DNA from: Candidatus Anstonellales archaeon
Lineage (GTDB): Archaea; Micrarchaeota; Micrarchaeia; Anstonellales; J096
Direction: 5' to 3'
DNA: 64,000 nucleotides
Assembly (NCBI GenBank): GCA_038890745.1
Contig: JAWAFD010000004.1
Location: 1-64,000, forward strand
Part shown: one piece after another, positions 1 through 64,000 of the stretch
Numbering within the stretch: position 1 is the stretch's first letter
How the letters are laid out: each line of letters starts with the position of its first letter
The notes under the pieces: model-generated
Told to the model about the DNA's origin: nothing
The model's input: only the letters and a program-made list of their open reading frames with translations
Databases searched by the model: none
Translations under genes and position numbers: made by a program

Positions 1-123
1 GAGGGAAGAAAGTTTAGAAATGCGAAAAGGGGCTTTGGGGATGTTATCCCCAAATGAGTTTAAGAATAGCGAAGGGGGGCGAGGCGGAATAAGCGCCAGG
101 GGGGTATTACCCCCCGAGGCTTA

Positions 124-247
124 TGCCGCAGGCCGGATTCTCAAACCCTTTTCCGCTGAAGCGCTTTTTGCGAAGCGAAAAGGGCTCTTTGAACCAGCAA
201 CACCTCGGTCTTCAGCCGAGTGCTCTCCCGGGTTGAGCTACTGCGGC
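124..247 (-). tRNA. tRNA-Phe(GAA) with 50-nt intron at T-loop position 59/60 (intron 138..187)
   Basis: Minus strand reads GCCGCAG TA GCTC..GAGC A CTCGG CT-GAA-GA CCGAG GTGTT GCTGG TTCAAA|intron|T CCGGC CTGCGGC A. BHB: TTCA/TGAG helix with AAG and AAT bulges. No encoded CCA. Confidence 0.95.
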
Positions 248-305
248 ATTACAATTTATTTTTTGCAGTATTGTTTTTAAATTGTTGCCTAGAACATACA
301 CTTTT

Positions 306-677
306 ATGGTCGACTATGTAAAATTTTTGCATCAGGGCAGAAGGATTGCTGAAAGTACTAGGTTTGCAGATGGAAATGCAAGAGACACTCTCCTAAAGGC
401 AGTTGCTCATTTCCGGAGTTGGCCCGGAGGAGCGGATTTTGGGGGCATGAATGAGGTTGCAGAAATCATGCTGCGGAAGGGTTTTGTTAAAGATGCGATC
501 AATGTTTTTGATGAAACCGGGAATGACGCAAGACTTGAGGAGCTTCTTGGAAATCGGAAAATTAGCAAAGAGGATAAAGAGACAATCCTGCTAATACTAA
601 AAACAAGACCGTATGCAGAATTTACAAACTTTAAACCTGAGCCAGAAAAAAAGATCAGCATTCCAGTAGAAAGATGA
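306..677 (+). CDS. hypothetical protein
   Basis: Open frame divergent from tRNA-Phe and abutting the pyrG stop. ATG at 306 preferred over TTG at 282. No recognisable motif. Confidence 0.6.
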   Translation: MVDYVKFLHQGRRIAESTRFADGNARDTLLKAVAHFRSWPGGADFGGMNEVAEIMLRKGFVKDAINVFDETGNDARLEELLGNRKISKEDKETILLILKTRPYAEFTNFKPEPEKKISIPVER

Positions 678-2252
678 TTATTTTTTTCCTGCTTCTTTTA
701 AAAATATCTTAAAAAGCGGGGCTGGAGCCTCCAATCTGCTTTTAAGCTCTGGATGGCTTTGGGTTGCTATTCCAAAACTATCCGGCCATTCGACCATCTC
801 CACAATATCTTTATGCCAGCCCGAAACAATAAGACCACTTTTCCTAAGCTCCTCAACAAAATCAGGATTTACCTCATACCTGTGCCTATGCCTTTCGTAC
901 ACCATCTCAGTTCCATACGCTTCCCATGCCCTTGTCCCTTTTTCTATTCTCATCTCATACGCTCCTAGCCTCATCGTTCCTCCCATCTTTGCAATCTGCC
1001 TCTGCTCAGGTAGAAGGTCTATTACCGGATGCTTTGTTTCCTTATCGAATTCAGTGGAGTTCGCATCCTTCCATCCTAAAACATTCCTAGCCCATTCCAC
1101 AACCATCAGTTGCATTCCTAAACAAAGCCCTAAATAAGGTATTTTATTCGTTCTTGCATAGTTTATGGCAGATATTTTCCCTTCTATCCCTCTCTTTCCA
1201 AACCCGCCGGGCACAATAATACCATCTACATCAGAAAGATGCTTCTTTGCGCCCTCCTCCTCTATCCATCCTGATTCCACCCACTTTATCTCAGGTTTTA
1301 TCTTAAGCCATGCACCTGCATGCACCAATGCTTCCTTAACGCTCAAATACGCGTCTTTTACATCAGTGTATTTTCCAACTATCGCAACCCTTGCTTTTTT
1401 TGTTGAACTCTTTATTCCATCTACTAACCTCTCCCAGCTTTCTAAATTTCCCTCTTTCCTCAATCCAAAATACTTCGCAACTATCTCATACACCCCCTGC
1501 TTTTCAAAAACAAGCGGAAGCTCATAAAGTGTTTCTACAAACGGGTCATCTATCACATTTTCTATTGGAACATTGCAGTACAAACTTATCTTTTCCTTTG
1601 CCTCTTTTTTCAGCTTCTCCTCTTCCCTTGCTATTATCATGTTTGGCTGTATTCCTAAGCTTTGTAAAAGTCTTGTTGCATGCTGAGTGGGTTTTGTTTT
1701 TTGTTCACCTGGAGAAATGCTTGGGACATAGGTTAATTGAATAAAAAATACCTGCTCCTCCAAACTCAGCTGCCTCATCGCCTCAAGAAAATACCCATTC
1801 TCCAAATCGCCGACTGTTCCGCCAACCTCTATGGCAACAACATCAGCCTTGCTTTCATCATAAACTTCCTTAACCCATTTCTTTATCTCATCTGTTAGAT
1901 GCGGGACAAACTGAACATCCCTTCCTAAATAATCCCCTCTCCTCTCTTTCTCTATAATCAACCTAAACAGCTTTCCACCAGTTATGCTGCATTTTCCAGG
2001 AATGGAAATGTTGAGAAAACGCTCGTATGTTCCAAAATCCAAATCCACTTCTGTTCCATCATCTAAAACGAAAACCTCACCGTGCCTGAACGGGTTCATC
2101 GTTCCGCAGTCCACATTCAGATATCCATCAAATTTTATTGGGATTACAGAATAACCCCTGCTTTGGAGAAGTTTTGCTATGCTGGAGGTAACCATCCCCT
2201 TTCCAAGCCCCGACATTATTGAGCCGACAATTACGATGAACTTTCTTGGCAT
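678..2252 (-). CDS. pyrG: CTP synthase
   Basis: GSIMSGLGKG, DGYLNVDCGTMNPFRHGEVFV, GGTVGD, GLCLGMQ (GATase Cys), RHRHRYEVN, HPE. Confidence 0.98.
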   Translation of the reverse strand: MPRKFIVIVGSIMSGLGKGMVTSSIAKLLQSRGYSVIPIKFDGYLNVDCGTMNPFRHGEVFVLDDGTEVDLDFGTYERFLNISIPGKCSITGGKLFRLIIEKERRGDYLGRDVQFVPHLTDEIKKWVKEVYDESKADVVAIEVGGTVGDLENGYFLEAMRQLSLEEQVFFIQLTYVPSISPGEQKTKPTQHATRLLQSLGIQPNMIIAREEEKLKKEAKEKISLYCNVPIENVIDDPFVETLYELPLVFEKQGVYEIVAKYFGLRKEGNLESWERLVDGIKSSTKKARVAIVGKYTDVKDAYLSVKEALVHAGAWLKIKPEIKWVESGWIEEEGAKKHLSDVDGIIVPGGFGKRGIEGKISAINYARTNKIPYLGLCLGMQLMVVEWARNVLGWKDANSTEFDKETKHPVIDLLPEQRQIAKMGGTMRLGAYEMRIEKGTRAWEAYGTEMVYERHRHRYEVNPDFVEELRKSGLIVSGWHKDIVEMVEWPDSFGIATQSHPELKSRLEAPAPLFKIFLKEAGKK

Positions 2253-2273
2253 AGCGATTTATTGGAGAAATAA

Positions 2274-2304
2274 AATAAAAAGGTTTCTTTTGGGATTGGA
2301 AAAT
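2274..2304. repeat. 31-bp direct repeat, copy 1 (AATAAAAAGGTTTCTTTTGGGATTGGAAAAT)
   Basis: Identical to 3223..3253. On the minus strand it holds a BRE/TATA-like GAAACCTTTTTATT upstream of pyrG. Confidence 0.9.
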
Positions 2305-2656
2305 CACTCTTTTATAAGCCCTTCGCATACGCTTATGATCTCTTTGGCTATGCCAACTGCTTCCTTGATCTCCTTTTCACTAACATCATCACTTTCAAAA
2401 CCATAAAGCGCGCCGTGCCTTTCCTCTTTGAATGCTTCGATAGCATTTATAAGGTGGAATGGAAATTTTCCTTTTTTCGCATATTTTTCATCCACATATC
2501 CGCAGACCTTAAAGCCCCGCTTTTTAAATCGAGCTCTGCTTCTTCAAGACATGCGCGAGCGGATTCAATAGACTTTTTAGATTTTATAAAATCAGGCCTT
2601 GTTTTTCTTAGCTTTCTCTCTTCAAAACATCTCTCCAATTCTTCAAACATACTCAA
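2304..2656 (-). pseudogene. HEPN-domain protein, frameshifted (fragments 2447..2656 and 2304..2495)
   Basis: N-terminal part (CFEERKLRK..SIESARACLEEAE) and C-terminal part (ERHGALYG..AVGIAKEII) are in different frames. Directly downstream of an MNT gene. Confidence 0.7.
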
Positions 2657-3197
2657 CTATAGGTAGGTTTCCTTTTAAAACTATTGAGTTTGTAATAACC
2701 TCGAGATAGAATGCCCTATTTTTTTCCGCAACTTTTTTCCATCCCTCGAGAGTGAAGCATTTTAGACTTACTTCGCGTTTTAGCATTTTTGAAAGCGTCA
2801 TACTGTTAGCATTGCACTTGGATGCAATAACGAGAATATCGCAGTCGCTGTTTTCATCATCTTCCCCCCTTGCGATGCTCCCATACACGACCAGGCTTTG
2901 CAGTCCAAAACTATTTTGTGATATATGCTCAACCATACCGCTCTTTTCTATGATATGGGTTGAATATGCAATCTTAAGTTTTTTGACTGCGGGAGACAGT
3001 ACTAGCTTAACAAAAACCCTTCCATAAGATTTGTTCCGTTCAGCCAACCCATACCCCACAAGTTCTTTAACTGCTCTATAACATGTTGAGCAACTCGTGC
3101 CGGTTTTTCTTGCAAGCTCTCTCAAGTGGATTTCTTTGTATGGGTGTTCGAGAAGGTAGGGGAGTATTCTGTTCCATTTTTGAAATATATTTTTCAT
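2643..3197 (-). CDS. HTH + minimal nucleotidyltransferase (MNT) antitoxin-like protein
   Basis: N-terminal HTH (HLRELARKTG); VYGSIARGEDDENSDCDILVI nucleotidyltransferase motif. Confidence 0.9.
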   Translation of the reverse strand: MKNIFQKWNRILPYLLEHPYKEIHLRELARKTGTSCSTCYRAVKELVGYGLAERNKSYGRVFVKLVLSPAVKKLKIAYSTHIIEKSGMVEHISQNSFGLQSLVVYGSIARGEDDENSDCDILVIASKCNANSMTLSKMLKREVSLKCFTLEGWKKVAEKNRAFYLEVITNSIVLKGNLPIVEYV

Positions 3198-3222
3198 ATT
3201 TGGAACATTAGCATAGAAAAAG

Positions 3223-3253
3223 AATAAAAAGGTTTCTTTTGGGATTGGAAAAT
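3223..3253. repeat. 31-bp direct repeat, copy 2
   Basis: Identical to 2274..2304. The two copies bracket the MNT-HEPN pair. Confidence 0.9.
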
Positions 3254-3261
3254 AAGAAACT

Positions 3262-3480
3262 TTATGGCCTCTCGTACGGACCGTTTCGCTGTGCTATTGT
3301 ACCAAAGTTATCTGGGTTTGGCTTATGATTCCCGAACTTTTGGATATTCCTTTCAGCTATTTTGCGGGCTACGTCATCTCCCCATCTTGCTCTTGCATAG
3401 TAAATTCTCGCTATCGCGTCATTTGGCACTCTTGCGTTAAGCGCATCACAAACATATTTCGGTCCTGGGTGCATAGACAT
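3262..3480 (-). CDS. small hypothetical protein
   Basis: GAGGTGA Shine-Dalgarno-like motif before ATG at 3480; fills an otherwise empty gap. Confidence 0.55.
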   Translation of the reverse strand: MSMHPGPKYVCDALNARVPNDAIARIYYARARWGDDVARKIAERNIQKFGNHKPNPDNFGTIAQRNGPYERP

Positions 3481-3601
3481 ATCTCTCACCTCTATTTGTT
3501 TCTTTTCGTGTTATTCTAAAAACATTTATAAATTTGCCGATTAATATTTCGGCAATTGCCAAACTAGGCTTTATTTAAATATTTTTCCCCAATTCTATTT
3601 G

Positions 3602-3994
3602 ATGGCGGTAAAATACGAGATTGCGAAGGATATTCAAGAAATGCTTGATGATGTCCTAGATGTTATGGAATGGAGGTATCTCATTCCTCCGAGAATAATC
3701 TGCATCAGAAGCAAAGGGGCGAAATCCAGAGCGTATGCGAGAATATGGCCATTCCCGAAAGTATGGCAGGTTGCCCTAGATCTTTCCGCACCTTTTTATG
3801 TCATAGAGTTTTTAAGCGAGAATTTTGATTCTTTGAGCGAAAAAAACAAAATAAAAACAATAATTCATGAAATTCTCCACATTCCAAAGAGCTTTGGTGG
3901 TGGCCTGCTGAGCCATAGGCAGGGAAGGATAAACAGAAGGACAGAAGAGGAAATTTTTAAGGAGTACAAGAGGAAGGGAGGGCTATTCGGCTGA
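3602..3994 (+). CDS. putative zinc metallopeptidase (HExxH)
   Basis: RSKGAKSRAYARIW, YVIEFLSE, IIHEILHIP. Confidence 0.8.
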   Translation: MAVKYEIAKDIQEMLDDVLDVMEWRYLIPPRIICIRSKGAKSRAYARIWPFPKVWQVALDLSAPFYVIEFLSENFDSLSEKNKIKTIIHEILHIPKSFGGGLLSHRQGRINRRTEEEIFKEYKRKGGLFG

Positions 3995-4528
3995 TTTTTT
4001 TATCCCGGCTAGCGCATTAAGAGCATTCGCAATTTCTTTCAGTGTCTCAGATATCGTTCCATACCTTTTCTCCATCCTATCAAATCTATCTATAGTATCT
4101 CTATGAAAATTATCCAATTTATCATTCATACTATCCAACTTCCCGTTCATACTATCCAGCTTCTTATCCATACCCCCTAATTTTTTGTTCATACTATACA
4201 AAAGATTTCCGGCCACATCCATTCTTTCTCCTAACTCTTCTATTGGTTTTCTTCTTATTATTTTGAAGTACTTAAACTTTCGAGTAGGCTTTTTTTCTTT
4301 TACTTCTATTTTTTCAACTTCTATAGGATAGTCCTTTATGTTTATTAGTTTTATAAATTTCTTTAACTGTTTCTCCTCACCTTCAGCTATTATCTCAACA
4401 GAAACCTCATCCTCTAAGTTTCTAACGCATCCCCGCAAGCCGAGCTTTCTTCCAATCTCAGCAACAACATCTCTATACCCTACTCTTTGGACCCTGCCGT
4501 AAACATGTATTACTACGCCTTTCTCCAT
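3983..4528 (-). CDS. acyP: acylphosphatase with C-terminal heptad-repeat coiled coil
   Basis: GRVQRVGYR and GCVRNLED motifs; tail MDKKLDS-MNGKLDS-MNDKLDN. Confidence 0.85.
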   Translation of the reverse strand: MEKGVVIHVYGRVQRVGYRDVVAEIGRKLGLRGCVRNLEDEVSVEIIAEGEEKQLKKFIKLINIKDYPIEVEKIEVKEKKPTRKFKYFKIIRRKPIEELGERMDVAGNLLYSMNKKLGGMDKKLDSMNGKLDSMNDKLDNFHRDTIDRFDRMEKRYGTISETLKEIANALNALAGIKKSAE

Positions 4529-4558
4529 GCTTTTCTTTCTATTTGGAAGGTTTTAAAA

Positions 4559-5458
4559 TCATTTGGTTAGCACTTCACACCCATCCTTATTCACAAGGAC
4601 AGTGTGTTCAAACTGGGCAACGATCCCTTCTCCTGCCTCTTTTAGAACAGGATATGTTCTGAGCATTCCCTTTTCAACCATTTCCCTTAATGTTGCATTA
4701 ACTATTAGCTTTGACTTGAATTCTTTGTGAAGCCATCTCTCTGCAAACGGAAGCAATCCATAATTGTCCAATATGTAGATCAGAACCTTTCTTCCTTGCC
4801 TCATGCGGACATTTCCGGGCGCGTGCAAACTAAAAATTCTCACCTCATCCGTATCATTCACATATCCCTTCCCGTTTGTTGCAAACGGCTCTATTGCAAA
4901 AACATCCCCTTCCTTGAATTCATAAGGGTCTGGGGTTTTTACATTCGGAATTTCTACCCCTGCATGAAGAAGCCCCTTTTCTATTTTATGCCCCGTAAGG
5001 TTTGCAATCGGCTTAAACCCATGCTCCTTTATCACACTCTCTATAATCCCTCCAATCTCCCCAACCTTTGCACCCGGCTTCACTCCTTCGATTGCCTTTT
5101 CAAGAGCTTTTTTGCTCGCCTCAAGAAGGTTTTCATTCTTTCCTGAAAGGTCTATTGTTATTGCAGAATCCCCTATGCAATCATTAACCCGCACACCTAG
5201 GTCTATCTTAACAACCCCTTCATCAGGAATGGTTTCCTTTTCATCCATACCCGGTGTGTAGTGGGCTGCTATGCTGTTTATACCTATGTTAAGCGGAAAT
5301 GCAAGCTTTGCCCCTTCATTCGCCACCATTTTTTCAACTGTTTCTGCTATATCCAACAAGCTCTCTCCGGGTATAACAAGCTTTTCTGCTTCCTTAAGGA
5401 CTTTTGCAGTTATTTTTCCTGCTTCTCTATAGTTTGAGAGTTCTTCTTCGCTCAACAT
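4559..5458 (-). CDS. map: methionine aminopeptidase type II
   Basis: AFPLN, AAHYTP, KIDLG, DSAIT, NLTGH, AIEPFAT, AQFEHT. Confidence 0.97.
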   Translation of the reverse strand: MLSEEELSNYREAGKITAKVLKEAEKLVIPGESLLDIAETVEKMVANEGAKLAFPLNIGINSIAAHYTPGMDEKETIPDEGVVKIDLGVRVNDCIGDSAITIDLSGKNENLLEASKKALEKAIEGVKPGAKVGEIGGIIESVIKEHGFKPIANLTGHKIEKGLLHAGVEIPNVKTPDPYEFKEGDVFAIEPFATNGKGYVNDTDEVRIFSLHAPGNVRMRQGRKVLIYILDNYGLLPFAERWLHKEFKSKLIVNATLREMVEKGMLRTYPVLKEAGEGIVAQFEHTVLVNKDGCEVLTK

Positions 5459-5555
5459 AACATCACGGAAAAATAATGGATAGGAAGGTTAAAATTGGTT
5501 TTGTTGGCATCAAAACCGCCATATTTTTAATCATTTGCTAACATAAAATAAAACT

Positions 5556-6326
5556 ATGAAAGTCGGCAGGGTCTTGGTTTCTTCTATGCTTGCAACTTTT
5601 TTTGGTTGCGCACCATTCTTTTTCCGTGAGACCCTTAGAGAACCTTTGCAACAATCCGCTCTTTTCCAACTCGAGATTATGGGTGTTAGGTCTTGTTCAA
5701 TGCTTAGCTCTGCTCCTGTTTCAGATGGGCAGGTTTTTTGGGGGAGAACGTATTCTCTTTATGCGGACAGGGATATAGTTAAGATATATCCTACTGATAT
5801 GCCCGGGGTTCTATTGGGCGATCCTGTTGTTGCTTTATCTTGCGGTCCAAACACAAAAAAAGGCCTACTAGAAGACATGTTTAACGGCCAAACCTATTTT
5901 ATTTCAATCTCTGAAAAAGACGGAAAAAAACTAGTTGATTTCTACAGAATAGATGGCAATCTTGTAGGTTGCGCAAACAGATTTGAGATGGACTTCGATG
6001 AATTATTCATATCCGGCAGGTTCTTGCTCGGAGTAAAAAAGGATAGGTTAGTGCTCTATCTTTATGAAGACAATCAACTTAAACAAAAGGACAGTGTGAA
6101 CATTGAAGGAAAGTTCAAGGTTTTTGCCAGCCATAACTTTGAGAGTTTTATAGTTATAAAAGAAAATGGTGGGTGTATAATTTTAGGAGAAGAAAGAGGA
6201 AAGGCGGAGGTTCCGTTTGATTCCGAGAGTGCGGCTCTTTACTATGATGGAAGAAATAAAAAGATGTATGTTGTAGTATTTAATTTAGATGGAGATGTGA
6301 AAGGTTTTTGCGAAATGAAATACTAA
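5556..6326 (+). CDS. hypothetical secreted or lipoprotein-like protein
   Basis: Hydrophobic N-terminus ending in FFGC; beta-rich body; no family recognised. Confidence 0.65.
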   Translation: MKVGRVLVSSMLATFFGCAPFFFRETLREPLQQSALFQLEIMGVRSCSMLSSAPVSDGQVFWGRTYSLYADRDIVKIYPTDMPGVLLGDPVVALSCGPNTKKGLLEDMFNGQTYFISISEKDGKKLVDFYRIDGNLVGCANRFEMDFDELFISGRFLLGVKKDRLVLYLYEDNQLKQKDSVNIEGKFKVFASHNFESFIVIKENGGCIILGEERGKAEVPFDSESAALYYDGRNKKMYVVVFNLDGDVKGFCEMKY

Positions 6327-6328
6327 TC

Positions 6329-6913
6329 CTATCTAGAAGTTTTTTGCGGCTTAGTTTCTGGCGGTGTTAATCCCTTTATTTTTACTATAATCTCCTCAAA
6401 AAGATCCATAGATAGATACGGTGGTGGCGTATATCTTGCATTTAATCCATTATTCTCCATTGCTACAGGAGCAGGTTTGGGCGATTCTATTGATGAAGGT
6501 CTTATTTCTGTTGCTGCATATCTAAGTTCAGGTGTTAATATAAGGATAAATAATTTTTCTTTTTTATCTTCTTCTTTTTTTATTTTATATAAAATTATCC
6601 AAATATCCTTTTCACCGCTGAATGTTCCTTCTTCTCTATACGACCCCCATAGTTTAAATAGTATATTCTCTTTTTTCTCAGGATTAATCCCTGTTTTTTC
6701 AGCTATTTCTTCAGCTAAATTTTTTCCTTCTTCAGGATATTCTCGCATTTTTTCTTCCATCCTCGCCCATTTTGTTGCTAGTCCGGGAGTCAGGGGAGGA
6801 ACGAAGTCAGCTAAAAATTCGATTCCTGAAATTGTTATCGTCCCCATATCAATTGAGCCTACAGTTATATACATTTTATTTCCTTCAGTTCTGATTTCAA
6901 CCCCGTTTACCAT
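6329..6913 (-). CDS. hypothetical protein
   Basis: GAGGTGA SD-like motif; overlaps the stop of the upstream ORF. Confidence 0.7.
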   Translation of the reverse strand: MVNGVEIRTEGNKMYITVGSIDMGTITISGIEFLADFVPPLTPGLATKWARMEEKMREYPEEGKNLAEEIAEKTGINPEKKENILFKLWGSYREEGTFSGEKDIWIILYKIKKEEDKKEKLFILILTPELRYAATEIRPSSIESPKPAPVAMENNGLNARYTPPPYLSMDLFEEIIVKIKGLTPPETKPQKTSR

Positions 6914-7683
6914 ATATCTTCACCTCTCGTAAATATTATAATATATCCTCTTTTTAAATATTCTAGTGTAATCAGCCAGGTCTTTCTCCAGGCATTTTTA
7001 TTAAGATTGTCTGTGTTTATTTTAACAATTTGGTTATTTTCGAGTGCCCATTTAAAATAACTAGCAAGAACGTTTGTCCCATGCCCAACTCCCTCTGGCC
7101 AGCTTTTGAGAAGTGGATATATAACTGCATTTTTTGTTCCCTCAGAATAATCCCAAATTCTAAGCCCATCAACAGTATCGCCTTTTACTTCTTTTAATCC
7201 TCTTGAACCTGCATAAATATTTTCGTCATTTCCTAAAACAAAACAAATCATATGGCCTTCTCCAGTTAGGGCTGGGCGTAGACCCATTACATTACCTTTC
7301 CTATCAAGATCAACGTACGCGCCTCTAATTACAGCCATTACATACTCAACTTTACCGGCTTCTGCTGCTGTTGCATTAAACACAGAAAAATTTACGCACA
7401 AACCACCATACTCAACTGCATCTTCCCATGTTATGTGTGCGTCGGGAGTATCATAATTATAAGGGAATAATTTTGCAATTTCATTTACTGTTCTTAACCA
7501 GCTTTCAAAAGTTTTTCCATCCCACCCATTATTTTTTAGAAAAATTCTCATGCTATCTATTTTATGTATTGTTATCGTGTCCCCGGTTGTAGGTAAAAAA
7601 TACCTTTCAAAATCTTTTTGGGTTTTCGGCTGGGCAAAAAGAAGGGCGCATGTTGTTGCAAAAACCACAGCCAGCTTTTTCAT
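6907..7683 (-). CDS. secreted protein, possible transglutaminase-like Cys-His-Asp fold
   Basis: Signal peptide MKKLAVVFATTCALLFA; GLCVNFS ... GHMICFV. Confidence 0.6.
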   Translation of the reverse strand: MKKLAVVFATTCALLFAQPKTQKDFERYFLPTTGDTITIHKIDSMRIFLKNNGWDGKTFESWLRTVNEIAKLFPYNYDTPDAHITWEDAVEYGGLCVNFSVFNATAAEAGKVEYVMAVIRGAYVDLDRKGNVMGLRPALTGEGHMICFVLGNDENIYAGSRGLKEVKGDTVDGLRIWDYSEGTKNAVIYPLLKSWPEGVGHGTNVLASYFKWALENNQIVKINTDNLNKNAWRKTWLITLEYLKRGYIIIFTRGEDIW

Positions 7684-7686
7684 GTT

Positions 7687-8430
7687 TTACTTTATGTTGG
7701 TAAATGTTTTTAAACCCTCGGGCAAGTACTCTATCACATCCCCAGCAGAGTACCAGTACCCATATTTTTTGAAAGCAAGCTCCCCAGCTTTTTTCAGAAC
7801 CTTTGCTCCAATCAAAGCGCTTTCTAGTAAAGAGTTTTTTGTTGCAAGCGCAGAAACAAAACCTGCTAAAACATCACCAGTTCCACCTTTCGTTAGTCCA
7901 GCATTCCCTCCCTTTATTTCATAAACTTTTTTTCCATCACTAACAAAATCAACAGGCCCTTTTTTCAGAATTACGCATCCATATTTTTTTGCCATCCCCT
8001 TCACATTCTCTTTCCTCCCCTTCTCTCCAAAAAAATACTCAAACTCCCCTTCATGCGGAGTGAGTAAAAATTTTTCATTCAGCATTTCTTTTCTTATTTT
8101 TCTGAACCCATCTCCATCCACAATTATTTTTTTCGCTTTCTCAAAAATCTCTTTACCATCTACTTTTGCATCCCCCAAGCCAGGCCCAAAAAGAACAGCA
8201 TCGCATTTTTCCAAGATCTTCAAATCATAAACAACAATAACCTCAGGAATGTTTTTCACAGCGTTTATTAGATAGCAGTCGTTTTCCCCCGGATAGAAAT
8301 AAACCAAATCCACAAACCTTTTTGCAGCTTGGATCGCCAGAACAGCAGAGCCATGGTATTGTTTTGATCCGGCAATTATTAGGAGTTTTCCATTTTCTCC
8401 TTTATGAGAATTTTTTTCAGGAATGAACAT
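7687..8430 (-). CDS. nnrD: ADP/ATP-dependent NAD(P)H-hydrate dehydratase
   Basis: SHKGENG, GPGLG, LTPHEGEF, KGPVD, KGGTGDVLAG. Confidence 0.93.
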   Translation of the reverse strand: MFIPEKNSHKGENGKLLIIAGSKQYHGSAVLAIQAAKRFVDLVYFYPGENDCYLINAVKNIPEVIVVYDLKILEKCDAVLFGPGLGDAKVDGKEIFEKAKKIIVDGDGFRKIRKEMLNEKFLLTPHEGEFEYFFGEKGRKENVKGMAKKYGCVILKKGPVDFVSDGKKVYEIKGGNAGLTKGGTGDVLAGFVSALATKNSLLESALIGAKVLKKAGELAFKKYGYWYSAGDVIEYLPEGLKTFTNIK

Positions 8431-8471
8431 GAAAAAATTTCTGTGTGAATGTTTAAGTATTTTTTGGAGTG

Positions 8472-9293
8472 TTAGTTTTGAATTTTATTTAGACTTGGTA
8501 ATATAAAAAATCCGCCTTCTCTTTCTAAACATTCCTCCCAATTATTAAACCTCTGTATTCGTTTTTCTACCCATCGCAGTTCATCGAGACCTTCACTATT
8601 ATCAAAGAAAGCCCTAGGTGCATTATCTGGGTTGGTGATTTCTGTAACAATTATTATCCCTGATTCTGCTCCTGGGTAGAGATACCTAGCAGCTGTTAGT
8701 TGAGATGTTTTCTGTAATTCTTTTAGCAGTTCGTTTGGTTCATTTACTCCATACTGATCTATACAAACAATCCCGTCACTTGATTTTACCAAAAGAAAAA
8801 CGTGACCTGATGGTATTATAACATACCCCCCATCTTCTAGTTTATAATATGGATAAGCCATTAAAATCCTTGTCTGAATCCCATACATATCGAGTATAGG
8901 TTTAATCAACCTAACCATACTCTTACAATCCAATGCTATTAAATTGAGTAGCTCGGAAAAGGTAGTGTACTCCGGCAGAGGAAGATCTGAAATAAGATAA
9001 TCTTTTCTTATTCTTTCATAAAGTTTTTTTAAGGATTCTTTACTGGCCACACCATCAAATCCGTATTTCCTCGAAAATGCTTTAATCTTTTCAGAGTCAG
9101 TATCAAAACAAAACAGATTTGGTTCATTCCCAATTCGTTCTATTATATCTTTATAAGACTGAAATACTTTTCTTTGAATTTCAGATGTAGTATCGGCTTT
9201 TGACAAGTAATAGGTGACCACACTTTGTGAATTTGGCAAAGGGGATATTGATACTCCATACAAGCAACTTAGCAGACAGAGCAGTTTTTTCAT
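8472..9293 (-). CDS. secreted protein, transglutaminase-like Cys-His-Asp fold
   Basis: Signal-like N-terminus; LDCKSMV ... GHVFLLV ... CIDQ spacing. Confidence 0.65.
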   Translation of the reverse strand: MKKLLCLLSCLYGVSISPLPNSQSVVTYYLSKADTTSEIQRKVFQSYKDIIERIGNEPNLFCFDTDSEKIKAFSRKYGFDGVASKESLKKLYERIRKDYLISDLPLPEYTTFSELLNLIALDCKSMVRLIKPILDMYGIQTRILMAYPYYKLEDGGYVIIPSGHVFLLVKSSDGIVCIDQYGVNEPNELLKELQKTSQLTAARYLYPGAESGIIIVTEITNPDNAPRAFFDNSEGLDELRWVEKRIQRFNNWEECLEREGGFFILPSLNKIQN

Positions 9294-9348
9294 GTTTTAA
9301 TTTATGGTAAGAAAAGAATAAAAATGTTGTTCCTTGCCATTTCTTTTA

Positions 9349-9714
9349 TTATTTTTTTTCAGGCAGATGAAATTCTATCTGTGCTGGGACTGTAGCGTTT
9401 ATTATGGTAGTCTTTCCACCAAGCGCGTAAGTTACTGCTGCCGTTGGGAATAGATACATTGTTCCTGGCCCAAGTTTATTTTCGTAATAAATTGTAGTAT
9501 TACCAGTACCAATCAACACAGTAAGCGTTCCGTTATCTTTATTATATGTAAATCCTTCGAAAGAATAACCTTTGGGTACTACAACACTGCCAATTCCAGT
9601 GATACTGACAATACTATTTCCGTCCTTGTCTTTTTTTATAGTATATCCAGGGCTTGGAGTTACTCCTGTTATCGTTATGCTAGGTTCCGGCATTTTAAAG
9701 ATATCTTGCGGCAT
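9349..9714 (-). CDS. hypothetical beta-rich protein
   Basis: GGTGG SD-like motif before ATG at 9714; Thr/Gly-rich. Confidence 0.6.
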   Translation of the reverse strand: MPQDIFKMPEPSITITGVTPSPGYTIKKDKDGNSIVSITGIGSVVVPKGYSFEGFTYNKDNGTLTVLIGTGNTTIYYENKLGPGTMYLFPTAAVTYALGGKTTIINATVPAQIEFHLPEKK

Positions 9715-9826
9715 TTTCCCACCATTCATTATTTACCCACAAATTATTTATAAACCTTCCCCCAACTTTTTATTTGTTTATTTTTATGGTTTAGTATTAA
9801 AAACATTTCTCTACATAATAAAAAAC

Positions 9827-11143
9827 ATGAGGAGGGTAAGCAAAATTGAGCTTTATGAAATTCTTTCCCTGCGACCGGTGAAAGGGAATAGAAAAAATCT
9901 GGTTGAAATTTTTACAAAATATTTTGAGAAAAATCAGGAAGAAATGAAAAAAGACCCAAAGGTGCAGAAGCCAACAGGGCTATGCTTTGATTATGATTCT
10001 TTTGTAAAAAACGGAAAGGTTCACATTGTTTTTGAAGGAGGGGGAATGAAAGGGTATGCCCATCTTGGAGCTTTTGTTGCTCTTATGGAAGAGGGCCTTC
10101 TTCCAAAAAACACGCATCTATTTTTTTATGGGACGAGCGCAGGTGCGGTTGCGGCTGTTGTCTGCTCATTGATCGCTATGGGAAAGATGACTCCAAAAGA
10201 AGCGTATGAAAAATTCTCCATCCATCCAGCCTACCTTGTTTTCTTCTACAACTTTCCATTTCCGTTAGTATACAATCCGTTTAATGGAAGGCTGATCCGT
10301 TGGAGAATAGATAGCATAATGAAAAAGAAAAATGTGAAAAACCTTTCAGAGCTAAGAACTACGATTACCACAGAGTTGAGGGATGTTCAAAGGAAGGATT
10401 GCACATTCTTAGCTGTTTTTGGGCCAAAACCTTTTGTGGATGTCCCGCTTCAAAAAGTTGATGAATGGAGGTATGGAAAAAATTTAAGTATAGGGAAGAT
10501 CGTTCAGGCATCCTGTTCTATTCCTGGCTTCTTTACTTCCGGAGTTGTCTCGAATGCAAAACTTTCCATAATCGAGTCCGTGCCGCCTTATGAACAAAGA
10601 ATACCGTTGAGAAAAAAGGTTTTGGCAGAGCCGGGACCACCGGGGGTTGTTTGCAAATATGAATTAAAGGGAAAGGGATTGCTCAGTGATGGCGGAACAA
10701 AAGCAAACCTCCCTCTTCTCGTTGCCCTTTCTACTCCAAGGTACAGAAAAGAAAGCGATATAATCTATGCCATAAATTTGGAGATAGAGAAAAGAGAAAG
10801 CCGGCTTAGGGGGCTGCTTAACAAACTCCAATACTCAAACCCAAGATCAAAAATTATTCGGTTCATCAAAAATACAGCAGATGCATTCATTCAATCTTTA
10901 TACCTTCTACATCCGAGAAACAATCTTTTTTCAACAGCAAAAAACAACATAAACTCCATGATGGAGGAGATAGCGGAGAGGGGGAATGCACTATGCATGC
11001 ATGGAAATGTAGTGATGTTTACCATCAGGGTTCCGAATGTTCCTCTTTTTAACCCCACAAAAGCCCCAGAACTAATCCTAGAGGGGTATAAACAAACAAA
11101 GGAGCAGATAAGAGAGCTGAAAAAACTTGCTGGGCTCATATAA
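9827..11143 (+). CDS. patatin-like phospholipase
   Basis: EGGGMKG oxyanion loop, GTSAG nucleophile, ASCSIPG, SDGG. Start moved to ATG 9827 to avoid overlap. Confidence 0.88.
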   Translation: MRRVSKIELYEILSLRPVKGNRKNLVEIFTKYFEKNQEEMKKDPKVQKPTGLCFDYDSFVKNGKVHIVFEGGGMKGYAHLGAFVALMEEGLLPKNTHLFFYGTSAGAVAAVVCSLIAMGKMTPKEAYEKFSIHPAYLVFFYNFPFPLVYNPFNGRLIRWRIDSIMKKKNVKNLSELRTTITTELRDVQRKDCTFLAVFGPKPFVDVPLQKVDEWRYGKNLSIGKIVQASCSIPGFFTSGVVSNAKLSIIESVPPYEQRIPLRKKVLAEPGPPGVVCKYELKGKGLLSDGGTKANLPLLVALSTPRYRKESDIIYAINLEIEKRESRLRGLLNKLQYSNPRSKIIRFIKNTADAFIQSLYLLHPRNNLFSTAKNNINSMMEEIAERGNALCMHGNVVMFTIRVPNVPLFNPTKAPELILEGYKQTKEQIRELKKLAGLI

Positions 11144-11912
11144 AAAGAGAGCCTATTCTCGTTCCATCCTTTACGCTTATAGTTTTCACGCCTGTTTTTT
11201 TCTCAACCTCGCTCGCAACATATGCAGGCCCTGCCTTTATCATCCTCATCCCATAATGATAGAGAATGCAAAGTTTTGGTTTTGCTTCTTTTAGAATCTC
11301 AACCCCATCAACCAATGCAGAAAAATGCTTAGGGTATTTATCTTTTGTAGGTTTTATTGTGTTTATTATAAGAACATCGCATCCAGAATAGTTTTTTCCT
11401 ATTCCTTCATAATAGTTTCCATCACTCGTATACCCTATTGTTTTCCCATCCATTTTAAGCTTAAACCCGAAGGTTGTTTTTTCATCATGCACAGCTTTAA
11501 CATACTCTATCTCAAACCCATCAAAACTTTCTTTTTTCCCCCATTCAGCTACATGAATTTCCTTAACTAAATTCTGATGGTATTTTGTTATTCCTCTATC
11601 TCCATTCTCATCCCCATTTATCACGCTATTGCTTCCGATAACAATCCCTTTCTTCACATTCCCATAACTGCTCATCCCTTCAACAATGACGTTCGCATCG
11701 CTTACATGATCTATATGATTGTGCGTTGCGATAAGCGCATGGATGCTTGTTGGATAGATTCCAAAACCATTCATTTTCACAACTGCTCCTGGTCCCGGGT
11801 CAACATATACTCTTTTGCTTCCTAGAATTGCAAAACCACCAGTTCCATACCCCTTTATCTGCCTTATTAAATTTACCCTTCCTCCGCCAACCCCAACGAA
11901 AAAAATTTCCAT
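11136..11912 (-). CDS. MBL-fold metallo-hydrolase
   Basis: DPGPG, THNHIDH, AVHD, YTSD, LYHY. Start at ATG 11912. Confidence 0.9.
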   Translation of the reverse strand: MEIFFVGVGGGRVNLIRQIKGYGTGGFAILGSKRVYVDPGPGAVVKMNGFGIYPTSIHALIATHNHIDHVSDANVIVEGMSSYGNVKKGIVIGSNSVINGDENGDRGITKYHQNLVKEIHVAEWGKKESFDGFEIEYVKAVHDEKTTFGFKLKMDGKTIGYTSDGNYYEGIGKNYSGCDVLIINTIKPTKDKYPKHFSALVDGVEILKEAKPKLCILYHYGMRMIKAGPAYVASEVEKKTGVKTISVKDGTRIGSLFI

Positions 11913-12042
11913 GCTTTTTCTAGAAAAGAAAGCAATTAAAAATATTGACGGCTTCAACGGTGTGTTAATTTATGGAAAAAACAAAAGGTTTTTAAATACT
12001 TACCCATATAAAATGTTATCATAGATTGGAGAAGGTGGGAAT

Positions 12043-13815
12043 ATGAAACTCAAAGCGAATGAGGTTGGAATTTCGCATGCTGAAAAACCAAAACGAACAA
12101 ATCCATTTAAGCTATTGGTTCCTCTATTTAAGTCCATAAGCAAACGTATAAATCCATCTGAGCCATTGGTTCTTCTATTGTTTGGTTTAACCGGTTGCGG
12201 AGGAAAGCATCCAATCTATCGTGTTGAGCTGCCGCCTGGTAATTCTGCCGAGTATAAGGGCGGAACAGAGTATAATGATAGGTATGTGCCGAATGCTTCA
12301 GGAACGGGGAGCACAAGCGAACCTGTGCCTTTTGAAAAGCATACATTTTCTAGACCAACGCTGGACACAATGCGAGTTGATACCTCAACAAAACTTGGGA
12401 GAGGCATTACAATAATTGGTCGAGAAGGCAGAAATTATGTTGTGGTTGCGCCATCTTCCCGTTATTTAACGGTTCTTTTTGAAGGACTGGGTAAACCACC
12501 TCTTACTAGAGTTGAGAGGATAGTGGATAGAGGAAATGTTATAGAAATGTATGACGAAAAAGGCCTTTATCTAAGGGTGAGCGGTTTACCGGGAGATACT
12601 GTAGTTATTGAAAAGAGAGGAATTGCCCAGAGAGTAATTGATGGAAGAGAGTTTTATTCTTATGAAATGATCGAAATTTATAGAGAGAAAGGTTCGTTTT
12701 ACTTAGATACATCAAAAGCAAAGGATCTGCAGTTTACACTTAGGGTTTCTAAATCGGAGTTTAAACCAATACCAGAAGGTTCTTCGGGTGTGATTAAGAA
12801 AGGTGTTGTCGCACCTTCAAGTGCGTTTATTCCTTACTCTGCCTTTGGTTCTCCATCGAGTGTTACTCCACAGGATCTTGCAGCGATTGCAGTATTGTTT
12901 AACATTCAGAATCCAGAACAATGGCATCAGCTTATAAGGACATTACGTGCAGTTAATGGTGGAAGTTTAGACCCGGCCGACCTGAGGGAATTCTTTGTGG
13001 GCCTATACTCCAATTCTATTCGAGCGATAAGAGAGATCGATTTTGTTCCAAACGCAACAGCGAATTTAGATGCAGCAGTTTCTTTTGGACTTGTCGTACC
13101 ATGGCTTTACGGGAATATTGGCGGAAAAGGCGAGACAAGCGTTATCGGAACTAGCTTTGTTTCAAGAGGAACACCCTATGTTGGTTTGGCACTCCAGGTT
13201 CCTTGGCATCTTGGTGTTTTAGAGGGAACAAATGCTTTAGGAGCAAGGCTCAATGCTTACAAATTTGAGAAAGGATATGTGTTGGACTGGGCTGATACGA
13301 CTACGCTTGTTTTCGAGAACAGAGGATGGTCTCTTGACCTTGCATATCTGCTTTCAATGAACAATTTCGTTGGGCTTTCTGTTGGTGTCAACGATGTGCT
13401 TTACTCAATCTACGGAACAAGAGTGATATATGACCCGTCTCTTAAAGAAATAGGGAGTGAAAACGACATTTACATAAGGCCTCCTACAACTATGGTTACC
13501 GGCTTGGGAATCGGCGGACTGTATTCACCAGTCGTGATAGGGCTCGATGCAAAGTGGGGTATAGCAAACCGTTCAGTTGCCTTTTCTGGAATTGACGGCG
13601 CAATAGCATTGGCGTACACTCTGCACGGTGTGCCTTTTGTTGTGGGCATGCAGGGAGGGTATCCAGTGCGTGATGGGGATAAGTGGATTTCACTGTTTCT
13701 CTCCTTTGGTCCTGGAGGTCAAATAACGGGAGGCGGAAGTTTGGGAGGTGGGCTGAGGAATGCAGGCATTACCGACCACCGCTATGGCTTTGGCCTTTAT
13801 GGAAGAAGAGACTAG
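12043..13815 (+). CDS. large hypothetical protein, lipobox-like N-terminus and beta-strand-rich C-terminus
   Basis: 590-aa ORF with SD-like AGGTGG; LLLFGLTGC; alternating hydrophobic strands in the C-terminal half. Confidence 0.75.
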   Translation: MKLKANEVGISHAEKPKRTNPFKLLVPLFKSISKRINPSEPLVLLLFGLTGCGGKHPIYRVELPPGNSAEYKGGTEYNDRYVPNASGTGSTSEPVPFEKHTFSRPTLDTMRVDTSTKLGRGITIIGREGRNYVVVAPSSRYLTVLFEGLGKPPLTRVERIVDRGNVIEMYDEKGLYLRVSGLPGDTVVIEKRGIAQRVIDGREFYSYEMIEIYREKGSFYLDTSKAKDLQFTLRVSKSEFKPIPEGSSGVIKKGVVAPSSAFIPYSAFGSPSSVTPQDLAAIAVLFNIQNPEQWHQLIRTLRAVNGGSLDPADLREFFVGLYSNSIRAIREIDFVPNATANLDAAVSFGLVVPWLYGNIGGKGETSVIGTSFVSRGTPYVGLALQVPWHLGVLEGTNALGARLNAYKFEKGYVLDWADTTTLVFENRGWSLDLAYLLSMNNFVGLSVGVNDVLYSIYGTRVIYDPSLKEIGSENDIYIRPPTTMVTGLGIGGLYSPVVIGLDAKWGIANRSVAFSGIDGAIALAYTLHGVPFVVGMQGGYPVRDGDKWISLFLSFGPGGQITGGGSLGGGLRNAGITDHRYGFGLYGRRD

Positions 13816-13819
13816 TATC

Positions 13820-14740
13820 TCAATTCCCTTTTATTTCCCTTATCTTTTTGCAAAACACGCAAACATTCTCAGAGCTAGGCTCCCCGCATATCTCGCATTT
13901 CTCAATGCATAGTTTTTCTTTTCCCAATCCCTTCCTCATCAATTTTTCAATGCTCAAAAAACTATTCAGGATTCTGAACTTTGTCCCAGGATGCTTCTCC
14001 TCAAGGACATTAAGCATTTTCCTTATCTCATGCCTAAAAGCAACCCTCATCCCAGGGCATCCTTTCGTCTGAAAAGGAAGATCTTTAATCAGCGCGTACT
14101 GCACAACCTCCTTCTCAGGTGTTCTTAAAAGTGGTTTTATTCTTGGAACAAATGCTTCCTCATCTATGATTGGCTCGACAAGCCGGATCAACCTGAGCGG
14201 CTCATTCCTCATTATGTTCATCAAAACAGTCTGTGCAACATCATCTAAAGTATGCGCAATAGCGAGTTTATCGGCTCCACACTCCCGTGCGGCAACATTC
14301 AGCAATCTTCTTCTGAAAACACCACAATAGCTGCATGGGCTTTTTCCGGTTTTGTATATATCAAAAGTGGTAAACCCAAGCTCTTTTTTGAAAGAAACAA
14401 TTCTATGCTCAACATTGAGTTTTTTGCACTCTTTCTTTGCAGTTCTAACCAATTCATCGCCGTACCCCGGGATTCCGATGTCTACGGTTATTGCAACAAG
14501 TTCAAATGGGTGTTTTTTTCTTAGTTTTGAAAGAACATGCAGGAGAACTGTGCTGTCCTTACCCCCAGAATACCCAATCGCGATCCTTTCACCCTTCCTA
14601 ATCATCTTAAATTCCCTGATTGTTCTGAAAACACGCTTTTCAAAAAAACTCAAAAAATGGCTTTCGCACAGGACTTTTTTCATGTAAGGAAGATAGACAG
14701 CACCCGGCCTATTACAAGAAGAGCATTTTACATTAAACAT
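13820..14740 (-). CDS. ttuA: tRNA 2-thiolation protein (TtuA/NcsA family)
   Basis: N-terminal CxxC..CxxH, PP-loop SGGKDS, CSYC, HTLDD, GCP, C-terminal CEIC..CVFC. Confidence 0.92.
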   Translation of the reverse strand: MFNVKCSSCNRPGAVYLPYMKKVLCESHFLSFFEKRVFRTIREFKMIRKGERIAIGYSGGKDSTVLLHVLSKLRKKHPFELVAITVDIGIPGYGDELVRTAKKECKKLNVEHRIVSFKKELGFTTFDIYKTGKSPCSYCGVFRRRLLNVAARECGADKLAIAHTLDDVAQTVLMNIMRNEPLRLIRLVEPIIDEEAFVPRIKPLLRTPEKEVVQYALIKDLPFQTKGCPGMRVAFRHEIRKMLNVLEEKHPGTKFRILNSFLSIEKLMRKGLGKEKLCIEKCEICGEPSSENVCVFCKKIREIKGN

Positions 14741-14888
14741 CAGCAACAACCCTCACTACCTCAACCTCTTCATCCCCTTCAAGCTCCGCAACCTCAGGTG
14801 CAATTTTTCCATTCACTTTAACAACCACCTCTTCCCTGTTCATTCCAAGTTTTTTCAGCAATTCACTAATCTTTCCCTTAAATTTCAT
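14733..14888 (-). CDS. ThiS/SAMP2-like ubiquitin-like protein (51 aa) lacking the C-terminal GG; absent from the ORF track
   Basis: Translates as MKFKGKISELLKKLGMNREEVVVKVNGKIAPEVAELEGDEEVEVVRVVADV; overlaps the ttuA start. Confidence 0.8.
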   Translation of the reverse strand: MKFKGKISELLKKLGMNREEVVVKVNGKIAPEVAELEGDEEVEVVRVVADV

Positions 14889-14961
14889 GAGTTAATTTTG
14901 CCATTGGCAACTTTTTTAAACACTACGAGTATAAAACTACATTCCATAATGGTGATTCTTT

Positions 14962-15171
14962 ATGCCGATTGTTGTTTGCGAAAGATGCGGGGCAAGGACC
15001 GCAAAACCTGTGCAGTGCAACTACTGTGGAAAATATGTTTGCTTGAAATGTCTAAAATCCCAGAAGAGAATAAGCAAAAGAGAAATTCTTAAAATATCTA
15101 TATGCAAGGAGTGTTGGACGAATATGGAGATAAGAACAAAATACAAAAACAACGAGTTTATAGTTTTTTAA
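14962..15171 (+). CDS. small zinc-finger protein
   Basis: Four CxxC pairs (CERC, CNYC, CLKC, CKEC); GGTGA SD-like motif. Confidence 0.75.
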   Translation: MPIVVCERCGARTAKPVQCNYCGKYVCLKCLKSQKRISKREILKISICKECWTNMEIRTKYKNNEFIVF

Positions 15172-17986
15172 TAAAAATCTCGACCTTTTTCCCGTCTATA
15201 TCCCATTCCTTCCCCTCTTCTTTAAAAGGCCCAAACTCAATCCTCTCAGCCCTCGTCCTTTTCTTTATCTCGTCAGAATTTTTGCTCGTTATTGAAACAA
15301 TCTCACTCTCCCCATCCATAAATACCTCAATCCTATCCCTTTCAACAAGCCCCATTTCTTTCCTCATCTGCTGAATTCGCCTTAAAACCTCTTTAACTAT
15401 TGCTTCCTCATAAAGCTCCTCGCTTACCTCTTTATCTATGTATATCTTTCCATACTCGCATTCACCGGAAACAAGACCTTCCTGTCCTTTTCCAACAATA
15501 AACTCCTTTACGTTAAGCATTTTCGCGATTATGTTTTTTGTGCTTTTTATCTTGCCCGCAATTTTTTCATCCTTCGCTTCAAAAACTGCCTTCCTAAGCG
15601 GCCATCTAAGCTTCACGCCAGTATTCTGGCGCACCATAAGCCCGGATGCGATTATCTTCCTTGCAATTTCCATCTCCTCTTCTAGTTTATCATCAATCTT
15701 TCTCTTATCTTCTTTTCCTATTCTAAGGAAGTGTACGCTCTCCTCTTTCTCATATTTTCTGTAAAACCTTTGGTATATATATTCAGAGATGAAAGGAGAG
15801 ATGGGCGCGAGGAGTTTTATTGAGAACAAAAGCGCATCGTATATTGTTTCCATAGCTGAGGAGTCTCCATCCGCGACCCTATCCTTTGCAAGCTTCATGT
15901 AAAACCTGCTGAAATCCTCAACTATGAAATTTTTCAATGCCTTAACCCCTCTGTGCGGTTCCATGCTAACAAACGCGTCATTATACTCTTTCAAAACGGA
16001 GTTCATTCTAGAAATCAACCATCTATCCTCAACCGCGGGTTTTGCTTTTTTTCCCACTTTTTTCTCGTTATAATTTCTTTCCAAAAACAGCTCCAGGTTG
16101 TAGACTATATTCAAAACATCGCTTGCCTCTTTCATCCCATCCCACATGAATTTTAAATCTTCATACACAGGGTTGCTCAACCCCCATAGCCTAAATGCAT
16201 CAGCACCGTATCTTTGGAGGATCTCTTCTATTGGAACAAAATTTCCCAGGCTCTTGCTCATCTTTTCTCCTTTCTCATCTACAAAAAACCCATGCATCAT
16301 GAGGTTTCTGTAAGGGGACTTTCCGTACCTTACTATACCGGAGCCGAGTAAAGAGTAGAACCACCCCCTTATCTGATCATGTCCTTCTATTATCAAATCA
16401 GAAATCTCACCCCAGTATTTTGCTTCCTCATCCGTAAGCTCTGCCCACATCGCGTTCCCAGAATCAAACCACACATCAAGAACATCAGGGACCCTTTTCA
16501 TCTCCCCGCCACATTTGCACCTAAACTTTACTTTATCCACATAGGGTCTGTGGAGCTCCTTTACTTTTTCAGGAAGCTCTTTTCTTTTTCCAACAACTTT
16601 AGTTTCTCCGCATTTTTCGCATCTCCATATCGGAAGAGGAATGCCCCAATACCTCTGCCTTGAGATGCACCAGTCAGGGGCATTCTCAACAAACTGCAAA
16701 AACCTTTCTTTTCCAAATTCAGGAACCCAATTTATTTTTTTCGCTTCTGCGAGCATCTCATTTTTAAGCTTTGAAATATCTATGAACCACTGGGTTGTTG
16801 CTATGAAAATAAGGGGTGTTTTACACCTCCAGCAATGCGGATATCTGTGCCTCACCCTTTCCTCATGAACTAACGCCCCGCTCTCCTTTAAAACCTCGAT
16901 TATTTTTGGGTTTGCCTCACGAACATTCATGCCTGCAAACTCGCCTGCTTCATCTGTATACCTCCCTTCACCATCCACCGGGCTGAATATCTCTATTCCG
17001 TACTCTTTTCCAACTGCAAAATCCTCAGGTCCATGACCAGGGGCGGTGTGGACTATTCCTGTTCCTTCCTCAAGAGTCACGTACCTATCACTGAGCACAA
17101 CCCTTCTTCTGTATTCCTTCTTTATCTTATTTTGGAAAGGATGGTCGTACTCAAGCCCTTCAAGATCCTTCCCCTTCATCTCCTCAATAATTATCCCGCT
17201 CTTTCCAACAACCCTCTCAACCTCGTGCATCCTTCCTTTTGCAAAAATGTATGCCTCCTCCCCAAACATTACTTTTACATAATCATAATCCGGATGGACC
17301 ATGCATGCCATGTTTGAAACAAGGGTCCATGGGGTTGTTGTCCATACTAACAGAAACTCATCACTTTTTCCCTTTACTTTGAATTTAACAAAAATGCTCG
17401 GGTCGCTTTCCTCATCATACTCCAATTCATAGTTCGCAAGGGTTGTTTCGCACCTGTAGCAGTACGGGAGGACATACTCCCCCTGATGCATGAGCCCTTT
17501 ATCATAAGCCATTTTAAGGGTCTCCCAGCTTTTTTCAATATACCCATCTTTATAAGTGATGTATGGGTTGTCCCAGTCCATCCACACCCCAACACTCTTG
17601 AACTGCCCCGTCATGACCTCTATGTACTTATCCGCAAAATTTTTGCATTCGCTGATAAACTTCTCTATCCCAAATTTTTCTTCTATCTCATTCTTCTTTT
17701 TTATTTCAAGCTCTTTCTCAACCTTTACCTCTATTGGCAATCCATGCGTGTCATACCCGGCTTGGGCGCGCACATTATATCCGTTCATCCTGTAATACCG
17801 GCACATCGCATCCTTTATGGCTTTGTTCCATGCGGTTCCGGGGTGGATCTGGCCAGTTGCGTATGGTGGGCCATCAACAAAATAGAACCTTTTCCCCTTC
17901 CTGTTCTTCTTCTTAGCCTTCTCATAAATTTTTTCCTTTTCCCAAAATTGCAGCACCCCATTCTCAATAGAATTGTGCGGATACAT
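15158..17986 (-). CDS. ileS: isoleucyl-tRNA synthetase
   Basis: DGPPYATG, HIGH variant HPGT, GYDTHGLPIE, WTTTPWT, GTGIVH, DWCISRQRYWG, KMSKS. Confidence 0.97.
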   Translation of the reverse strand: MYPHNSIENGVLQFWEKEKIYEKAKKKNRKGKRFYFVDGPPYATGQIHPGTAWNKAIKDAMCRYYRMNGYNVRAQAGYDTHGLPIEVKVEKELEIKKKNEIEEKFGIEKFISECKNFADKYIEVMTGQFKSVGVWMDWDNPYITYKDGYIEKSWETLKMAYDKGLMHQGEYVLPYCYRCETTLANYELEYDEESDPSIFVKFKVKGKSDEFLLVWTTTPWTLVSNMACMVHPDYDYVKVMFGEEAYIFAKGRMHEVERVVGKSGIIIEEMKGKDLEGLEYDHPFQNKIKKEYRRRVVLSDRYVTLEEGTGIVHTAPGHGPEDFAVGKEYGIEIFSPVDGEGRYTDEAGEFAGMNVREANPKIIEVLKESGALVHEERVRHRYPHCWRCKTPLIFIATTQWFIDISKLKNEMLAEAKKINWVPEFGKERFLQFVENAPDWCISRQRYWGIPLPIWRCEKCGETKVVGKRKELPEKVKELHRPYVDKVKFRCKCGGEMKRVPDVLDVWFDSGNAMWAELTDEEAKYWGEISDLIIEGHDQIRGWFYSLLGSGIVRYGKSPYRNLMMHGFFVDEKGEKMSKSLGNFVPIEEILQRYGADAFRLWGLSNPVYEDLKFMWDGMKEASDVLNIVYNLELFLERNYNEKKVGKKAKPAVEDRWLISRMNSVLKEYNDAFVSMEPHRGVKALKNFIVEDFSRFYMKLAKDRVADGDSSAMETIYDALLFSIKLLAPISPFISEYIYQRFYRKYEKEESVHFLRIGKEDKRKIDDKLEEEMEIARKIIASGLMVRQNTGVKLRWPLRKAVFEAKDEKIAGKIKSTKNIIAKMLNVKEFIVGKGQEGLVSGECEYGKIYIDKEVSEELYEEAIVKEVLRRIQQMRKEMGLVERDRIEVFMDGESEIVSITSKNSDEIKKRTRAERIEFGPFKEEGKEWDIDGKKVEIFIKKL

Positions 17987-17990
17987 AATT

Positions 17991-18299
17991 TCACTTTTTT
18001 ATTCTTTCTTTTGCTAAAAAGAAAAGCGGTGTTGACAGAAACATAAAACCGGCTGCAACCACAAACCCGTTCCTTTCAACCAAAAAAGCGCCAACAACCC
18101 CAATTAGGCACACAACCTCAAAATATCCTAACCCTATTCCATGTTTTTTTGTTTTGTGATAAAAAACAAATCCAAGGAGACCCATTGCTAAAAGAAAAGG
18201 AAAAGCATTTATACCTAGGTTAAACAGTTTTGCTCCGGTGATGAAAAAAGCAAGAAAAGCGGAGAAAGCAACGCCCATCCAGAACTCCCGGGTTTCCAT
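17991..18299 (-). CDS. small membrane protein
   Basis: About four hydrophobic segments; coupled to its neighbours. Confidence 0.7.
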   Translation of the reverse strand: METREFWMGVAFSAFLAFFITGAKLFNLGINAFPFLLAMGLLGFVFYHKTKKHGIGLGYFEVVCLIGVVGAFLVERNGFVVAAGFMFLSTPLFFLAKERIKK

Positions 18300-18982
18300 C
18301 AGAACACCTTCTCTCCTATATAAACTTTTATTCCATCCGGCGTGAGCTTAAACGGAACAAGGTCTTTTGAGTGGTCTGTCCCCCTCATCTTGAAAACCTC
18401 AATCGCCTTTACCCTCCTATCCCCGCGGTCCAAACTATAAAGGTTTATGATGCCATCAAGAACATAATGCTCTATTCCATATTTCATCTCCTCTTTACTC
18501 GCTGTTTCTGCCTCCACAGTAACCATGGCTGTGCAGTCAAGGTTTCTTATGAGAGAAAAGAATTCAAAAACAGTTTTTCTGTACTCCCCTTCTTTTTCAA
18601 AAACAGCCCTTATCATCGTAGCTGAATCTATAACAACCCTTTTTACATTGTTGTTTGTAATTTTTGATTCCAGCATCTCCGCTATTTTTTCTATTGTAAA
18701 CTCATCCGGCTTTTCCACAAAAAGTTTCTTATCTATTAAGGCATTGATATCCTTAAATTCTGTAAAAGTATTTTTCATATTTTCAATGATATCGTCCGGT
18801 GTTTCCTCCAGTGTAATGTATATGCCGGGTTCGCCGTTTTTTGCACCCCTGTAAAGATACTCAAACCCAAAGCTTGTTTTTCCGGTACCCGGCCCACCGA
18901 AGAGCGCAACGTGCCTTCTTTTTGGTATTCCCCCATTTAACATTTCATCCAATCCAGAGATTCCTGTTTTTACCCTTTCCAT
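18299..18982 (-). CDS. KaiC/RecA-superfamily ATPase
   Basis: RVKTGISGLDEMLNGGIP, GGPGTGKT, YITLEE, VVIDS, KMRGTDH. Start at ATG 18982. Confidence 0.92.
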   Translation of the reverse strand: MERVKTGISGLDEMLNGGIPKRRHVALFGGPGTGKTSFGFEYLYRGAKNGEPGIYITLEETPDDIIENMKNTFTEFKDINALIDKKLFVEKPDEFTIEKIAEMLESKITNNNVKRVVIDSATMIRAVFEKEGEYRKTVFEFFSLIRNLDCTAMVTVEAETASKEEMKYGIEHYVLDGIINLYSLDRGDRRVKAIEVFKMRGTDHSKDLVPFKLTPDGIKVYIGEKVF

Positions 18983-19052
18983 ACTATCACAAGCGGTATT
19001 TCTCACAAAAAGTTTTTAAACTCTCTTTACTGAATCCTCTTGGGGTGTTGGG

Positions 19053-20018
19053 ATGGACATTCTTCCTTGGGTGGAGAAATACAGACCGAAAAAGCTCGAT
19101 GAGGTGATAGGGCAGGAGCATATCCTTCCTTTACTGAAATCATTCGTTGAAAAAAAATCCATGCCCCATCTTCTTTTCGCAGGCCCACCAGGGGTTGGAA
19201 AAACAACGGTTGCGCTCGCGCTGGCGCATGAACTTTTCGGAGAAAATTATAAAACAAATTTTGCAGAGTTGAATGCGAGCGATGAGAGGGGGATAGATGT
19301 TGTTAGGGGAAAAATAAAGGATTTTGCTAGGAGTTTGAGCGTTGGGGGGTCACCCTTCAAAATAATATTTTTGGATGAATCGGATGCGCTCACAGCTGAT
19401 GCCCAGCAGGCGCTCCGCAGAACAATGGAGCTTTATTCTAATGTGACTAGATTCATCCTAAGCTGCAACTATTCTTCTAAAATAATAGAACCGATACAGA
19501 GCAGGACTGCTGTTTTGAGGTTTTTCCCGCTCAAAGAAGAGGATGTGAAGAAGATGATAAATAAAATTGCGCACGCGGAGAGCCTTAAAGTAGATGATAA
19601 GGCTTTTGAGGCCATATACTACATAAGCGAGGGGGACATGAGAAAGGCAATAAATATTTTGCAGGGAGCTGCGTTCCATTCAAAGCATATTACTGAGAGT
19701 TTGGTTTTCAAGGTTTCTTCCCGCGCAGCCCCAAAAGAAATAAAGGAGATGGTTGAGAAGGCTTTGAAAGGAGACTTCCTCTCTGCCCGGGAGCATCTTG
19801 AAAAAATAATGGTGAGCTACGGGGTCAGCGGAGAGGATGTGCTCGTCCAGATATACAGGGCGGTTAGTGAGATGGAGATTCCTGAGAAAGCAAAGGTTAA
19901 GCTTATAGACAGAATAGGGGAGTACAATTTCAGGCTTGTTGAGGGAGCGGATGAAAGGATACAGCTTGAGGCATTACTCGCCCAGTTTCCTGTAATAATG
20001 GAGGAGTTTAAGAAATAG
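19053..20018 (+). CDS. rfcS: replication factor C small subunit
   Basis: PWVEKYRP, GPPGVGKT, ELNASDERG, LDESD, AQQALRRTME. Confidence 0.97.
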   Translation: MDILPWVEKYRPKKLDEVIGQEHILPLLKSFVEKKSMPHLLFAGPPGVGKTTVALALAHELFGENYKTNFAELNASDERGIDVVRGKIKDFARSLSVGGSPFKIIFLDESDALTADAQQALRRTMELYSNVTRFILSCNYSSKIIEPIQSRTAVLRFFPLKEEDVKKMINKIAHAESLKVDDKAFEAIYYISEGDMRKAINILQGAAFHSKHITESLVFKVSSRAAPKEIKEMVEKALKGDFLSAREHLEKIMVSYGVSGEDVLVQIYRAVSEMEIPEKAKVKLIDRIGEYNFRLVEGADERIQLEALLAQFPVIMEEFKK

Positions 20019-21021
20019 GAAACCTCAACACAGCCGCAATCCCAGCCAGCCCTTTCAGCCTTTTCCCCCATTCACTTTCTTTTGAAAAAACAACAACCTC
20101 TGCCCTTTGTTTGTATGATTCATCAACGATGTTTTCGATCTCTTTATCCGTTCTCAACAACTCATCAAGAACAGCAAGGGTTTTTATCCCACCCATGCTT
20201 AGCGCATTTCCAACCTCTTTTTTTCCATAAGCAAGAAGCCCATCCTCCCTCCCAAGATGCTTCAAAAGCTCCTCCATAACCTTTGCTTCCTTCTCCAGCC
20301 TTGTCTCGCCTATTATCCTCTCTATACTTCCTTTCTCCACAAGCTCTCTAAGTCCGCTTTCCTCAGCATAGCTTACATCCTCAACAAAAACCTTTTTCTT
20401 TTCCTTTTCCAAAAACTTCTGAAAATTGTTTTTCTCAAAACCTGGCCCTGCAACTATACACAGACCATCGACAAAAGGAAGAAGCTTCTTATAAAACTCC
20501 TGCGTTTTGTCTACCCCTCCCCTTTTGCTGCTCTCACTTCTTACTTCAGCAATCTCCTCAAAACCATATGGCTTTATTTCATACACGAGCGCTTTTTCAT
20601 TATCCATAAGAATTGCACGAACAAGGGCCCTTCCGCTTTCCCTTACAGCATCCTCTATCCTTTCAAGCTCAGCCCTTCCCCACCTCTCTTTTATTATTGT
20701 TATTGCTTCTTTTGGTGAAACATCGAGAGTATGATGCCTTCCAAGCTGGACAAACTCCTCAGGCTTTCCTTCCACAATCTTTCCACCTATTCTAAGTCGG
20801 TTTGCATGCTTCGCAAACTCCACCCTTTCCACCTGCACCCTTATAAAAACCGGTTTTCTTTCCTCTTTCTCCCCAAACTTTACGCTTCTGAAAGTGCTCC
20901 CCTCAGCAAAATCCCCCTCTTTTATTATATGCTCCAAATGCCACAAATCCTCAACGCTATCCGGCACGAGCTTTATTTTTCCTTCCTTTAAACTTTTGAA
21001 CACTATTTTCATGCGTTCCAT
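20008..21021 (-). CDS. pelA: mRNA surveillance protein Pelota
   Basis: EDLWHL, RLRIGG, GRHHTL, AGPGFEK, LAGIAAVLRF. Confidence 0.93.
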   Translation of the reverse strand: MERMKIVFKSLKEGKIKLVPDSVEDLWHLEHIIKEGDFAEGSTFRSVKFGEKEERKPVFIRVQVERVEFAKHANRLRIGGKIVEGKPEEFVQLGRHHTLDVSPKEAITIIKERWGRAELERIEDAVRESGRALVRAILMDNEKALVYEIKPYGFEEIAEVRSESSKRGGVDKTQEFYKKLLPFVDGLCIVAGPGFEKNNFQKFLEKEKKKVFVEDVSYAEESGLRELVEKGSIERIIGETRLEKEAKVMEELLKHLGREDGLLAYGKKEVGNALSMGGIKTLAVLDELLRTDKEIENIVDESYKQRAEVVVFSKESEWGKRLKGLAGIAAVLRFPIS

Positions 21022-21062
21022 TCCCAACCAAACTTTTTAAGCACTTCTTCTCCACCCTACCC

Positions 21063-21530
21063 ATGGTTTCATGCGTTCTCGGTGGCACCTTCAACATTCT
21101 TCATAAAGGGCATGAGGCCCTTTTCAGAAGAGCCCTTCTTTTTGATAAAATATTTATCGGGATAACGAGCGATGGGTTTGTGAGAAAAAATAAGATTTAT
21201 CCCCCGACCCCATTTTCAAAAAGAAAAAAAGAGGTTGAAAGATGGTTTGCAAAAAGAAACAGAAAAATAAAAACAATAAAGATAGAGGATGTTTTCGGGG
21301 ATACGCTTGAGAAAGAGTATGATTATATAGTTGTGAGTGAGGAGACGCTTCCGAATGCGGAAAAAATAAATAGGATGAGAAAAAAGTTAGGGAAGAGACA
21401 GATGGGGATTGTTGTTGTTCCGCTTGTGCTTGCATACGATGGTAAAAAAATCTCTGCTCTAAGAATATACAAGGGTGAGATTGATAGGAGCGGGAGGAAA
21501 GCTCAGAAAAAGCAAAAGCGATGGCTATAA
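21063..21530 (+). CDS. coaD: phosphopantetheine adenylyltransferase (archaeal type)
   Basis: GGTFNILHKGH, GITSD, IVVSEET, KISALRI. Confidence 0.85.
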   Translation: MVSCVLGGTFNILHKGHEALFRRALLFDKIFIGITSDGFVRKNKIYPPTPFSKRKKEVERWFAKRNRKIKTIKIEDVFGDTLEKEYDYIVVSEETLPNAEKINRMRKKLGKRQMGIVVVPLVLAYDGKKISALRIYKGEIDRSGRKAQKKQKRWL

Positions 21531-21554
21531 AAAGTTTTTTTTCCATACATTCTT

Positions 21555-22469
21555 ATGCGTTATTTATTTATCTTTCTGCTGGTTTTGTCCGTTTCATTTT
21601 CTCTTCAGACAAACGCAAACCATATTCTCTACAACCTTTCTGATGGGCAGAAGCTTCATGCAAGCGATGTGATGTTTCTTAATGACCATACATCCGATAT
21701 ACACCTGTTCCTAAATGTTGAAGGGGACGTATCTAAATTCATAAAAATAAAAAATCCAGAAATGGATATACCGAAAGGAGAGGTGAGATGGGTTGAGTAT
21801 GAAATTTTTATACCGGAGGGAACGAGAACCGGAGAATATGGTGGATATATCGTAGCTACCCTAAATGGAGAAGGGGAGGGGGCGAGGATAAACCTTGCCT
21901 TAAAAAAGAGAATAACAATATCTGTTTCCGGAAAGGAAGAGCCCGTAGATTTTCTTGAGTTTTTGCTCTCCCTTGCAGTTTTGCTTATGCTTGCGTATAT
22001 ATTTTTAAGCATAATAAGCAATGCAAAAAAACGCTTTATCATTCTCTTTATTATTCTTATTTTTGCCCCTTTCTTGTATGCACCTTCTCAGGATATTTCT
22101 GCGGGTGTTGAAATCCTGTACACATGCGGAATAATAAATGAGCCAACAAACCTTGATTTTGGAAGTTTTGTTTCGGGCCAGTATTCCCAAGTAAAAAATA
22201 CAACTGTTACGAATACCGGAAATGTTGATGTGGATATTTCCCTTCATGGTACGGACTGGATAAAAACCGGCGGTGGAAGTTTTTCTGTAGAGAACACAAA
22301 ATATTCTTTGGATAATTCAAACTATTTTGATCTCACAAGTGCGCCAACGATAATCTACTCTGACCTTTCACCTGGCTCCACATTAGATATTTTCTTTAAG
22401 GTTTATGTTCCTCAGGGTAATTCTGGAAGGTATGAGCAAACCATAACTGTTGGGGGGATCTGCCCATGA
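21555..22469 (+). CDS. secreted/membrane protein with two extracellular-type domains
   Basis: Signal peptide, internal TM helix, then a second signal-like segment. ATGA overlap with the next gene. Confidence 0.7.
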   Translation: MRYLFIFLLVLSVSFSLQTNANHILYNLSDGQKLHASDVMFLNDHTSDIHLFLNVEGDVSKFIKIKNPEMDIPKGEVRWVEYEIFIPEGTRTGEYGGYIVATLNGEGEGARINLALKKRITISVSGKEEPVDFLEFLLSLAVLLMLAYIFLSIISNAKKRFIILFIILIFAPFLYAPSQDISAGVEILYTCGIINEPTNLDFGSFVSGQYSQVKNTTVTNTGNVDVDISLHGTDWIKTGGGSFSVENTKYSLDNSNYFDLTSAPTIIYSDLSPGSTLDIFFKVYVPQGNSGRYEQTITVGGICP

Positions 22470-25400
22470 GAAGAATTTTTATTTTCTTCTTTTTTGCTCT
22501 TGCTTCCCTTTCATACGCCCAAATCAACGCAACTGTTTTTTCATACACAGAGGTTCCGCATACATCCGTTAATCTAACCCCAGATTCCCCTGGTCCGGGA
22601 AATGACCTGATATGCGAGGCGTTTGTTTGGAACAGTGATTCTTTTAACATGACGGTTCATTTTTCATGGTATAAAAACGGAATCCTGCAGGATAAGAATT
22701 CAACACAGGAGAATGTTCTGAACGGCTCTTTTGCAACAGGAATCCTCTCTGCAACAGAAACCTCACCGGGTGATAATTGGACATGCAAGGCTTACGCGTG
22801 CTTTAGTGAAGCTGGGGAGATATGCGGGGAAGAGGATAATGACTCTGTTGTTGTTAGCGGTTGGCCAACCCATCTTACACAATGCCAAAACATTACTGTT
22901 CCTGGTGAGTATATTTTAGATGCAGACATTCTTGACTATCCTGGAAAGGTATGCTTTTTCATAAATGTTAACGATGTTTTTCTGGATTTGAACAGCCATG
23001 TTGTTGACGGCTCTGCGATTTCATCAAACGCAATCGCAGCATTTAAAGCCTCTCCGGACCCGTACAATTCACCCGGGTATTGGAGGAATATTGCTGTTGT
23101 GAATGGGGAAATAACAGACTGGAATAATAAAACTTCTCCGCTAGGTTATCCTGCTGGCCTGCTTGTTGGAAACGCATCAAACATAACTGTTGAAAACCTT
23201 TCAATATCACGCTCTGGTTTCCCCCTCCTATTTAATCCAGTTTTTGGTAGTAATGTAGACAACCTGCTTGCAAGAAATGTTGAAATATCTCATTCTGGGA
23301 CGCCGATTTTTAATTTTGTTCAAAATTCGCAGGTTGAGAATTTTTATGTTCGTGATTCTTCCGGAAGTCCGTACAGCACTACAGATGGAGGATATGGAAT
23401 GCAGGTCCAGGGAAGCAGCAATATGATTATTGCGAATTATTCAGTAAGAAATATAACCTGGTCCTCTTTTTATGTAATTGGAAACTCAAACAACATCACA
23501 TTTGAGAACGTTTCTTCAGAGTTAGCAGGATGGGGCGGGTTTACGATTCTAGGCTCAAGCAATATTATGATAAGAAATGCAAATGTAGAAAAAACACGAG
23601 GCCTTTGGGTCCATCCATTTTCACAGCATGCAGTTTTTTTTGAGAATGGCCAGAACTTTTTTGGTGATGGAATTTTTTTAAATAATAATTCAAACCAACA
23701 TGGAATTTCTGTTTCTAATTCTAAAAATGTGGTAGTGAACAATAGTGTTATTGATAGGAACAACATGACCGTTATAGCAGGTATTAATATAACAGATGTC
23801 GACCGATTTGTTCTAGAAAATTCCAGAGTTTACAATGTTTACAATACAGTTCAGGGCAGGGGGTATGGGCTTAGGATGGTTGGTGTCTCCAATGCATCCA
23901 TATACAATTCAACTTTTGAAAACATAAGTTGTAGTTTCGTTGATAGAAATCAGGACTGCGGAGTCGGGATAAGCGGCTTAATGTCGGATTATTATGAGAT
24001 GAAGGATGTTATTTTTAAAACATGCCATACCTCCTATCTCTCCTCATTCTCCTCGCCAGTTCCTGCAAAAATAGACACCATAACTTTTATCGATATTATG
24101 AGAGCACCCATATTCGTTGGTCTAGCAAATGCAGAGCTCTCAAACATCTATATCTATAATTATACAAGAAAAAATGAATGGATGTGGGCGATCTCTATTT
24201 CTGTTGCTGAAAACACAACTATTGAAAACATAACTGGAGAGAATATAGAACAGGGTGGTCCAGTTTTTGCATATTGGAGAAATACATCTGTGTCAAACAT
24301 ACATATTACTAACCTAACCCAATCCAGCCCATACTACAACCGCGCCTCTGTGATCCAGTTTTATTTCTCCCACTACTCTTCTGCAAAAAACATTCTCTTT
24401 ACAGACATCCATCCCTCAAACTACTATGCAGGGGGGATTGGAGTTTTTGGTTCCACAAATATAGAAGTAGAGAATGCTACCTGCTATGGATGTGTGAGAG
24501 GGGTATCCATAGGCATTCAGCTCCCATCAACAAACATTACAATAAGAGATTCAAAATTCTACAACTCAGCTTCTGCAGGTATAAGTATATGGGGGTATGA
24601 TTCTGGAAGTTGGAACCATGGCATCCATATTTTCAATGTTTCAACATATAATTCTTCAGGCAGTTTTGTATACATTCAAAGGACGAACAACACGATTATT
24701 GAAAACTGCACATTTTCTGAAATGCCCGGCACATATGGATATGTGTATGAGGCAGAAAACCTTACAATAAGAAACAATATTTTTGAAAACGGAAGCTTTA
24801 GAGTGGAGGATCGTTTTGCAGACAAAACTCTCATATACAACAATATTTTTAACCGCTCCTCACTTTACGATAGTGGAGGGAACTATTGGAATACAACCTA
24901 CGATTGTTCTCAAAAAAGCATAATAAACGGAGATTGTATAGGCGGGAACTGGTACAGTGATTACTGCGGCGGGGATGATGGAAGTGGCTCACCACCAATA
25001 CATAATATTGCAGGGGATGAGATTGGGGATAGTTTTGCTCCGTATGTCATAGAAGGAAGAACAGCGCAGGATGAACTTCCTTTGACATGGAACAATGAGA
25101 GCACATGCGGAAAAATCTCTGAATGTACAACGCTTAGAATTCCAAACATGGAATACACCCTTGTTAACGATATTTACGGGTGGAAGGATGATTATGCCTG
25201 CATCACTGTAAAGGCAGAAAATATAACCCTAAACTGTTCCGGCTATTCAATAACCGGGGATAGGAGTAATGGGCAGGCGCAGTATGGAATTATGTACAAG
25301 TTTTGGGATGCTGGAATTCTGCATAATATGAATTTTACAGGTTGCACCATAAAAGAATATCAGTACGGGGTAGGGCTTTATGGAGATTGGAGTAATCCGA

Positions 25401-28114
25401 GTGAAGATCTGAACATTCGGGATACGCGGATAGAAAAAACAGATTATGGTATTTACATTTCAAATGCCAAAAACAGCGATGTAAAAAACAATAGAATTTC
25501 AAACACCACATATGGAATTATAATTTATAGGGACTGGATGATTTCTACCCCAGAGCCCATCTCAGTGCAAAATAATACAATAGATCTACAGTATACCGGC
25601 ACATATTGTATAGCTATAAACGGCGTTAATGGGGCGCGCGTAATAAACAACACCGCACGTGGAGGAACCTATGGCCTTTATTTATCTAGCTCAACAAATG
25701 GGGAATTTGACAGGAATATCTTTTCAGACAATACATACAACATATACATAGCGCGAGCAGGCCCATCCGATACCGCTTACTACCGGCATTACTTCACAAC
25801 AAACAATTTTGTTGGATTTGGTTCAGACCTTAAGCCAGTCTATTACTATGTAGAAAACAAAACAAAGGATGGAATCTCAACAAACCCACCTGAAAATGCA
25901 GGGTTTGTTGCTTTTGTTGATTCAGACGGATTTGAGGCGAGGAATCTAAACCTTAGCAACAATTCAAACGGAATAATAATTTCAAATTCCTCAAACATAA
26001 ACATCTCAAACATCACCTCTTACTCCCAGGCTCTTGATGGCGTTTATGTTCTTCTTTCGCAAAACATAAATGCAGATAACCTGAACATACTTAACTCTCA
26101 GTACTCTGGAGTGTATCTCTCAAGCTCAAATGACTCCTCATTTAGAAACCTAGAACTGGTCAATAATAGCCGAGTTGGGGGGTATAGCAGTGCAAGCAAT
26201 AACATTCATTTTGAAAATGTTCATGTAAACGGTATACCATCTGCAACTGGTTTTGCTTTTGTTGGCAATAGCATGGTCTGGCCACCTGCGAAAGTGGAGG
26301 ACAATACGATAAATAATTTATACATTGAAAATACTCGCATTGGTTTTTCCATCATGCTTTTGAAAAACTTCACTGGTGAAAACATTACTATAAAAAATGT
26401 GAGCAGGACAGCAATATATTCTCCAAGCTCCGGCTGGCCTTGGCAGGATTATGTGAATGAGAATACATGGCTAATTAATGCGCATATCTATCAAGGTCCT
26501 TCCCCGAGTTTTATATGGATATACGCGTCGCAGAATGGGTTCAACGGCACGAATATTTCATTCATGGTTAACGAGAATGTTGGCGTTCTTACCTTCCCTG
26601 AACTTCATCCATACAATTCAGTTTCAAACATGAACAACCTAAGGGTTGATGAATGGTTTGTTTCTCTTAATCCCTCTCAGATTCCAGAATACAACCGCAC
26701 CGCGAATATAAGAATAAGAACAGATGGATGCAACAATGTAAGGGTTTATTCACTCTCCGGATTCCCGCTTTCCCGGGCAGAAATAATACAAAACGGGGAG
26801 GTTTACCCAGCGAAAATAAATTCATGCGTTGCGAACATTGTTGATTTTGATGTACAGGAATTTACAGGATATGCTGCAAACGGAACAACTAAAAAACCGA
26901 GTGGCGGTGGGGGTAAGGAGGAAGAGGAATACATCCCACCAATAATCCCACCAATAGAAGAAAAGGGCATGGAGGAGTGCCCGCCAGAAGAAAAGACAGC
27001 TGCTTTCGGTGCGGCATCTATTCCTTACAATGTGAACAAATACTACCCAAAAGATAAGACACAAAACACGGCATATTTGGTTATTTCGAATGCTGGAGAT
27101 ACGGCCATTGGCTCTTTTTCAGTATCCTATTCTGGAAAGAGTTTTATGTACTCCTCGCTTGCACCCGGTGAATTTTTATTTATAAAAACAACTTATACCG
27201 GAGACCCATGCCAACCAGCGAGTATTATTCCGGCTTTCGCACCACCAGAAGAGATAATCATAGATGCTCCTCTTGAGGTACCAGTTGGTTCGAAAGTTGA
27301 TGTAAATGTTTCTTATGTGAATGGGAGTGAAGCAGGAAACATAAACATTGTTGTGACAAACCCGCTTAACAGAAAAATATACTATCTTACAGATAAAAAC
27401 GGCAGATTTAGATATGTTGCGGAAAATGAAGGGGCGTATGTTTATTCTGCTCCCGGTTATGCAATAAGAAAGTCAGTTATTACTTATGCGTATCTTAAAG
27501 AAGCAAAATCCCTTATAATACCAATGTACATTACACAGCCTACAAAGATATTCATAAACGTTTATTCTTTTGGGGTAAGCATAGATTCCTCAGTAAAAAT
27601 AAAGGATCCGTATGGCGTGGAGAAAGAGGTTGAAGCAAGGGGCGGAAGATATGAGGATTACATCTCTCTACCAGGCAAATATGTGTTTACGATAACTCCT
27701 TTTGAAAAGGTTCAGTCCATTTCAGCGAGAATAGAGCTTGAAAAAGCCCCATTCATCCTTCCCTTATTTGAAAAGTTGGAATTCTGGCTTATGCTTCTCC
27801 TTGTGATAGCTCTTATCCTTGCCGTTGATTATTACAGAACAAAACTTGCACCAAAGCCAAAACTTTATTCATTAGTCCTTCTTACAAAAATGCCTTACGC
27901 AGGCAAGCCAGTAAAAGTGAGGATTGTGGACAGCAAAGGAAACCCTGTGCAAAAAGCAAGCACTTACATATACCTTGAGTACGAAGGGCTCCTTGTTGAT
28001 GAAAAGAAAACAGACATTAACGGCATGTTTTCATTTGTTCCGAAAGAAAAAGGAAAATACCTAATTGAATGCGAGGGTGCCGAGCTTAAAAAGAACGAGA
28101 TAGTTGTTCAATAA
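22466..28114 (+). CDS. giant cell-surface protein with right-handed parallel beta-helix (NosD-like) repeats and C-terminal TM anchor
   Basis: 1882 aa, signal peptide, many G(I/V)xxxxSxNxxIxN repeats, GNYWN/GGNW motifs, GGGG linker, TM FWLMLLLVIALILAV. Confidence 0.85.
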   Translation: MRRIFIFFFFALASLSYAQINATVFSYTEVPHTSVNLTPDSPGPGNDLICEAFVWNSDSFNMTVHFSWYKNGILQDKNSTQENVLNGSFATGILSATETSPGDNWTCKAYACFSEAGEICGEEDNDSVVVSGWPTHLTQCQNITVPGEYILDADILDYPGKVCFFINVNDVFLDLNSHVVDGSAISSNAIAAFKASPDPYNSPGYWRNIAVVNGEITDWNNKTSPLGYPAGLLVGNASNITVENLSISRSGFPLLFNPVFGSNVDNLLARNVEISHSGTPIFNFVQNSQVENFYVRDSSGSPYSTTDGGYGMQVQGSSNMIIANYSVRNITWSSFYVIGNSNNITFENVSSELAGWGGFTILGSSNIMIRNANVEKTRGLWVHPFSQHAVFFENGQNFFGDGIFLNNNSNQHGISVSNSKNVVVNNSVIDRNNMTVIAGINITDVDRFVLENSRVYNVYNTVQGRGYGLRMVGVSNASIYNSTFENISCSFVDRNQDCGVGISGLMSDYYEMKDVIFKTCHTSYLSSFSSPVPAKIDTITFIDIMRAPIFVGLANAELSNIYIYNYTRKNEWMWAISISVAENTTIENITGENIEQGGPVFAYWRNTSVSNIHITNLTQSSPYYNRASVIQFYFSHYSSAKNILFTDIHPSNYYAGGIGVFGSTNIEVENATCYGCVRGVSIGIQLPSTNITIRDSKFYNSASAGISIWGYDSGSWNHGIHIFNVSTYNSSGSFVYIQRTNNTIIENCTFSEMPGTYGYVYEAENLTIRNNIFENGSFRVEDRFADKTLIYNNIFNRSSLYDSGGNYWNTTYDCSQKSIINGDCIGGNWYSDYCGGDDGSGSPPIHNIAGDEIGDSFAPYVIEGRTAQDELPLTWNNESTCGKISECTTLRIPNMEYTLVNDIYGWKDDYACITVKAENITLNCSGYSITGDRSNGQAQYGIMYKFWDAGILHNMNFTGCTIKEYQYGVGLYGDWSNPSEDLNIRDTRIEKTDYGIYISNAKNSDVKNNRISNTTYGIIIYRDWMISTPEPISVQNNTIDLQYTGTYCIAINGVNGARVINNTARGGTYGLYLSSSTNGEFDRNIFSDNTYNIYIARAGPSDTAYYRHYFTTNNFVGFGSDLKPVYYYVENKTKDGISTNPPENAGFVAFVDSDGFEARNLNLSNNSNGIIISNSSNINISNITSYSQALDGVYVLLSQNINADNLNILNSQYSGVYLSSSNDSSFRNLELVNNSRVGGYSSASNNIHFENVHVNGIPSATGFAFVGNSMVWPPAKVEDNTINNLYIENTRIGFSIMLLKNFTGENITIKNVSRTAIYSPSSGWPWQDYVNENTWLINAHIYQGPSPSFIWIYASQNGFNGTNISFMVNENVGVLTFPELHPYNSVSNMNNLRVDEWFVSLNPSQIPEYNRTANIRIRTDGCNNVRVYSLSGFPLSRAEIIQNGEVYPAKINSCVANIVDFDVQEFTGYAANGTTKKPSGGGGKEEEEYIPPIIPPIEEKGMEECPPEEKTAAFGAASIPYNVNKYYPKDKTQNTAYLVISNAGDTAIGSFSVSYSGKSFMYSSLAPGEFLFIKTTYTGDPCQPASIIPAFAPPEEIIIDAPLEVPVGSKVDVNVSYVNGSEAGNINIVVTNPLNRKIYYLTDKNGRFRYVAENEGAYVYSAPGYAIRKSVITYAYLKEAKSLIIPMYITQPTKIFINVYSFGVSIDSSVKIKDPYGVEKEVEARGGRYEDYISLPGKYVFTITPFEKVQSISARIELEKAPFILPLFEKLEFWLMLLLVIALILAVDYYRTKLAPKPKLYSLVLLTKMPYAGKPVKVRIVDSKGNPVQKASTYIYLEYEGLLVDEKKTDINGMFSFVPKEKGKYLIECEGAELKKNEIVVQ

Positions 28115-28701
28115 ACCCCATAATCGCCCCACGGATTATACCATCTCTCCATCTCCTGTTTTTTGTATTTTGCATAAAAATATCCAAAAACCAGCCCTCC
28201 GAGGTGTGCTGCTGAGGCAACACCCGAGCTTATGTCAAAAGTACCCAAAAACTCTAATATAAACCATAGAGCGATTGCCTCCTTCATTCTCATTGGGATG
28301 AACCATATTAATATTCTCATGTTTGGCTCGAAAACGGCAAGCGCACCCATAACCCCAAATATCGCTCCGCTTGCACCTAAAGCGGGTATGGGCGGGATTA
28401 TTCCAACCAGAATTGTGAGCCAATATAGAAGAGAACCAACAATTCCGCTAGCAAAAAATATTTTCAAAAACTCCACACTTCCAACCCTTCTCTCTAGGAT
28501 AGGACCGAATAGTAAAAGAGCCCAGCCATTAAAGAAAAGATGCATAATCCCGCCGTGCAAAAACATGCTTGTGATAAACAGCCAGGGTTGGGATAAAACA
28601 CGCGGAGGGTCAAAATAAAAAATATGTGTTAACGGCTCAAATATCAGCTGAAGGATGAATACAGCCACCATTACTATCAAAAGAATGAGCGAATAGCGCA
28701 T
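28108..28701 (-). CDS. rhomboid intramembrane serine protease
   Basis: SMFLHG, HLFFN, GASGAIFG, AHLGG. Confidence 0.93.
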   Translation of the reverse strand: MRYSLILLIVMVAVFILQLIFEPLTHIFYFDPPRVLSQPWLFITSMFLHGGIMHLFFNGWALLLFGPILERRVGSVEFLKIFFASGIVGSLLYWLTILVGIIPPIPALGASGAIFGVMGALAVFEPNMRILIWFIPMRMKEAIALWFILEFLGTFDISSGVASAAHLGGLVFGYFYAKYKKQEMERWYNPWGDYGVY

Positions 28702-28753
28702 GTCGTTTAAATCATTCTAAACAATTTTTAAATATTATACAGAAAATAAAAGC

Positions 28754-29908
28754 ATGCTTTCTGGGATGAAAAAACTGAATAAGAATATAGTTCTGCTGGG
28801 TTTTGTTAGCATGCTTACAGACATCTCTAGTGAGATGATATTCTCCATACTCCCGATATTCATGTCCTCTGTTCTCATGCTGGATAAGTTTTTCATAGGA
28901 TTTATTGAAGGGTGTGCAGAGGCAACTGCAAACCTCTCAAAATTCCTTTCCCCCGTGCTTGAGAAAAAATTCAAAAGAAAAAAGCCCGTCATCCTTTTCG
29001 GGTATACTCTTTCAACATTAGTAAAACCATTATTTGCATTCGCCACCTCAGGCATCTCTGTTTTTGTTTTGCGCGTTTTTGAGAGGATCGGGAAGGGTGT
29101 GAGGGGTCCTGCAAGGGATGCTATCGTTGCGGATTTCTCATCAAAAGAAATAAGGGGGCGCGCATTCGGTTTGCATAGGATGATGGACACAATCGGTGCC
29201 GTGATAGGGCCATTTTTTGCATTTCTCATACTAAGCTTATACACGAACGATTTCCCCCTTGTTTTTCTCCTCTCTTTTATTCCAGGGATTCTTTCTGTTC
29301 TTCTTCTTTATCTTTTCGTAAGAGAACCACCACATACTGAAAAATTAAAAACCAAAACTGAGATGGCCGTCCCCCATGATAACTATGTGTGGTTCCTTCT
29401 TTCTGCAAGTTTTTTTGCCCTTGGCAACATGAGTTTCGCGTTTATTTTGATAAGGGTGCAGGAGCTCGGGATGAAGATCGCATTTGTTCCGCTCGCATAC
29501 CTTCTTTTTAATGTTGTGTATGCATTTTTCTCTATTCCATTTGGAGCCTTTGCGGACAGGATCGGCGTGGTAAGGGCCCTTTCTTTTACCTATCTTTTGT
29601 TTTTTATTTCATTTTTGGGGTTTGCGTTTTCATCAGAGATCTGGCTTTCCATAATTGCTCTTATTGTCTATGGAATAGCAACAGCCGGCTCTGAAACCTT
29701 ACAGAGAACGCTCGCCTCTCAGATTGTCCCGAAAGAAAAAAGAACAGGAGGTTTTGCAACATACCAAGGAATAACGGGCCTTCTCGTCCTTCCGGCAAGC
29801 CTTATCGCAGGATTTTTGTGGTCTGCATTTTCCCCAACAATTGCTTTTGTTTTTTCTGCTGCCTGCTCGCTTGTTGCTCTGTTTTTGCTGCAGAGGATTA
29901 AGCGTTAG
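28754..29908 (+). CDS. MFS transporter
   Basis: TDISSEMI, RIGKGVRGPARDA, GRAFG; about 12 TM segments. Confidence 0.92.
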   Translation: MLSGMKKLNKNIVLLGFVSMLTDISSEMIFSILPIFMSSVLMLDKFFIGFIEGCAEATANLSKFLSPVLEKKFKRKKPVILFGYTLSTLVKPLFAFATSGISVFVLRVFERIGKGVRGPARDAIVADFSSKEIRGRAFGLHRMMDTIGAVIGPFFAFLILSLYTNDFPLVFLLSFIPGILSVLLLYLFVREPPHTEKLKTKTEMAVPHDNYVWFLLSASFFALGNMSFAFILIRVQELGMKIAFVPLAYLLFNVVYAFFSIPFGAFADRIGVVRALSFTYLLFFISFLGFAFSSEIWLSIIALIVYGIATAGSETLQRTLASQIVPKEKRTGGFATYQGITGLLVLPASLIAGFLWSAFSPTIAFVFSAACSLVALFLLQRIKR

Positions 29909-29937
29909 TTTTTTAATCTTTCTTCGGATCTTATTAT

Positions 29938-30906
29938 ATGGTCTTTTTTGAGATGCTTACCCTTATATTTTTCCTAGCAGTCCTTTCAAAATCTGCGAGC
30001 ATAGTTGTTGAAAACCTGGCAAAACTTTCTAAATTTTTTGGAATAAGCCAGATAGCGATAGGTTTCATTCTTCTTGCAGTTTCCACCTCCCTTCCCGAAC
30101 TTTCGGTTTCCATTGTTTCCTCCTCAGCTGGGGAGGGCGCCATCGCTGCTGGTAATGTGTTTGGGTCGAATATTGCGAACATCCTTTTGGTGCTTGGGCT
30201 TGGTGGTTTTCTGTACGGTGTAAGAATTGGGAAGGAAGACCTGAAAGACATCGCAGCGGTCCTCGTGCTTACAACCATAGTTTCCTCCTATATAATATTC
30301 AACAGTTCTGTAAGCGAAAGGGCCCTTGCTTTTCTTGAGGGAATCATCCTTCTCCTTCTTTTCTGCGGGTATATGGTATACATATTCGCAAAAAGAAAAA
30401 TTGAGAATGTAAAAAACAACTCGGTTACAAAAAAAGAAGCTTTTAGTGCCTTTCTTTTCTTCTCTGTTTCCATACTTGTAGTTTTTGCCAGCGCGGGATT
30501 TGTTGTAGAATCCGCTGTAAAGATCGCAGAGCTTCTCAACATTGCGCAGAGCTTCATAGGTGCAACCATAATCGCTGTGGGTACATCCCTTCCAGAAATT
30601 TCAATAGACCTGCAAGCGATAAGAAAGAAACATTACGGAATAGCTTTGGGCGATGCGATAGGCAGCAACATGGTAAACATCACACTTGTGCTTGGAACAG
30701 CAGCCGTGATAAGCCCAATTTCTGTGCTTCTTCCTGTTTTCATAGCCGCCCTTCTTTTTGCTATTGTAGCAAACATGCTTCTCTTTTATGTTGGTGCCGT
30801 AAACAAAAAATTGGAAAAAATTGGAGGCGCTTTGTTCCTTCTTGTTTACATGATTTATATAATCACGATCTTCTATCTTCAGATAGGCGAGCTTTCTCAG
30901 GCATAA
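29938..30906 (+). CDS. Na+/Ca2+ (CaCA family) antiporter
   Basis: Two alpha repeats: TSLPE..GSNIAN and GTSLPE..GSNMVN. Confidence 0.92.
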   Translation: MVFFEMLTLIFFLAVLSKSASIVVENLAKLSKFFGISQIAIGFILLAVSTSLPELSVSIVSSSAGEGAIAAGNVFGSNIANILLVLGLGGFLYGVRIGKEDLKDIAAVLVLTTIVSSYIIFNSSVSERALAFLEGIILLLLFCGYMVYIFAKRKIENVKNNSVTKKEAFSAFLFFSVSILVVFASAGFVVESAVKIAELLNIAQSFIGATIIAVGTSLPEISIDLQAIRKKHYGIALGDAIGSNMVNITLVLGTAAVISPISVLLPVFIAALLFAIVANMLLFYVGAVNKKLEKIGGALFLLVYMIYIITIFYLQIGELSQA

Positions 30907-30966
30907 ATTTAATGAACAAATCCAACCCTCTATCCCTCGCGTTTATTGCCCATGTATGAGCTATTC

Positions 30967-31014
30967 TCAGACCGCACGTCAATCATCATTCATCAGAGTC
31001 GTACGTGTCATCAC
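30967..31014 (-). ncRNA. box C/D 2'-O-methylation guide sRNA
   Basis: GTGATGA-CACGTACGACT-CTGA-TGA-ATGATGA-TTGACGTGCGGT-CTGA: intact C, D', C' and D boxes with 11-12-nt guides; intergenic; TTTAAAT upstream. Confidence 0.92.
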
Positions 31015-31067
31015 TAACATTATGTATGCGAGCAACTTAATTTAAATTTTTCCACCCATAACCCTTC

Positions 31068-33335
31068 ATGCTTCTTTCGGTTCGGCTTGTTAATTGGACA
31101 TCCCACACTGATACTGTGCTTGAGTTTGAGAAAGGAGCGAATCTACTGGTTGGGGTGATGGGTTCAGGAAAGAGCTCTGTTTTTGATGCTGTCAGCTTTG
31201 CACTATTCGGCTCCTTCCCAGCGCTAGAGTCTAGAAAGCTAAAACTCGAGGATATAATAAGATTTGGGGAGAGCCGCGCGAGGGTTGAGCTGACTTTTTT
31301 ATGGAAAGACAAAAAGTATTCAATAATACGTGAGATAGAAAAATCAAAAACAGATGCGAGGGTGTATGAGGATGGGAGGCTTCTTGAGAAGGGCCAGACC
31401 GCGGTCACCTCTTATGTTGAAAACCTTCTCAGTGTAGATTACGATTTGTTCACCCGTGCGATATATTCAGAACAAAATAATATCTCTTATTTTCTAAATC
31501 TTGCGCCGGCAAAAAGAAGGGAAGAGATAGACAGATTGCTGGGATTGGATAGGTTTGAAAGGGCAGCAAGGGGGGCGACAGTTGTTTTTAACATGCTAAA
31601 AAAAGATTTGGATAGGGAAAAAACCATTCTTAAAGAAAAGGACGAGAGCGAGTTGCAGGAGTCTTTGAAAGAAGCTGAGAGTGAATTGGAGGAAATAAAG
31701 GGCGAGCTTGAGAAAGAAATGGAGGAGCTTGAAAAAACAGAAAAGATTCTTGGGGTAAGAAAGAAAGATTATGAAGAGATGGAGAAAAAAAGAAAGGCAC
31801 ATGCGGAGATTTCCTCAAAGATTTCCTCTTTGAAAGGTGTAATTTCTGCGTTGAGGGAATACGAAAAGATAAAAATGCCGAATCTAGAAGAACTGAGAAA
31901 GAGGATGGAAGAAACAAAGTCAAAAATTCTTGCTCTAAGGGAGAAAAAATCCAAGATTCAAAAGGAGCTCAACGCGATGCAGAAGAAAGCGGGTGAGATT
32001 GAGGAAAAGCAAAAGAGGAGAGAAGAGATTCTTAAGAAAATCTCAGAAATGGAGAAAAAGATAAAATCACTAAGCAGTGGTAAGACAAGAGAAAAAATAG
32101 AAAAGGGGTTGGAAGAGGATAAAGCAAAACTGATGGAATGCAGAGAAAGAATTTTTTTCCTTAACAAAAAAATAGAAGAGGCGCAGGCTTCCATAAAAAC
32201 AATTAAAGGGAAGGACATCTGCCCGGTTTGTCTCACAAAGCTTGATGAGAAAAAGCAGAGGCAGATTGAAAAGGAGTGGGAAGAAAAAATAACCCGATTC
32301 AAAAAGGAATTTTCAGAGGAGAATGAAAAAATTGCGGAACTGTCAGAACGAATAAAAGAAAATGAAAAAACATTAGAGATGCTTAAGGAGATGGAAAAGC
32401 AAATGGAGTTTTTAAGAAAGAGCATCCCTGCGGTGGAGGATGGGAGGAGGATTGCGGAAGAAATAAAAAAGTATGAGAAAGACATTTTATTACTCCTTGA
32501 AGCTGAAGAGGAAAGTATAGGATTGTATTCAGAGATATCAGAAAAGGAAAAAACAGCTAATGAAATACTCTCAAAAAAGAAAGAGCTTGAGAATGCAAAA
32601 AAAGAACTTGAAAAAGCAGAAAAGCAGATTGCGGAAATAGGGTTTGAGGAACAAAAATATCAGGAGGTTTCTGTTCAGTATCAAAATGCAAAGGAGGAGT
32701 ATTCAACACTCAGGGCAGTTGTAGACGGAAAGCAGAAACTTATGAAAGAGAAAAAAGCAAGAGTAGAGGTTTACAAAAAAACCATCGAGCAGATAGAAGA
32801 ATCAAAGAGATACATTGCAAAAATTGAAAAAGTGTTAGAGGATTTTGCGGTATACAGAAATGTGCTGGCGGAAATGCAGGTTAAATTAAGAAATGAGCTA
32901 ATAGAAACAATAAACTCCGCGCTTGTTGAGATCTGGCCGGTTGTCTATCCCTATTCAGATTACCAAAGGGCGAGGGTGATCGCAGATGGCAAGGACTATA
33001 GGTTTGAGCTTTTCTCGAATGGAAGATGGGTCGAGATCGAAAAGGTTGCTAGCGGTGGGGAAAAGGCATGCTTTGCGATAGCGTTGAGGATCTCCTTGGC
33101 AATGACCCTCACCCCAAACATAAACTGGCTTGTTCTTGATGAGCCAACGCATAATCTAGATGCAAACGCAATAAATCTTTTGTCGCAGGCGATAGAAAAA
33201 ACCCTCCCATCATTGATAGAGCAGTTTTTCATAATCACCCATGAGGAATCCTTGATGGGTGCGAATTTCACAAAAGCATATCAGTTTAGGAGAGAGAAAA
33301 CATCCATGGACCCGACGGTTGTTGAGGAGATTTAG
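31068..33335 (+). CDS. rad50: Rad50 / SMC-like DNA repair ATPase
   Basis: Walker A GVMGSGKS, long coiled coil, CPVC zinc hook, SGGE signature, LVLDEPT, ITH. Confidence 0.9.
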   Translation: MLLSVRLVNWTSHTDTVLEFEKGANLLVGVMGSGKSSVFDAVSFALFGSFPALESRKLKLEDIIRFGESRARVELTFLWKDKKYSIIREIEKSKTDARVYEDGRLLEKGQTAVTSYVENLLSVDYDLFTRAIYSEQNNISYFLNLAPAKRREEIDRLLGLDRFERAARGATVVFNMLKKDLDREKTILKEKDESELQESLKEAESELEEIKGELEKEMEELEKTEKILGVRKKDYEEMEKKRKAHAEISSKISSLKGVISALREYEKIKMPNLEELRKRMEETKSKILALREKKSKIQKELNAMQKKAGEIEEKQKRREEILKKISEMEKKIKSLSSGKTREKIEKGLEEDKAKLMECRERIFFLNKKIEEAQASIKTIKGKDICPVCLTKLDEKKQRQIEKEWEEKITRFKKEFSEENEKIAELSERIKENEKTLEMLKEMEKQMEFLRKSIPAVEDGRRIAEEIKKYEKDILLLLEAEEESIGLYSEISEKEKTANEILSKKKELENAKKELEKAEKQIAEIGFEEQKYQEVSVQYQNAKEEYSTLRAVVDGKQKLMKEKKARVEVYKKTIEQIEESKRYIAKIEKVLEDFAVYRNVLAEMQVKLRNELIETINSALVEIWPVVYPYSDYQRARVIADGKDYRFELFSNGRWVEIEKVASGGEKACFAIALRISLAMTLTPNINWLVLDEPTHNLDANAINLLSQAIEKTLPSLIEQFFIITHEESLMGANFTKAYQFRREKTSMDPTVVEEI

Positions 33336-33376
33336 AAAAATGGTTATTTTTAAATTTTATTAATCAAAAGTATATC

Positions 33377-33721
33377 ATGAAAATGGTTGGTAGAACCCTA
33401 AAAGCAGTTTTCATTGGAATTACATTTTTATTGCCTTCACATCCAGTTTTTGCTAATGGGGGGATTGATGGTATGGTGGACACGACACAAATGAGTCAAT
33501 ACCAACGTATATATAGTGAGATAATAAAAATGAAAAAAGACGACAGTAAAGTTTTTTCCGATGTAGATATTGAGCTACTGGAGAGAATAACGAGAGATGC
33601 TGAGAAATCTACAGGAAAACTCTACTCAGTTATTCCTATTGAGGGTGGGTGTGAAGTTGCATGTCTAGGAAAATTTTCAGATTTTATCCCCAAAATAACT
33701 TATGAGATGCTTATTCAATAG
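33377..33721 (+). CDS. hypothetical secreted protein
   Basis: Signal peptide ending in PVFA; TATA-like element upstream. Confidence 0.55.
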   Translation: MKMVGRTLKAVFIGITFLLPSHPVFANGGIDGMVDTTQMSQYQRIYSEIIKMKKDDSKVFSDVDIELLERITRDAEKSTGKLYSVIPIEGGCEVACLGKFSDFIPKITYEMLIQ

Positions 33722-35075
33722 ACGTTTCACCGAATTTTTTTAATATGTACTCCAGTTTATGTTTTTGGTGGTTTTCTATCTTATGGGTTCTGGCGTATTC
33801 TTTTAATGATTTTAGCAATGGCCTGCTAGTTCTTTTCCACGCTCCGTTAGAAAGTTTTTCCAAAGCAAAATTAAATACGTAGCTTTTTAGACTTTCGTCA
33901 CCCCCCTCTAGAACATGCGCCATTCCGGCGGATGAGTATAATTCGATATCATCCGGTGTAATTCCATAAACCTTGTCTAAATTATTTTCGTGCATATATT
34001 CGACTAAATTTCCACCACCTATCGCAAGAGAATAGTACCCAACAATATTAAACCACGTAGGGTATTCTTTGTAAAGAATTATCAATTCTGCTATCTCCTT
34101 TGGTTCTTCTACAGACACCCTCTCAGTATCAATCCCCTGCAAAAACAAAACCCAAGCCAATCCATTTATTGTAGCTTTGGTTATCAGCCCAAGTTTAATA
34201 GCCGCCCTGTATACTATCTCCGCATTGCTCAGCAAAAGATCCCTTTCTATCCCAATCTTATTCCCTGCCTCAATCAGCAGATATGTAGCGTAGTTGCTAA
34301 AAAACAAGCCAACCATTGCATTAAAATTATCATAAATTCTATACTCAACAAGCTGAAGGTTTGCTTTTTCAAAATGTTTTCTTATCATTTCTTCATCCAT
34401 CTTTCCTTCTTTAAAATAAACCCCGCCAACATCTTTCAAAGCCCCATCAAGAAAATAGACTTTTCCTTCACCATCCAAAAAAACAAATGTATGACTTTGT
34501 AGATTTCCACTCTCAGTTCTTACAACACATTCGGCAACTTTTGGATTCTGATTTTTCAGATAACTTACAAGATAGGCAATAAAGGTAAACTCAAGGCAAC
34601 CCAATTTTTCTTGTTTTTCTGGATTAATCTCATCCAAATATCCTGGTTTTCCAGCAGCAGACTCCCACGTGAAATTCGATATTAGATAGAGATACGCTGT
34701 GCTTATCCTCTCCAAAACAGTTCCTTCAGCAGAATTGTACCCTTCATTAAACTTGTTTATGAGCTCTGCTGGAATCTTTCTTACTCTGTCCATGTCTGGA
34801 AATTGGGGAAGAAAAGGCTCTTCTAAAGAATACTGTCTTGCAAGGCTCATTATTGTTAAGACTGCTTCCGGGTGGTTCTCTGCCCAGTCAAACAAAGCCC
34901 TCATTAAATAAGGATCTCTTTCTTCAATTCCTCTCTTGAAATCCTGAAAACTGTTTAGATACTCTTTCGCTTTTTCGTATTCTTTGTATCCCTCTGCTTC
35001 CTTTTTGAATGATTTAAAAAGTTCAGTAGGTGTGAGTTCTTCAAGTTTTTTCAATTCCGGGAGGGCAGAGGCCAT
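33711..35075 (-). CDS. hypothetical protein with possible transglutaminase-like triad
   Basis: 454-aa ORF; LGCLEFT ... SHTFVFL ... FLDG. Confidence 0.65.
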   Translation of the reverse strand: MASALPELKKLEELTPTELFKSFKKEAEGYKEYEKAKEYLNSFQDFKRGIEERDPYLMRALFDWAENHPEAVLTIMSLARQYSLEEPFLPQFPDMDRVRKIPAELINKFNEGYNSAEGTVLERISTAYLYLISNFTWESAAGKPGYLDEINPEKQEKLGCLEFTFIAYLVSYLKNQNPKVAECVVRTESGNLQSHTFVFLDGEGKVYFLDGALKDVGGVYFKEGKMDEEMIRKHFEKANLQLVEYRIYDNFNAMVGLFFSNYATYLLIEAGNKIGIERDLLLSNAEIVYRAAIKLGLITKATINGLAWVLFLQGIDTERVSVEEPKEIAELIILYKEYPTWFNIVGYYSLAIGGGNLVEYMHENNLDKVYGITPDDIELYSSAGMAHVLEGGDESLKSYVFNFALEKLSNGAWKRTSRPLLKSLKEYARTHKIENHQKHKLEYILKKFGETSIE

Positions 35076-35110
35076 AACAGAAGTTGGTAAGAAAGTGTTT
35101 AAAAAGTTGT

Positions 35111-37483
35111 TTAGAAAAACTCCCTTATGCTCTTCTGGTTTCCAAGTCCTCTTACGTCCTCTTCGCTTACCCCAAGCTCTTTTAGTATTTTCATAACCGC
35201 AGGAAGGATCTGGTTGTTTACATAATACTCAGGATCGTAGTCACCTTCCTTAGCCATCTCAACAGGAATGGCTTTCTCTGAAATGCTCCTCCCTCTTTTG
35301 GAAACTATATACCCGATTACATTCCCGCTCTCTACCTTTCTTCCCTCAAGCTTCTCAAGCTTAAGCGCAGCAGCAACCTCAGGGCTTGTAACCTCATACG
35401 CTCGTGGCTCTTTTTTCAATTCAGTATAGATTACCAGATCCTTTAGCTTCGCATGTCCTTTCATTATTTCGTTCACGGTTTCCTTCACGATCTCGATTGC
35501 TTTCTCCTTGCTTCCTTCCTGAAGGATTGCTTTCAGAACTTTTAGTTGTGTTTTTTTTGCAATCGGGCTCCAGTCCCTTCTCACAAGCTCAAACCCTCTT
35601 ATCTTTATCTCCCCTTTTTCGTTTATTAGCGCATATTTCTTTTTAGCACCTTTTTCCTCTGCTTTTTTGCTTACAAAAACCCCGCGCTTATAAAAATCTT
35701 CAAGCTCAAGCTCCATCTTCTCGGGTAGATTCTTGTTTATGTGCTCCATGAATCTCAAAGCATCCTCTTTTGTTTTGTTTCCAAGAAGCAAAAAGAGGGA
35801 GTCAGTATCTTGATACAGAACAGTAAACCCCCACTTTTCAGCTTCTTTTCCCGCGTTTAGTATGTGCTCCCTTCCCAGTGCAGTAACGCTCTCCGCACAT
35901 TCCCTTTTGTACCATCTCGAGCGTGCGTACCCTAGATATCCATAGAATGAATTTGAAATTATCTTCAGCGCCTGGCTTCTCGCCTTTAGTTTCTCATACT
36001 CCTCGCTCCCTTTCCTCAAACTTTTCAATTTCTTCTTAATCTCAGTTCTCATGTCAACGAGCTTTTCAAGAGTTGAGGGGATGAGCCCCTTTGGTTTTTT
36101 TAAAAAATGCGCGCCAGTAGGAGAGGCGTAAGAGTTTTCTTTGCCCTCGGTAAGCGTGAAAGGATCTATATTATAGCTTATTATTATGGATGGGTACAGC
36201 CCGCGGAAATCAAAAACAGCAATATTTTCGTATATCCCGGGAGCAGGAAGCTTGACAAAAGCGCCCTTTATCGGGTTTGCCATTCTCCATTTTATCTCCT
36301 CCTCTTTTGGCTTCCTTGGTATGATCATGTTTCTTTTCTGCGCCTCATGGATAAGCATGCTTTCAACAAGCTGGCCGGATGTGCTCAGGGTTGTTTCAAA
36401 AAGGGTCATGTTTGCAAGGACAGAAAGCTCTTTCTCAAGCTCAAGGAGCGCCTCACCGACACTGAAAACAGCTTCTGCATCCGCAAGCGAGTACTCAAAC
36501 AGTTCTTCCTTGTTTTCATCCCAAAGTTTCCATATATCCAGCCGTTTGACCATCAGCTTTTCTTTACCCACAACACTTTCATAAACATCCTGTAAGGTAA
36601 ATTTGTTCACATTTATTACTCCTATCTGTCCGAGCAGCCTTGAAGCGGGATAGAGGTCAAAATGTACTCTCCCGGGTATGGTAAGGCCGGTGCTCAGCCC
36701 TTTCTTTCTTCTCTTTGCCCGCTCCTTCCATCTTGCAAAATCAACCCTCGCCTTTATTACCTTTCCCCTACTCTCCAAATAGGGAATGTCAAAGTTTGAT
36801 GAGTTGTACCCGTATATGATCTCCGGGTCGTATTTTTTTATTTTCTCTGAGAAAAGCGAAAACATCTCCTTTTCATCTTTTGCGAGAACAATACTCTCGT
36901 TTTTGTTTTTCTTGTAAGTTATAACTTTTTTTTCATCCGGTGTTTTGTAGCTTATCATTATAACCGGGTCCTTTTTCGCATCCGGCGCGCCATGTGGGTT
37001 GTACACCTCTATGTCAAAGCCCAATCTCTTTTCAAACTCAACCCTATCCTCGCTATCGCAGGAAATAAATTTTTTTATAAGCCTCCCATCCCGCTCGTAG
37101 GTTATCAGCGAGAGGGGGGTAAGTGAAAAATCGCTAAGAAACCTTTTTGTAAAAACAATATCATACTCGTAGCATTCGTACCCTAGCTTATGGTATATGT
37201 ACTCCCTTAGTTTCGGCACATCCTTTGGGGATTCGGCGTAGATTTTTGTGAGCTTCTTTTTTTCATTCCCAAAAAATTTTTCGCTCTCCTCTACCCTCTT
37301 TATTCTAGCGCCATTATACACCCCCGGCTTTATTTTTGTTATTGGGATATCGCTGAAAAAATACGGGTCGTATGGAAAATAAAGCCGGCAGTATTTTTTT
37401 CCTTTTAGAATAAGTTTTACGTATGTCTTTCCATTCTTCGTAATATACCCAACATCTATTAGGTAAGCCTTTCGCCTAACCAT
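35111..37483 (-). CDS. polB: family B DNA polymerase
   Basis: Exonuclease motifs FDIEV and YNSSNFD; polymerase motifs DFRGLYPSII, KIISNSFYG, YQDTDS, KKKYA, RGFELVRRDW. No intein. Confidence 0.97.
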   Translation of the reverse strand: MVRRKAYLIDVGYITKNGKTYVKLILKGKKYCRLYFPYDPYFFSDIPITKIKPGVYNGARIKRVEESEKFFGNEKKKLTKIYAESPKDVPKLREYIYHKLGYECYEYDIVFTKRFLSDFSLTPLSLITYERDGRLIKKFISCDSEDRVEFEKRLGFDIEVYNPHGAPDAKKDPVIMISYKTPDEKKVITYKKNKNESIVLAKDEKEMFSLFSEKIKKYDPEIIYGYNSSNFDIPYLESRGKVIKARVDFARWKERAKRRKKGLSTGLTIPGRVHFDLYPASRLLGQIGVINVNKFTLQDVYESVVGKEKLMVKRLDIWKLWDENKEELFEYSLADAEAVFSVGEALLELEKELSVLANMTLFETTLSTSGQLVESMLIHEAQKRNMIIPRKPKEEEIKWRMANPIKGAFVKLPAPGIYENIAVFDFRGLYPSIIISYNIDPFTLTEGKENSYASPTGAHFLKKPKGLIPSTLEKLVDMRTEIKKKLKSLRKGSEEYEKLKARSQALKIISNSFYGYLGYARSRWYKRECAESVTALGREHILNAGKEAEKWGFTVLYQDTDSLFLLLGNKTKEDALRFMEHINKNLPEKMELELEDFYKRGVFVSKKAEEKGAKKKYALINEKGEIKIRGFELVRRDWSPIAKKTQLKVLKAILQEGSKEKAIEIVKETVNEIMKGHAKLKDLVIYTELKKEPRAYEVTSPEVAAALKLEKLEGRKVESGNVIGYIVSKRGRSISEKAIPVEMAKEGDYDPEYYVNNQILPAVMKILKELGVSEEDVRGLGNQKSIREFF

Positions 37484-37522
37484 GATTTAGAATGAAAGGA
37501 AAAATTTATTTATGTATTTAAA

Positions 37523-38263
37523 CTACTTTCCCTGCTTTCTTAGAGCAAGCTCTTTTGTAATAAGCTCTTTCATTACACTATGCGGGATGAACCTTCTCCC
37601 ACCTATCTTTACATGAGGAATCCTTCCCCGGTCGAGCCTTCTCTCAAAAGCGTTCCTCCTTATCATTATATTTTTCTTGTGCAGTTCCTCGAGCGCTTGG
37701 GAAACGGAGTAATAGTTTCGAGCGATGTGAGTGAGGGCGTCAATCGCGTTTTTAGGTATAAGGCGTTTTGTCCCTATTTTAACTGATGGAATGGAGTTTT
37801 TCTCTATCCTTCCTATGAACGCCCTGTACCCTATTTCTGGGTTTGCCTTTTTGTATTCCTCATACGCTTCCCTTACAGTATAAAACTGCTTTGATAGGTT
37901 TACAATATCATTGAGAATATCTACAGCTATGTATCTTTTTTTGCCTATTTTTGTGGATGGGACTGTGCCCCTTTCTATCCTTCCACCAAAAGCCCTAAAA
38001 GAAATTGGATAGCCCTTTGAGCGCAGGTACTCATACGCTTCCTGAATATCGAGAAGGCCTGTTTTCTTCAGCGCGCTCCGCTCCACCTTTCCTACTTTAT
38101 ACAATTCCTGTGCTTTTCTGGAAACTTCTGCAACAGTGCTGCTCAGGTTTTTTTCAACCTGTTCCCTGGTTTTCCTAATACTGTTTATATCTATTCCCTT
38201 GAAAGCATCGATCCACTCATCATCAATCTCCTGGTTTATCACGATTCTTCTTCCACGGGGCAT
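37523..38263 (-). CDS. DNA-binding protein with three tandem excisionase/MerR-like winged-HTH repeats
   Basis: Three ~52-aa repeats of the form (E/Q)A..R.AF..R(I/L)E.G.IP.VKIG.(K/R)R.I. Confidence 0.8.
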   Translation of the reverse strand: MPRGRRIVINQEIDDEWIDAFKGIDINSIRKTREQVEKNLSSTVAEVSRKAQELYKVGKVERSALKKTGLLDIQEAYEYLRSKGYPISFRAFGGRIERGTVPSTKIGKKRYIAVDILNDIVNLSKQFYTVREAYEEYKKANPEIGYRAFIGRIEKNSIPSVKIGTKRLIPKNAIDALTHIARNYYSVSQALEELHKKNIMIRRNAFERRLDRGRIPHVKIGGRRFIPHSVMKELITKELALRKQGK

Positions 38264-38344
38264 ATTACCACCTTCTTCTATTTTCACTCACATCGCTACG
38301 TATATATTTTTTGTGAGTATGTATTTAAAAACCTATCGCCATTT

Positions 38345-39526
38345 TTACACCTTCCTAGACTGCTCATAAACAATCTTCCCCAAAAACCCTACTAATACCA
38401 CTACGACAACAAACAGGATTGTCAAAAACGGGCCCCAATCCTCTCCTTTCCTTTCCTCTTCGACCACACCTTCGCTGACTTCCACTACACCCTCAGCACT
38501 CCTCATGTTTCCTTCATTGTCCTTCAAAAAAACCACAAAATTTGTTGCCCCTTCCTTTAAATTTAATTTGTACGCCCCACCTTCCTTAAATGCGCTGTAC
38601 TTTGTTTTATCATCAGGATAGGCAACCCAAACCTCGGCTATTCCAGAGGGTCTCTCCCCCGGATCCTCTGCCTCTATCACAAGCACGGTCCCGTTCTTTT
38701 CAAGATATAATTTTTTAATCACCGGAGCCCGCAGGTCAAAAACCATAGAATACTCCACCTGTTTTGTCATGTCAATGTCAAGCTCCATCTCTTTTTCCCC
38801 GCAGACTACTTTTCCGTAGTATGTTCCCTTCGGAGTTTGTATGGCGAGTGTTTTGAAAAACGAATAGTTTTTGTTTTCAAGCTGAAAAAAACATTCCATC
38901 CCCTCGCCGGAATCATCGAAAACATTAACCGTAAGGTTAGAATATGCAACGCTTATATCAAAAGTTCTGTCATCATCCACCCATATCTCTGTGCTCCTCT
39001 GCCCTCCTGTATAAAGTATTGTGATCTTTGCGGCTCCTTCTAAAACATTGAAGCTGGCAACCCCGTTTTCTGAATTTTTCTCCTCTCCATTCACTATAAT
39101 CGTAGCCGGAATGGGGTTTCCATTCTCATCCCTCACTTTTACGGTAAGAATGTAAGCATTTTCAAAAACAAAGGTTAGTATGCTTCCGTGCCTTCCGACA
39201 AAAACATCCCTCATCTCCTTCTTTTTGCCTTTATAATTCACAAAAATATCATAGGTACAGTCGAGCTTCGGCTCGTACCACTGATAATTCCTGAGTTTAG
39301 CCAAAACCATTCCATCGCTTCCGGTTGTGAGGTTAGCAAGCCCATATACCCCCTCGCTCTCAACCCCACCATAATCCATCTGAAAATATATTTGAACGGT
39401 TGCATTCTCCAAAGGCCTTGAGTAGTGATCAACTACTTTTATGAAAACATCCTCGCTCCATGATGGCTCGCATTCGGCAGGAAAAAGAAAAGAAAGCAAA
39501 AGCAAAAAAACAAAAATTTTTTTCAT
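38345..39526 (-). CDS. secreted, membrane-anchored beta-sandwich protein
   Basis: Signal peptide, repeated VxDxxGxP modules, C-terminal TM; overlaps the gyrA stop. Confidence 0.75.
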
Positions 39527-41913
39527 ATCCCCCCCTCGCCCTCAAACACATCAAAACTGCTTACCTCCTCACCCTCTTCAAGCCTTATCAACCTTACCCC
39601 CTGCGTCGCCCGGCCTATTACAGAAATAGTATTCGCCGGAATTCTTATCGCCTTCCCCTTTGATGTGATTAGTATAACTTCATCTTTATCATCTATTGCT
39701 TTAACTCCAACAACAAGCCCGTTCTTTTCAGTTGCCTTTAGGTTTATTACCCCAGTTCCTCCCCTCCCCTGCTTTCTGTACTCGCTAATCTCTGTTCTTT
39801 TTCCATACCCCTTTGTTGTTACGGTTAGAACTGTTGGTTTATTGCATACTGTAAGGGAAGCGACCTCATCCCCTTCCCTTAGCCTTATTCCTATCACACC
39901 TGCGGCATTCCTTCCAACCTCCCTTATCTCCTCCTCCCCAAACCTTATCGCCATTCCTTTCCTCGTTGCTAGTATTACATCATCCTTTCCGCTTGTTTTA
40001 GCAACCTCTATAAGCTCATCCCCTTCCTCCTTTAAAGTAAATGCTCTTATCCCACCCCTCCTAGGGTTTGAAAACTCCTCCATGGCAGTTCTTTTTGCTA
40101 TTCCTTTTTTTGTTAAGAAAAATACATACCCGGTTTCAAGAGCTTTTGTTGGAAGGATTCTCAAAACCTTTTCGTTTTCCTCAACCTGAATCAAGTTTAC
40201 TATTGGCTTACCCTTTCCATACCTATCTGCTTCTGGTATTTCATATGCTTTTAGCCAGTGAACCTTTCCTTTATCCGTGAAAGCAAGAAGGGTTGCTTTG
40301 TTTGTTGTGACCATGAGCTCTCTTACCCCATCCTCCTCTACCCCAACCCCTATTACACCTTTTCCTCCCCTCCCCTGCTTTCTGTACTCTTCCAAACTGG
40401 TTCTTTTTACATATCCCTTCATCGTAACCGTGATCACAACCTCCTTATCCTCAATCAAACTTTCCTCAAAGAATTCTTGAACCTCCTCGCTGCTTATCTC
40501 TGTCTTTCTCTCATCACCATATTTTTTCTTTATCTCCATAAGTTCTTCCTTTATTATTCCATCAACCTTTTCCGGGCTTTCAAGAACCCCGCGGCACCAT
40601 TCAATATTCTTTTTAAGCTCCTCATACTCGGTGTTCAGCTTCTCTTGTTCAAGCCCAACCAATTTTTGCAGCTTCATATCCAGTATTGCCTTTGCCTGCG
40701 CCTCATCTATTTTCAGCATCCCCTTCAATCCTTCTACTGCTTCGGCAACCTCTTTTGTTTTTCTCAGAAAAGAAACAACATTATCAACATCTCTCAGCGC
40801 AGCAAGGAGACCCTCAACAATATGCGCTCTTTCCTCGGCTTTTTTGAGAACGAACGCGGTTCTTTTTCTTACAATTTCCCGCCTGAAATTTAAGAACTCG
40901 TTAAGCATTTCTATTAAACTCATGAGTTTTGGCTGCTTTCCGACAAGTGCAACATTTATTATTCCGAAACTACTCTCCAAACCCGTGTAAGCATAAAGCT
41001 TTTTCAGTATTGCCTCGGCATCTGCATTCTTCTTTATTTTTATGCGAAGCTCCATCCCTGTTTTATCGCTCCTATCCTGGACATCCGCAATCCCATCTAT
41101 TTTTCCTGCTTTCACCGCTTCTACAATATCTTCTATAATCTTCGTTTTTGTAACCTGGTATGGGATTTCCGTAATTATTATTTCATTGTCCTCAACCTTT
41201 GCCTTTGCCCTCACCCTTATTATTCCCTTTCCTGTTTTGTATGCGCTTATTATCCCGGCCCGTCCAACTATGACCCCGCCAGTCGGAAAGTCCGGGCCCT
41301 TTACTATTCCCAGCACCTCTTCCTCTCCCTTTCCATCTATTATCGCAATCAGTGCATCGCATATCTCGTTTATGTTGTGCGGCGGGATGTTTGTTGCCAT
41401 TCCAACAGCAATCCCAGAGGAGCCGTTTATGAGAAGATTGGGAATTTTTGCCGGGAGAACAACCGGCTCCTTTAAACTCCCATCAAAATTCGGCGCAAAA
41501 TCAACAGTTTCCTTTTCAATATCCTCCAGCATCTCTTCAGCAATTCTACTCATTCTAACTTCAGTGTACCTCATCGCGGCCGGGGCATCCCCATCTATGC
41601 TCCCGAAATTTCCCTGCCCATCCACAAGCGTGTACCTCAAACTGAAATCCTGCGCCATCCTCACGAGCGAATCGTATATTGCCATATCCCCATGAGGATG
41701 GTACTTACCCAAAACCTCTCCAACAACCCTTGCGCTTTTCTTATACTGCGCAGAGCTTGTGTTCCCGAGCTCCTTCATAGCGTAAAGTATTCTTCTGTGC
41801 ACAGGCTTCAATCCATCCCTTACATCCGGAAGAGCCCTCCCAACGATCACGCTCATCGCATAGGTAAGGTAGCTTTCTTTCAGGTCCTTTTCAACTGGGA
41901 TATCAACCATCAT
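39523..41913 (-). CDS. gyrA: DNA gyrase subunit A
   Basis: [37 protein letters not shown], GyrA-box QGRGGKG. Confidence 0.98.
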
Positions 41914-41921
41914 TTTCTCGC

Positions 41922-43868
<1,947 letters not shown>

Positions 43869-43980
43869 TTAAAAAACTATCTATTTTTGATTGTTGGGTA
43901 GCAGATGAGGATTTGGTTTTAAATTATTAGTTTTATTAAAAAACAAAAAATTTAAATATTTGTTTTCTTATAAAACAAAT

Positions 43981-45231
43981 ATGAGATTAGATGAACTCAA
44001 TCATTGGTGGGTTGAAAAACAGGTAAAAAAAGAGTTTGCACCAACAACACGCAGGGTTCTCTTCAACACCATTAAAAAAGAACTTAGTCGCAGACAAGTC
44101 CAGATAGTTGTTGGATTAAGAAGGGTTGGTAAATCAACAATATTCTACCAACTTATAGATGACCTAATCAGATGTGGCACAGATCCCATGCACATTGTTT
44201 ATTGCAACTTTGATGAACCAGAGCTACAAGAAAAAAGGGTTGATGATCTACTCAAAGAGTATTCAAAGTTAACTAATGTAGATTATAAGAAAGAAAAGAT
44301 CTACTTATTTTTAGACGAAGCACAAAAAGCTAAAAACTGGGTTGCGGATGTAAAACTGATTTATGATAACCTGCGCAATATAAAAATCTTGGTTTCTGGT
44401 TCGGCATCGCTGAATCTTCTATGTGAAGCTAAAAAAAGTTTGGCTGGTAGAGCTATACACTACGAGTTAAGGCCATTAAGCTTCAGTGAATTTTTAGACC
44501 TGAAAGGTATTCGAATTGAAAAAACAAGATTCCTGCTGTATCGAGAAGTACTTGAAAAGGAGTTTGACAAATTTCTTATGAGACCTTTCCCAGAGCTCAT
44601 TGCTGAAAAAGACACGAGATTTATCAAAAATTATATAAGAAGTTCTGTGATCGAGCCAATTATCCTAAAAGACATCCCAAAAGAGTTTAAAGAAGTTGAT
44701 ATTCTCTTATTAGAAAAACTTCTTAACATCTTTCTCACAAGGCCCGGCCAGTATCTACGGCTTGATGAACTGGCTAAAGAACTAAAGCGAGCCAAAACAA
44801 CCCTATACAAAGCCCTATTCTATCTTGAATTCTCATTTTTAATTAAAAGGGTCTTAAACTTCAGACCTTCCATAAGAGCCGCATCCAGAAAACTGGCTAG
44901 GGTTTATGCTTATCATCCGTGCTTGCTCCTTCCTTTTGACGTAAGTGAGGAACAGTTCGCAGAGAATCTTGTACTATTTGAATTAAACACAAGATATTAT
45001 TGGCGTGACAAGGAAAGGGAGATTGATTTCTTAGCAGACTCAATCCCCGTGGAAGTCAAGCTCAAACCCAGAATCAGTAAAGAGGATACACGGTGGATAG
45101 AATTCTTTCTAAAAAAATATGGGAGGAGTTTGAACATCCAGAAGGCTTACATCATTACAAAAAATTTAGAGGGAAGAATGGATAACATCCAATTAATTCC
45201 GCTATGGAAATTTTGTTTTGAAGGGCTCTGA
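43981..45231 (+). CDS. AAA+ ATPase of the AAA_14/DUF4143 type
   Basis: GLRRVGKS, LFLDEAQ, SGSAS, C-terminal EIDF..PVEVK nuclease-like motif. Confidence 0.88.
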   Translation: MRLDELNHWWVEKQVKKEFAPTTRRVLFNTIKKELSRRQVQIVVGLRRVGKSTIFYQLIDDLIRCGTDPMHIVYCNFDEPELQEKRVDDLLKEYSKLTNVDYKKEKIYLFLDEAQKAKNWVADVKLIYDNLRNIKILVSGSASLNLLCEAKKSLAGRAIHYELRPLSFSEFLDLKGIRIEKTRFLLYREVLEKEFDKFLMRPFPELIAEKDTRFIKNYIRSSVIEPIILKDIPKEFKEVDILLLEKLLNIFLTRPGQYLRLDELAKELKRAKTTLYKALFYLEFSFLIKRVLNFRPSIRAASRKLARVYAYHPCLLLPFDVSEEQFAENLVLFELNTRYYWRDKEREIDFLADSIPVEVKLKPRISKEDTRWIEFFLKKYGRSLNIQKAYIITKNLEGRMDNIQLIPLWKFCFEGL

Positions 45232-45256
45232 CCCTTAAAAGATAATGAGCTTATTT

Positions 45257-47548
45257 TTATATCCTCCCCAGCTTCTTTTTCAGCATCTCCTTTGCCTCGT
45301 TTATTTTTCCGTGCGGGACAATAATGAGTGCGGTTGCGTTCCCCTCTTTCACTAAAAACGCGTTCTCCTTTTTTCCCAGGCATTCAACCTTTTCTATCTC
45401 TTCCCCAAAACTTTCTTTTACCAAGCTTTCCATTTCGCTCAGGAGTTTGAGCATGAGAATTTTGAGAACGTTTGCCTTTCCTTTTGCAAAATGTCCGCCG
45501 AGCAGTTTTCCATCTTTTACGATTATCCCACCGCTCGCGATTCCTTTTCTCACCATTGCACTTATCAAACTCTGCGCCATCCCTTCAGGACCCTTCACGC
45601 TTCTCTGAAGCACTTCTCCCTCAAGCGCAACCCCTTCCTCAGGGTGCTCCTCAACAAACCTGTTTGCTGCCCAAACCCTCCATGCCTGCGGAATGCTTAT
45701 CATGCTATCAAGAGCAACAGCATCGCTTTCCTCCAAAAGGGATAGGATGTAAGCCTCCCATCTTGGCCAGCTCTCCTTGCTTATTTCTTCCTTTTCCTTA
45801 AGGCCAGCCTTCGCATCCTCTATTTTTTCTGTGTATGCTTTTAGTATATCCCTAACCGCCCTTTGGTCTTCATTCTCAGCAATCATCTTTTCCAGTCTTT
45901 CTAGCGGAACAGATATGAGAAGATCGTACTCTTTTGTTGTGTCTATTTTTTTCTCATTGTAAACATTTATCTCATGCCTTAGCTCCTCCATAAGCTCTTT
46001 TAGTTTCTTCAATTTCAGCGCGTTTGCTTGCGGGCTCAACTCAATAATACTTTTGTAGTATTCCTTTCCACCTACTATTCCTTTTATCTTATCCTCAATC
46101 ACAATGTAAAGGAGGTTAACTCCTAAGAAAAATGTAATGAATGCCAAAAACCCACCGAAATCCTTTCCAAGATATTCTATTGTGGCGCTGAAAACAAGCT
46201 CCTGCTCTGCAACCGGTTTTGCAACATAATGCTGGAGTACGTATCCTGCGCCCAACAGCAACACTGCTCCGAGAACATACCTTCCCCAATAAACATTTGC
46301 CTCGCCTAGAGAACGCTTAAACTCCTTCAAAATATCCTTTTTATCTGTTATTGCAAAAACTATCGAAAGGAGAGATTTTAGAATTTGAATAAGGATGAGG
46401 GAGAGAACGCTCCAGAATGCGATGGAGGTTGCAAGGGCTATGTAGTATCCGTACTGAACTGTTTTTGAGAAAACATTTTTTGTTATATCCGCGGCCTCTC
46501 TGAAGAAAGGAACTGTTTCAAGAGAGATCACCCTTATCGTAATATCCGGTGTACTCCACCTGCTGAAAACATCCTCGCGTGGCTCAAGCGTCGCAATTGC
46601 GGAATAAAGAAGGAAATATTTTGGGTAGGTTGAGGATTTTATAACCGGCCAGACTATTTTTACCGGTGCGTGCTCATAAACATTCCCGCCCTGGAATAGA
46701 TTCAGTTTTATCATGGAAGAGCTAAGCACATTCGGAAGCCGGTCTTTTACATATGTTTCAACATACGCGCCTTTTTCTTCACTATCAACCTGCAGAAGAA
46801 TGGTATACTCATAACTTGTGATCGTTCTTGTTGAATTCCCTACCCTCCTCATTATCTGCCTTATTTTTTCTGTATCATAATTTATTGGAGTGCATATCCC
46901 GAATGCATTTTTGTCCATGAGTGGGTTTGCGTTTATCTCCATCGTGAGAACAAGGATTCTGTCTAGTTTTTGAAGGACGGATGCCTTCTGCGTTTTGCTT
47001 GCCGTGTTTAGGGTTAGTAGCGAGTTTTCCACTTCGGTTATGAGATTATTAAGCTCGTTTATTTCAGAGTAAAATGAGTAGATAGAATACCCAAGGGGCT
47101 CTTTTGCATACTCTTTATATTTTCCGCATGCAGGAGAGGTGCAGATATCAGAGCATGTTTCAACGCTCGTGCATGAACCTGTTCCTATCCCAATATTCTG
47201 TTTGCATCTGAGCTCGCTCTCCTGTTTGTTTGCGCTGAAAGAAAGCATTAGCGACTGCATCTCATTTATATCCTGTTCTGAGAGGTCGTTCACTGCATAG
47301 ACTGTTGTCTCAGCTTCCTTCGGAGAAGCTATTAAAATTCTCGTAAATGTAATCTTTGCCCCTTCTTCTTCAACAACATAGGGCGAAAATTTGTAATACC
47401 GCACATCTGCAATCCCGTCATTATCTATATCCTCGACGCTCACAGCGTATATTTTTTCATACTCTCCAATCTCGACCTTTCTTTCCCTTATACACCCGGA
47501 GGAGATCAAAAGAAGAAAAGCAATTAAAACAAACGAAAACTTTCGCAT
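45257..47548 (-). CDS. multidomain membrane protein (lipobox-like N-terminus, Cys-rich ectodomain, TMs, coiled coil)
   Basis: LLISSGC; CTSVETCSDICTSPAC; three hydrophobic helices; cytoplasmic tail. Confidence 0.75.
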   Translation of the reverse strand: MRKFSFVLIAFLLLISSGCIRERKVEIGEYEKIYAVSVEDIDNDGIADVRYYKFSPYVVEEEGAKITFTRILIASPKEAETTVYAVNDLSEQDINEMQSLMLSFSANKQESELRCKQNIGIGTGSCTSVETCSDICTSPACGKYKEYAKEPLGYSIYSFYSEINELNNLITEVENSLLTLNTASKTQKASVLQKLDRILVLTMEINANPLMDKNAFGICTPINYDTEKIRQIMRRVGNSTRTITSYEYTILLQVDSEEKGAYVETYVKDRLPNVLSSSMIKLNLFQGGNVYEHAPVKIVWPVIKSSTYPKYFLLYSAIATLEPREDVFSRWSTPDITIRVISLETVPFFREAADITKNVFSKTVQYGYYIALATSIAFWSVLSLILIQILKSLLSIVFAITDKKDILKEFKRSLGEANVYWGRYVLGAVLLLGAGYVLQHYVAKPVAEQELVFSATIEYLGKDFGGFLAFITFFLGVNLLYIVIEDKIKGIVGGKEYYKSIIELSPQANALKLKKLKELMEELRHEINVYNEKKIDTTKEYDLLISVPLERLEKMIAENEDQRAVRDILKAYTEKIEDAKAGLKEKEEISKESWPRWEAYILSLLEESDAVALDSMISIPQAWRVWAANRFVEEHPEEGVALEGEVLQRSVKGPEGMAQSLISAMVRKGIASGGIIVKDGKLLGGHFAKGKANVLKILMLKLLSEMESLVKESFGEEIEKVECLGKKENAFLVKEGNATALIIVPHGKINEAKEMLKKKLGRI

Positions 47549-47571
47549 GTTTAGAATTCAGCGAAATGCTT

Positions 47572-48015
47572 TTAAAAATGAACGCTTTTTCGTTTTTCCC
47601 AATTTTCAACCCCACCCTCGATGACTCTAAAAACCGGATTTGCTTCTATATTTTTTACTGCTTTTATCTCATCATACTTTTTTCTGTCTCTTTTTCTTAA
47701 TTTTTTAAGAAGATGACTGAACTCAAAAATAACCTGGCCCCGAGTGACTTTTATAATCCCTTTCTTTTCAACCGGCTCTATTTTGTTTATGTTAAATTTA
47801 TATCCTCTTTTCCTGCCCTCACTATGGATATAGTAGAGATAAGAATTAATCGCTTCTATTGGTTTTTTGAGATTTTTAAATCTTATAAGCTGCGGATGGT
47901 TTTTGTATCCAATAGTTTTTCCTTCCAAAACTTTTTTTGCCAGCAACCCTTCTCTCCAAACAGCCACAAGCCCTTTTTTATCTAAATATCTTGGGTGTAT
48001 AGACCAAAGCCGCAT
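47572..48015 (-). CDS. pyrimidine dimer DNA glycosylase / T4 endonuclease V-like protein
   Basis: MRLWSIHPRYLDKKGLVAVWREGLLA, GYKNHPQLIRF. Confidence 0.88.
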   Translation of the reverse strand: MRLWSIHPRYLDKKGLVAVWREGLLAKKVLEGKTIGYKNHPQLIRFKNLKKPIEAINSYLYYIHSEGRKRGYKFNINKIEPVEKKGIIKVTRGQVIFEFSHLLKKLRKRDRKKYDEIKAVKNIEANPVFRVIEGGVENWEKRKSVHF

Positions 48016-48069
48016 GCTATCTAAAACAATTCGCAAAAACAAAAAGGAAAAGATAAAAGGGAAAAAAGA

Positions 48070-48285
48070 TTATGCGTTCTTCATCCTCGCCCTGTAAACA
48101 TAACCGTCTTTTCCGAGGAAGTAAAGGTATCCCTCTTCTTTTGTTATCTTTTCATTCCCAACCTTTTTCTTCCTTCCGCTTTTGTTGTGTTTCATCGGTG
48201 TTGCCCAGACATAACCGTCTTTTCCGATGTAGTAGAGATATCCCTCTTCCCTGTTTATCTTTTCCTTCCCAATTCTCTCAGCCAT
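48070..48285 (-). CDS. small basic protein with internal duplication
   Basis: Two copies of G(K/N)EKI..EEGYLY(Y/F)(I/L)GKDGYV; GGTGA SD-like motif. Confidence 0.85.
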   Translation of the reverse strand: MAERIGKEKINREEGYLYYIGKDGYVWATPMKHNKSGRKKKVGNEKITKEEGYLYFLGKDGYVYRARMKNA

Positions 48286-48375
48286 GCTATCACCGAATTA
48301 GAATAGAATGGAAAGATTTATTAAGTTTATCTCGAAGAGAGAAAAGCTTTTAATTCATGAAAAATACTAATTTTT

Positions 48376-49626
48376 ATGGATTTTGGCAAAATTCTGAGAA
48401 AAATTTCTCCTTCACAAGCCGAGAAGCGCATGCTGAATGCAACGGCTAAGGAGGTTGTTTCAAAACTAAAAAAATACATTCCTGCTGAACCCATGCTCAT
48501 GGGTTCCATAGCAAAAGGGACATCCCTAAAAGGCGAGGCGGATGTAGACCTCTTCTTTTTATTCTCTAAAAAATATACAAAGGAGGAGATGGGAAGGATT
48601 GTAATTACCGCGTGCAAGAAAGTTTTCAGGAATGTCCTTGTCCACTACGCAGAGCATCCCTACGCGCGCTTCTACTACAAAAAAATAAAATTCGATATTG
48701 TACCCGCGTACAAATTGGAGAGCGTTTCTGAGATGGGAACATCTGTTGACAGAACGCAATTCCATCTTAAGTATATTAAAAAGCATCTCAGGAAATCCCA
48801 GATTAAGGAGGTTCTTCTGCTAAAACAGTTTCTGAAAGCAAACGATCTTTACGGTGCGGAGATAAAAACACAGGGTTTTTCTGGCTACCTCTGCGAACTT
48901 CTCATCATTGAGCATGGTTCTTTTCTTAACCTTCTGAAAGCCGCGAGCAAATGGAAGCCAAAATTTCCCGAACCGCTTGTTGTGCCAGACCCTGTTGATG
49001 AGAAAAGAAATGTTGCCTCTCCGCTTAGCAGGGAAAATTTTGATAGGTTTGTTGCGCTCGCAAAAGAATTTCTGAAAAATCCAAGCGAGGAGTTTTTCTT
49101 TCCAAAAATAAAAAAACTGAGCAAAAAACAATTGGCAGAAAAATTTTCGAATATCGTTGGGCTTGTTTTTCCTTCTCCAAAAGTTGTGGATGATATAAAA
49201 TGGGGGCAGATCAGAAAATTGAAAAATCAGTTAGAGCATTTTCTTTCTCACAAAGGATTTTTTATTGAAAACATATTTCTGTACGATGATGGAAAGATCT
49301 CAGCATTTATAGTTCATTATTTCCCCGACAGGCTTCCTCCGTATGCGGTTCAGCGCGGCCCGCCAATCACGGATGAAAAAAACGTCCAGGCATTCAAAAA
49401 AAAGCACAGAAAAACATTTGTAAAGGGTGAGAGGGTGTATGCTCTCGAAAAACAGCCGCAGGAAATCGAGCACCATCTCCGCATTTTTCTAAAATCTACT
49501 CTCCCATCGAAATACGAGAAGAATAAAAAGAAAATAAGGATATACAAAAAAGAAAAGGTGTTTAGCAAGTTTGCAGAAATGCTTTCACGACAGATTTTGA
49601 AGAAGAACATTTTTAAACCTTTATAG
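48376..49626 (+). CDS. cca: CCA-adding enzyme (archaeal class I)
   Basis: GSIAKGT, DVDLF, YAEHPY, DIVP, VDRT, GFSGYLCEL, DPVD..RNVA. Confidence 0.95.
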   Translation: MDFGKILRKISPSQAEKRMLNATAKEVVSKLKKYIPAEPMLMGSIAKGTSLKGEADVDLFFLFSKKYTKEEMGRIVITACKKVFRNVLVHYAEHPYARFYYKKIKFDIVPAYKLESVSEMGTSVDRTQFHLKYIKKHLRKSQIKEVLLLKQFLKANDLYGAEIKTQGFSGYLCELLIIEHGSFLNLLKAASKWKPKFPEPLVVPDPVDEKRNVASPLSRENFDRFVALAKEFLKNPSEEFFFPKIKKLSKKQLAEKFSNIVGLVFPSPKVVDDIKWGQIRKLKNQLEHFLSHKGFFIENIFLYDDGKISAFIVHYFPDRLPPYAVQRGPPITDEKNVQAFKKKHRKTFVKGERVYALEKQPQEIEHHLRIFLKSTLPSKYEKNKKKIRIYKKEKVFSKFAEMLSRQILKKNIFKPL

Positions 49627-49640
49627 ACACATTATAGTCC

Positions 49641-51128
49641 ATGGAAACTATTAGTTCAAAAATATCCAACTTGCATAAAGCATACAAACAACTTAATGGC
49701 TACAAAAAAATAAAAGAGGTAGCAAGAGAATTGCGGTTTGAGATCTCTAAAAGGATGTCAACTAGGTACGATATTATTGTTGAGTTTCCTCTTTTTATAG
49801 TACAAAAATATAACCTAAACCCTATTACGAGGCCCATAAAAGTAATAAAAGAAGAAGGAGGAGAATCTGTTTTTAATATCTATCTCCCTCCTATGCATAC
49901 GCATCTTCCAGTGGAGTTTTTGGAGAGATATAGGGCAGAGATGGGAAAATATATACCGTGGTTTGTTGAGAATTATCCGAACCTCCGCACATCCCCCATT
50001 GGTGCAAATGATTTTGATGTTCTGATTACTGTTGTGTTAAGAGAATTGATGAAAACAAACCATTATTTTTTAGAATACCTGCGCGATGAAAACAAGATTC
50101 TTGAAGAAAAAGGACTTAGGAAACGCCTTCTTCTTACCACTGGAGAAGCTTTCATTGTTTTCTTCATCTCAAAAATACAAGAGAAAATATTTAATATGGA
50201 GTTAGAACTAATGAATTTACTTTTGTCCATCATAAAAAGTGATGTGAGCAGAATAGATGTTCTTGCCGTGATACAAAAAGCAGGAAGAGAAAACAACAGC
50301 GCTTTGATTGAAGACTTTATAACCACAGAGCAGAAGAAGTACCATGAACAGAGGATGCAGAAGCTTAAAAGAGATGTTGGGGCTTATACTTGGTTGTTTA
50401 CGGATGAGGAACTTAAGAAATGTATCACCGAAGATGATTACTCCATTATAAAAAGAAAGATTAACTTATGCGATATATTCTCAAAACTTTTTTCAGGCCC
50501 TGATTTTCTTAATCTTGATAAAAAAGCGGATAAAAGTTTAATCCGTTTGATTATAAATATGTCGCTTGGTGCAGGAATAGAGAATGGAGCTGATGCTCTG
50601 AAATGGCTTTTTGAAAACAGAAAAATCTTTGATGCTTTGAATTTACCAGGTTCGAAAATGATATCGCATGCGTTGAAAAGGATTGAGAATCGTAAGATTG
50701 CTGAAACGAACAAAAAACAAAACAGGAGTGGGAAGGTGTCGGTAAAAACGAGTAGTGGCAGTGATAAAAAAAGGGACGATAAGGCAAAACTCAGAGAAAG
50801 AATGAATAAAGTTTGGAGCGAAGAATTACAGAAAAAAATTGAAAATGAAGGGGTTGACCCGCTCGCTGCCTATGCTTGTTTGGAGGCTTTTAAAATGAAA
50901 GGTGGGGCATACCCAACCGGCGCTGCATACAGAAACTTTACAAATGTTATGAAAGCCGCGAGTGGGAAGTATGGTGATAGAGAAAAGATAAATGTTGCGA
51001 TGGAATTTTTGATTTCTATAGGTATTGTTTTGGTCCGTGGGGATAAAAACGAAAAAACCGCAAACCTGACACACTATAACATTAAAGAAGAGTGGCGCGA
51101 GATTGCATTCTGGGTTGAAAAGCCATAA
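49641..51128 (+). CDS. hypothetical protein
   Basis: 495-aa uninterrupted ORF; no recognisable motif. Confidence 0.7.
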   Translation: METISSKISNLHKAYKQLNGYKKIKEVARELRFEISKRMSTRYDIIVEFPLFIVQKYNLNPITRPIKVIKEEGGESVFNIYLPPMHTHLPVEFLERYRAEMGKYIPWFVENYPNLRTSPIGANDFDVLITVVLRELMKTNHYFLEYLRDENKILEEKGLRKRLLLTTGEAFIVFFISKIQEKIFNMELELMNLLLSIIKSDVSRIDVLAVIQKAGRENNSALIEDFITTEQKKYHEQRMQKLKRDVGAYTWLFTDEELKKCITEDDYSIIKRKINLCDIFSKLFSGPDFLNLDKKADKSLIRLIINMSLGAGIENGADALKWLFENRKIFDALNLPGSKMISHALKRIENRKIAETNKKQNRSGKVSVKTSSGSDKKRDDKAKLRERMNKVWSEELQKKIENEGVDPLAAYACLEAFKMKGGAYPTGAAYRNFTNVMKAASGKYGDREKINVAMEFLISIGIVLVRGDKNEKTANLTHYNIKEEWREIAFWVEKP

Positions 51129-51165
51129 AACACACATTTTAAATATTTTTCATATAATATGCATC

Positions 51166-52236
51166 ATGGAAGTTATCTCAACTCTGGGAAGCCATTCTGC
51201 GTTGGATGTGTGCGAGGGCGCTAAGCGACATAATTTTAAGACCCTTGTTGTTTGCAAAAAAGGGAGGGAAAAAACATACGATCAGTATTATAAAACAAGG
51301 GTGAGGAATGGGGTAATAATTGGGGTTGTGGACAGTACAATAATTCTAGATGAGTTCAAGCAGATTGCAAACAAGGATGTGCAGAAAAAGCTGGAGGATA
51401 CAGTTTTTATTCCGAACAGAAGCTTTGCGGTTTATGTTGGCTATGATGTAATAGAAAAGGAAATTCATTTTCCGATTTTTGGGAATAAGTTTTTGCTCAG
51501 GGCAGAGGAGCGGGACGCTCCGAAAAATCAATTCTACCTTCTGGAAAAGGCTGGAATAAAAATACCCAAGGTTTATGAAAGGCCAGAGAAGATAGATTCG
51601 CTTGCGATAGTGAAGGTAAGCGAGGCAAAAAGGCATTATGAAAGGGCTTTTTTTGTTGTTTCATCATATGATGAGTACATGGAAAAGGCAAGCCAGATGC
51701 TGAGCGCAGGAATGGTAAAGGAGGAGGATTTGAAGAATGCGAGAATAGAGGAGTTTGTAATCGGTGCGCAGTTCAATTTCAATTTTTTCTACTCAAAAGT
51801 GAATAACGAGCTTGAGCTTCTTGGGCTTGATACCAGGAGGCAGGTGGATTTGGATGGTTTTCTCCATCTTCCGGCGGATAAGCAGCTGGAGGCTCTGAAA
51901 TACAAAAAACCAAAGAATATAGAAGTAGGCCATTTCGCATGCACTATAAGGGAAAGTTTTTTGGAGAAGGTTTTTGAGATGGGTGAGAAGTTTGTTTCAA
52001 CTGTGGAGAAGGAATATGGAAAGTTTGCGGGCCCCTTTGCCTTGCAAGGAATAATAGATGGTAATGAAGAGATGAAAATATTTGATGTGAGTTTTAGGAT
52101 GCCGGGCTCACCCGGAACGAGGTTTACTCCTTATTGCTATTATTTACACAGAAGAGGGTGCGGGGTTGGAGAAAGGGTTGCTGTTGAGATCCGAGAGGCG
52201 ATAAACAAGGAGATGCTGGATGAGGTGACGACATGA
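51166..52236 (+). CDS. purP: PurP-family ATP-grasp protein (AICAR formate ligase family)
   Basis: LGSHSALD, FIPNRSF, IFGN, ERAFF, IRES, GPFALQ. Start at ATG 51166. Confidence 0.9.
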   Translation: MEVISTLGSHSALDVCEGAKRHNFKTLVVCKKGREKTYDQYYKTRVRNGVIIGVVDSTIILDEFKQIANKDVQKKLEDTVFIPNRSFAVYVGYDVIEKEIHFPIFGNKFLLRAEERDAPKNQFYLLEKAGIKIPKVYERPEKIDSLAIVKVSEAKRHYERAFFVVSSYDEYMEKASQMLSAGMVKEEDLKNARIEEFVIGAQFNFNFFYSKVNNELELLGLDTRRQVDLDGFLHLPADKQLEALKYKKPKNIEVGHFACTIRESFLEKVFEMGEKFVSTVEKEYGKFAGPFALQGIIDGNEEMKIFDVSFRMPGSPGTRFTPYCYYLHRRGCGVGERVAVEIREAINKEMLDEVTT

Positions 52237-53237
52237 TCGCGAAGGAAAAAATAAATAGGATTGTTGAAAGTTATAAAGAGCTAAAAATAGCTACGCTCTG
52301 CTCCCACTCTGCCTTGCAGATTTTTTATGGTGCGAAGTTAGAAGGAATAAAAACAATCGGTATATGTACAAAAGAAAAGAAAAAACTTTACGAAAGATTT
52401 CCGAACACAAAGCCAGATGAGTTTATAATAGTAGATAGTTATAAGGATGTTGATTTCAGCGAGGTTGTTGCCAGAGAAGGAATAATCATTCCACATGGTT
52501 CTTTTGTTGAATATCTTGGGAAAAAACTTGATGCTGCTGAGGTTCCGGTGTATGGAAACAGAAAGTCGCTTGTTTACGAAAGGGATAGAGAAAGGATGCT
52601 CTCCTGGTTGAGGAAGGCCGGAATAAAGGTTCCGAGAACCCTTAAACCAAAAGAAATCAAAAAACCGGCAATAGTCAAGTTTCCGGGAGCAAAGGGGGGG
52701 AGAGGATACCCTATAGTAAAAAGCTATGAAGAGTACAAGAAAAAAGTTGGGGATAGGGAAGCGATCGCACAGGAGTTTATCTCAGGCATAAGAGCATACC
52801 CGCATTATTTTAATTCTATTTTTGAAGGTGTTGAATTGCTCGGGGTTGATAGAAGGATAGAGAGCAACGCGGATGAGTTTGCAAGGGCGATCGCGGCTGG
52901 GTATAAAGACATATCATTTACAATAGTTGCTAATGAAAGCATAATTCTGAGGGAAAGCCTTCTTTTGGAGTATGTAAAGATAGGGGACGCTGTTGTCAGC
53001 GCTTCCAAAAAAATATTTGGTGGAATTTTCGGCCCGTTCTGTGTTGAAACAATAATTACCCCGGATTTAGAGATATACGCATTCGAAATCTCCGCGAGAA
53101 TAGTTGCCGGAACGAACATTCTCTACCATCCATACGCCGAGTTTGCTTATGGAAAGGATATGTTTATCGGAAGAAGGATTGCGGTTGAGCTGAAAAGGGC
53201 ATTTAGAGAAAAAAGGATAAAGGAAATTGTTTACTAA
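52233..53237 (+). CDS. purP: PurP-family 5-formaminoimidazole-4-carboxamide ribonucleotide synthetase
   Basis: TLCSHSALQI, IPHGSFVEY, GAKGGRG, LRESLL, GPFC, FEISARIVAGTN. Confidence 0.92.
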   Translation: MIAKEKINRIVESYKELKIATLCSHSALQIFYGAKLEGIKTIGICTKEKKKLYERFPNTKPDEFIIVDSYKDVDFSEVVAREGIIIPHGSFVEYLGKKLDAAEVPVYGNRKSLVYERDRERMLSWLRKAGIKVPRTLKPKEIKKPAIVKFPGAKGGRGYPIVKSYEEYKKKVGDREAIAQEFISGIRAYPHYFNSIFEGVELLGVDRRIESNADEFARAIAAGYKDISFTIVANESIILRESLLLEYVKIGDAVVSASKKIFGGIFGPFCVETIITPDLEIYAFEISARIVAGTNILYHPYAEFAYGKDMFIGRRIAVELKRAFREKRIKEIVY

Positions 53238-53238
53238 G

Positions 53239-53489
53239 CGCCGGGGGTGGGATTTTCAGCCAAACCACCCTCCAAAACATCCTAAACAGATATGGGGTGG
53301 AAGCGTGATGCGGTGAAACAAGTGCGACCCAAAAGTTTAGGAGGGTTGGGTCGCACCGAAGCCCTCCGGGTTGTTTCATCGCATCAGGGGGGATGACAAA
53401 GAGTTAAAGCCCCCCTGGGCTTTCGAACCCACGCACCCTTTCGGGTAACAGCTTAGCAGGCTGCCGCCATACCTCTAGGCGACCCCGGC
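53239..53489 (-). tRNA. tRNA-Ser(GCT) with 169-nt intron at position 59/60 (intron 53253..53421)
   Basis: GCCGGGG TC GCC..GGC G GCAGC CT-GCT-AA GCTGT, long variable arm ACCC-GAAA-GGGT, GTGGG TTCGAA|intron|T CCCAC CCCCGGC G. BHB: TTCG/TGAA helix with AAA and AAT bulges. Confidence 0.95.
53294..53391. mobile_element. 98-bp repeat with 81-bp MITE-like core (53306..53386; 16-bp TIR), inside the tRNA-Ser intron
   Basis: Reverse complement of 58166..58263 with one mismatch. TIRs TGATGCGGTGAAACAA / TTGTTTCATCGCATCA; inner 11-bp hairpin. Mobility is inferred. Confidence 0.7.
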
Positions 53490-53582
53490 ACACTCTTTTT
53501 TCTGCACAAAAGGCTTTAAAAACTCTCCAAATCCTTTTTAAACATTTCTTATCCTAAATTATTCTTGTTTATGGTGATGGAA

Positions 53583-56579
53583 ATGGCAGAAGAAAAAAGT
53601 TTTGTGGATAGGCTTAAAGAAGATAGAGGGGCATTGGCGCTGGCGCTTTTAGCGCTTCTTTTAATTATATTCGGTGTTTTTGCTGTTCTTGGAGGAGCCG
53701 GCGTAGTTACCATGAGCCCGCCAACAAACCTGCAGGCAACAGTAATCTATCCTAATGTCAAACTTACCTGGGACCACTCGGTTGATTATCCAGATCCTTG
53801 CATAGGCTATAATGTATATTGGAGTACAACCCGTGGACAATTAGGGATTTTGCAGAATGCAGAGCCGATTGCGGATACTAAATATACTATTAAAAATGTA
53901 AAACCAGGAACTTATTATGCAACTGCTAGATGTGTTGATAATGCAGGAAATGAGGATGGTAATCTTGAACAGACCGAGGTTAAGGTTGAACTTCAGCCCC
54001 CGTCAGGTCTTTCAATAGTAATAAATGATGGGGCAGAATACACGAACAAAAGAGATGTTACGCTTGCTCTTTCAGCAACAAATGCCGAAGAATGCACGAA
54101 TGCAAATGAAAATATGGATTGGAGCCCGTGGGGTCCGTATACGGTAGAAAAGGAATGGAAGCTTACAGAGAACGCAGGAGGATGCGAAGAGAAAACAGTT
54201 TACTACAAATGCAGAAACGCTGGTGGAGAATCTTCTCCTGTTTCTGACACAATAATTCTTGATACCCTTCCGCCTTCAGTTTCATTCAACGTTCTTTCTG
54301 CAAAGGATAACACACTAACCATACAGATATTTGCGCAGGATGACTGCGTTCGAGGTGTAGATTGTTATGTTTTTGCAGGTAATCAGCAGATTGGCTCCAT
54401 CCAAAATCTTGCTGGGCAGGCTGAGAGAACATATGAGGTTCCGTATGGAACATATCTATTAGCTGTTGCCTGTACTGATGGTGCAGGAAACTCTGGTTCT
54501 GCTGCACTTGAAGTAAATGTTAAGCAACCCGAGAATGCAACAAACAAAACAGAGATATCCATAAAAATAAATAATGATGCTGCTACAACAACCTCTCTTG
54601 ATGTAACCCTAAACCTTTATTGCAGAATAAACGGGGAAACTCCAGATGCTGTTTACTACAGCAGCGCTGAGATGGGTGAGGTTGGGCCTGAAAGCTACAC
54701 AACATCAAGAAGCTGGGAGCTTGATAATAAAGCCCCAGAGCACACTAGAACTTACACAGTTTGTTATAGGTGCGAAAAGGACGATGTTACGGCAAGGGCA
54801 TGCGATTCCATAAGGTATGTTGTTGAAGAAGAAGGTGGAGGAGGCGGAGGTGGCGGAGGTGGCGGTGGCGATGGACAGGTTCCGCCAAAAAACCTTAAAG
54901 CAGAAATAATTGGATACAGAACCCCTATTGGTACCGGATGGCACTTACCGGTGCTAATACCAGATACTGAAGTTACAAAGGGGAGTGGAGAGACTGGAGG
55001 AGTTTACCTGAGCCTCTCTTCAAGCGGTGCAACTGAGTGCAAGGTTTGGAATGAGAAAATAGAAGGCGTAGATACAGGTGATGATGAAGAGAGCGATGTT
55101 GAATGGAGTTCAGACCTTGTAAATAATCCTAGGTATCCTTGGAAGCTTATTCCTTCTATGATAGTGCAGGTTGAACCAGGGCCAGGAGGGGATGAGTTTA
55201 GACCTAAGGCATTTATAATTATTGTTGGGGATGGAAACAGAACAATAAATTATAAATGCAAAAATAATGCAGGTACAACAGGACCGATTAAGGATAGTAT
55301 ATGGTATGATGCAACAAAACCAAGCTCTGTTGTAAGTTTGAGCGGGGAATATAGAACAATGCTTGGTGAGGGAGATATTGGTTTACCAATTATAAACATA
55401 AAGCTTACATGGGAGCCTTCTGTAGATAACTCTTGGAACTGGGAAGGATATACGCACAAAGGAATACAGCTTTACTCTGTTTGCAGAGCATACACCCTAC
55501 AGAACGACCCAACAAAGTCAAAGCACGACTTTGGATGCAAAGACTACACTCCGGCAGAGATCGGATGCGAGGAGGAAAATGGCTATTTTGCGCTTGAGTG
55601 TGCTCTTACTGACTTTGAACTTCCATCCGACCTACTCAGTCAGGGCGGAAAGATGTGCTATGATGTTAGTGCTTGGGACTATGTTGGATGGCAGAGCAGT
55701 GCTGAACGTGTTTGCGTGGATGTTCCACCATCAGGGCCGATAGATAAAGTTCCAGAAATAATATGGGTTGCAATATATGAAGGAGTAGGTGGGATAGGCG
55801 AAGGCGGAGGAGAGGAACTTCAAGCAAAGGAAAGCACTAGTAAAGTTGAAAAGATAGTAGGTAGCGTAAGCAGTCAAAACCCAACATCAGTTATTCTACT
55901 TGCGCAGCCTGCATATGAAGGAGGTGTACCTCTCAGCCCACCACCGGGAGAGAGCGGGGATATGTACACAAGAATTGCAAATGTTCGTGTACGGGTGATG
56001 GCAGTAAATGCAGAGAAGTGCATGCTTGGGAATGATGGGCCTGTAAAAGGTCAGCCAGTATGGAGCGGAACCTGGAGTGACTATAACGGAGACCCAACAA
56101 CATATACATGGACATTAAATGATAAAGAGGGAAGAAGAACAGTATTCGTTAAATGCAAAAATAACTTCGGCGAGTCAGCCATAGCTAGCGATAGTATAAT
56201 CTACGACCACACGCCGCCCGAAGTTGTTGGTACTGATTGGAAGGCGAATTACATAGAAACATGCGAGAAGAACTGGATATATGTTGCATGGAGCGGTGTA
56301 TTCAATGATGCGATTTCAGGTATAAAACAATATACTGTTAGAGAATATACGCGATATCTAATTGGCGGAGGAGGAAAAGGAGGGCCAGCGTATAACTGGA
56401 CAGAGACAGGAAACTGGACAACTCAAGATACATTCTTGTACGACTACAACTTTGTAAAGGATACTACGTACAAATATACAATAACTGCATGCGACAATGC
56501 AGGCAACTGCAATAACGTTGGTGTTACCACGGATCCGGTTACACCAACAAAAGACCCGTACAACGTTCCGTGTGAGTAA
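53583..56579 (+). CDS. large membrane-anchored surface protein with FN3/Ig-like and Cys-containing repeats
   Basis: N-terminal TM, PPTNL..LTWD..GYNVY FN3 pattern, repeated IN.GA..T...VTL / YKC.N..G / SD.I..D modules, poly-Gly linker. Confidence 0.82.
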   Translation: MAEEKSFVDRLKEDRGALALALLALLLIIFGVFAVLGGAGVVTMSPPTNLQATVIYPNVKLTWDHSVDYPDPCIGYNVYWSTTRGQLGILQNAEPIADTKYTIKNVKPGTYYATARCVDNAGNEDGNLEQTEVKVELQPPSGLSIVINDGAEYTNKRDVTLALSATNAEECTNANENMDWSPWGPYTVEKEWKLTENAGGCEEKTVYYKCRNAGGESSPVSDTIILDTLPPSVSFNVLSAKDNTLTIQIFAQDDCVRGVDCYVFAGNQQIGSIQNLAGQAERTYEVPYGTYLLAVACTDGAGNSGSAALEVNVKQPENATNKTEISIKINNDAATTTSLDVTLNLYCRINGETPDAVYYSSAEMGEVGPESYTTSRSWELDNKAPEHTRTYTVCYRCEKDDVTARACDSIRYVVEEEGGGGGGGGGGGGDGQVPPKNLKAEIIGYRTPIGTGWHLPVLIPDTEVTKGSGETGGVYLSLSSSGATECKVWNEKIEGVDTGDDEESDVEWSSDLVNNPRYPWKLIPSMIVQVEPGPGGDEFRPKAFIIIVGDGNRTINYKCKNNAGTTGPIKDSIWYDATKPSSVVSLSGEYRTMLGEGDIGLPIINIKLTWEPSVDNSWNWEGYTHKGIQLYSVCRAYTLQNDPTKSKHDFGCKDYTPAEIGCEEENGYFALECALTDFELPSDLLSQGGKMCYDVSAWDYVGWQSSAERVCVDVPPSGPIDKVPEIIWVAIYEGVGGIGEGGGEELQAKESTSKVEKIVGSVSSQNPTSVILLAQPAYEGGVPLSPPPGESGDMYTRIANVRVRVMAVNAEKCMLGNDGPVKGQPVWSGTWSDYNGDPTTYTWTLNDKEGRRTVFVKCKNNFGESAIASDSIIYDHTPPEVVGTDWKANYIETCEKNWIYVAWSGVFNDAISGIKQYTVREYTRYLIGGGGKGGPAYNWTETGNWTTQDTFLYDYNFVKDTTYKYTITACDNAGNCNNVGVTTDPVTPTKDPYNVPCE

Positions 56580-56594
56580 TCTTTTTTCTTTTTT

Positions 56595-57155
56595 ATGTTT
56601 TTTAAAAACCCTTACATTAAAATTTTTCTTTTTTCTGTTTTTCTAATACTCTTAGTTATTATTATTTCTGCCTATTTTACGAATTATTCGACGTTTTCCA
56701 TGAGCAAGGGAAAAAAGCCAGCTTCGGTTAGACATGGAGAGTGGATGGAATACAGGATGGAACCGGAGAATAAAACAATTTTTTATTATTCCTTAGGTCA
56801 GGATTGCTACAGGATAAAAATTGAAAACGCCACTTTTGATTACTGTATAAACAAAACAGGAATTTTTCCGGACCCTCTTGCTTATTTTTATCTTCCAGTC
56901 ATTCCATACAACAATCGCACGCCATCTTACTATGCTCAATTTGCAAACATCTCTGGTTATGTTTTTGAAATAGATTCAACACATTTCTATTACTCCGGTG
57001 AAACCGAGTATATCGATAGGCCGGCATACATCATAAAAACAAACAAAAACACTACGTATTTAGTTGACAAAGAAAAAGAAATAGCAGTTTTTATTGATTT
57101 TGGTCAGGTTAAGCTGAACCTGACAAATTCGTCTTTCTTACAGAGAGGGGGATGA
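56595..57155 (+). CDS. hypothetical membrane-anchored protein
   Basis: N-terminal TM helix; follows the FN3 gene. Confidence 0.65.
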   Translation: MFFKNPYIKIFLFSVFLILLVIIISAYFTNYSTFSMSKGKKPASVRHGEWMEYRMEPENKTIFYYSLGQDCYRIKIENATFDYCINKTGIFPDPLAYFYLPVIPYNNRTPSYYAQFANISGYVFEIDSTHFYYSGETEYIDRPAYIIKTNKNTTYLVDKEKEIAVFIDFGQVKLNLTNSSFLQRGG

Positions 57156-57294
57156 CCCCCTTTTCTAGCTCCTCCCGGGCTATTTCTATAAAATCCTGCT
57201 CTGGTTTCACTTTTATCAATGGGGGAGAGCCTAAGGCAAGCTGAAATGCCCTTGCACCAAGTATTCTTGCGAGTTCAAATTTATCGTACTCCAT
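57109..57294 (-). CDS. rpoK: RNA polymerase subunit K (Rpo6)
   Basis: KFELARILGARAFQLALGSP, IAREELEKGVIPLSV. Confidence 0.93.
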   Translation of the reverse strand: MEYDKFELARILGARAFQLALGSPPLIKVKPEQDFIEIAREELEKGVIPLSVRKTNLSGSA

Positions 57295-57298
57295 CTAC

Positions 57299-58078
57299 TC
57301 ACCTTTTTCCGCCCCTTTTTCTTTCTTTTGTTTTTTTGGGTTTTATTATTTTTGGGGAAATTCTTTTAATGCTTTCTCCCGCTTCAGCCGACCCCATTCT
57401 TTCTTCAACATGTGGCTTTCTTTCCTCCTGCTCTCTTTTCTTTTTCATTTCCTCAATCTCAATCTGCATCCTGTTTAGCCTTGCTTCAATATCGTTTATC
57501 TTATTTCCGAAATTTGAGATCATCATCGTAAGCCGTTCTATTATTCTTGTTTCCTCCTTCTCAAACTCCTCCTCTCTCTCCATCGCATGCTTTGCTACCT
57601 CGACCTTGCTTAGCATAGTGCTTACAAGCTCTTTGTAATCACTTATGCCCGGAAGAATGATGTCCGATTCCCCAACATTGCTTCCGGCAGTCTCTATTCT
57701 AAGCGTTGCAAGCCCTAAAAGCTTTTCCAATGGGCTTCTTTCTATATTTACATTTTGCATTTTTTCATATGGTACAACATATGTTTCAGTTCTTATAACC
57801 CCCTTCCTTATCCTTATTTCTGTTTTGTCTAATTTATACCTAAATGCTTTATACACAAGCTCTATCCATGCGAAATAGGGAAGCGCAATGAGCAAAAGTA
57901 GGATGAAGAGGACAACAGGTCCGATGCTTGAGTCAAAACCCAGAAAGTTTATATTGAACCTTACTATTGCAAAACTTAGGATGATCCATATCACAAGGAG
58001 TAATAGTATTGCATTGAGCGACCACAGGAACTTTACTTTTCCATCAAGATGAACCCATTCTCCGTTTTCTTCATTCAT
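57299..58078 (-). CDS. bacterial-PH-domain (YdbS-like) membrane protein with coiled-coil tail
   Basis: Two TMs, IRKGVI, VPYEKMQNV, PLEKLLGLATLRIETAG. Start at ATG 58078; the track's longer start runs through tRNA-Trp. Confidence 0.85.
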   Translation of the reverse strand: MNEENGEWVHLDGKVKFLWSLNAILLLLVIWIILSFAIVRFNINFLGFDSSIGPVVLFILLLLIALPYFAWIELVYKAFRYKLDKTEIRIRKGVIRTETYVVPYEKMQNVNIERSPLEKLLGLATLRIETAGSNVGESDIILPGISDYKELVSTMLSKVEVAKHAMEREEEFEKEETRIIERLTMMISNFGNKINDIEARLNRMQIEIEEMKKKREQEERKPHVEERMGSAEAGESIKRISPKIIKPKKTKERKRGGKR

Positions 58079-58165
58079 GATAGTTGTTTGTATTTTATTG
58101 TTTAAAAATGTTTGGGGCTGCTGGGATTTCCACCAGACCAGGGGGTACTTTAACTTATTCTCAGA

Positions 58166-58263
58166 CCCCCTGATGCGGTGAAACAACCCGGAGGGCTTCG
58201 GTGCGACCCAACCCTCCTAAACTTTTGGGTCGCACTTGTTTCACCGCATCACGCTTCCACCCC
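58166..58263. mobile_element. second, inverted copy of the 98-bp repeat (core 58171..58251, perfect 16-bp TIR), inside the tRNA-Trp intron
   Basis: TGATGCGGTGAAACAA...TTGTTTCACCGCATCA; 97/98 identical to the reverse complement of 53294..53391. Confidence 0.7.
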
Positions 58264-58322
58264 CTATCGTATTAGGGGACCAGAGGGGAGGTCAGCTTAT
58301 TAGATGACCCCCCTAGCTCCAA

Positions 58323-58426
58323 CCCCCCTATCTTATACGAGCAAGGGTTAGCCAAGGGGGGACTTAAGCATATTCTTATTCCCCCCTCACGCTTCCACCC
58401 CCCTATTTTATACGAGCAAGGGTTAG
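58323..58426. repeat. 29-bp direct repeat pair (75-bp period) within the tRNA-Trp intron
   Basis: CCCCCCTAT(C/T)TTATACGAGCAAGGGTTAG at 58323..58351 and 58398..58426. Confidence 0.9.
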
Positions 58427-58814
58427 TCAATATAGGGGGTAGTAGAGTAAGGGGGTCTGCGATAAGCAATAGTACCCCCTAGTCTAACGGAGGATACATG
58501 GAACCTAGGGGGAAACTTCCCCCTGGGTTTGGTTTTGAACCCAGATATGCAGGTTTCTTCAACCATCCTCCCCTCAGGTTAAGGGAAGGGGTAGGAGATT
58601 AGAAGGAAATGGGGGAACCGTAGGTTCCCCTGGTTCCTCTCCTGGAGCCTGCCGTGTTGCCTGGTTGCACCACAGCCCCAACGCTTTTATTTCTATTCAG
58701 TATTTATTTAAATGCTTTTTGTTTTGTGTTTTTTGGGGGAGTTTTGCTATTCTTATTTTCCGCCTAAAAAGCAACGCATTTAAAACAATATGCTCAAATC
58801 AACGCGGTGGTTGG

Positions 58815-58994
58815 ATGGACCAGGATGGTCTTAATCTCCCTAGGAAAATTGAAAACGGAGAGGTTGACTTATACTCCCTTTCTGATTCTGAAAAAATAAA
58901 AGCAGGCATATGCCCATCGTGCGGAAACAAACTCATGTTTGCAGAAGGATGTAAGACATGCTACAACTGCGGCTGGAGCGGTTGTGACGGTTAG
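58815..58994 (+). CDS. small zinc-ribbon protein resembling the class II ribonucleotide reductase C-terminus
   Basis: CPSCGNKLMFAEGCKTCYNCGWSGC; GGTGG SD-like motif before ATG 58815. Confidence 0.75.
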   Translation: MDQDGLNLPRKIENGEVDLYSLSDSEKIKAGICPSCGNKLMFAEGCKTCYNCGWSGCDG

Positions 58995-58996
58995 GT

Positions 58997-60307
58997 TTAG
59001 ATTATTTTTACTATCTCTTCCAAAATTTCCTTCTCAAATCCCTTTCTTATTTTGAGCGAAGCCGCCTTATCATGTCCGCCACCGCTTTCTATAAAATCCG
59101 GCGCGGATGATTTTATTTTTTCTATTATTTCATTTGCATTTACTTTTTTCGCTGCCTCATCCGTTACTCGGAAAATAATATATTTTTCGCTATACCCGAG
59201 CACTATCGCATTTTCTCCTTTAACCATATCATAAGCTATGGAGGTTATTTTTCCCCTGCTAGGAAACTCGCCCTTCGTTGCAATCCTATCCAAGTTAAGA
59301 AGATAGATGGTAATACCATCCTTTTCCCTTTTCTTTAGGTTTGCTTTTACGCTTTCCTTCAAGTTCTCCAGTTTTTCCTTCGCCTGCCGGAGCATGGATT
59401 CATAGAGCGCGGGCTTTTCCATAACTTCCCTGTAAAAATCCAAGCTGTTTCCAAAGCTTGAGTATGTTGCAAGGTAATCCAAAACCAAAGCCTTGTTTTT
59501 ATCCTCATCCTCAAAAGGCAAGAGGTCGCTTTTGTCTCCGGCCAGAGATGTTTTTACATATTTTTCAAAATCCATTCCACATGCCCTAGCCACTTCTATG
59601 GCAATATACCCTGCGGTGTGCTTGCTCGCATTTTCTTCGCCAAATTTCCATGGTGATAAAAAACAGGCATACTGCTCAATATTTTTTGCGGGTGGATGGT
59701 GGTCTATTACTATTGTTTCTATTCCATCTGCTTTTAGAAGCTCCAGCCCGCTGATGCTTTCCTCATTTGCTCCAAAGTCAACTAGGATAACAAGCGGCAT
59801 GAAATTATTTCTTGCAGAATTTATGTCTGTGAGTGCATCCCTAACTGAGTATATGGCAGAATTTTGTTGAAATTTTTGTGCATTGAGAATTGAAGAAATC
59901 GCAATCCCACCGACAATACCATCAGCATCTGCATGGAATCTTAAAATAGTAAAACGGTTCAGTTTTTTTGCAACGAGCAGCTTTTTTGCAACCTCCCTTG
60001 CATGCGGAATAAGTTTTTTCATTACTTCTGTTTTTATTATCGGCTCATTTTCCAAAACACGCACGCTTTTTTCTATTTCATCGCATATTCTTTTTCTTTT
60101 TTCTTCGCTTTCCTTTTTTACTTCCTTTGCAACTATCTGTAATGTTTCTCCTCTCAACTGAGTTTCTCCCTTTGCAGTAATAACATCGCCGACATTGTAG
60201 AATTCTTTGCTCAAAACCTCAAGCTGCTCCCTATCCGCAATTGTGAGAACAAAAAAATCCTTTATGTTTTTAACTCTGGTTACTATTCCTGTTTTTTCCA
60301 ATTCCAT
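58997..60307 (-). CDS. RecJ-like DHH phosphoesterase with N-terminal OB fold
   Basis: FHADADG, LVDFG, IDHH, DHHA1 GGGHDKAA. Confidence 0.88.
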   Translation of the reverse strand: MELEKTGIVTRVKNIKDFFVLTIADREQLEVLSKEFYNVGDVITAKGETQLRGETLQIVAKEVKKESEEKRKRICDEIEKSVRVLENEPIIKTEVMKKLIPHAREVAKKLLVAKKLNRFTILRFHADADGIVGGIAISSILNAQKFQQNSAIYSVRDALTDINSARNNFMPLVILVDFGANEESISGLELLKADGIETIVIDHHPPAKNIEQYACFLSPWKFGEENASKHTAGYIAIEVARACGMDFEKYVKTSLAGDKSDLLPFEDEDKNKALVLDYLATYSSFGNSLDFYREVMEKPALYESMLRQAKEKLENLKESVKANLKKREKDGITIYLLNLDRIATKGEFPSRGKITSIAYDMVKGENAIVLGYSEKYIIFRVTDEAAKKVNANEIIEKIKSSAPDFIESGGGHDKAASLKIRKGFEKEILEEIVKII

Positions 60308-60359
60308 AAAGGTATTTATGAACAAGTTTGTTTAAAAACACTTTTTTTCATTCTCTTTT

Positions 60360-60755
60360 ATGTTTAAATTCCTTGAACACACCTCTGATGAGCTTCTCTA
60401 TGTTGAGGCCGAGAATTTCAAAAATGCGGTTTCGGATTTGGCGAATGGTATGATCTATTTGATGGAGACAAAATCAGATGAAAAATCTGTAATAACAGTC
60501 CAGTACAAAAATGAAAAATTGGAGGACTTTGTTGTTCGCCTACTTGAAAAAATTATTGCGGAAATCGAGACCAGACCGTTTCATCCTGTTAGGGCGGAGG
60601 TTTTGGAAGCGAAGGAGAAACCATACTATGCAAAAATAAAATTATATGGAGAGAAAAAAACACCACCCAACCCGATAAAAGCAGTTACCTATCACATGCT
60701 CATTGCAAAAAAAGAAAAGGGAAAGTATATCTTCAGGGTGCTTTTTGATATATAA
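60360..60755 (+). CDS. archease
   Basis: FKFLEHTSD and IKAVTYH, ending in VLFDI. Confidence 0.93.
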   Translation: MFKFLEHTSDELLYVEAENFKNAVSDLANGMIYLMETKSDEKSVITVQYKNEKLEDFVVRLLEKIIAEIETRPFHPVRAEVLEAKEKPYYAKIKLYGEKKTPPNPIKAVTYHMLIAKKEKGKYIFRVLFDI

Positions 60756-61341
60756 CTCTTCTCCCCTCAATCTTGAATTTTCCTTCAGCAAACATCCCAA
60801 CAACCTTTACATAGAGTTTGTGCTCCTCCTTCAAAATTCTCTCTTCCACCTCCTCCGCACTCTTGCAATCTCCTATGTAAACGCATGCCTGATCTATTAT
60901 AGGTCCTCCATCCAAACTTTCATCAACAAAATGAACAGTGCATCCGCTTACCTTAACCCCATGCTCAAATGCCTTTTTTTGCGCATGCATTCCAGTGAAA
61001 GATGGAAGAAGGGCCGGATGAATATTTATTATCTTATTTCTATATCCTTCTAGCAATTCTTTTGTTTTTATTATCCTCATGAAACCTGCTAGGCATACCA
61101 AGTCTGATTTGTACCTGTCCAACAGCTCCTTTATTCTTCTTTCGGCTACTTCCCTACCTTCTCTATAATCCACAAACTCAACCGGAATGTTGTTTGCCTT
61201 TGCTCTCTCTACTGCTTTCGCTTCTTTATTATCCGTAATCAGAACGACAATCTTTGAATTTTTTATCCTTCCATCCTTTATCCCATCGATTATTGCCTGA
61301 AAATTGCTCCCCCTTCCGCTCGCAAGAACAGCGATGTTCAT
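60733..61341 (-). CDS. purN: phosphoribosylglycinamide formyltransferase
   Basis: IAVLASGRGSNFQAI, LAGFMRI, INIHPALLP, SGCTVHFV, DGGPII. Confidence 0.96.
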   Translation of the reverse strand: MNIAVLASGRGSNFQAIIDGIKDGRIKNSKIVVLITDNKEAKAVERAKANNIPVEFVDYREGREVAERRIKELLDRYKSDLVCLAGFMRIIKTKELLEGYRNKIINIHPALLPSFTGMHAQKKAFEHGVKVSGCTVHFVDESLDGGPIIDQACVYIGDCKSAEEVEERILKEEHKLYVKVVGMFAEGKFKIEGRRVIYQKAP

Positions 61342-61393
61342 GAATTTAGAAAGCAGCGCAAAATTATTAAACTCTTTTGCATCAAGAAATTCT

Positions 61394-62512
61394 ATGCACA
61401 GAAACAATTCAAAAAAGCCGAGGATTATAAACAATTCAGATAAAGTAATTCTTGCGCTTGAGGATTTTGTTTTTTCAGTCGGGCTTCGGAAGGATGGAAC
61501 AACATTCCATGTTGAAAAAAGAAAAATAGAAGAGGTCGTTCCTTCTATAAAAAAAGCACTAAAAAGAAAAAATATCCTCTGGCTTGATTATGTTGTTTCC
61601 GGAGATTTTAAAAAACAGGTTTTGAAATCCGCAAGACTTCTTGGGTTTAGCGAACTTCTCGTAAAAAATCTTCTCAAGGCAACTCGTGGAAATTACGAGG
61701 ATTTGGAAACTGAGATGGGCATTCTTCTGCCTGCTATGCGAGTGGAAGGGTTTGATGTAAAGATAAACCCCCTCCTCGTTCTCATAAGAGAAAACCTTAT
61801 TGTAACGATGCACACTGCAGAAGTTACAAGATTTTTCAGGCTTAGAAAGTATGCCGCAACCCTACTCAGAAAGTTTCCAAAAGACATGTCAAACAAGGAT
61901 AAGATAACGATGCTTCTTATAAGAATAATAGATGAGAACAACGCAAGAAATTTTGACTACCTAAGGGTGATAGAGGAGCATGGGGACAAGCTTAGCGCAA
62001 GGCTTGCGGACCCAAAGGCATCCCGGGCACTTATCAGCAAACAGATATATGATATGAAGCATGCGCTCGTGACCTATCTTGATGGCCTTTGGGCAACTAT
62101 AGACGTTCTCAGCGCCCTCAGGTACGGTGATGCAGACCTTCTTACAGATGATATAAAGATAATAGAAAGAATAAATGCTCTCAGCGTTGAGGTTAACGCG
62201 CAGATAGGGCTCGGTGAGCACATGAGCGAGGTTCTTGCAAGCGGGCTTGAGGTTATGCAGACAATATACAACAACCAGCTCCAGATGCTTAACAACAGGC
62301 TTTCACTACTTGTTGCGTATCTTACGATTGTGGGTACTGCTGTTCTCTTACCAAACACCCTTGCAACAATCCTGTCCAATCCTGTCTATGGGCTTGGTCC
62401 TGATGATATGTGGTGGTATAGCGGATTGATAATTGTTTCTACTGTTTTTGCGACGCTTGTTGCGTACTGGTGGGTAAAGAAGATGGGATGGCTGAAGGCG
62501 CTTCCGGAATGA
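61394..62512 (+). CDS. CorA-like divalent cation transporter (atypical signature)
   Basis: WLD motif, long helical funnel, NNQLQMLN before two C-terminal TMs. GMN is replaced by LSN. Start uncertain. Confidence 0.78.
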   Translation: MHRNNSKKPRIINNSDKVILALEDFVFSVGLRKDGTTFHVEKRKIEEVVPSIKKALKRKNILWLDYVVSGDFKKQVLKSARLLGFSELLVKNLLKATRGNYEDLETEMGILLPAMRVEGFDVKINPLLVLIRENLIVTMHTAEVTRFFRLRKYAATLLRKFPKDMSNKDKITMLLIRIIDENNARNFDYLRVIEEHGDKLSARLADPKASRALISKQIYDMKHALVTYLDGLWATIDVLSALRYGDADLLTDDIKIIERINALSVEVNAQIGLGEHMSEVLASGLEVMQTIYNNQLQMLNNRLSLLVAYLTIVGTAVLLPNTLATILSNPVYGLGPDDMWWYSGLIIVSTVFATLVAYWWVKKMGWLKALPE

Positions 62513-62517
62513 TTTTT

Positions 62518-63015
62518 ATGGTGGTATATACTCGTCAGGGTGATGATGGAGAAAGTTCTGTTGGAGGGCCTAAGATCCCGAAGCACGATTTAATATTTGA
62601 GGTGCTCGGAACTATAGATGAGTTAAACGCAGCTCTTGGGGTCGCTGCGCACAACTCTTCGCAAGTTCCCAAAAAAATTATCCCCCGCATCCAATCAAGG
62701 CTTTTTGATGTTTCTGCGTGTATAATAGGAAAGAAAAAGGAAAAATTTGATGGGGATGTAAAGGAAATGGAAAGGGTGATAGATGATATTGAAGCAAAGC
62801 TTCCCCCTATAAAATCATTCATTGCTCCTTCTGGGAATTCCTCTTATATTGATTTTGCGAGAACGGTTTGCAGGAGGGCTGAGAGAAGGATTGTTCTTTT
62901 TTCGCGCATTAATAAAATAGAGCCGAGCATTTTGAAATTCTTTAATCGGCTCTCGGATTTGCTTTTTGTTCTTGCAAGATATGAAGAGGAAAATAGTAGA
63001 AAAAATATTTTTTAG
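62518..63015 (+). CDS. pduO: ATP:cob(I)alamin adenosyltransferase (PduO type)
   Basis: YTRQGDDG, GTIDELNA, ARTVCRRAER, NRLSDLLFVLAR. Confidence 0.93.
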   Translation: MVVYTRQGDDGESSVGGPKIPKHDLIFEVLGTIDELNAALGVAAHNSSQVPKKIIPRIQSRLFDVSACIIGKKKEKFDGDVKEMERVIDDIEAKLPPIKSFIAPSGNSSYIDFARTVCRRAERRIVLFSRINKIEPSILKFFNRLSDLLFVLARYEEENSRKNIF

Positions 63016-63020
63016 GTGGC

Positions 63021-63069
63021 TCAGAAGCTACTCTGTTCATCATTCATCAGACTGGTGCGGTATCCTCAC
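63021..63069 (-). ncRNA. box C/D 2'-O-methylation guide sRNA
   Basis: GTGAGGA-TACCGCACCAGT-CTGA-TGA-ATGATGA-ACAGAGTAGCTT-CTGA; 12-nt guides; same D'/C' core as the sRNA at 30967. Confidence 0.9.
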
Positions 63070-63128
63070 AGCCAGGTATATTTAATGTGGAACTTGTTTA
63101 TTAATTTTTCTAATTATATAAATAATTT

Positions 63129-63827
63129 ATGGGGAGAGGTCTTGCAAAGATTGAGATTATCAAGATAAAAAATGCCGACCAGATTAAGCCCGTTGTACCA
63201 TACTTCCAAGAGCTTTCAAAATATGAAGAGCTTGAATGGCTGGACTATCCAAATATTCCAACCCTTATTAGAGGTGGGAAGGGTTTTCAGCTTGGAGAAG
63301 ATTTTACTCTTTATATGTATGTATGTGGAGGGGTTGTATACGGAAGCGCGTATGTTTCCAAACTCGGTAAATATTCAGTTTTTAATTTTCAAGACCAATT
63401 TTTTTTAAAAGAGATAGAAAAAAGAGAATTTACTGGTGTTTTTGTGCACCCGCTTTTAAGAGGAAACGGTATAGTTGGAAAATTTATTTCTACCGCTTTG
63501 GAAGATTATGATGAATTTCTTATATTGCCAAAAACAAAAAAGGAAGCAGCGCTTGAAGGTTTTAGAGTGCTTTCAGAAATAACCGGAATGTCGATTGAAA
63601 AAATAGAGGAGATATCCTTTCGCGGTACAGAATCATTCTACGAATACTTAAATAAATGTGATTTTGAAACTATTGTTAAGCAGCTGGAGAGGTACATCGG
63701 TGCGGTTGATGAGACTTCTGTTCCTATGGATGTTTGTGCAAAAAAGAGAGGTGTGTTCTTGGGGTATTCGTTTCCTTGGTTTGCTCCGGTGTATTTGGTG
63801 ACGCGCACGCAGAGAGAAAGCTTTTAA
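63129..63827 (+). CDS. putative GNAT-family acetyltransferase
   Basis: VFVHPLLRGNGIV resembles the acetyl-CoA-binding motif A. Confidence 0.6.
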   Translation: MGRGLAKIEIIKIKNADQIKPVVPYFQELSKYEELEWLDYPNIPTLIRGGKGFQLGEDFTLYMYVCGGVVYGSAYVSKLGKYSVFNFQDQFFLKEIEKREFTGVFVHPLLRGNGIVGKFISTALEDYDEFLILPKTKKEAALEGFRVLSEITGMSIEKIEEISFRGTESFYEYLNKCDFETIVKQLERYIGAVDETSVPMDVCAKKRGVFLGYSFPWFAPVYLVTRTQRESF

Positions 63828-64000
63828 AACAAAAACCTCAAATTTCCCCATGGAAACTTCCTATGCGCCTCTCTCTACATTAACTTTAAGAGCGTATGCG
63901 CATAAACTGAGGGAAAACGAATCATTCTGGAATGCTTTTCTTGTTTTTCTTGGGGCGTTGGGCATTCTCTCAGTCGCACCCTTTTATCCTCCTTATATCA

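Follow-up and report, generated by a model that had tools for sequence, protein, structure and literature searches.

The stretch of DNA analysed here (the window) comprises 64,000 nucleotides of the genome of a Candidatus Anstonellales archaeon and carries, on its minus strand, the genes for tRNA-Ser(GCT) and tRNA-Trp(CCA), the features of which are collected in Table 1. ARAGORN called no tRNA in the window, because both genes are interrupted by an intron in the T-loop; once its intron is removed, tRNA-Ser(GCT) is called by the same program, and the sequence at each T-loop junction fits a strict 3-4-3 BHB structure. The tRNA-Ser intron is of a "reverse type" common to tRNA-Arg-TCT, Leu-TAG and Leu-GAG (our list of 28 tRNA genes is hand-curated and incomplete), and the T-loop intron of tRNA-Trp has a "forward type" start followed by four units of a hairpin repeat, three sense and one antisense. 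The hairpin of the canonical tRNA-Trp intron recurs elsewhere in the genome as tandem units near fragments of tRNA-Leu(CAA). Position 59/60 of tRNA-Ser(GCT) holds three different introns in three congeneric genomes and none in two members of the family.

Table 1. Coordinates of the tRNA genes, introns, host repeats and element copies in the window.
Feature	Position	Strand	Remarks
tRNA-Ser(GCT) gene	53239..53489	-	exon 1 53422-53489, T-loop intron, exon 2 53239-53252; spliced form called by ARAGORN
tRNA-Ser intron, 169 nt	53253..53421	-	at 59/60; strict BHB by sequence; one antisense hairpin-repeat unit
host hairpin repeat with E copy 1 at hinge	53294..53416	+	antisense to tRNA-Ser
element E copy 1	53306..53386	.	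81 bp; 16-bp TIRs, inner hairpin A, 5-nt linker, collapsed hairpin B
tRNA-Trp(CCA) gene, two introns	58113..58679	-	
tRNA-Trp T-loop intron, 407 nt	58127..58533	-	59/60 position; strict BHB from its sequence; start of "forward type"
host hairpin repeat with E copy 2	58140..58264	-	intron-lineage flank on the left, trailer-type flank on the right
element E copy 2	58171..58251	.	80/81 identical to copy 1; sense-oriented host repeat, same hinge
two empty host repeats in Trp intron	58284..58402	-	58284-58327 and 58355-58402; sense to tRNA
empty host repeat in Trp intron	58435..58480	+	antisense to tRNA; type of the units opening tRNA 3' trailers
tRNA-Trp canonical 37/38 intron	58555..58641	-	87 nt by inference

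The first-pass annotation had described a 98-bp segment present in inverted orientation in the two T-loop introns, with an 81-bp core bounded by 16-bp TIRs around an inner 11-bp hairpin and with weaker similarity beyond it. This description holds: positions 53294-53391 match the reverse complement of 58166-58263 at 97 of 98 nucleotides, the arms pair 16/16 in the Trp copy and 15/16 in the Ser copy, hairpin A has an 11-bp stem and a 13-nt loop, and the identity continues beyond the TIRs into the flanks, so that the inverted match reaches 135 nt at 91% or 142 nt at 90.8% in two alignments. As to the unit itself, it is the 81-bp core (hereafter E) that stands, whereas the remaining 17 bp of the 98 belong to the host repeat. 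The DNA fold of the core has a z-score of -7.15, none of 200 shuffled sequences being equally stable, and an Rfam scan of 52500-59500 gave 10 matches at expectation values up to 5 and none at the gathering score. The earlier proposal that E folds back on itself in either orientation is in agreement with the modelling, in which the stem closing the Ser intron is predicted to stay intact both ways (inner-stem pairing 0.94-0.96 with E, 0.94-0.96 with E flipped, 0.76-0.83 without E). A fold constrained to contain the BHB lies 3.0 (Ser) and 7.8 (Trp) kcal/mol above the MFE, and whole-molecule folding of pre-tRNA-Trp yields no BHB at equilibrium, with or without E. A reading of E as a nested intron within an intron was rejected: its base is a plain stem in the multibranch loop of the Ser intron, not a BHB.

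The host repeat is a hairpin of about 70 bp of G5/C5 type (G-run, G-run, loop, C-run) that builds both the T-loop introns and the arrays lying behind tRNA genes. The genome of this archaeon (G000) contains 14 full copies of E (92.6-100% identity), and all of them lie at one and the same hinge of this hairpin, seven in five tRNA introns and seven in repeat arrays outside introns. The seven intron copies have one loop variant and a GCG-type flank, and the seven others have the second loop variant and an AGG-type flank. The orientation of E relative to the host repeat is the same in 13 of the 14 copies, the exception being the flipped Leu-GAG copy. The copies in tRNA-Ser and tRNA-Trp share both this orientation and the left flank; their inversion, which had been read as two opposite insertions, is thus an inversion of the host repeat and not of E. 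At the six filled sites outside introns the filled repeat has two more G than the empty one. Nor do the introns appear to be a preferred target of E: half of the copies lie outside them, the copies read in five other genomes are away from tRNAs, and the hinge is occupied in 5/14 repeats within introns against 6/38 outside (Fisher p = 0.14; 46 units from a module regex plus four filled sites and two intron units added by eye), a difference that is not significant.

We also considered whether the Ser/Trp pair could result from misassembly or from a single inverted duplication, since several contigs of this genome and of the related genome G002 end within these arrays and a contig of G058 looks chimeric between two tRNA ends. 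Between the two copies, the unique sequence is free of differences in runs X1 and X2, a single X2 contig covering 53394-58160, and the bin holding the Trp copy has a summed depth about 13 times that of single-copy DNA; one of these two runs may be the source sample of the assembly, and run X4 covers 15 of 30 bins. No contig among those listed reaches across an entire copy from one unique flank to the other. However, the 14 copies carry locus-specific variants and related elements occur in seven other genomes, so that, together with the depth, an artefact or a single duplication appears extremely improbable.

E belongs to a family of three-way-junction palindromes of 81-146 bp (66-146 bp in one tally) found in eight genomes of this Micrarchaeota order; among 151 genomes, two covariance models gave matches in six (R1) and five (R2), the union being eight. 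In the family, 96.9% of cells are paired and 24 of 28 pairs have changed on both sides (145 cells with two-sided and 10 with one-sided changes), although this covariation can come from repair between the arms and is no proof of selection. Outside this genome the copies lie between genes or within coding sequence, as in a radical SAM gene for wyosine formation of G028, which harbours an in-frame copy; G028 has 58 arm matches against three in a reversed control, and the copies read in G028, G106, G147, G054 and G040 include none at a tRNA. At the overlap of the aminotransferase and aTrm56 genes of G000, a net insertion of 105 bp, absent from G001 and G002, corresponds to a 107-bp relative of E which supplies one start and one stop; its junction is a clean duplication only if one substitution is assumed. 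In strain X3, one contig (depth 11.2, shorter side 51 nt) joins 53296 to 53388 without E, and it might derive from a Leu locus rather than from Ser. Direct repeats were scored at 25 sites, neither independent nor complex in sequence, with 2-bp repeats counted at 9/25, 1-bp repeats at 14/25 and none at 7/25 (range 0-3 bp); repeats of 4-6 bp, the longest scored, occurred at none. The claim that E is a discrete unit mobile at the DNA level is borne out by the empty orthologous sites in G001 and G002, the X3 intron lacking it, the varied contexts in eight genomes and the 2-bp repeats: E is mobile DNA and is not intron-specific.

As for the enzyme that might move E, the statement that none is visible in the window extends to the whole genome for the eight transposase, recombinase and reverse transcriptase families covered (PF00589, PF01797, PF00078, PF01609, PF00239, PF02371, PF00665 and PF13358), which have no match in G000. 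A weak match to PF07282 (expectation value 9e-4) is a short Cys-rich ORF. Among 19 genomes of the family, Y1 occurs in one and the tyrosine recombinase PF00589 in none; among nine genomes compared, Y1 is found in three, a tyrosine recombinase in two and Cas1 in two, none being common to all carriers, and Y1 is absent from G000, G001 and G002. The Y1 genes read in G028, G106 and G147 look like ordinary IS200/605 genes with no E alongside, and none of eight Y1 loci has a significant R2 match (best expectation value 0.71). The check for transposase or Y1 genes bounded by the termini of E was likewise negative: the rve-type, DDE_3, Y1 and TnpB elements of the carrier genomes (assemblies 82-94% complete) have ends that differ from those of E, and no ORF-bearing copy with its ends was seen.

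Other known kinds of element were also set aside. A tRNA-targeting element with a tyrosine integrase does not fit the lack of PF00589 in the 19 family genomes and of a duplicated tRNA 3' end around E, fragments of tRNA 3' ends recurring only in some trailer units. A casposon does not fit either, as the Cas1 of G000 is part of a CRISPR locus together with cas2 and an array (whose spacers match neither E nor the two tRNA loci) and G002 has E with no Cas1 match. The arms of E are unbulged and no integrase accompanies it, at variance with the attC sites of integrons; a TA duplication of IS630-like type suits the TAAC-type copies and fails on the homologous TGA-type ends. In wider collections, an exact scan for the inner 22-mer found nothing in genome or viral contigs, the hairpin pattern occurred in no viral contig and in 12 stretches of genome contigs (three from Micrarchaeota; of the other nine, the two read were both chance-like), a TIR 17-mer had 15 viral matches, all of them lacking a second arm in the surrounding 1 kb, and the paired-TIR pattern found one locus in metagenomes.

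Two rival scenarios were weighed, one on how E reached its sites and the other on how the introns themselves spread. In the first, which comes close to the view of the first-pass annotation, each copy might represent a separate site-specific transposition, in which an enzyme acting in trans would cut E out as a circle closed by a 1-nt junction and then insert it at the hinge, introns and trailers being true preferred targets. This would account for the three tandem pairs of G000, all with the same 1-nt spacer, including one where flank microhomology predicts 2 nt; it also agrees with the nesting and tandems of G028, with the presence of both orientations at the hinge of G002 as of G000, and with a different sub-family of G002 that directly follows the T-loop in two Val tRNAs (2/10 loci, cut by contig ends). 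On the other hand, each variant of E in G000 always goes with its own flank (seven against seven), the excess in introns over other hinges is not significant, the copies read in five other genomes are away from tRNAs and the families searched revealed no enzyme in G000 or G002; we regard this scenario as rather unlikely.

In the second, the introns might have spread through RNA, by reverse splicing or reverse transcription of the excised intron, with E aboard, the inverted forms being later DNA flips between inverted repeats. Near-identical introns do occur at the same 59/60 position of different tRNAs, both E and its inner loops have undergone flips, and the trailer arrays open antisense to the sense-type intron in a cDNA-like manner. 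These trailers, however, do not open with an encoded CCA, G000 has no RVT_1 match, and E, accompanied by short direct repeats, also occurs within and between coding sequences; moreover, the pair changes of the family, almost all two-sided and Watson-Crick, together with the arm mismatch at position 9 (U-G in six rows, non-pairing in six), fit a strand-symmetric DNA structure. The opposite orientation of the Ser and Trp segments had been taken to argue against reverse splicing. The DNA-level rearrangement itself stands, and shows that intron contents have been exchanged at the DNA level; but stretches flanked by inverted repeats flip here at several levels, and for this reason orientation leaves room for an RNA step in the case of the introns. 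On balance, the RNA route seems to us very unlikely.

We suggest instead that E is probably a non-autonomous palindromic element of MITE/REPIN type that underwent few insertions and then spread mostly as cargo through ectopic recombination, since all the intron copies share one variant and one left flank, even though these common flanks could also reflect repeated insertion at one preferred site. The 81-bp form is probably a 103-107-bp element whose second hairpin collapsed. True insertions would be rare, performed by an enzyme supplied in trans and often leaving a 1-2-bp direct repeat; one or two of them would have occurred in this lineage, into the hinge of the host hairpin. Later copies would have arisen mostly as repeats recombined ectopically or converted one another, by local tandem duplication (the two members of each of the three tandem pairs have the same interior variant and a 1-nt spacer between them) and by flipping between inverted repeats, and the Ser/Trp pair is probably a copied tract in which E and its left flank passed between an antisense-type and a sense-type intron. 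E would persist in introns because its closed junction leaves the BHB ends free, and it would be neutral to splicing in vivo.

A further, unlikely possibility concerns the origin of the T-loop introns of the genus, which might have been born from DNA elements: the unit of about 70 bp, with E as passenger, would be placed in tRNA genes by an enzyme from none of the common recombinase or transposase families. One kind of site would lie 7-8 bp behind the tRNA end, where polarity is fixed (the first unit is antisense in 10/10 trailers); the other would be the palindromic T-loop, in either orientation, only BHB-forming insertions surviving there. Within this one genus, tRNA-Gly(CCC) has a trailer array and no intron in G002, an antisense-type intron in G001 and a sense-type intron in G000.

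The mechanism by which tRNA introns are gained and exchanged in Archaea has been called unknown and supposed to act on DNA (PMC4090602), and a 2026 preprint on Asgard archaea found no general route of gain (10.64898/2026.10.13.758758). This genus offers a traceable case, in which intron interiors exist in both orientations and also in arrays behind tRNA genes. These interiors vary among sister species and strains, and the marker element within them has empty alleles; together, these properties make DNA and RNA routes testable. The case also shows why standard annotation misses these tRNAs. E in itself is one more family of palindromic mini-elements, of a kind common in prokaryotes, so that it is chiefly the connection with intron turnover that makes it interesting.

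REP, REPIN and BIME elements are moved by RAYT transposases of the Y1 type. E resembles them in its nested hairpins, tandem arrays and sites behind genes and tRNAs, but G000 and G002 have no Y1, and among the eight Y1 loci compared no RAYT gene flanked by E was found. Methanocaldococcus jannaschii has a palindromic element of the 100-150-bp class that enters coding sequence without breaking it. The Rickettsia palindromic elements, as treated in a review (PMC10969869), are of the same size and likewise insert into genes that stay intact; the likeness of E to both is one of description, and most copies of E in this genus ride tRNA-associated repeats. With prokaryotic and archaeal MITEs, as described in that review, which mentions neither "tRNA" nor "intron", E shares the small size, non-coding nature, TIRs, multiple copies, presence/absence sites, short direct repeats at many sites and the need for mobilisation in trans; indeed, it has TIRs, no coding capacity, a length below about 500 bp, 14 copies and empty orthologous sites. 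It differs from MITEs in having no partner IS found with the same ends, in direct repeats that vary from 0 to 3 bp and in an interior that is a conserved three-way junction.

In the open-access literature we found no report of a palindromic mobile element within archaeal tRNA introns. The transposed introns of Thermoproteales, in which different tRNAs of a genome carry introns resembling one another (Fujishima et al. 2010, as cited in PMC4090602 and PMC4033280), are comparable in this respect but differ from those described here, whose homologous interiors occur in both orientations, also outside introns, and with a nested mobile element. A further parallel is with the 59/60 T-loop introns of ARMAN-2, which, according to PMC3239211, are cut by the epsilon-2 endonuclease and share position, BHB geometry and phylum with ours; the 59/60 intron tested there measured 13 nt, whereas those of tRNA-Ser and tRNA-Trp reach 169 and 407 nt and are built of repeats.

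The inverted pair of segments in the T-loop introns of tRNA-Ser(GCT) and tRNA-Trp, described in the first-pass annotation, is real: pairwise comparison gave 97/98 identity, and the inverted match reaches 135-142 nt at about 91% identity. The 81-bp core (hereafter E) consists of an inner 11-bp hairpin between 16-bp terminal inverted repeats (arms), and its fold is far more stable than that of shuffled sequences (z -7.15). A strict bulge-helix-bulge (BHB) splicing motif can be read at the junctions of both putative introns, and ARAGORN recognises the tRNA-Ser gene once it is spliced in silico. Forcing the BHB has a predicted cost of 3.0 kcal/mol for Ser and 7.8 kcal/mol for Trp, which suggests a competing fold in the Trp precursor. 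ARMAN-2 also has T-loop introns at 59/60, and its own endonuclease cleaves them (PMC3239211).

E is not limited to this pair, and an artefact is a very improbable explanation. BLASTN of the core against the source genome (G000) returned 16 matches, including 14 full copies (92.6-100% identity), one partial copy (57 nt) and a 35-nt match that is part of a 107-bp relative. The full copies occupy 11 sites: seven copies lie in five tRNA introns (Ser-GCT, Trp, Arg-TCT, Leu-TAG and Leu-GAG) and seven in four arrays behind tRNA 3' ends (trailers) and two arrays elsewhere; at three sites two copies stand in tandem, 1 nt apart. All copies occupy the same hinge of a ~70-bp G-run/loop/C-run hairpin, the host repeat, whose first unit in the trailers is antisense to the tRNA in 10/10 cases, at +7 or +8 in eight and at +20 in two. 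In a census of 46 host-repeat units, plus 6 added by eye, E occupied 5/14 hinges within introns vs 6/38 outside (Fisher p=0.14), which is no significant excess in introns. Genome-wide, the copies are strongly clustered at tRNA genes, but it is the host repeat that this clustering tracks rather than the introns themselves.

The orientation of E is nearly uniform: 13/14 copies, the Ser and Trp ones included, lie the same way round relative to the host repeat, the Leu-GAG copy alone being flipped. The Ser intron is a single antisense host-repeat unit, the Trp intron comprises three sense units and one antisense, and the reverse-complemented Ser intron, once E is removed, still aligns over ~60 nt with the Ser-GGA and Gly-CCC introns, which are of sense type. 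Thus, the two segments are indeed opposed, but what is inverted is the host repeat and not E within it. Spread by an RNA route, with flips occurring later, appears improbable. Loop variant and flank type are fully linked, the seven intron copies having one combination and the seven non-intron copies the other; the Trp copy has an intron-type left flank and a trailer-type right flank. Ectopic recombination or gene conversion following one or two insertions would be expected to leave such a pattern.

The idea of a DNA-level mobile element is supported by the 107-bp relative, which is inserted where an aminotransferase gene and aTrm56 overlap and provides an in-frame GTG as well as a stop. Both sister genomes (G001 and G002) have an empty orthologous site, the net gain in G000 being 105 bp. 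Moreover, in run X3, which holds a diverged strain, one contig joins window positions 53296 and 53388 via 10 other letters, that is, this intron type without E, which may represent the Ser or a Leu locus. The orthologous tRNA genes also vary: Ser(GCT) has different T-loop introns in the sister genomes and none in G004 and G006, and the Trp T-loop intron is shorter and devoid of E in G002 and absent or very short in eight other family members read. Direct repeats were scored at 25 sites (2-bp at 9/25, 1-bp at 14/25, none at 7/25); the 2-bp class has p about 1e-5 at 1/16, a significance exaggerated by the relatedness of the sites and their low complexity.

Joining with a 2-bp stagger would be compatible with an IS30-like DDE enzyme, a serine recombinase or topoisomerase VI. 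The search for a transposase or HUH/Y1 gene sharing the termini of E gave no candidate: a survey of G000 for eight recombinase, transposase and reverse-transcriptase families came back empty, the mobile elements found in other carriers have different ends, and no enzyme among those searched is common to all carriers. The Cas1 of G000 belongs to a CRISPR locus, whose spacers do not match E and whose upstream genes we take to be type III-A, with an RtcB-like gene alongside. Repeated targeted transposition is, in our opinion, unlikely. We consider it probable that a rare insertion in trans, at the DNA level, was followed by the spread of E as cargo through recombination among tRNA-associated repeats. 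E would be tolerated in introns because its closed junction, whichever way E points, is predicted to spare the stem that closes the intron.

Searching 61 genomes at the DNA level revealed relatives in G002 and G058; these are 103-105 bp long with two full inner hairpins (A and B), which means that the 81-bp form has lost most of hairpin B. Covariance models detected the family in 6/151 genomes of the order and 5/151 of the phylum (eight genomes combined), and in none of 101 searched from families f13-f24. An alignment of 22 members has 96.9% of its cells paired vs 33-41% in slid controls, with two-sided changes in 24/28 pairs; these figures carry no probability, since the structure was itself derived from these related rows. 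Eight of the ten G002 loci lie in arrays outside introns; the other two are at contig ends, immediately behind the T-loops of Val tRNAs. In G028 there are 58 arm matches vs 3 in the control, frequently nested or tandem; none of the G028 loci read adjoins a tRNA, and one lies in frame within a wyosine-formation gene. The G058 contig resembles repeats of the G000 genus and may be misbinned.

Some further observations concern these arrays. G001 lacks E, but other two-hairpin inserts occupy the same hinge of the host repeat there (L108, L109; C38, C39). At L140-L160 of G028, a larger palindromic repeat, whose terminus is fixed, encloses E-type elements; some arrays adjoin IS200/605-like ends, and an rve-type IS is adjacent to one. 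The inverted duplication at L124 might stem from recombination of two opposed copies, from fold-back or from misassembly, and L003 is either a chimera or a real inversion. The ~110-bp tandem units of G000 resemble att-site arrays, although the search of the family for a tyrosine recombinase was negative. Many short hairpins in the arrays of G000, G001 and G002 appear to be closed by C-GNA-G triloops, which form unusually stable DNA mini-hairpins. Strain X3 is diverged over the gene between tRNA-Ser and tRNA-Trp, with 726 other letters between 56218 and 56589.

Locations of E, its relatives, and other repeats and genes
Feature	Location	Remarks
tRNA-Ser(GCT) intron	E copy, window 53306-53386	169 nt, position 59/60, T-loop
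tRNA-Trp T-loop intron	E copy, window 58171-58251	407 nt, position 59/60
tRNA-Trp second intron		position 37/38
107-bp relative	G000 C2:135073-135179	
CRISPR-Cas locus	G000 C3:about 20600-35400	cas1, cas2, about 59 repeats
~110-bp tandem units	G000 C1:179317-179794, C2:313720-314089, C1:about 252000-252358, C3:77017-77443	behind tRNA-Ala, -Thr, -Leu(CAA); each with tRNA 3' part copy and variable hairpin cargo; unit behind Ala(GGC) bears 3' end of Ala(CGC)
Leu-TAG, Leu-TAA anticodon introns	G000 C1:313723-313910, C2:248980-249320	tandem 79-bp hairpin repeats, also in Cys intron
L003	G058 C37:1-260	3' ends of tRNA-Val and tRNA-Met, on opposite strands, linked by intron repeats with an element copy
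L124	G002 C37:9047-9151	element copy centres long inverted duplication, >150 bp per side
71-aa ORF	window 48070-48285	its two halves resemble each other (64-bp repeat, 86% identity); Pfam search negative
CCA-adding enzyme	window 48376-49626	
DUF1246/DUF1297 paralogues	window 51103-53237	two, adjacent
1004-aa secreted-looking protein	window 53565-57155	between tRNA-Ser and tRNA-Trp; no Pfam match at E 1e-5
archease	window 60360-60755	

In the open-access literature searched, no report of a palindromic mobile element within archaeal tRNA introns came up. A mobile element next to a disrupted tRNA is described for Caldiarchaeum in PMC3293823, and the Asgard preprint (10.64898/2026.10.13.758758) finds no general route. 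The host introns of E are similar to the families of transposed introns in Thermoproteales; PMC4090602 and PMC4033280 describe the mechanism of the latter as unknown and probably DNA-level. No partner IS was found and the length of the duplication varies; therefore, we do not file E in a named family. Nevertheless, E shows the structural and presence/absence features of MITEs, and it acts like a MITE or a REPIN-type palindrome.

What the first reader, a model, noticed from the sequence alone, without database searches (positions are those of the whole stretch)
58113..58679. tRNA-Trp gene spread over 567 bp, with a 407-nt T-loop intron plus an 87-nt anticodon intron
Seen: exons of 38, 21 and 14 nt rebuild a complete tRNA-Trp(CCA), with a well-formed BHB at 59/60. 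Known: archaeal tRNA introns are usually tens of nt to somewhat over 100 nt, so 407 nt is exceptional, and standard tRNA finders would probably miss or truncate this gene. The intron has no convincing ORF and consists of stacked G-run/C-run hairpins. If this is the only tRNA-Trp in the genome, the intron must be spliced efficiently.
Basis: partly seen in the sequence, partly recalled or inferred. Interest (0 to 1): 0.85.

Follow-up and report, generated by a model that had tools for sequence, protein, structure and literature searches.

The report
Giant repeat-stuffed tRNA-Trp intron
This tiny archaeon's tryptophan tRNA gene is real and carries an unusually long intron, which grew by stacking small hairpin DNA repeats that also sit inside or beside many of its other tRNA genes, so it shows how such introns can be built and swapped.

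Summary
Confirmed. Exons of 38, 21 and 14 nt give a 73-nt tRNA-Trp(CCA), the only one found in this 93.8%-complete Micrarchaeota genome. The 59/60 junction is a strict bulge-helix-bulge (BHB); the 37/38 junction is relaxed. The 407-nt intron has the same ends as six other T-loop introns here (131-145 nt). It is filled with four ~70-nt hairpin units and an 81-nt inverted-repeat cassette. These recur in 28 clusters, 23 of them in or beside tRNA genes, in both orientations. Three close orthologues have identical exons but different introns (145, more than 190, 50 nt); distant ones mostly lack it. A sister cassette occurs in four families and often starts 1-2 nt behind a tRNA 3' end. An ARMAN-type EndA, RtcB and archease are present. 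No mobilising enzyme was found, no RNA data exist, the BHB is not the predicted lowest-energy fold, and no public contig spans the intron. Best reading: a normal protein-spliced intron used as a safe harbour by non-coding mobile hairpins. At 407 nt it is about three times the 11-129 nt review range. This scan already noted these repeats elsewhere in this genome and similar ones in other DPANN genomes.

The parts
58705..58712 (-). AT-rich TATA-like box about 25-32 nt upstream of exon 1 (archaeal TATA consensus recalled, not tested)
   Evidence: sequence; a similar box lies upstream in L002 and L030
58642..58679 (-). tRNA-Trp exon 1 (positions 1-37: acceptor 5' strand, D arm, anticodon CCA)
   Evidence: identical in L002, L029, L030
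58555..58641 (-). 87-nt intron at 37/38, relaxed BHB (3 of 4 central pairs), no C box
58582..58637 (-). 'W' cassette in the 87-nt intron; four other copies lie antisense beside copies of the tRNA-Ser(TGA) 3' half
   Evidence: (94% over 69 nt)
58534..58554 (-). exon 2 (positions 38-59)
58127..58533 (-). 407-nt intron at 59/60, strict BHB; ends of 'family B', shared with six other tRNA introns of this genome
58502..58529 (-). hairpin H1 of the family-B shell (11 copies in the genome: 8 in introns, 3 in 3' trailers)
58434..58485 (-). unit U1, in opposite orientation to U2-U4; its outer end pairs with the outer end of U4 and seals the insert
   Evidence: (inverted repeat I1, 24 nt, 83%)
58350..58426 (-). 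unit U2 (G-run/C-run hairpin unit)
   Evidence: (D3)
58279..58349 (-). unit U3, tandem to U2 (75-nt period)
   Evidence: (D3)
58135..58278 (-). unit U4, interrupted by the D cassette
58171..58251 (.). 81-nt D cassette with perfect 16-nt terminal inverted repeats; 14 full-length copies in the genome at 91-100% identity
   Evidence: (I5)
58113..58126 (-). exon 3 (positions 60-73)

Best explanation
This is the cell's working tRNA-Trp gene. The precursor is cut at two BHB-type junctions by the epsilon2 EndA and joined by RtcB/archease (inferred from the junctions and the genes; not shown). The long intron began as a ~140-nt family-B intron that the lineage swaps among tRNA genes. It then grew by taking up non-coding hairpin cassettes at the DNA level, with local slippage duplication and gene conversion between similar copies. 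The cassettes land next to stem-loops, mostly at tRNA loci. They persist where they do no harm: behind the 3' end, or inside an intron whose BHB ends stay intact. The ~350-nt insert has inverted ends and folds into one closed arm, so the junction looks like that of a short intron. Shown: anatomy, repeat content, turnover among relatives. Inferred: splicing, DNA-level movement, neutrality. The mobilising protein is unknown; my best guess is one acting on single-stranded DNA hairpins in trans.
For: Exons are identical in L002, L029 and L030 while both introns differ. No other Trp gene was found. 24 of 24 parsed 59/60 introns (of 25 picked) keep a 4-bp central and at least 3-bp intron helix. The intron base facing position 57 is never C opposite A (0 of 14) and is C in 5 of 10 opposite G. 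EndA matches ARMAN-2 4fz2 at E 2e-88; RtcB and archease are present. 23 of 28 repeat clusters lie within 100 nt of a tRNA gene, against a null mean of 3.1 and a maximum of 11. For a DNA route: of 13 U hairpins inside introns 6 are sense and 7 antisense; D is inverted between the otherwise near-identical Leu-GAG and Ser-GCT introns; W is sense in Trp and antisense in 4 other copies; both strands fold equally well (z -11.05 and -10.73); no reverse transcriptase in G000, G001 or G002. The sister V cassette is in 10 of 151 order genomes in 4 families. 10 of its 18 copies outside the genus start 1-2 nt after tRNA position 73, 1 abuts a tRNA 5' end in antisense, and 3 come with 17-19 nt duplications of the tRNA end.
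Against: No mobiliser found: none for Y1 HUH, tyrosine integrase, IS4/5-type DDE or IS110 in G000, G001 or G002. None of the 10 V-bearing genomes is among the 41 of 151 with a Y1 hit. Four viral scans were empty. The BHB-containing fold is 6.2-7.8 kcal/mol above the minimum, with near-zero predicted pairing (orthologues 2.5-5.9). The 25 introns were picked by eye and share ancestry, so the BHB counts are partly circular and not independent. Cassette ends falling exactly at 37/38, 59/60 and 73 also fit an RNA route. No unitig spans the intron.
Confidence: 0.7

Rival explanations
1. No transposition at all: the cassettes spread only by replication slippage, template switching at hairpins and recombination between similar tRNA genes (a minisatellite plus gene conversion).
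For: U2/U3 are a 75-nt tandem. Tandem arrays duplicate tRNA 3' ends. No mobiliser was found. Strain differences appear in the unitigs.
Against: V has a fixed end that lands 1-2 nt after position 73 of unrelated tRNAs (Ser, Trp, Ile, Val, Arg, Lys, Ala) and at gene ends, and is patchy across four families. Different cassettes sit at one internal site of V in different genomes.
Confidence: 0.17
2. RNA route: excised introns or trailers are re-ligated into tRNA precursors by EndA/RtcB chemistry and copied back to DNA by a reverse transcriptase.
For: Cassette ends coincide with RNA cut sites: 37/38 (G000 initiator Met, G001/G002 Ser), 59/60 (family C) and just after 73.
Against: Copies occur in both orientations and outside tRNA transcripts; one V copy abuts a tRNA 5' end in antisense. 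No RVT_1 hit in G000, G001 or G002.
Confidence: 0.1
3. The gene and its intron are real, but 407 nt is an assembly mosaic of repeats from several loci or strains.
For: Repeats break the assembly at several contig ends. Logan unitigs break inside the intron and none spans it; repeat depth reaches 2231 against 66 in the flanks in X1.
Against: C4 has no N. Module junctions are unique to this locus within G000. One such stretch is recovered without differences in X1 (58239-58335) and X2 (58239-58344) near single-copy depth, though all four runs are one study and one may be the source. Other introns here reach 247-253 nt.
Confidence: 0.1
4. The excised intron is a functional RNA (guide, scaffold or regulator) kept by selection.
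For: It is very stable. In U hairpins the first inner pair is T-A in 12 and A-T in 12 of 33 distinct sequences.
Against: The content is not conserved even in the closest orthologues. No Rfam family, no C/D guide layout, no antisense to the tRNA longer than 7 nt. The opposite strand folds as well.
Confidence: 0.06
5. The insert inactivated the gene and another tRNA-Trp lies in the unassembled part of the genome.
For: The genome is 93.8% complete. The BHB is not the predicted minimum-energy fold.
Against: Exons are unchanged, the gene keeps its place upstream of the bPH_2 gene as in L014 and L030, both junctions are intact, and 23 other parsed tRNAs need the same cut.
Confidence: 0.04

Closest known systems
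59/60 BHB introns of Ca. Micrarchaeum ARMAN-2 cut by the epsilon2 EndA (Fujishima 2011, PMC3239211; section 13 and passages read)
   Same: Same site, same motif class, same enzyme type.
   Different: Here the intron is 407 nt and built from repeat cassettes; at least 24 genes of one genome have an intron at this site.
Intron transposition among tRNA genes of Thermoproteales (Fujishima 2010; not read, known from passages in PMC4090602, PMC4033280 and bioRxiv 10.64898/2026.10.13.758758)
   Same: Related introns in unrelated tRNAs; proposed to act at the DNA level; mechanism open.
   Different: Here donor-like copies are visible outside introns and in both orientations, cassettes nest inside one another, and lengths exceed the 11-129 nt range given in PMC4090602.
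Bacterial REP/BIME repeats (PMC3733652, passages read)
   Same: Short imperfect palindromes with a fixed tetranucleotide at one end, in head-to-head and tandem mosaics, near gene ends. CGTC-type REPs also lack a known transposase.
   Different: The tag is AG(A/C)C, not GTAG or CGTC. The host is archaeal, the sites are tRNA loci and introns, and no RAYT gene was found.
Box C/D guide in the euryarchaeal tRNA-Trp 37/38 intron (PMC4090602, passage)
   Same: A longer-than-usual intron in tRNA-Trp at 37/38.
   Different: No C box and no guide; most orthologous introns are 11-37 nt of unrelated sequence.

Membership tests
Archaeal BHB tRNA intron | Removal restores a canonical tRNA | tested here: met
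   intron-less orthologues
Archaeal BHB tRNA intron | Two 3-nt bulges around a 4-bp helix at the exon-intron junctions | tested here: met
   59/60 strict by sequence; 37/38 relaxed, 3 of 4
Archaeal BHB tRNA intron | BHB is the favoured fold of the precursor | tested here: inconclusive
   6.2-7.8 kcal/mol above the minimum, but also above it in two shorter orthologues
Archaeal BHB tRNA intron | Host encodes a broad-specificity EndA and a ligase | tested here: met
Archaeal BHB tRNA intron | Cleavage and ligation observed | not testable with these tools
   no RNA holder listed
Group I or II self-splicing intron | Catalytic core detectable by Rfam models | tested here: not met
Homing-endonuclease BHB intron | Intron-encoded ORF | tested here: not met
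   at most 68 codons without a stop, linear or circular
Intron-encoded box C/D guide | C and D boxes with an antisense guide to the tRNA | tested here: not met
REP/BIME | Palindrome with terminal GTAG or CGTC tag | tested here: not met
   tag is AG(A/C)C
REP/BIME | Inverted and tandem mosaics in extragenic space | tested here: met
REP/BIME | Linked Y1 (RAYT) transposase gene | tested here: not met
   30 fetched Y1 loci show only a few nearby hairpin look-alikes (L129, L143, L155), none flanking both sides
MITE (D cassette) | Terminal inverted repeats, multicopy, non-coding | tested here: met
MITE (D cassette) | Fixed target-site duplication and a cognate autonomous element | tested here: inconclusive
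   flanks vary; no partner element in 301 class genomes, where 4 had a match

The most novel reading that the evidence does not exclude
The U, V and D cassettes are an undescribed class of non-autonomous mobile elements that target tRNA stem-loops, cross family boundaries in Micrarchaeota and create or refill BHB introns. They would be 'introners' for archaeal tRNA genes and the missing vehicle of tRNA intron gain. The 407-nt Trp intron would be a record of five nested arrivals.
Probability: 0.35. Interest if true: 0.85.

Novelty: new variant of a known kind. Interest (0 to 1): 0.62.

Why it matters
How intron DNA enters archaeal tRNA genes is stated as open in a 2026 preprint, which found no general route in Asgard archaea (10.64898/2026.10.13.758758, abstract and section 2.5). 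Here candidate donors, recipients, orientation flips and target duplications are all visible in one genus, so the question becomes testable with strain comparisons and a defined cassette end. The gene also raises the working size limit for a protein-spliced tRNA intron about threefold over the review range. It shows why DPANN genomes seem to lack tRNAs: default ARAGORN found 12 genes where 43 were curated here.

Tried and rejected
No RNA holder listed: no evidence either way on expression. Rfam at both thresholds: only sub-threshold hairpin hits. Cas1-driven integration: G000 has cas1 beside a 60-repeat CRISPR array, but G001 and G002 carry the cassettes without a cas1 hit, and no spacer shown in the (truncated) output matched the genome over more than 22 nt. 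TnpB ends: G002's element resembles no cassette. RAYT/REPtron; 30 of the Y1 loci were fetched and they look like ordinary IS200-type genes, some near tRNAs. The second EndA-like gene as a specific helper: it matched in 110 of 151 order genomes, so it does not track the cassettes. Viral carriers: 0 hits in 4 scans. Split or trans-spliced reading: W is complementary between the Trp intron and the Ser(TGA) 3'-half leaders, but both tRNAs have their own cis halves, so I read this as an inverted cassette. K-turn in U loops: checked by eye only, not seen. Two scripts stopped on a parsing bug; the null test was rerun, and the last part (a list of intergenic T-loops) was not rerun. His, elongator Met and Arg-CCG genes were not located, so 'longest intron in this genome' holds only for the 43 curated genes, one of which (Ser-TGA) has an N gap in its intron.

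Full report
Observation. The window is G000:C4:1-64000 of a 989,524-nt genome in 5 contigs, 93.8% complete. Named records that share the intron's start are titled Micrarchaeota or Micrarchaeales. On the minus strand, exons of 38, 21 and 14 nt join to a 73-nt tRNA-Trp(CCA); the introns are 87 nt at 37/38 and 407 nt at 59/60. The unspliced gene is invisible to ARAGORN and Rfam. The 59/60 junction is a strict BHB. The 37/38 junction has 3 of 4 central pairs (read by eye because the script's index was one off). No other tRNA-Trp was found by ARAGORN at four settings, by a test of 1987 candidate T-loop splices, by an 18-mer count or by a 5'-half search; the few other Trp calls at lowered thresholds were weak matches that I judged spurious.

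What fills the intron. The gene's DNA has 70 matches in its own genome, which merge into 28 clusters of 7,123 nt. The intron has the first ~45 and last ~45 nt of the 136-nt Thr-CGT intron. Between them lie one reversed and three forward ~70-nt U units. The last unit is split by an 81-nt D cassette with 16-nt terminal inverted repeats. D has 14 full copies at 91-100% identity, and a U hairpin pattern has 47 matches. The outer ends of U1 and U4 are a 24-nt inverted repeat, so the insert folds into one closed arm. The 87-nt intron holds another cassette, W, whose four other copies lie antisense next to tRNA-Ser(TGA) 3' halves. There is no ORF, C/D guide or Rfam family.

Genome context. I curated 43 tRNA genes. 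Of 25 picked as having 59/60 introns, 24 parsed (Leu-CAA did not), and all 24 keep a 4-bp central and at least 3-bp intron helix. They fall into three end-families: A, 13 introns of 32-51 nt; B, six of 131-145 nt plus Trp; C, four of 169-253 nt. The picks were made by eye and share ancestry, so this is supportive rather than a clean test. 23 of 28 repeat clusters lie within 100 nt of a tRNA gene or half, against a mean of 3.1 and a maximum of 11 in 100,000 draws from 381 intergenic gaps. Three of the other five are at contig ends. Several trailers repeat the tRNA 3' end in tandem. The genome encodes a 375-aa EndA closest to ARMAN-2's epsilon2 enzyme (E 2e-88), RtcB and archease, the last 1.7 kb from this gene.

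Relatives. G002 has identical exons, a different 56-nt 37/38 intron and a 145-nt family-B intron. Metagenome contig L029 has that intron with a D-like cassette inserted and ends after more than 190 nt. L030 has a 50-nt family-A intron, with the family-B core reversed just behind the gene. Of 11 more distant loci, 10 have no T-loop intron and one has 11 nt. In a class-wide pattern search, biased to short 37/38 introns, 30 of 36 matches were fetched. One was not a tRNA, 28 of 29 had no T-loop intron, and one had about 42 nt (four read by eye, two overlap the earlier set). Gly-CCC shows three states in three genomes of the genus: family B in G000, family-C-like in G001, none in G002. The gain and the growth are therefore recent, and the intron turns over while the exons do not.

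A wider cassette family. The 3' core of the ancestral family-B intron (V) matched an 18-nt pattern in 10 of 151 order genomes, in four families. All 18 copies outside the genus were fetched. Ten begin 1-2 nt after position 73 of a tRNA (nine by script, L098 by eye). One abuts a tRNA 5' end in antisense, three carry 17-19 nt duplications of the tRNA end, and the other seven lie at gene ends or unclear sites. In G001 and G002 V also starts the Ser-TGA 37/38 intron. Different hairpin inserts occupy one internal site of V in different genomes. U and V share an AG(A/C)C tag at the foot of a G-rich hairpin, a REP-like layout, but the tag and the lack of a linked RAYT gene fail REP membership.

Mechanism. 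I infer ordinary EndA/RtcB splicing, with the intron acting as a neutral harbour for cassettes that move as DNA. Both orientations occur inside introns, D flips in place, both strands fold equally, and no reverse transcriptase was found. Against this: no Y1, integrase, DDE_Tnp_1 or IS110 gene was found in the three genus genomes. No V-bearing genome has a Y1 hit although 41 of 151 do. Viral scans were empty. The BHB fold is 6-8 kcal/mol above the predicted minimum. Ends at RNA cut sites also fit an RNA route. Public unitigs from four runs of one study cover every bin and recover one locus-specific inner stretch in two runs, but none spans the intron, so the exact length needs long reads.

Comparison with print. 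A review gives archaeal tRNA introns as 11-129 nt and calls the mechanism of intron transposition unknown (PMC4090602, passages). ARMAN-2 59/60 introns are known (PMC3239211, section 13 and passages). The Asgard preprint reports median lengths of 22-23 nt and no general arrival route (abstract, sections 1 and 2.5, passages). I also saw passages of PMC12397907, PMC4033280, PMC3733652, PMC8450103 and PMC6125680. Six searches listed no paper on repeat-built or 400-nt BHB tRNA introns. The library lacks most subscription papers, and no supplement was read. That BHB introns in rRNA can be far longer is partly recalled; PMC6125680 notes that some carry homing endonuclease genes. Long BHB substrates are therefore not new in themselves. 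Earlier notes of this scan describe the same repeats in this genome and similar ones in other DPANN genomes; they are not independent support.

Verdict. Real, and an extreme variant of a known kind. The value lies less in the length than in the visible cassette traffic that produced it. Interest 0.62.

Noticed in passing
window 53238-53489 (-): tRNA-Ser(GCT) with a 169-nt family-C 59/60 intron holding the D cassette; missed by ARAGORN.
   Followed up: yes
window 123-248 (-) and 1-122: tRNA-Phe(GAA) with a 50-nt family-A 59/60 intron, followed directly by another repeat (R) that also trails tRNA-Arg(GCG).
   Followed up: partly
G000:C1:152186-152626 (L022:1339-1782): A second, 147-aa EndA-like gene beside the epsilon2 enzyme; it matched in 110 of 151 order genomes (some weak hits are the main EndA). 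Role unknown.
   Followed up: partly
G000:C2:227687-227874: Orphan 3' half of tRNA-Ser(TGA) flanked by two W cassettes, on another contig than the full gene: a tRNA piece apparently moved with a cassette.
   Followed up: partly
G000:C1:179294-179794 and C1:252063-252358: Array-like trailers in which 22-25 nt of the tRNA-Ala(CGC) or tRNA-Thr(GGT) 3' end repeats between different hairpin inserts; the Ala(CGC) end also appears behind tRNA-Ala(GGC).
   Followed up: partly
G000:C1:141697-141808 and C4:91661-91774: Both tRNA-Val(GAC) and tRNA-Val(TAC) seem to carry an insert in the D-arm region; site not worked out.
   Followed up: no
G000:C1:248979 region of C2 (Leu-TAA, C2:248979-249321) and C1:313722-314185: 37/38 introns of two Leu tRNAs are tandem copies of another ~77-nt repeat that also occurs in the Cys intron.
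   Followed up: no
G000:C1:103867-104018: tRNA read as Ile with anticodon TAT, as reported for ARMAN genomes (PMC3239211).
   Followed up: no
G000:C3:20601-35531: CRISPR array of 60 repeats with cas1 and genes that look like a type III module (type recalled, not tested), next to rtcB.
   Followed up: partly
L136, L143, L148, L152: At least four of 30 fetched IS200-type Y1 genes of the order lie within about 700 nt of a tRNA gene.
   Followed up: partly

Follow-up and report, generated by a model that had tools for sequence, protein, structure and literature searches.

Archaeal tRNA introns measure 11–129 nt according to the available part of a 2014 review (PMC4090602). In ARMAN-2 (Ca. Micrarchaeum acidiphilum), bulge-helix-bulge (BHB) introns at position 59/60 share location, splice motif and EndA type with the intron that we describe here; yet, the ARMAN-2 intron that was assayed is of 13 nt, whereas ours is of 407 nt and built of repeats (accessible text of PMC3239211). 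In Thermoproteales, near-identical introns occur in differing tRNAs and are thought to have spread at the DNA level, as we suggest here (Fujishima et al., 2010, via the accessible parts of PMC4090602 and bioRxiv 10.64898/2026.10.13.758758). Unlike in Thermoproteales, the sequences that make up the introns studied here are also found elsewhere than in introns, namely in tRNA trailers and at gene junctions, and one of them is an element with filled and empty orthologous sites; thus, donors are visible in this genus, and the likely growth of archaeal tRNA introns can be viewed at close range. Intron gain has been linked to a mobile element at one locus (available text of PMC3293823), and an Asgard preprint in which copying, mobile elements and reverse transcription were tried offers, in its accessible part, no general path by which introns arrive (bioRxiv 10.64898/2026.10.13.758758). 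The available parts of PMC11291895 and PMC12558985 hold nothing on long tRNA introns. In the literature covered, from which most subscription journals and the bioRxiv supplements were missing, we found no description of the element or of repeat-filled Micrarchaeota tRNA introns.

The element carried by the intron, hereafter the Y element, resembles MITEs and Rickettsia palindromic elements (RPEs), which are described in the accessible text of PMC10969869 as short, non-coding, multi-copy palindromes found in frame in unrelated housekeeping genes. Its in-frame insertions in adk (87 nt), topA (147 nt) and at a Trm56-like gene (105 nt) correspond to those of RPEs, the likeness being one of description. 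In contrast to MITEs and RPEs, the Y element has a three-way-junction shape, nests recursively, colonizes tRNA introns and shows a target repeat of 0–3 nt, and no cognate transposase was found for it. Similar to the REPINs and BIMEs associated with RAYT (TnpA-REP), the repeats studied here are hairpin units with compensatory changes that form mosaic or tandem clusters and insert at existing copies (PMC3116915 and PMC6006769, in their available parts). Yet, there is no Y1 gene in the three genomes of the genus (G000–G002), the Y1 loci fetched from other genomes carry no element, and the foot of the Y element bears no constant GT[AG]G tetranucleotide over 38 element rows. As for archaea, the accessible text of the same papers reports a survey in which only IS200-type TnpA was found. 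Terminal arms and 1–2-nt repeats set the Y element apart from non-autonomous IS200/IS605 derivatives as well.

The window, i.e., the whole stretch of 64,000 nt analysed here, corresponds to C4:1-64000 of a 0.99-Mb, five-contig archaeal assembly (G000; 93.8% complete). G000 probably belongs to the Micrarchaeota, given the likeness of its EndA to that of ARMAN-2 and the restriction of a strict pattern for the element family to records titled Ca. Micrarchaeota. The feature under study is a combination of known kinds, a predicted BHB intron that would act as a safe haven for repeat DNA. What sequence comparison adds is that the 81-bp palindrome within it belongs to a family present in three families of the order, with filled and empty orthologous sites that include the Trp intron. 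Our explanation as a whole, to which we assign a probability of about 0.62, is that a T-loop intron has grown by DNA-level copying of hairpin repeats and by carriage of the likely mobile Y palindrome.

The tRNA-Trp gene and its T-loop intron

The tRNA-Trp gene occupies positions 58679 to 58113 on the minus strand and is split by two predicted introns; despite its presence, no tRNA was called in the window by ARAGORN or Rfam. Excision of 87 nt after G37 and of 407 nt after position 59 leaves a 73-nt RNA which ARAGORN recognizes as tRNA-Trp(CCA). On the minus strand, exon 1 (58642..58679) comprises the 5' strand of the acceptor, the D arm and the anticodon through G37, and is followed by the 87-nt intron at 37/38 (58555..58641), exon 2 with positions 38–59 (58534..58554), the 407-nt non-coding intron at T-loop position 59/60 (58127..58533), and exon 3, which runs from position 60 to discriminator A73 (58113..58126). 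The excised 407 nt are exactly the interval 58533..58127 delimited in a preliminary description of this DNA. Blast searches detected no second copy of the exons in the 93.8% complete assembly, leaving a single tRNA-Trp(CCA).

The 59/60 junction forms a strict 3-4-3 BHB with 3-nt bulges, a fully paired central helix (4/4) and flanking stems, and a complete tRNA is restored when the intron is removed. On every feature examined, the 407 nt are thus predicted to be a spliced-out member of the BHB class. Open reading frames lying wholly inside the intron or starting inside it do not exceed 65 aa, except for an upstream TTG extension of the next gene. Longer, ORF-bearing tRNA introns have been reported in DPANN archaea, and we claim no length record for the 407 nt. 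The region 58127-58533 folds far better than shuffled sequences (z = −10; 0/100 shuffles). At 60 °C, the predicted minimum is lower than the splice-competent fold by 6.3 kcal/mol, a gap that is the second worst of 23 introns (range 0.1–6.9) and counts against easy splicing. Comparison of the window and of the element loci with Rfam yielded nothing at gathering score, the matches by E-value being generic hairpins. The first ~60 nt of the 37/38 intron are a repeat module, 58/60 identical to C3:77023-77082, where it sits in opposite orientation behind tRNA-Ser(TGA). The 37/38 intron consists mostly of this module and showed no Rfam match at gathering score that would mark it as the host of a box C/D guide for positions 34 and 39; in G002, a genome of the same genus, the 37/38 intron is different and of 56 nt.

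We found that T-loop introns are common in this genome: 23 of the 41 tRNA genes (40 from the finder and Ala(TGC), read separately) carry a 59/60 intron of 32 to 407 nt, and these introns fall into three sequence families. As the finder requires a BHB motif, the motif-independent figure is that of the 16 T-loop introns detected without its help, each of which (16/16) possesses a fully paired 4/4 central helix. Position 57 has C as its partner in four of the nine genes that carry G57 and in none of the 14 that carry A57. One of these genes, tRNA-Ser(GCT) with a 169-nt 59/60 intron (window:53239-53489, minus strand), was missed by ARAGORN, which at relaxed score gives mostly noise, including a false Trp call on C3. 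Because such genes are invisible to ARAGORN and Rfam, the tRNA sets of these archaea are under-annotated. Among the Trp orthologues (12 parsed of 18 fetched), G002 has a 59/60 intron of 145 nt and G008 one of 11 nt, and the remaining ten have none. Intron length is therefore variable, as the preliminary description had expected of an intron grown from repeated units. Both G002 tRNA-Val genes seen (L085 and L087, at the ends of C26 and C32) contain a T-loop insert with a Y element, whereas Val(TAC) and Val(GAC) of G000 have plain T-loops but D-arm introns; thus, intron positions differ between congeners.

The EndA of G000 (375 aa) finds its best match in 4FZ2 (E 2e-88), the ARMAN-2 EndA (accessible text of PMC12397907), an epsilon2 enzyme that cuts a 59/60 intron in vitro (PMC3239211, available part). 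By this match, an EndA type able to cut non-canonical positions is present in the genome, and we infer by analogy that the Trp 59/60 intron would be removed by the epsilon2-type EndA of the host. Besides EndA, a second, 150-aa protein with a tRNA intron endonuclease catalytic domain is encoded at C1:152348-152599; this protein and the 375–383-aa EndA are both kept in all three genomes of the genus.

Repeat units of the intron and their copies at other loci

Re-inspection of the sequence confirmed the layout given in the preliminary description, with all features at the positions named there: three unit heads on the same strand (minus), starting near 58404, 58329, and 58266; a pair of 29-bp repeats 75 apart (58425-58397 and 58350-58322; 28/29 identical); an "empty" motif that starts at 58401; and a "filled" motif that starts at 58263 and holds the 81-bp element (58171-58251). 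Two modules had been overlooked, namely the 5' hairpin module and a fourth, oppositely oriented unit. The former (58488..58533, minus strand, with a 28-nt hairpin at 58502-58529) is 43/45 identical to its shared copies and common to the 131–145-nt T-loop introns of six other tRNA genes. The latter (58432..58484, plus strand), which we count as unit 1, is inverted relative to units 2–4 and identical (51/51) to C2:163411-163461 and C3:141364-141414. Unit 2 (58351..58425, minus strand) includes one 29-bp repeat, the "empty" junction at 58381-58401 and a hairpin at 58356-58386, and is 67/69 identical to C5:50537 and C2:163626. Unit 3 (58280..58350, minus strand) contains the second 29-bp repeat and a hairpin at 58285-58313, and matches C2:45588-45647 at 56/60 positions. 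In unit 4, also on the minus strand, the head (58252..58266) forms the left flank of the 81-bp element and the hairpin (58141..58170) its right flank, the latter being 36/36 identical at three other loci.

In all, the intron modules are 93–100% identical to copies at other tRNA loci, and the best match is always elsewhere, while the four hairpins within the intron share only 21–29 of 34 letters (62–85%). As the units are closer to other loci than to each other, they point to a mosaic copied between loci and not to local tandem amplification, which the preliminary description had taken for the main route. The unit array was probably assembled as such an inter-locus mosaic by recombination or gene conversion.

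Units of the hairpin type are found in either orientation, both within introns and shortly (a few letters) after the 3' ends of tRNAs. Of the 21 repeat clusters, 18 have a tRNA gene at a distance of no more than 300 nt, compared with 32 of 178 non-coding gaps (rough binomial P 3e-11, the clusters being non-independent). The three clusters away from tRNAs comprise two located at the ends of contigs and the Trm56 insertion. Raw matches to the unit pattern number 46, 8, and 16 in the three genomes of the genus and one each in three other members of the family; in 13 of 19 genomes there are none.

The trailers behind tRNA-Ala, -Thr, and -Ser (C1:179300-179794, C1:252068-252358, C3:77017-77443, and C2:313720-314089) carry the 3' end of the respective tRNA again, accompanied by a hairpin unit, and look like attachment-site duplications stacked on one another; an integrase was not found in the genus. 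Copies of the tRNA-Ser(TGA) 3' end and a module of the Trp-37/38 type are also present at C2:227690-227874, a region in which no tRNA gene was found. In a genome of another family (L024; G058:C52:60-520), a tandem array of a different small hairpin repeat is located between two tRNA genes, directly upstream of tRNA-Trp.

The Y element family and its insertion sites

The 81-bp palindromic element of the Trp intron (58171..58251, minus strand) has perfect inverted arms of 16 bp, one full inner hairpin and the stub of a second. The full form of the family, of about 103 nt, has a conserved junction from which two inner hairpins and an outer stem of 16 bp extend, so that the 81-bp version, by comparison of the two forms, is a shortened member which has apparently lost most of its second hairpin. 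A second 81-bp copy in the window (53306..53386, plus strand) is located inside the 169-nt intron of tRNA-Ser(GCT). Altogether, the element is short (81–146 nt), non-coding, bounded by 16-bp terminal inverted repeats and multi-copy, with 14 + 1 copies in G000. Of the 14 whole 81-bp copies, five follow the Trp-type flank, four and two follow two other flanks, and each of the remaining three is the second partner in a tandem pair linked by a single G; in one copy, the core is turned around while the flanks stay the same. The additional copy is a 107-bp relative (C2:135073-135179; L042:1074-1180) at the overlap of an aminotransferase gene with a gene whose product, by the look of the sequence, we take to be Trm56-like. 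At that locus, the left arm gives the aminotransferase gene its stop codon and the right arm gives the Trm56-like gene a GTG start (M-L-L-V-F-R), the insert being also open in frame from the old TTG. When the 81-bp element was considered as a nested BHB intron, its flanks, by eye, were seen to form no central helix on either strand, and this candidate was rejected.

Searches with a covariance model, followed by a broader model built from 16 diverse copies, detected the family in at least 5 and at least 9 of 121 relatives, respectively, one bin of the nine being doubtful, and in at least 6 of 150 genomes of the phylum; there was none among the matches for 100 genomes of families f13–f24. These searches scored 26–33 candidates per genome, and weak members may be missed. 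The doubtful bin, G058, contains a contig that is 100% identical over 1560 nt to metagenome contig L041, which comes from the same record series as L040, and was counted as non-independent, as the contig may be misbinned. A metagenome scan for the element returned only two stretches, one of them L041, and the strict family pattern matched only records titled Ca. Micrarchaeota (15 stretches, two genomes); there were no matches in viral contigs with two patterns, nor in plasmids and phages.

Three families of the order have kept the length of about 103 nt as well as the letters of the junction. In 16 sequences, 97.4% of cells pair, a share that drops to 34–40% on sliding of the partners, and changes on both sides are seen in 22 of 29 pairs. 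As the sequences were chosen by a structure model and palindromes self-correct, this covariation speaks for a conserved shape and not for function. Template switching gives covariation in any palindrome, and covariation does not show selection. In G028, all 32 scored candidates match, the elements are intergenic and mostly away from tRNAs, and the Y element is nested inside itself. At L064, L107, L132, and L136–L142 of this genome, nesting is at least two deep, between or within the inner hairpins of other copies, and many of its contigs end in such stacks. At L074 (G002:C37:7547-9612), one flank of a Y element repeats the other in inverted form over at least 300 nt, with the element at the centre of what is either a large palindrome or a fold-back of the assembly.

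Orthologous filled and empty sites were found at adk, topA, the Trm56 junction and in the Trp intron. The adk and topA insertions belong to another family. In adk, the element is present in G060 and the site is empty in 7/7 congeners, with a net addition of 86 + 1 nt, in frame; in topA, it is present in G040 and the site is empty in 6/6 congeners with a match (one genome being unmatched), with 146 + 1 nt, in frame. Both insertions thus add the element and one repeated letter. The aminotransferase/Trm56 junction is filled in G000 and empty in G001 and G002, the net 105 nt being again in frame. At the Trp locus, contig L040 is identical to G002 over 1540 nt, yet it bears an element in the 59/60 intron where G002 is empty, at a site unlike that of G000; L040 ends inside the element, and this difference could be an assembly join. 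Over the 38 element rows, many of which are copies of one event, the repeated flank letters number 0–3 nt: a 1-nt duplication is seen at two clean coding sites and three tandem joins, and 2 nt fits G028 and G054.

The nested arrangement of element, repeat and intron proposed in the preliminary description is supported by these data, and its idea of a site-specific insertion into the hairpin unit is not: in G000, the element follows two other left flanks and, in tandem, itself, and in relatives the core sits in unrelated sequence, an observation that the preliminary description had itself named as fatal to its account. The element is therefore not specific to the Trp-unit site. As for the "empty" site, its sequence is present at 58381-58401, as described, though its pre-insertion status does not follow, since it may equally be a deletion scar that keeps the first three letters of the element. 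The filled/empty pair within the intron differs by 78 nt, without duplication, and retention of the element's first three letters in the "empty" form recurs in the TAA subfamily of G002. On sequence comparison, the GTGA form would be such a scar, or else the filled form would have come from a 1-nt-duplicating insertion with subsequent loss of a short tandem repeat.

No mobilizing gene was detected in the families searched, in genomes that are 82–94% complete. There was no Y1 TnpA in the three genomes of the genus (G000–G002), no tyrosine integrase or IS110 in three genomes, no DDE_3 in four and no GIY-YIG in five, and DUF559 gave one sub-cut-off match in five. The one true TnpB gene, in G002 (L053), has ordinary IS605-type ends unrelated to the element, and element model R1 found nothing at this locus or at the Y1 loci. 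G028 and G106 encode ordinary IS200 TnpA proteins, and the Y1 loci of G028, G106, G020, and G006 have no adjoining element. Likewise, no autonomous partner with the same ends was found among the families searched in these incomplete genomes. The heterogeneity of the junctions (0–3 nt) is unlike the product of a single DDE enzyme.

Proposed growth of the intron and alternative explanations

We propose the following course of events for the Trp intron. A 59/60 intron family, seen in many tRNA genes of the genus with the splice motif kept at the ends, would have provided the frame. G-run/hairpin units would then have been swapped between loci through the shared G-run and linker, by recombination or gene conversion, giving mosaic arrays such as the four Trp units. 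The Y element, whose presence or absence is seen at orthologous sites, appears to insert as a non-autonomous unit in either orientation, usually duplicating 1–2 letters, and may owe its movement to a nuclease or transposase that acts in trans and is missing from these assemblies; after insertion, it would be copied along with its host unit, so that the 14 copies come down to three flank types and three tandem additions. Finally, if the epsilon2-type EndA reads only the junction, as the ARMAN-2 biochemistry suggests, the intron would be a safe haven in which insertions cost little. Growth of this kind could be tested by comparing strains and by assaying EndA in vitro.

The copying and deletion of hairpins by the replication and repair of the host, through slippage, cruciform template switching and microhomology-guided capture, would require no dedicated mobilizer at all, the TGA/TAA "empty" forms being deletion scars. 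We consider this unlikely, even though no transposase was found in the families searched, 0–3 nt are repeated at the junctions, the first three letters of the respective subfamily are exactly what the "empty" unit retains in two subfamilies, and a core is flipped between identical flanks: whole elements with sharp, conserved ends have appeared at unrelated single-copy sites without prior homology (adk, topA, Trm56), and their length and junction letters stay constant across three families. A spread at the RNA level would involve circles of excised intron, or fragments of pre-tRNA, that are joined anew to splice sites or to the 3' ends of tRNAs and afterwards converted to DNA. It would account for the starting points of the units, at 37/38, at 59/60 and immediately after the tRNA 3' end, each of which is a place where an RNA end is released during processing, and circular tRNA introns are known (PMC12558985, in the part available). 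It is, however, a rather improbable source of modules that occur in both orientations relative to the tRNA, and of a Y element that lies far from tRNAs in G028 and inside coding genes. Amplification of the unit in place, with the inverted-repeat element inserted site-specifically at GTGA and 58381-58401 as the pre-insertion state, was the account of the preliminary description. The tandem layout with its spaced 29-bp repeats agrees with it, as does an "empty" unit at C1:15671 that shares its hairpin loop with the filled unit, and the filled form would arise from this unit if a 1-nt duplication were followed by the loss of one tandem repeat of 4 letters; yet, the closer resemblance of the units to other loci and the other flanks of the element in G000 and relatives make it very improbable, the unrelated insertion sites having largely refuted it.

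The long intron could also be a mis-assembly of repeats from several tRNA loci, given that the assembly has N gaps, its contigs end in repeat arrays and no examined contig or listed piece spans the whole intron. Against this, the longest exact repeat starting in the intron region is of 85 nt, unique 31-mers are present in nine blocks across it, and both Trp splice junctions are orthologous to those of G002. Furthermore, the unique junction 58239-58335 is present without differences in a contig of run X1, which may be the source sample of the assembly, at near single-copy depth (47.9 vs. 65.6), and the Trp-specific junction is also present in run X2. The local order is thus probably not an assembly artefact, and we regard mis-assembly as a highly improbable origin of the intron's length. 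Five DNA runs, all of hot springs metagenome, contain the stretch or part of it, four of them, from one study, with at least half of its words, and no RNA run is among those listed; missing cover in X3–X5 carries no weight. In X4, which represents a slightly diverged strain, a joint that skips 58345-58486 was seen at depth 13 with only 21 letters on its short side, and may come from another locus. A domesticated, functional RNA that serves as guide, processing signal or regulator could be seen in the intron or in the Y element on account of the strong covarying structure and of the C/D guide often nested in archaeal Trp introns (available part of PMC4090602), but the position is not conserved, both orientations occur, most relatives lack it and Rfam gave no match at gathering score, so that we give this idea hardly any credit.

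Beyond the growth by copying and carriage proposed for this intron, it is possible, although we put it forward tentatively, that the Y element is a Micrarchaeota-specific selfish DNA with a three-way junction, moved by an undescribed enzyme that leaves a 1–2-nt duplication and sheltered in in-frame protein loops and BHB introns, and that, together with the G-run units, it is the actual source of new and growing archaeal tRNA introns. If true, the Y element and the G-run units would answer the question of source that the accessible text of the Asgard preprint leaves open (bioRxiv 10.64898/2026.10.13.758758).

Next to the tRNA-Trp gene and divergent from it, a short ORF (window:58815-58994) that is conserved in G002 ends in two CxxC pairs, a terminus which we take to resemble a zinc-ribbon tail.
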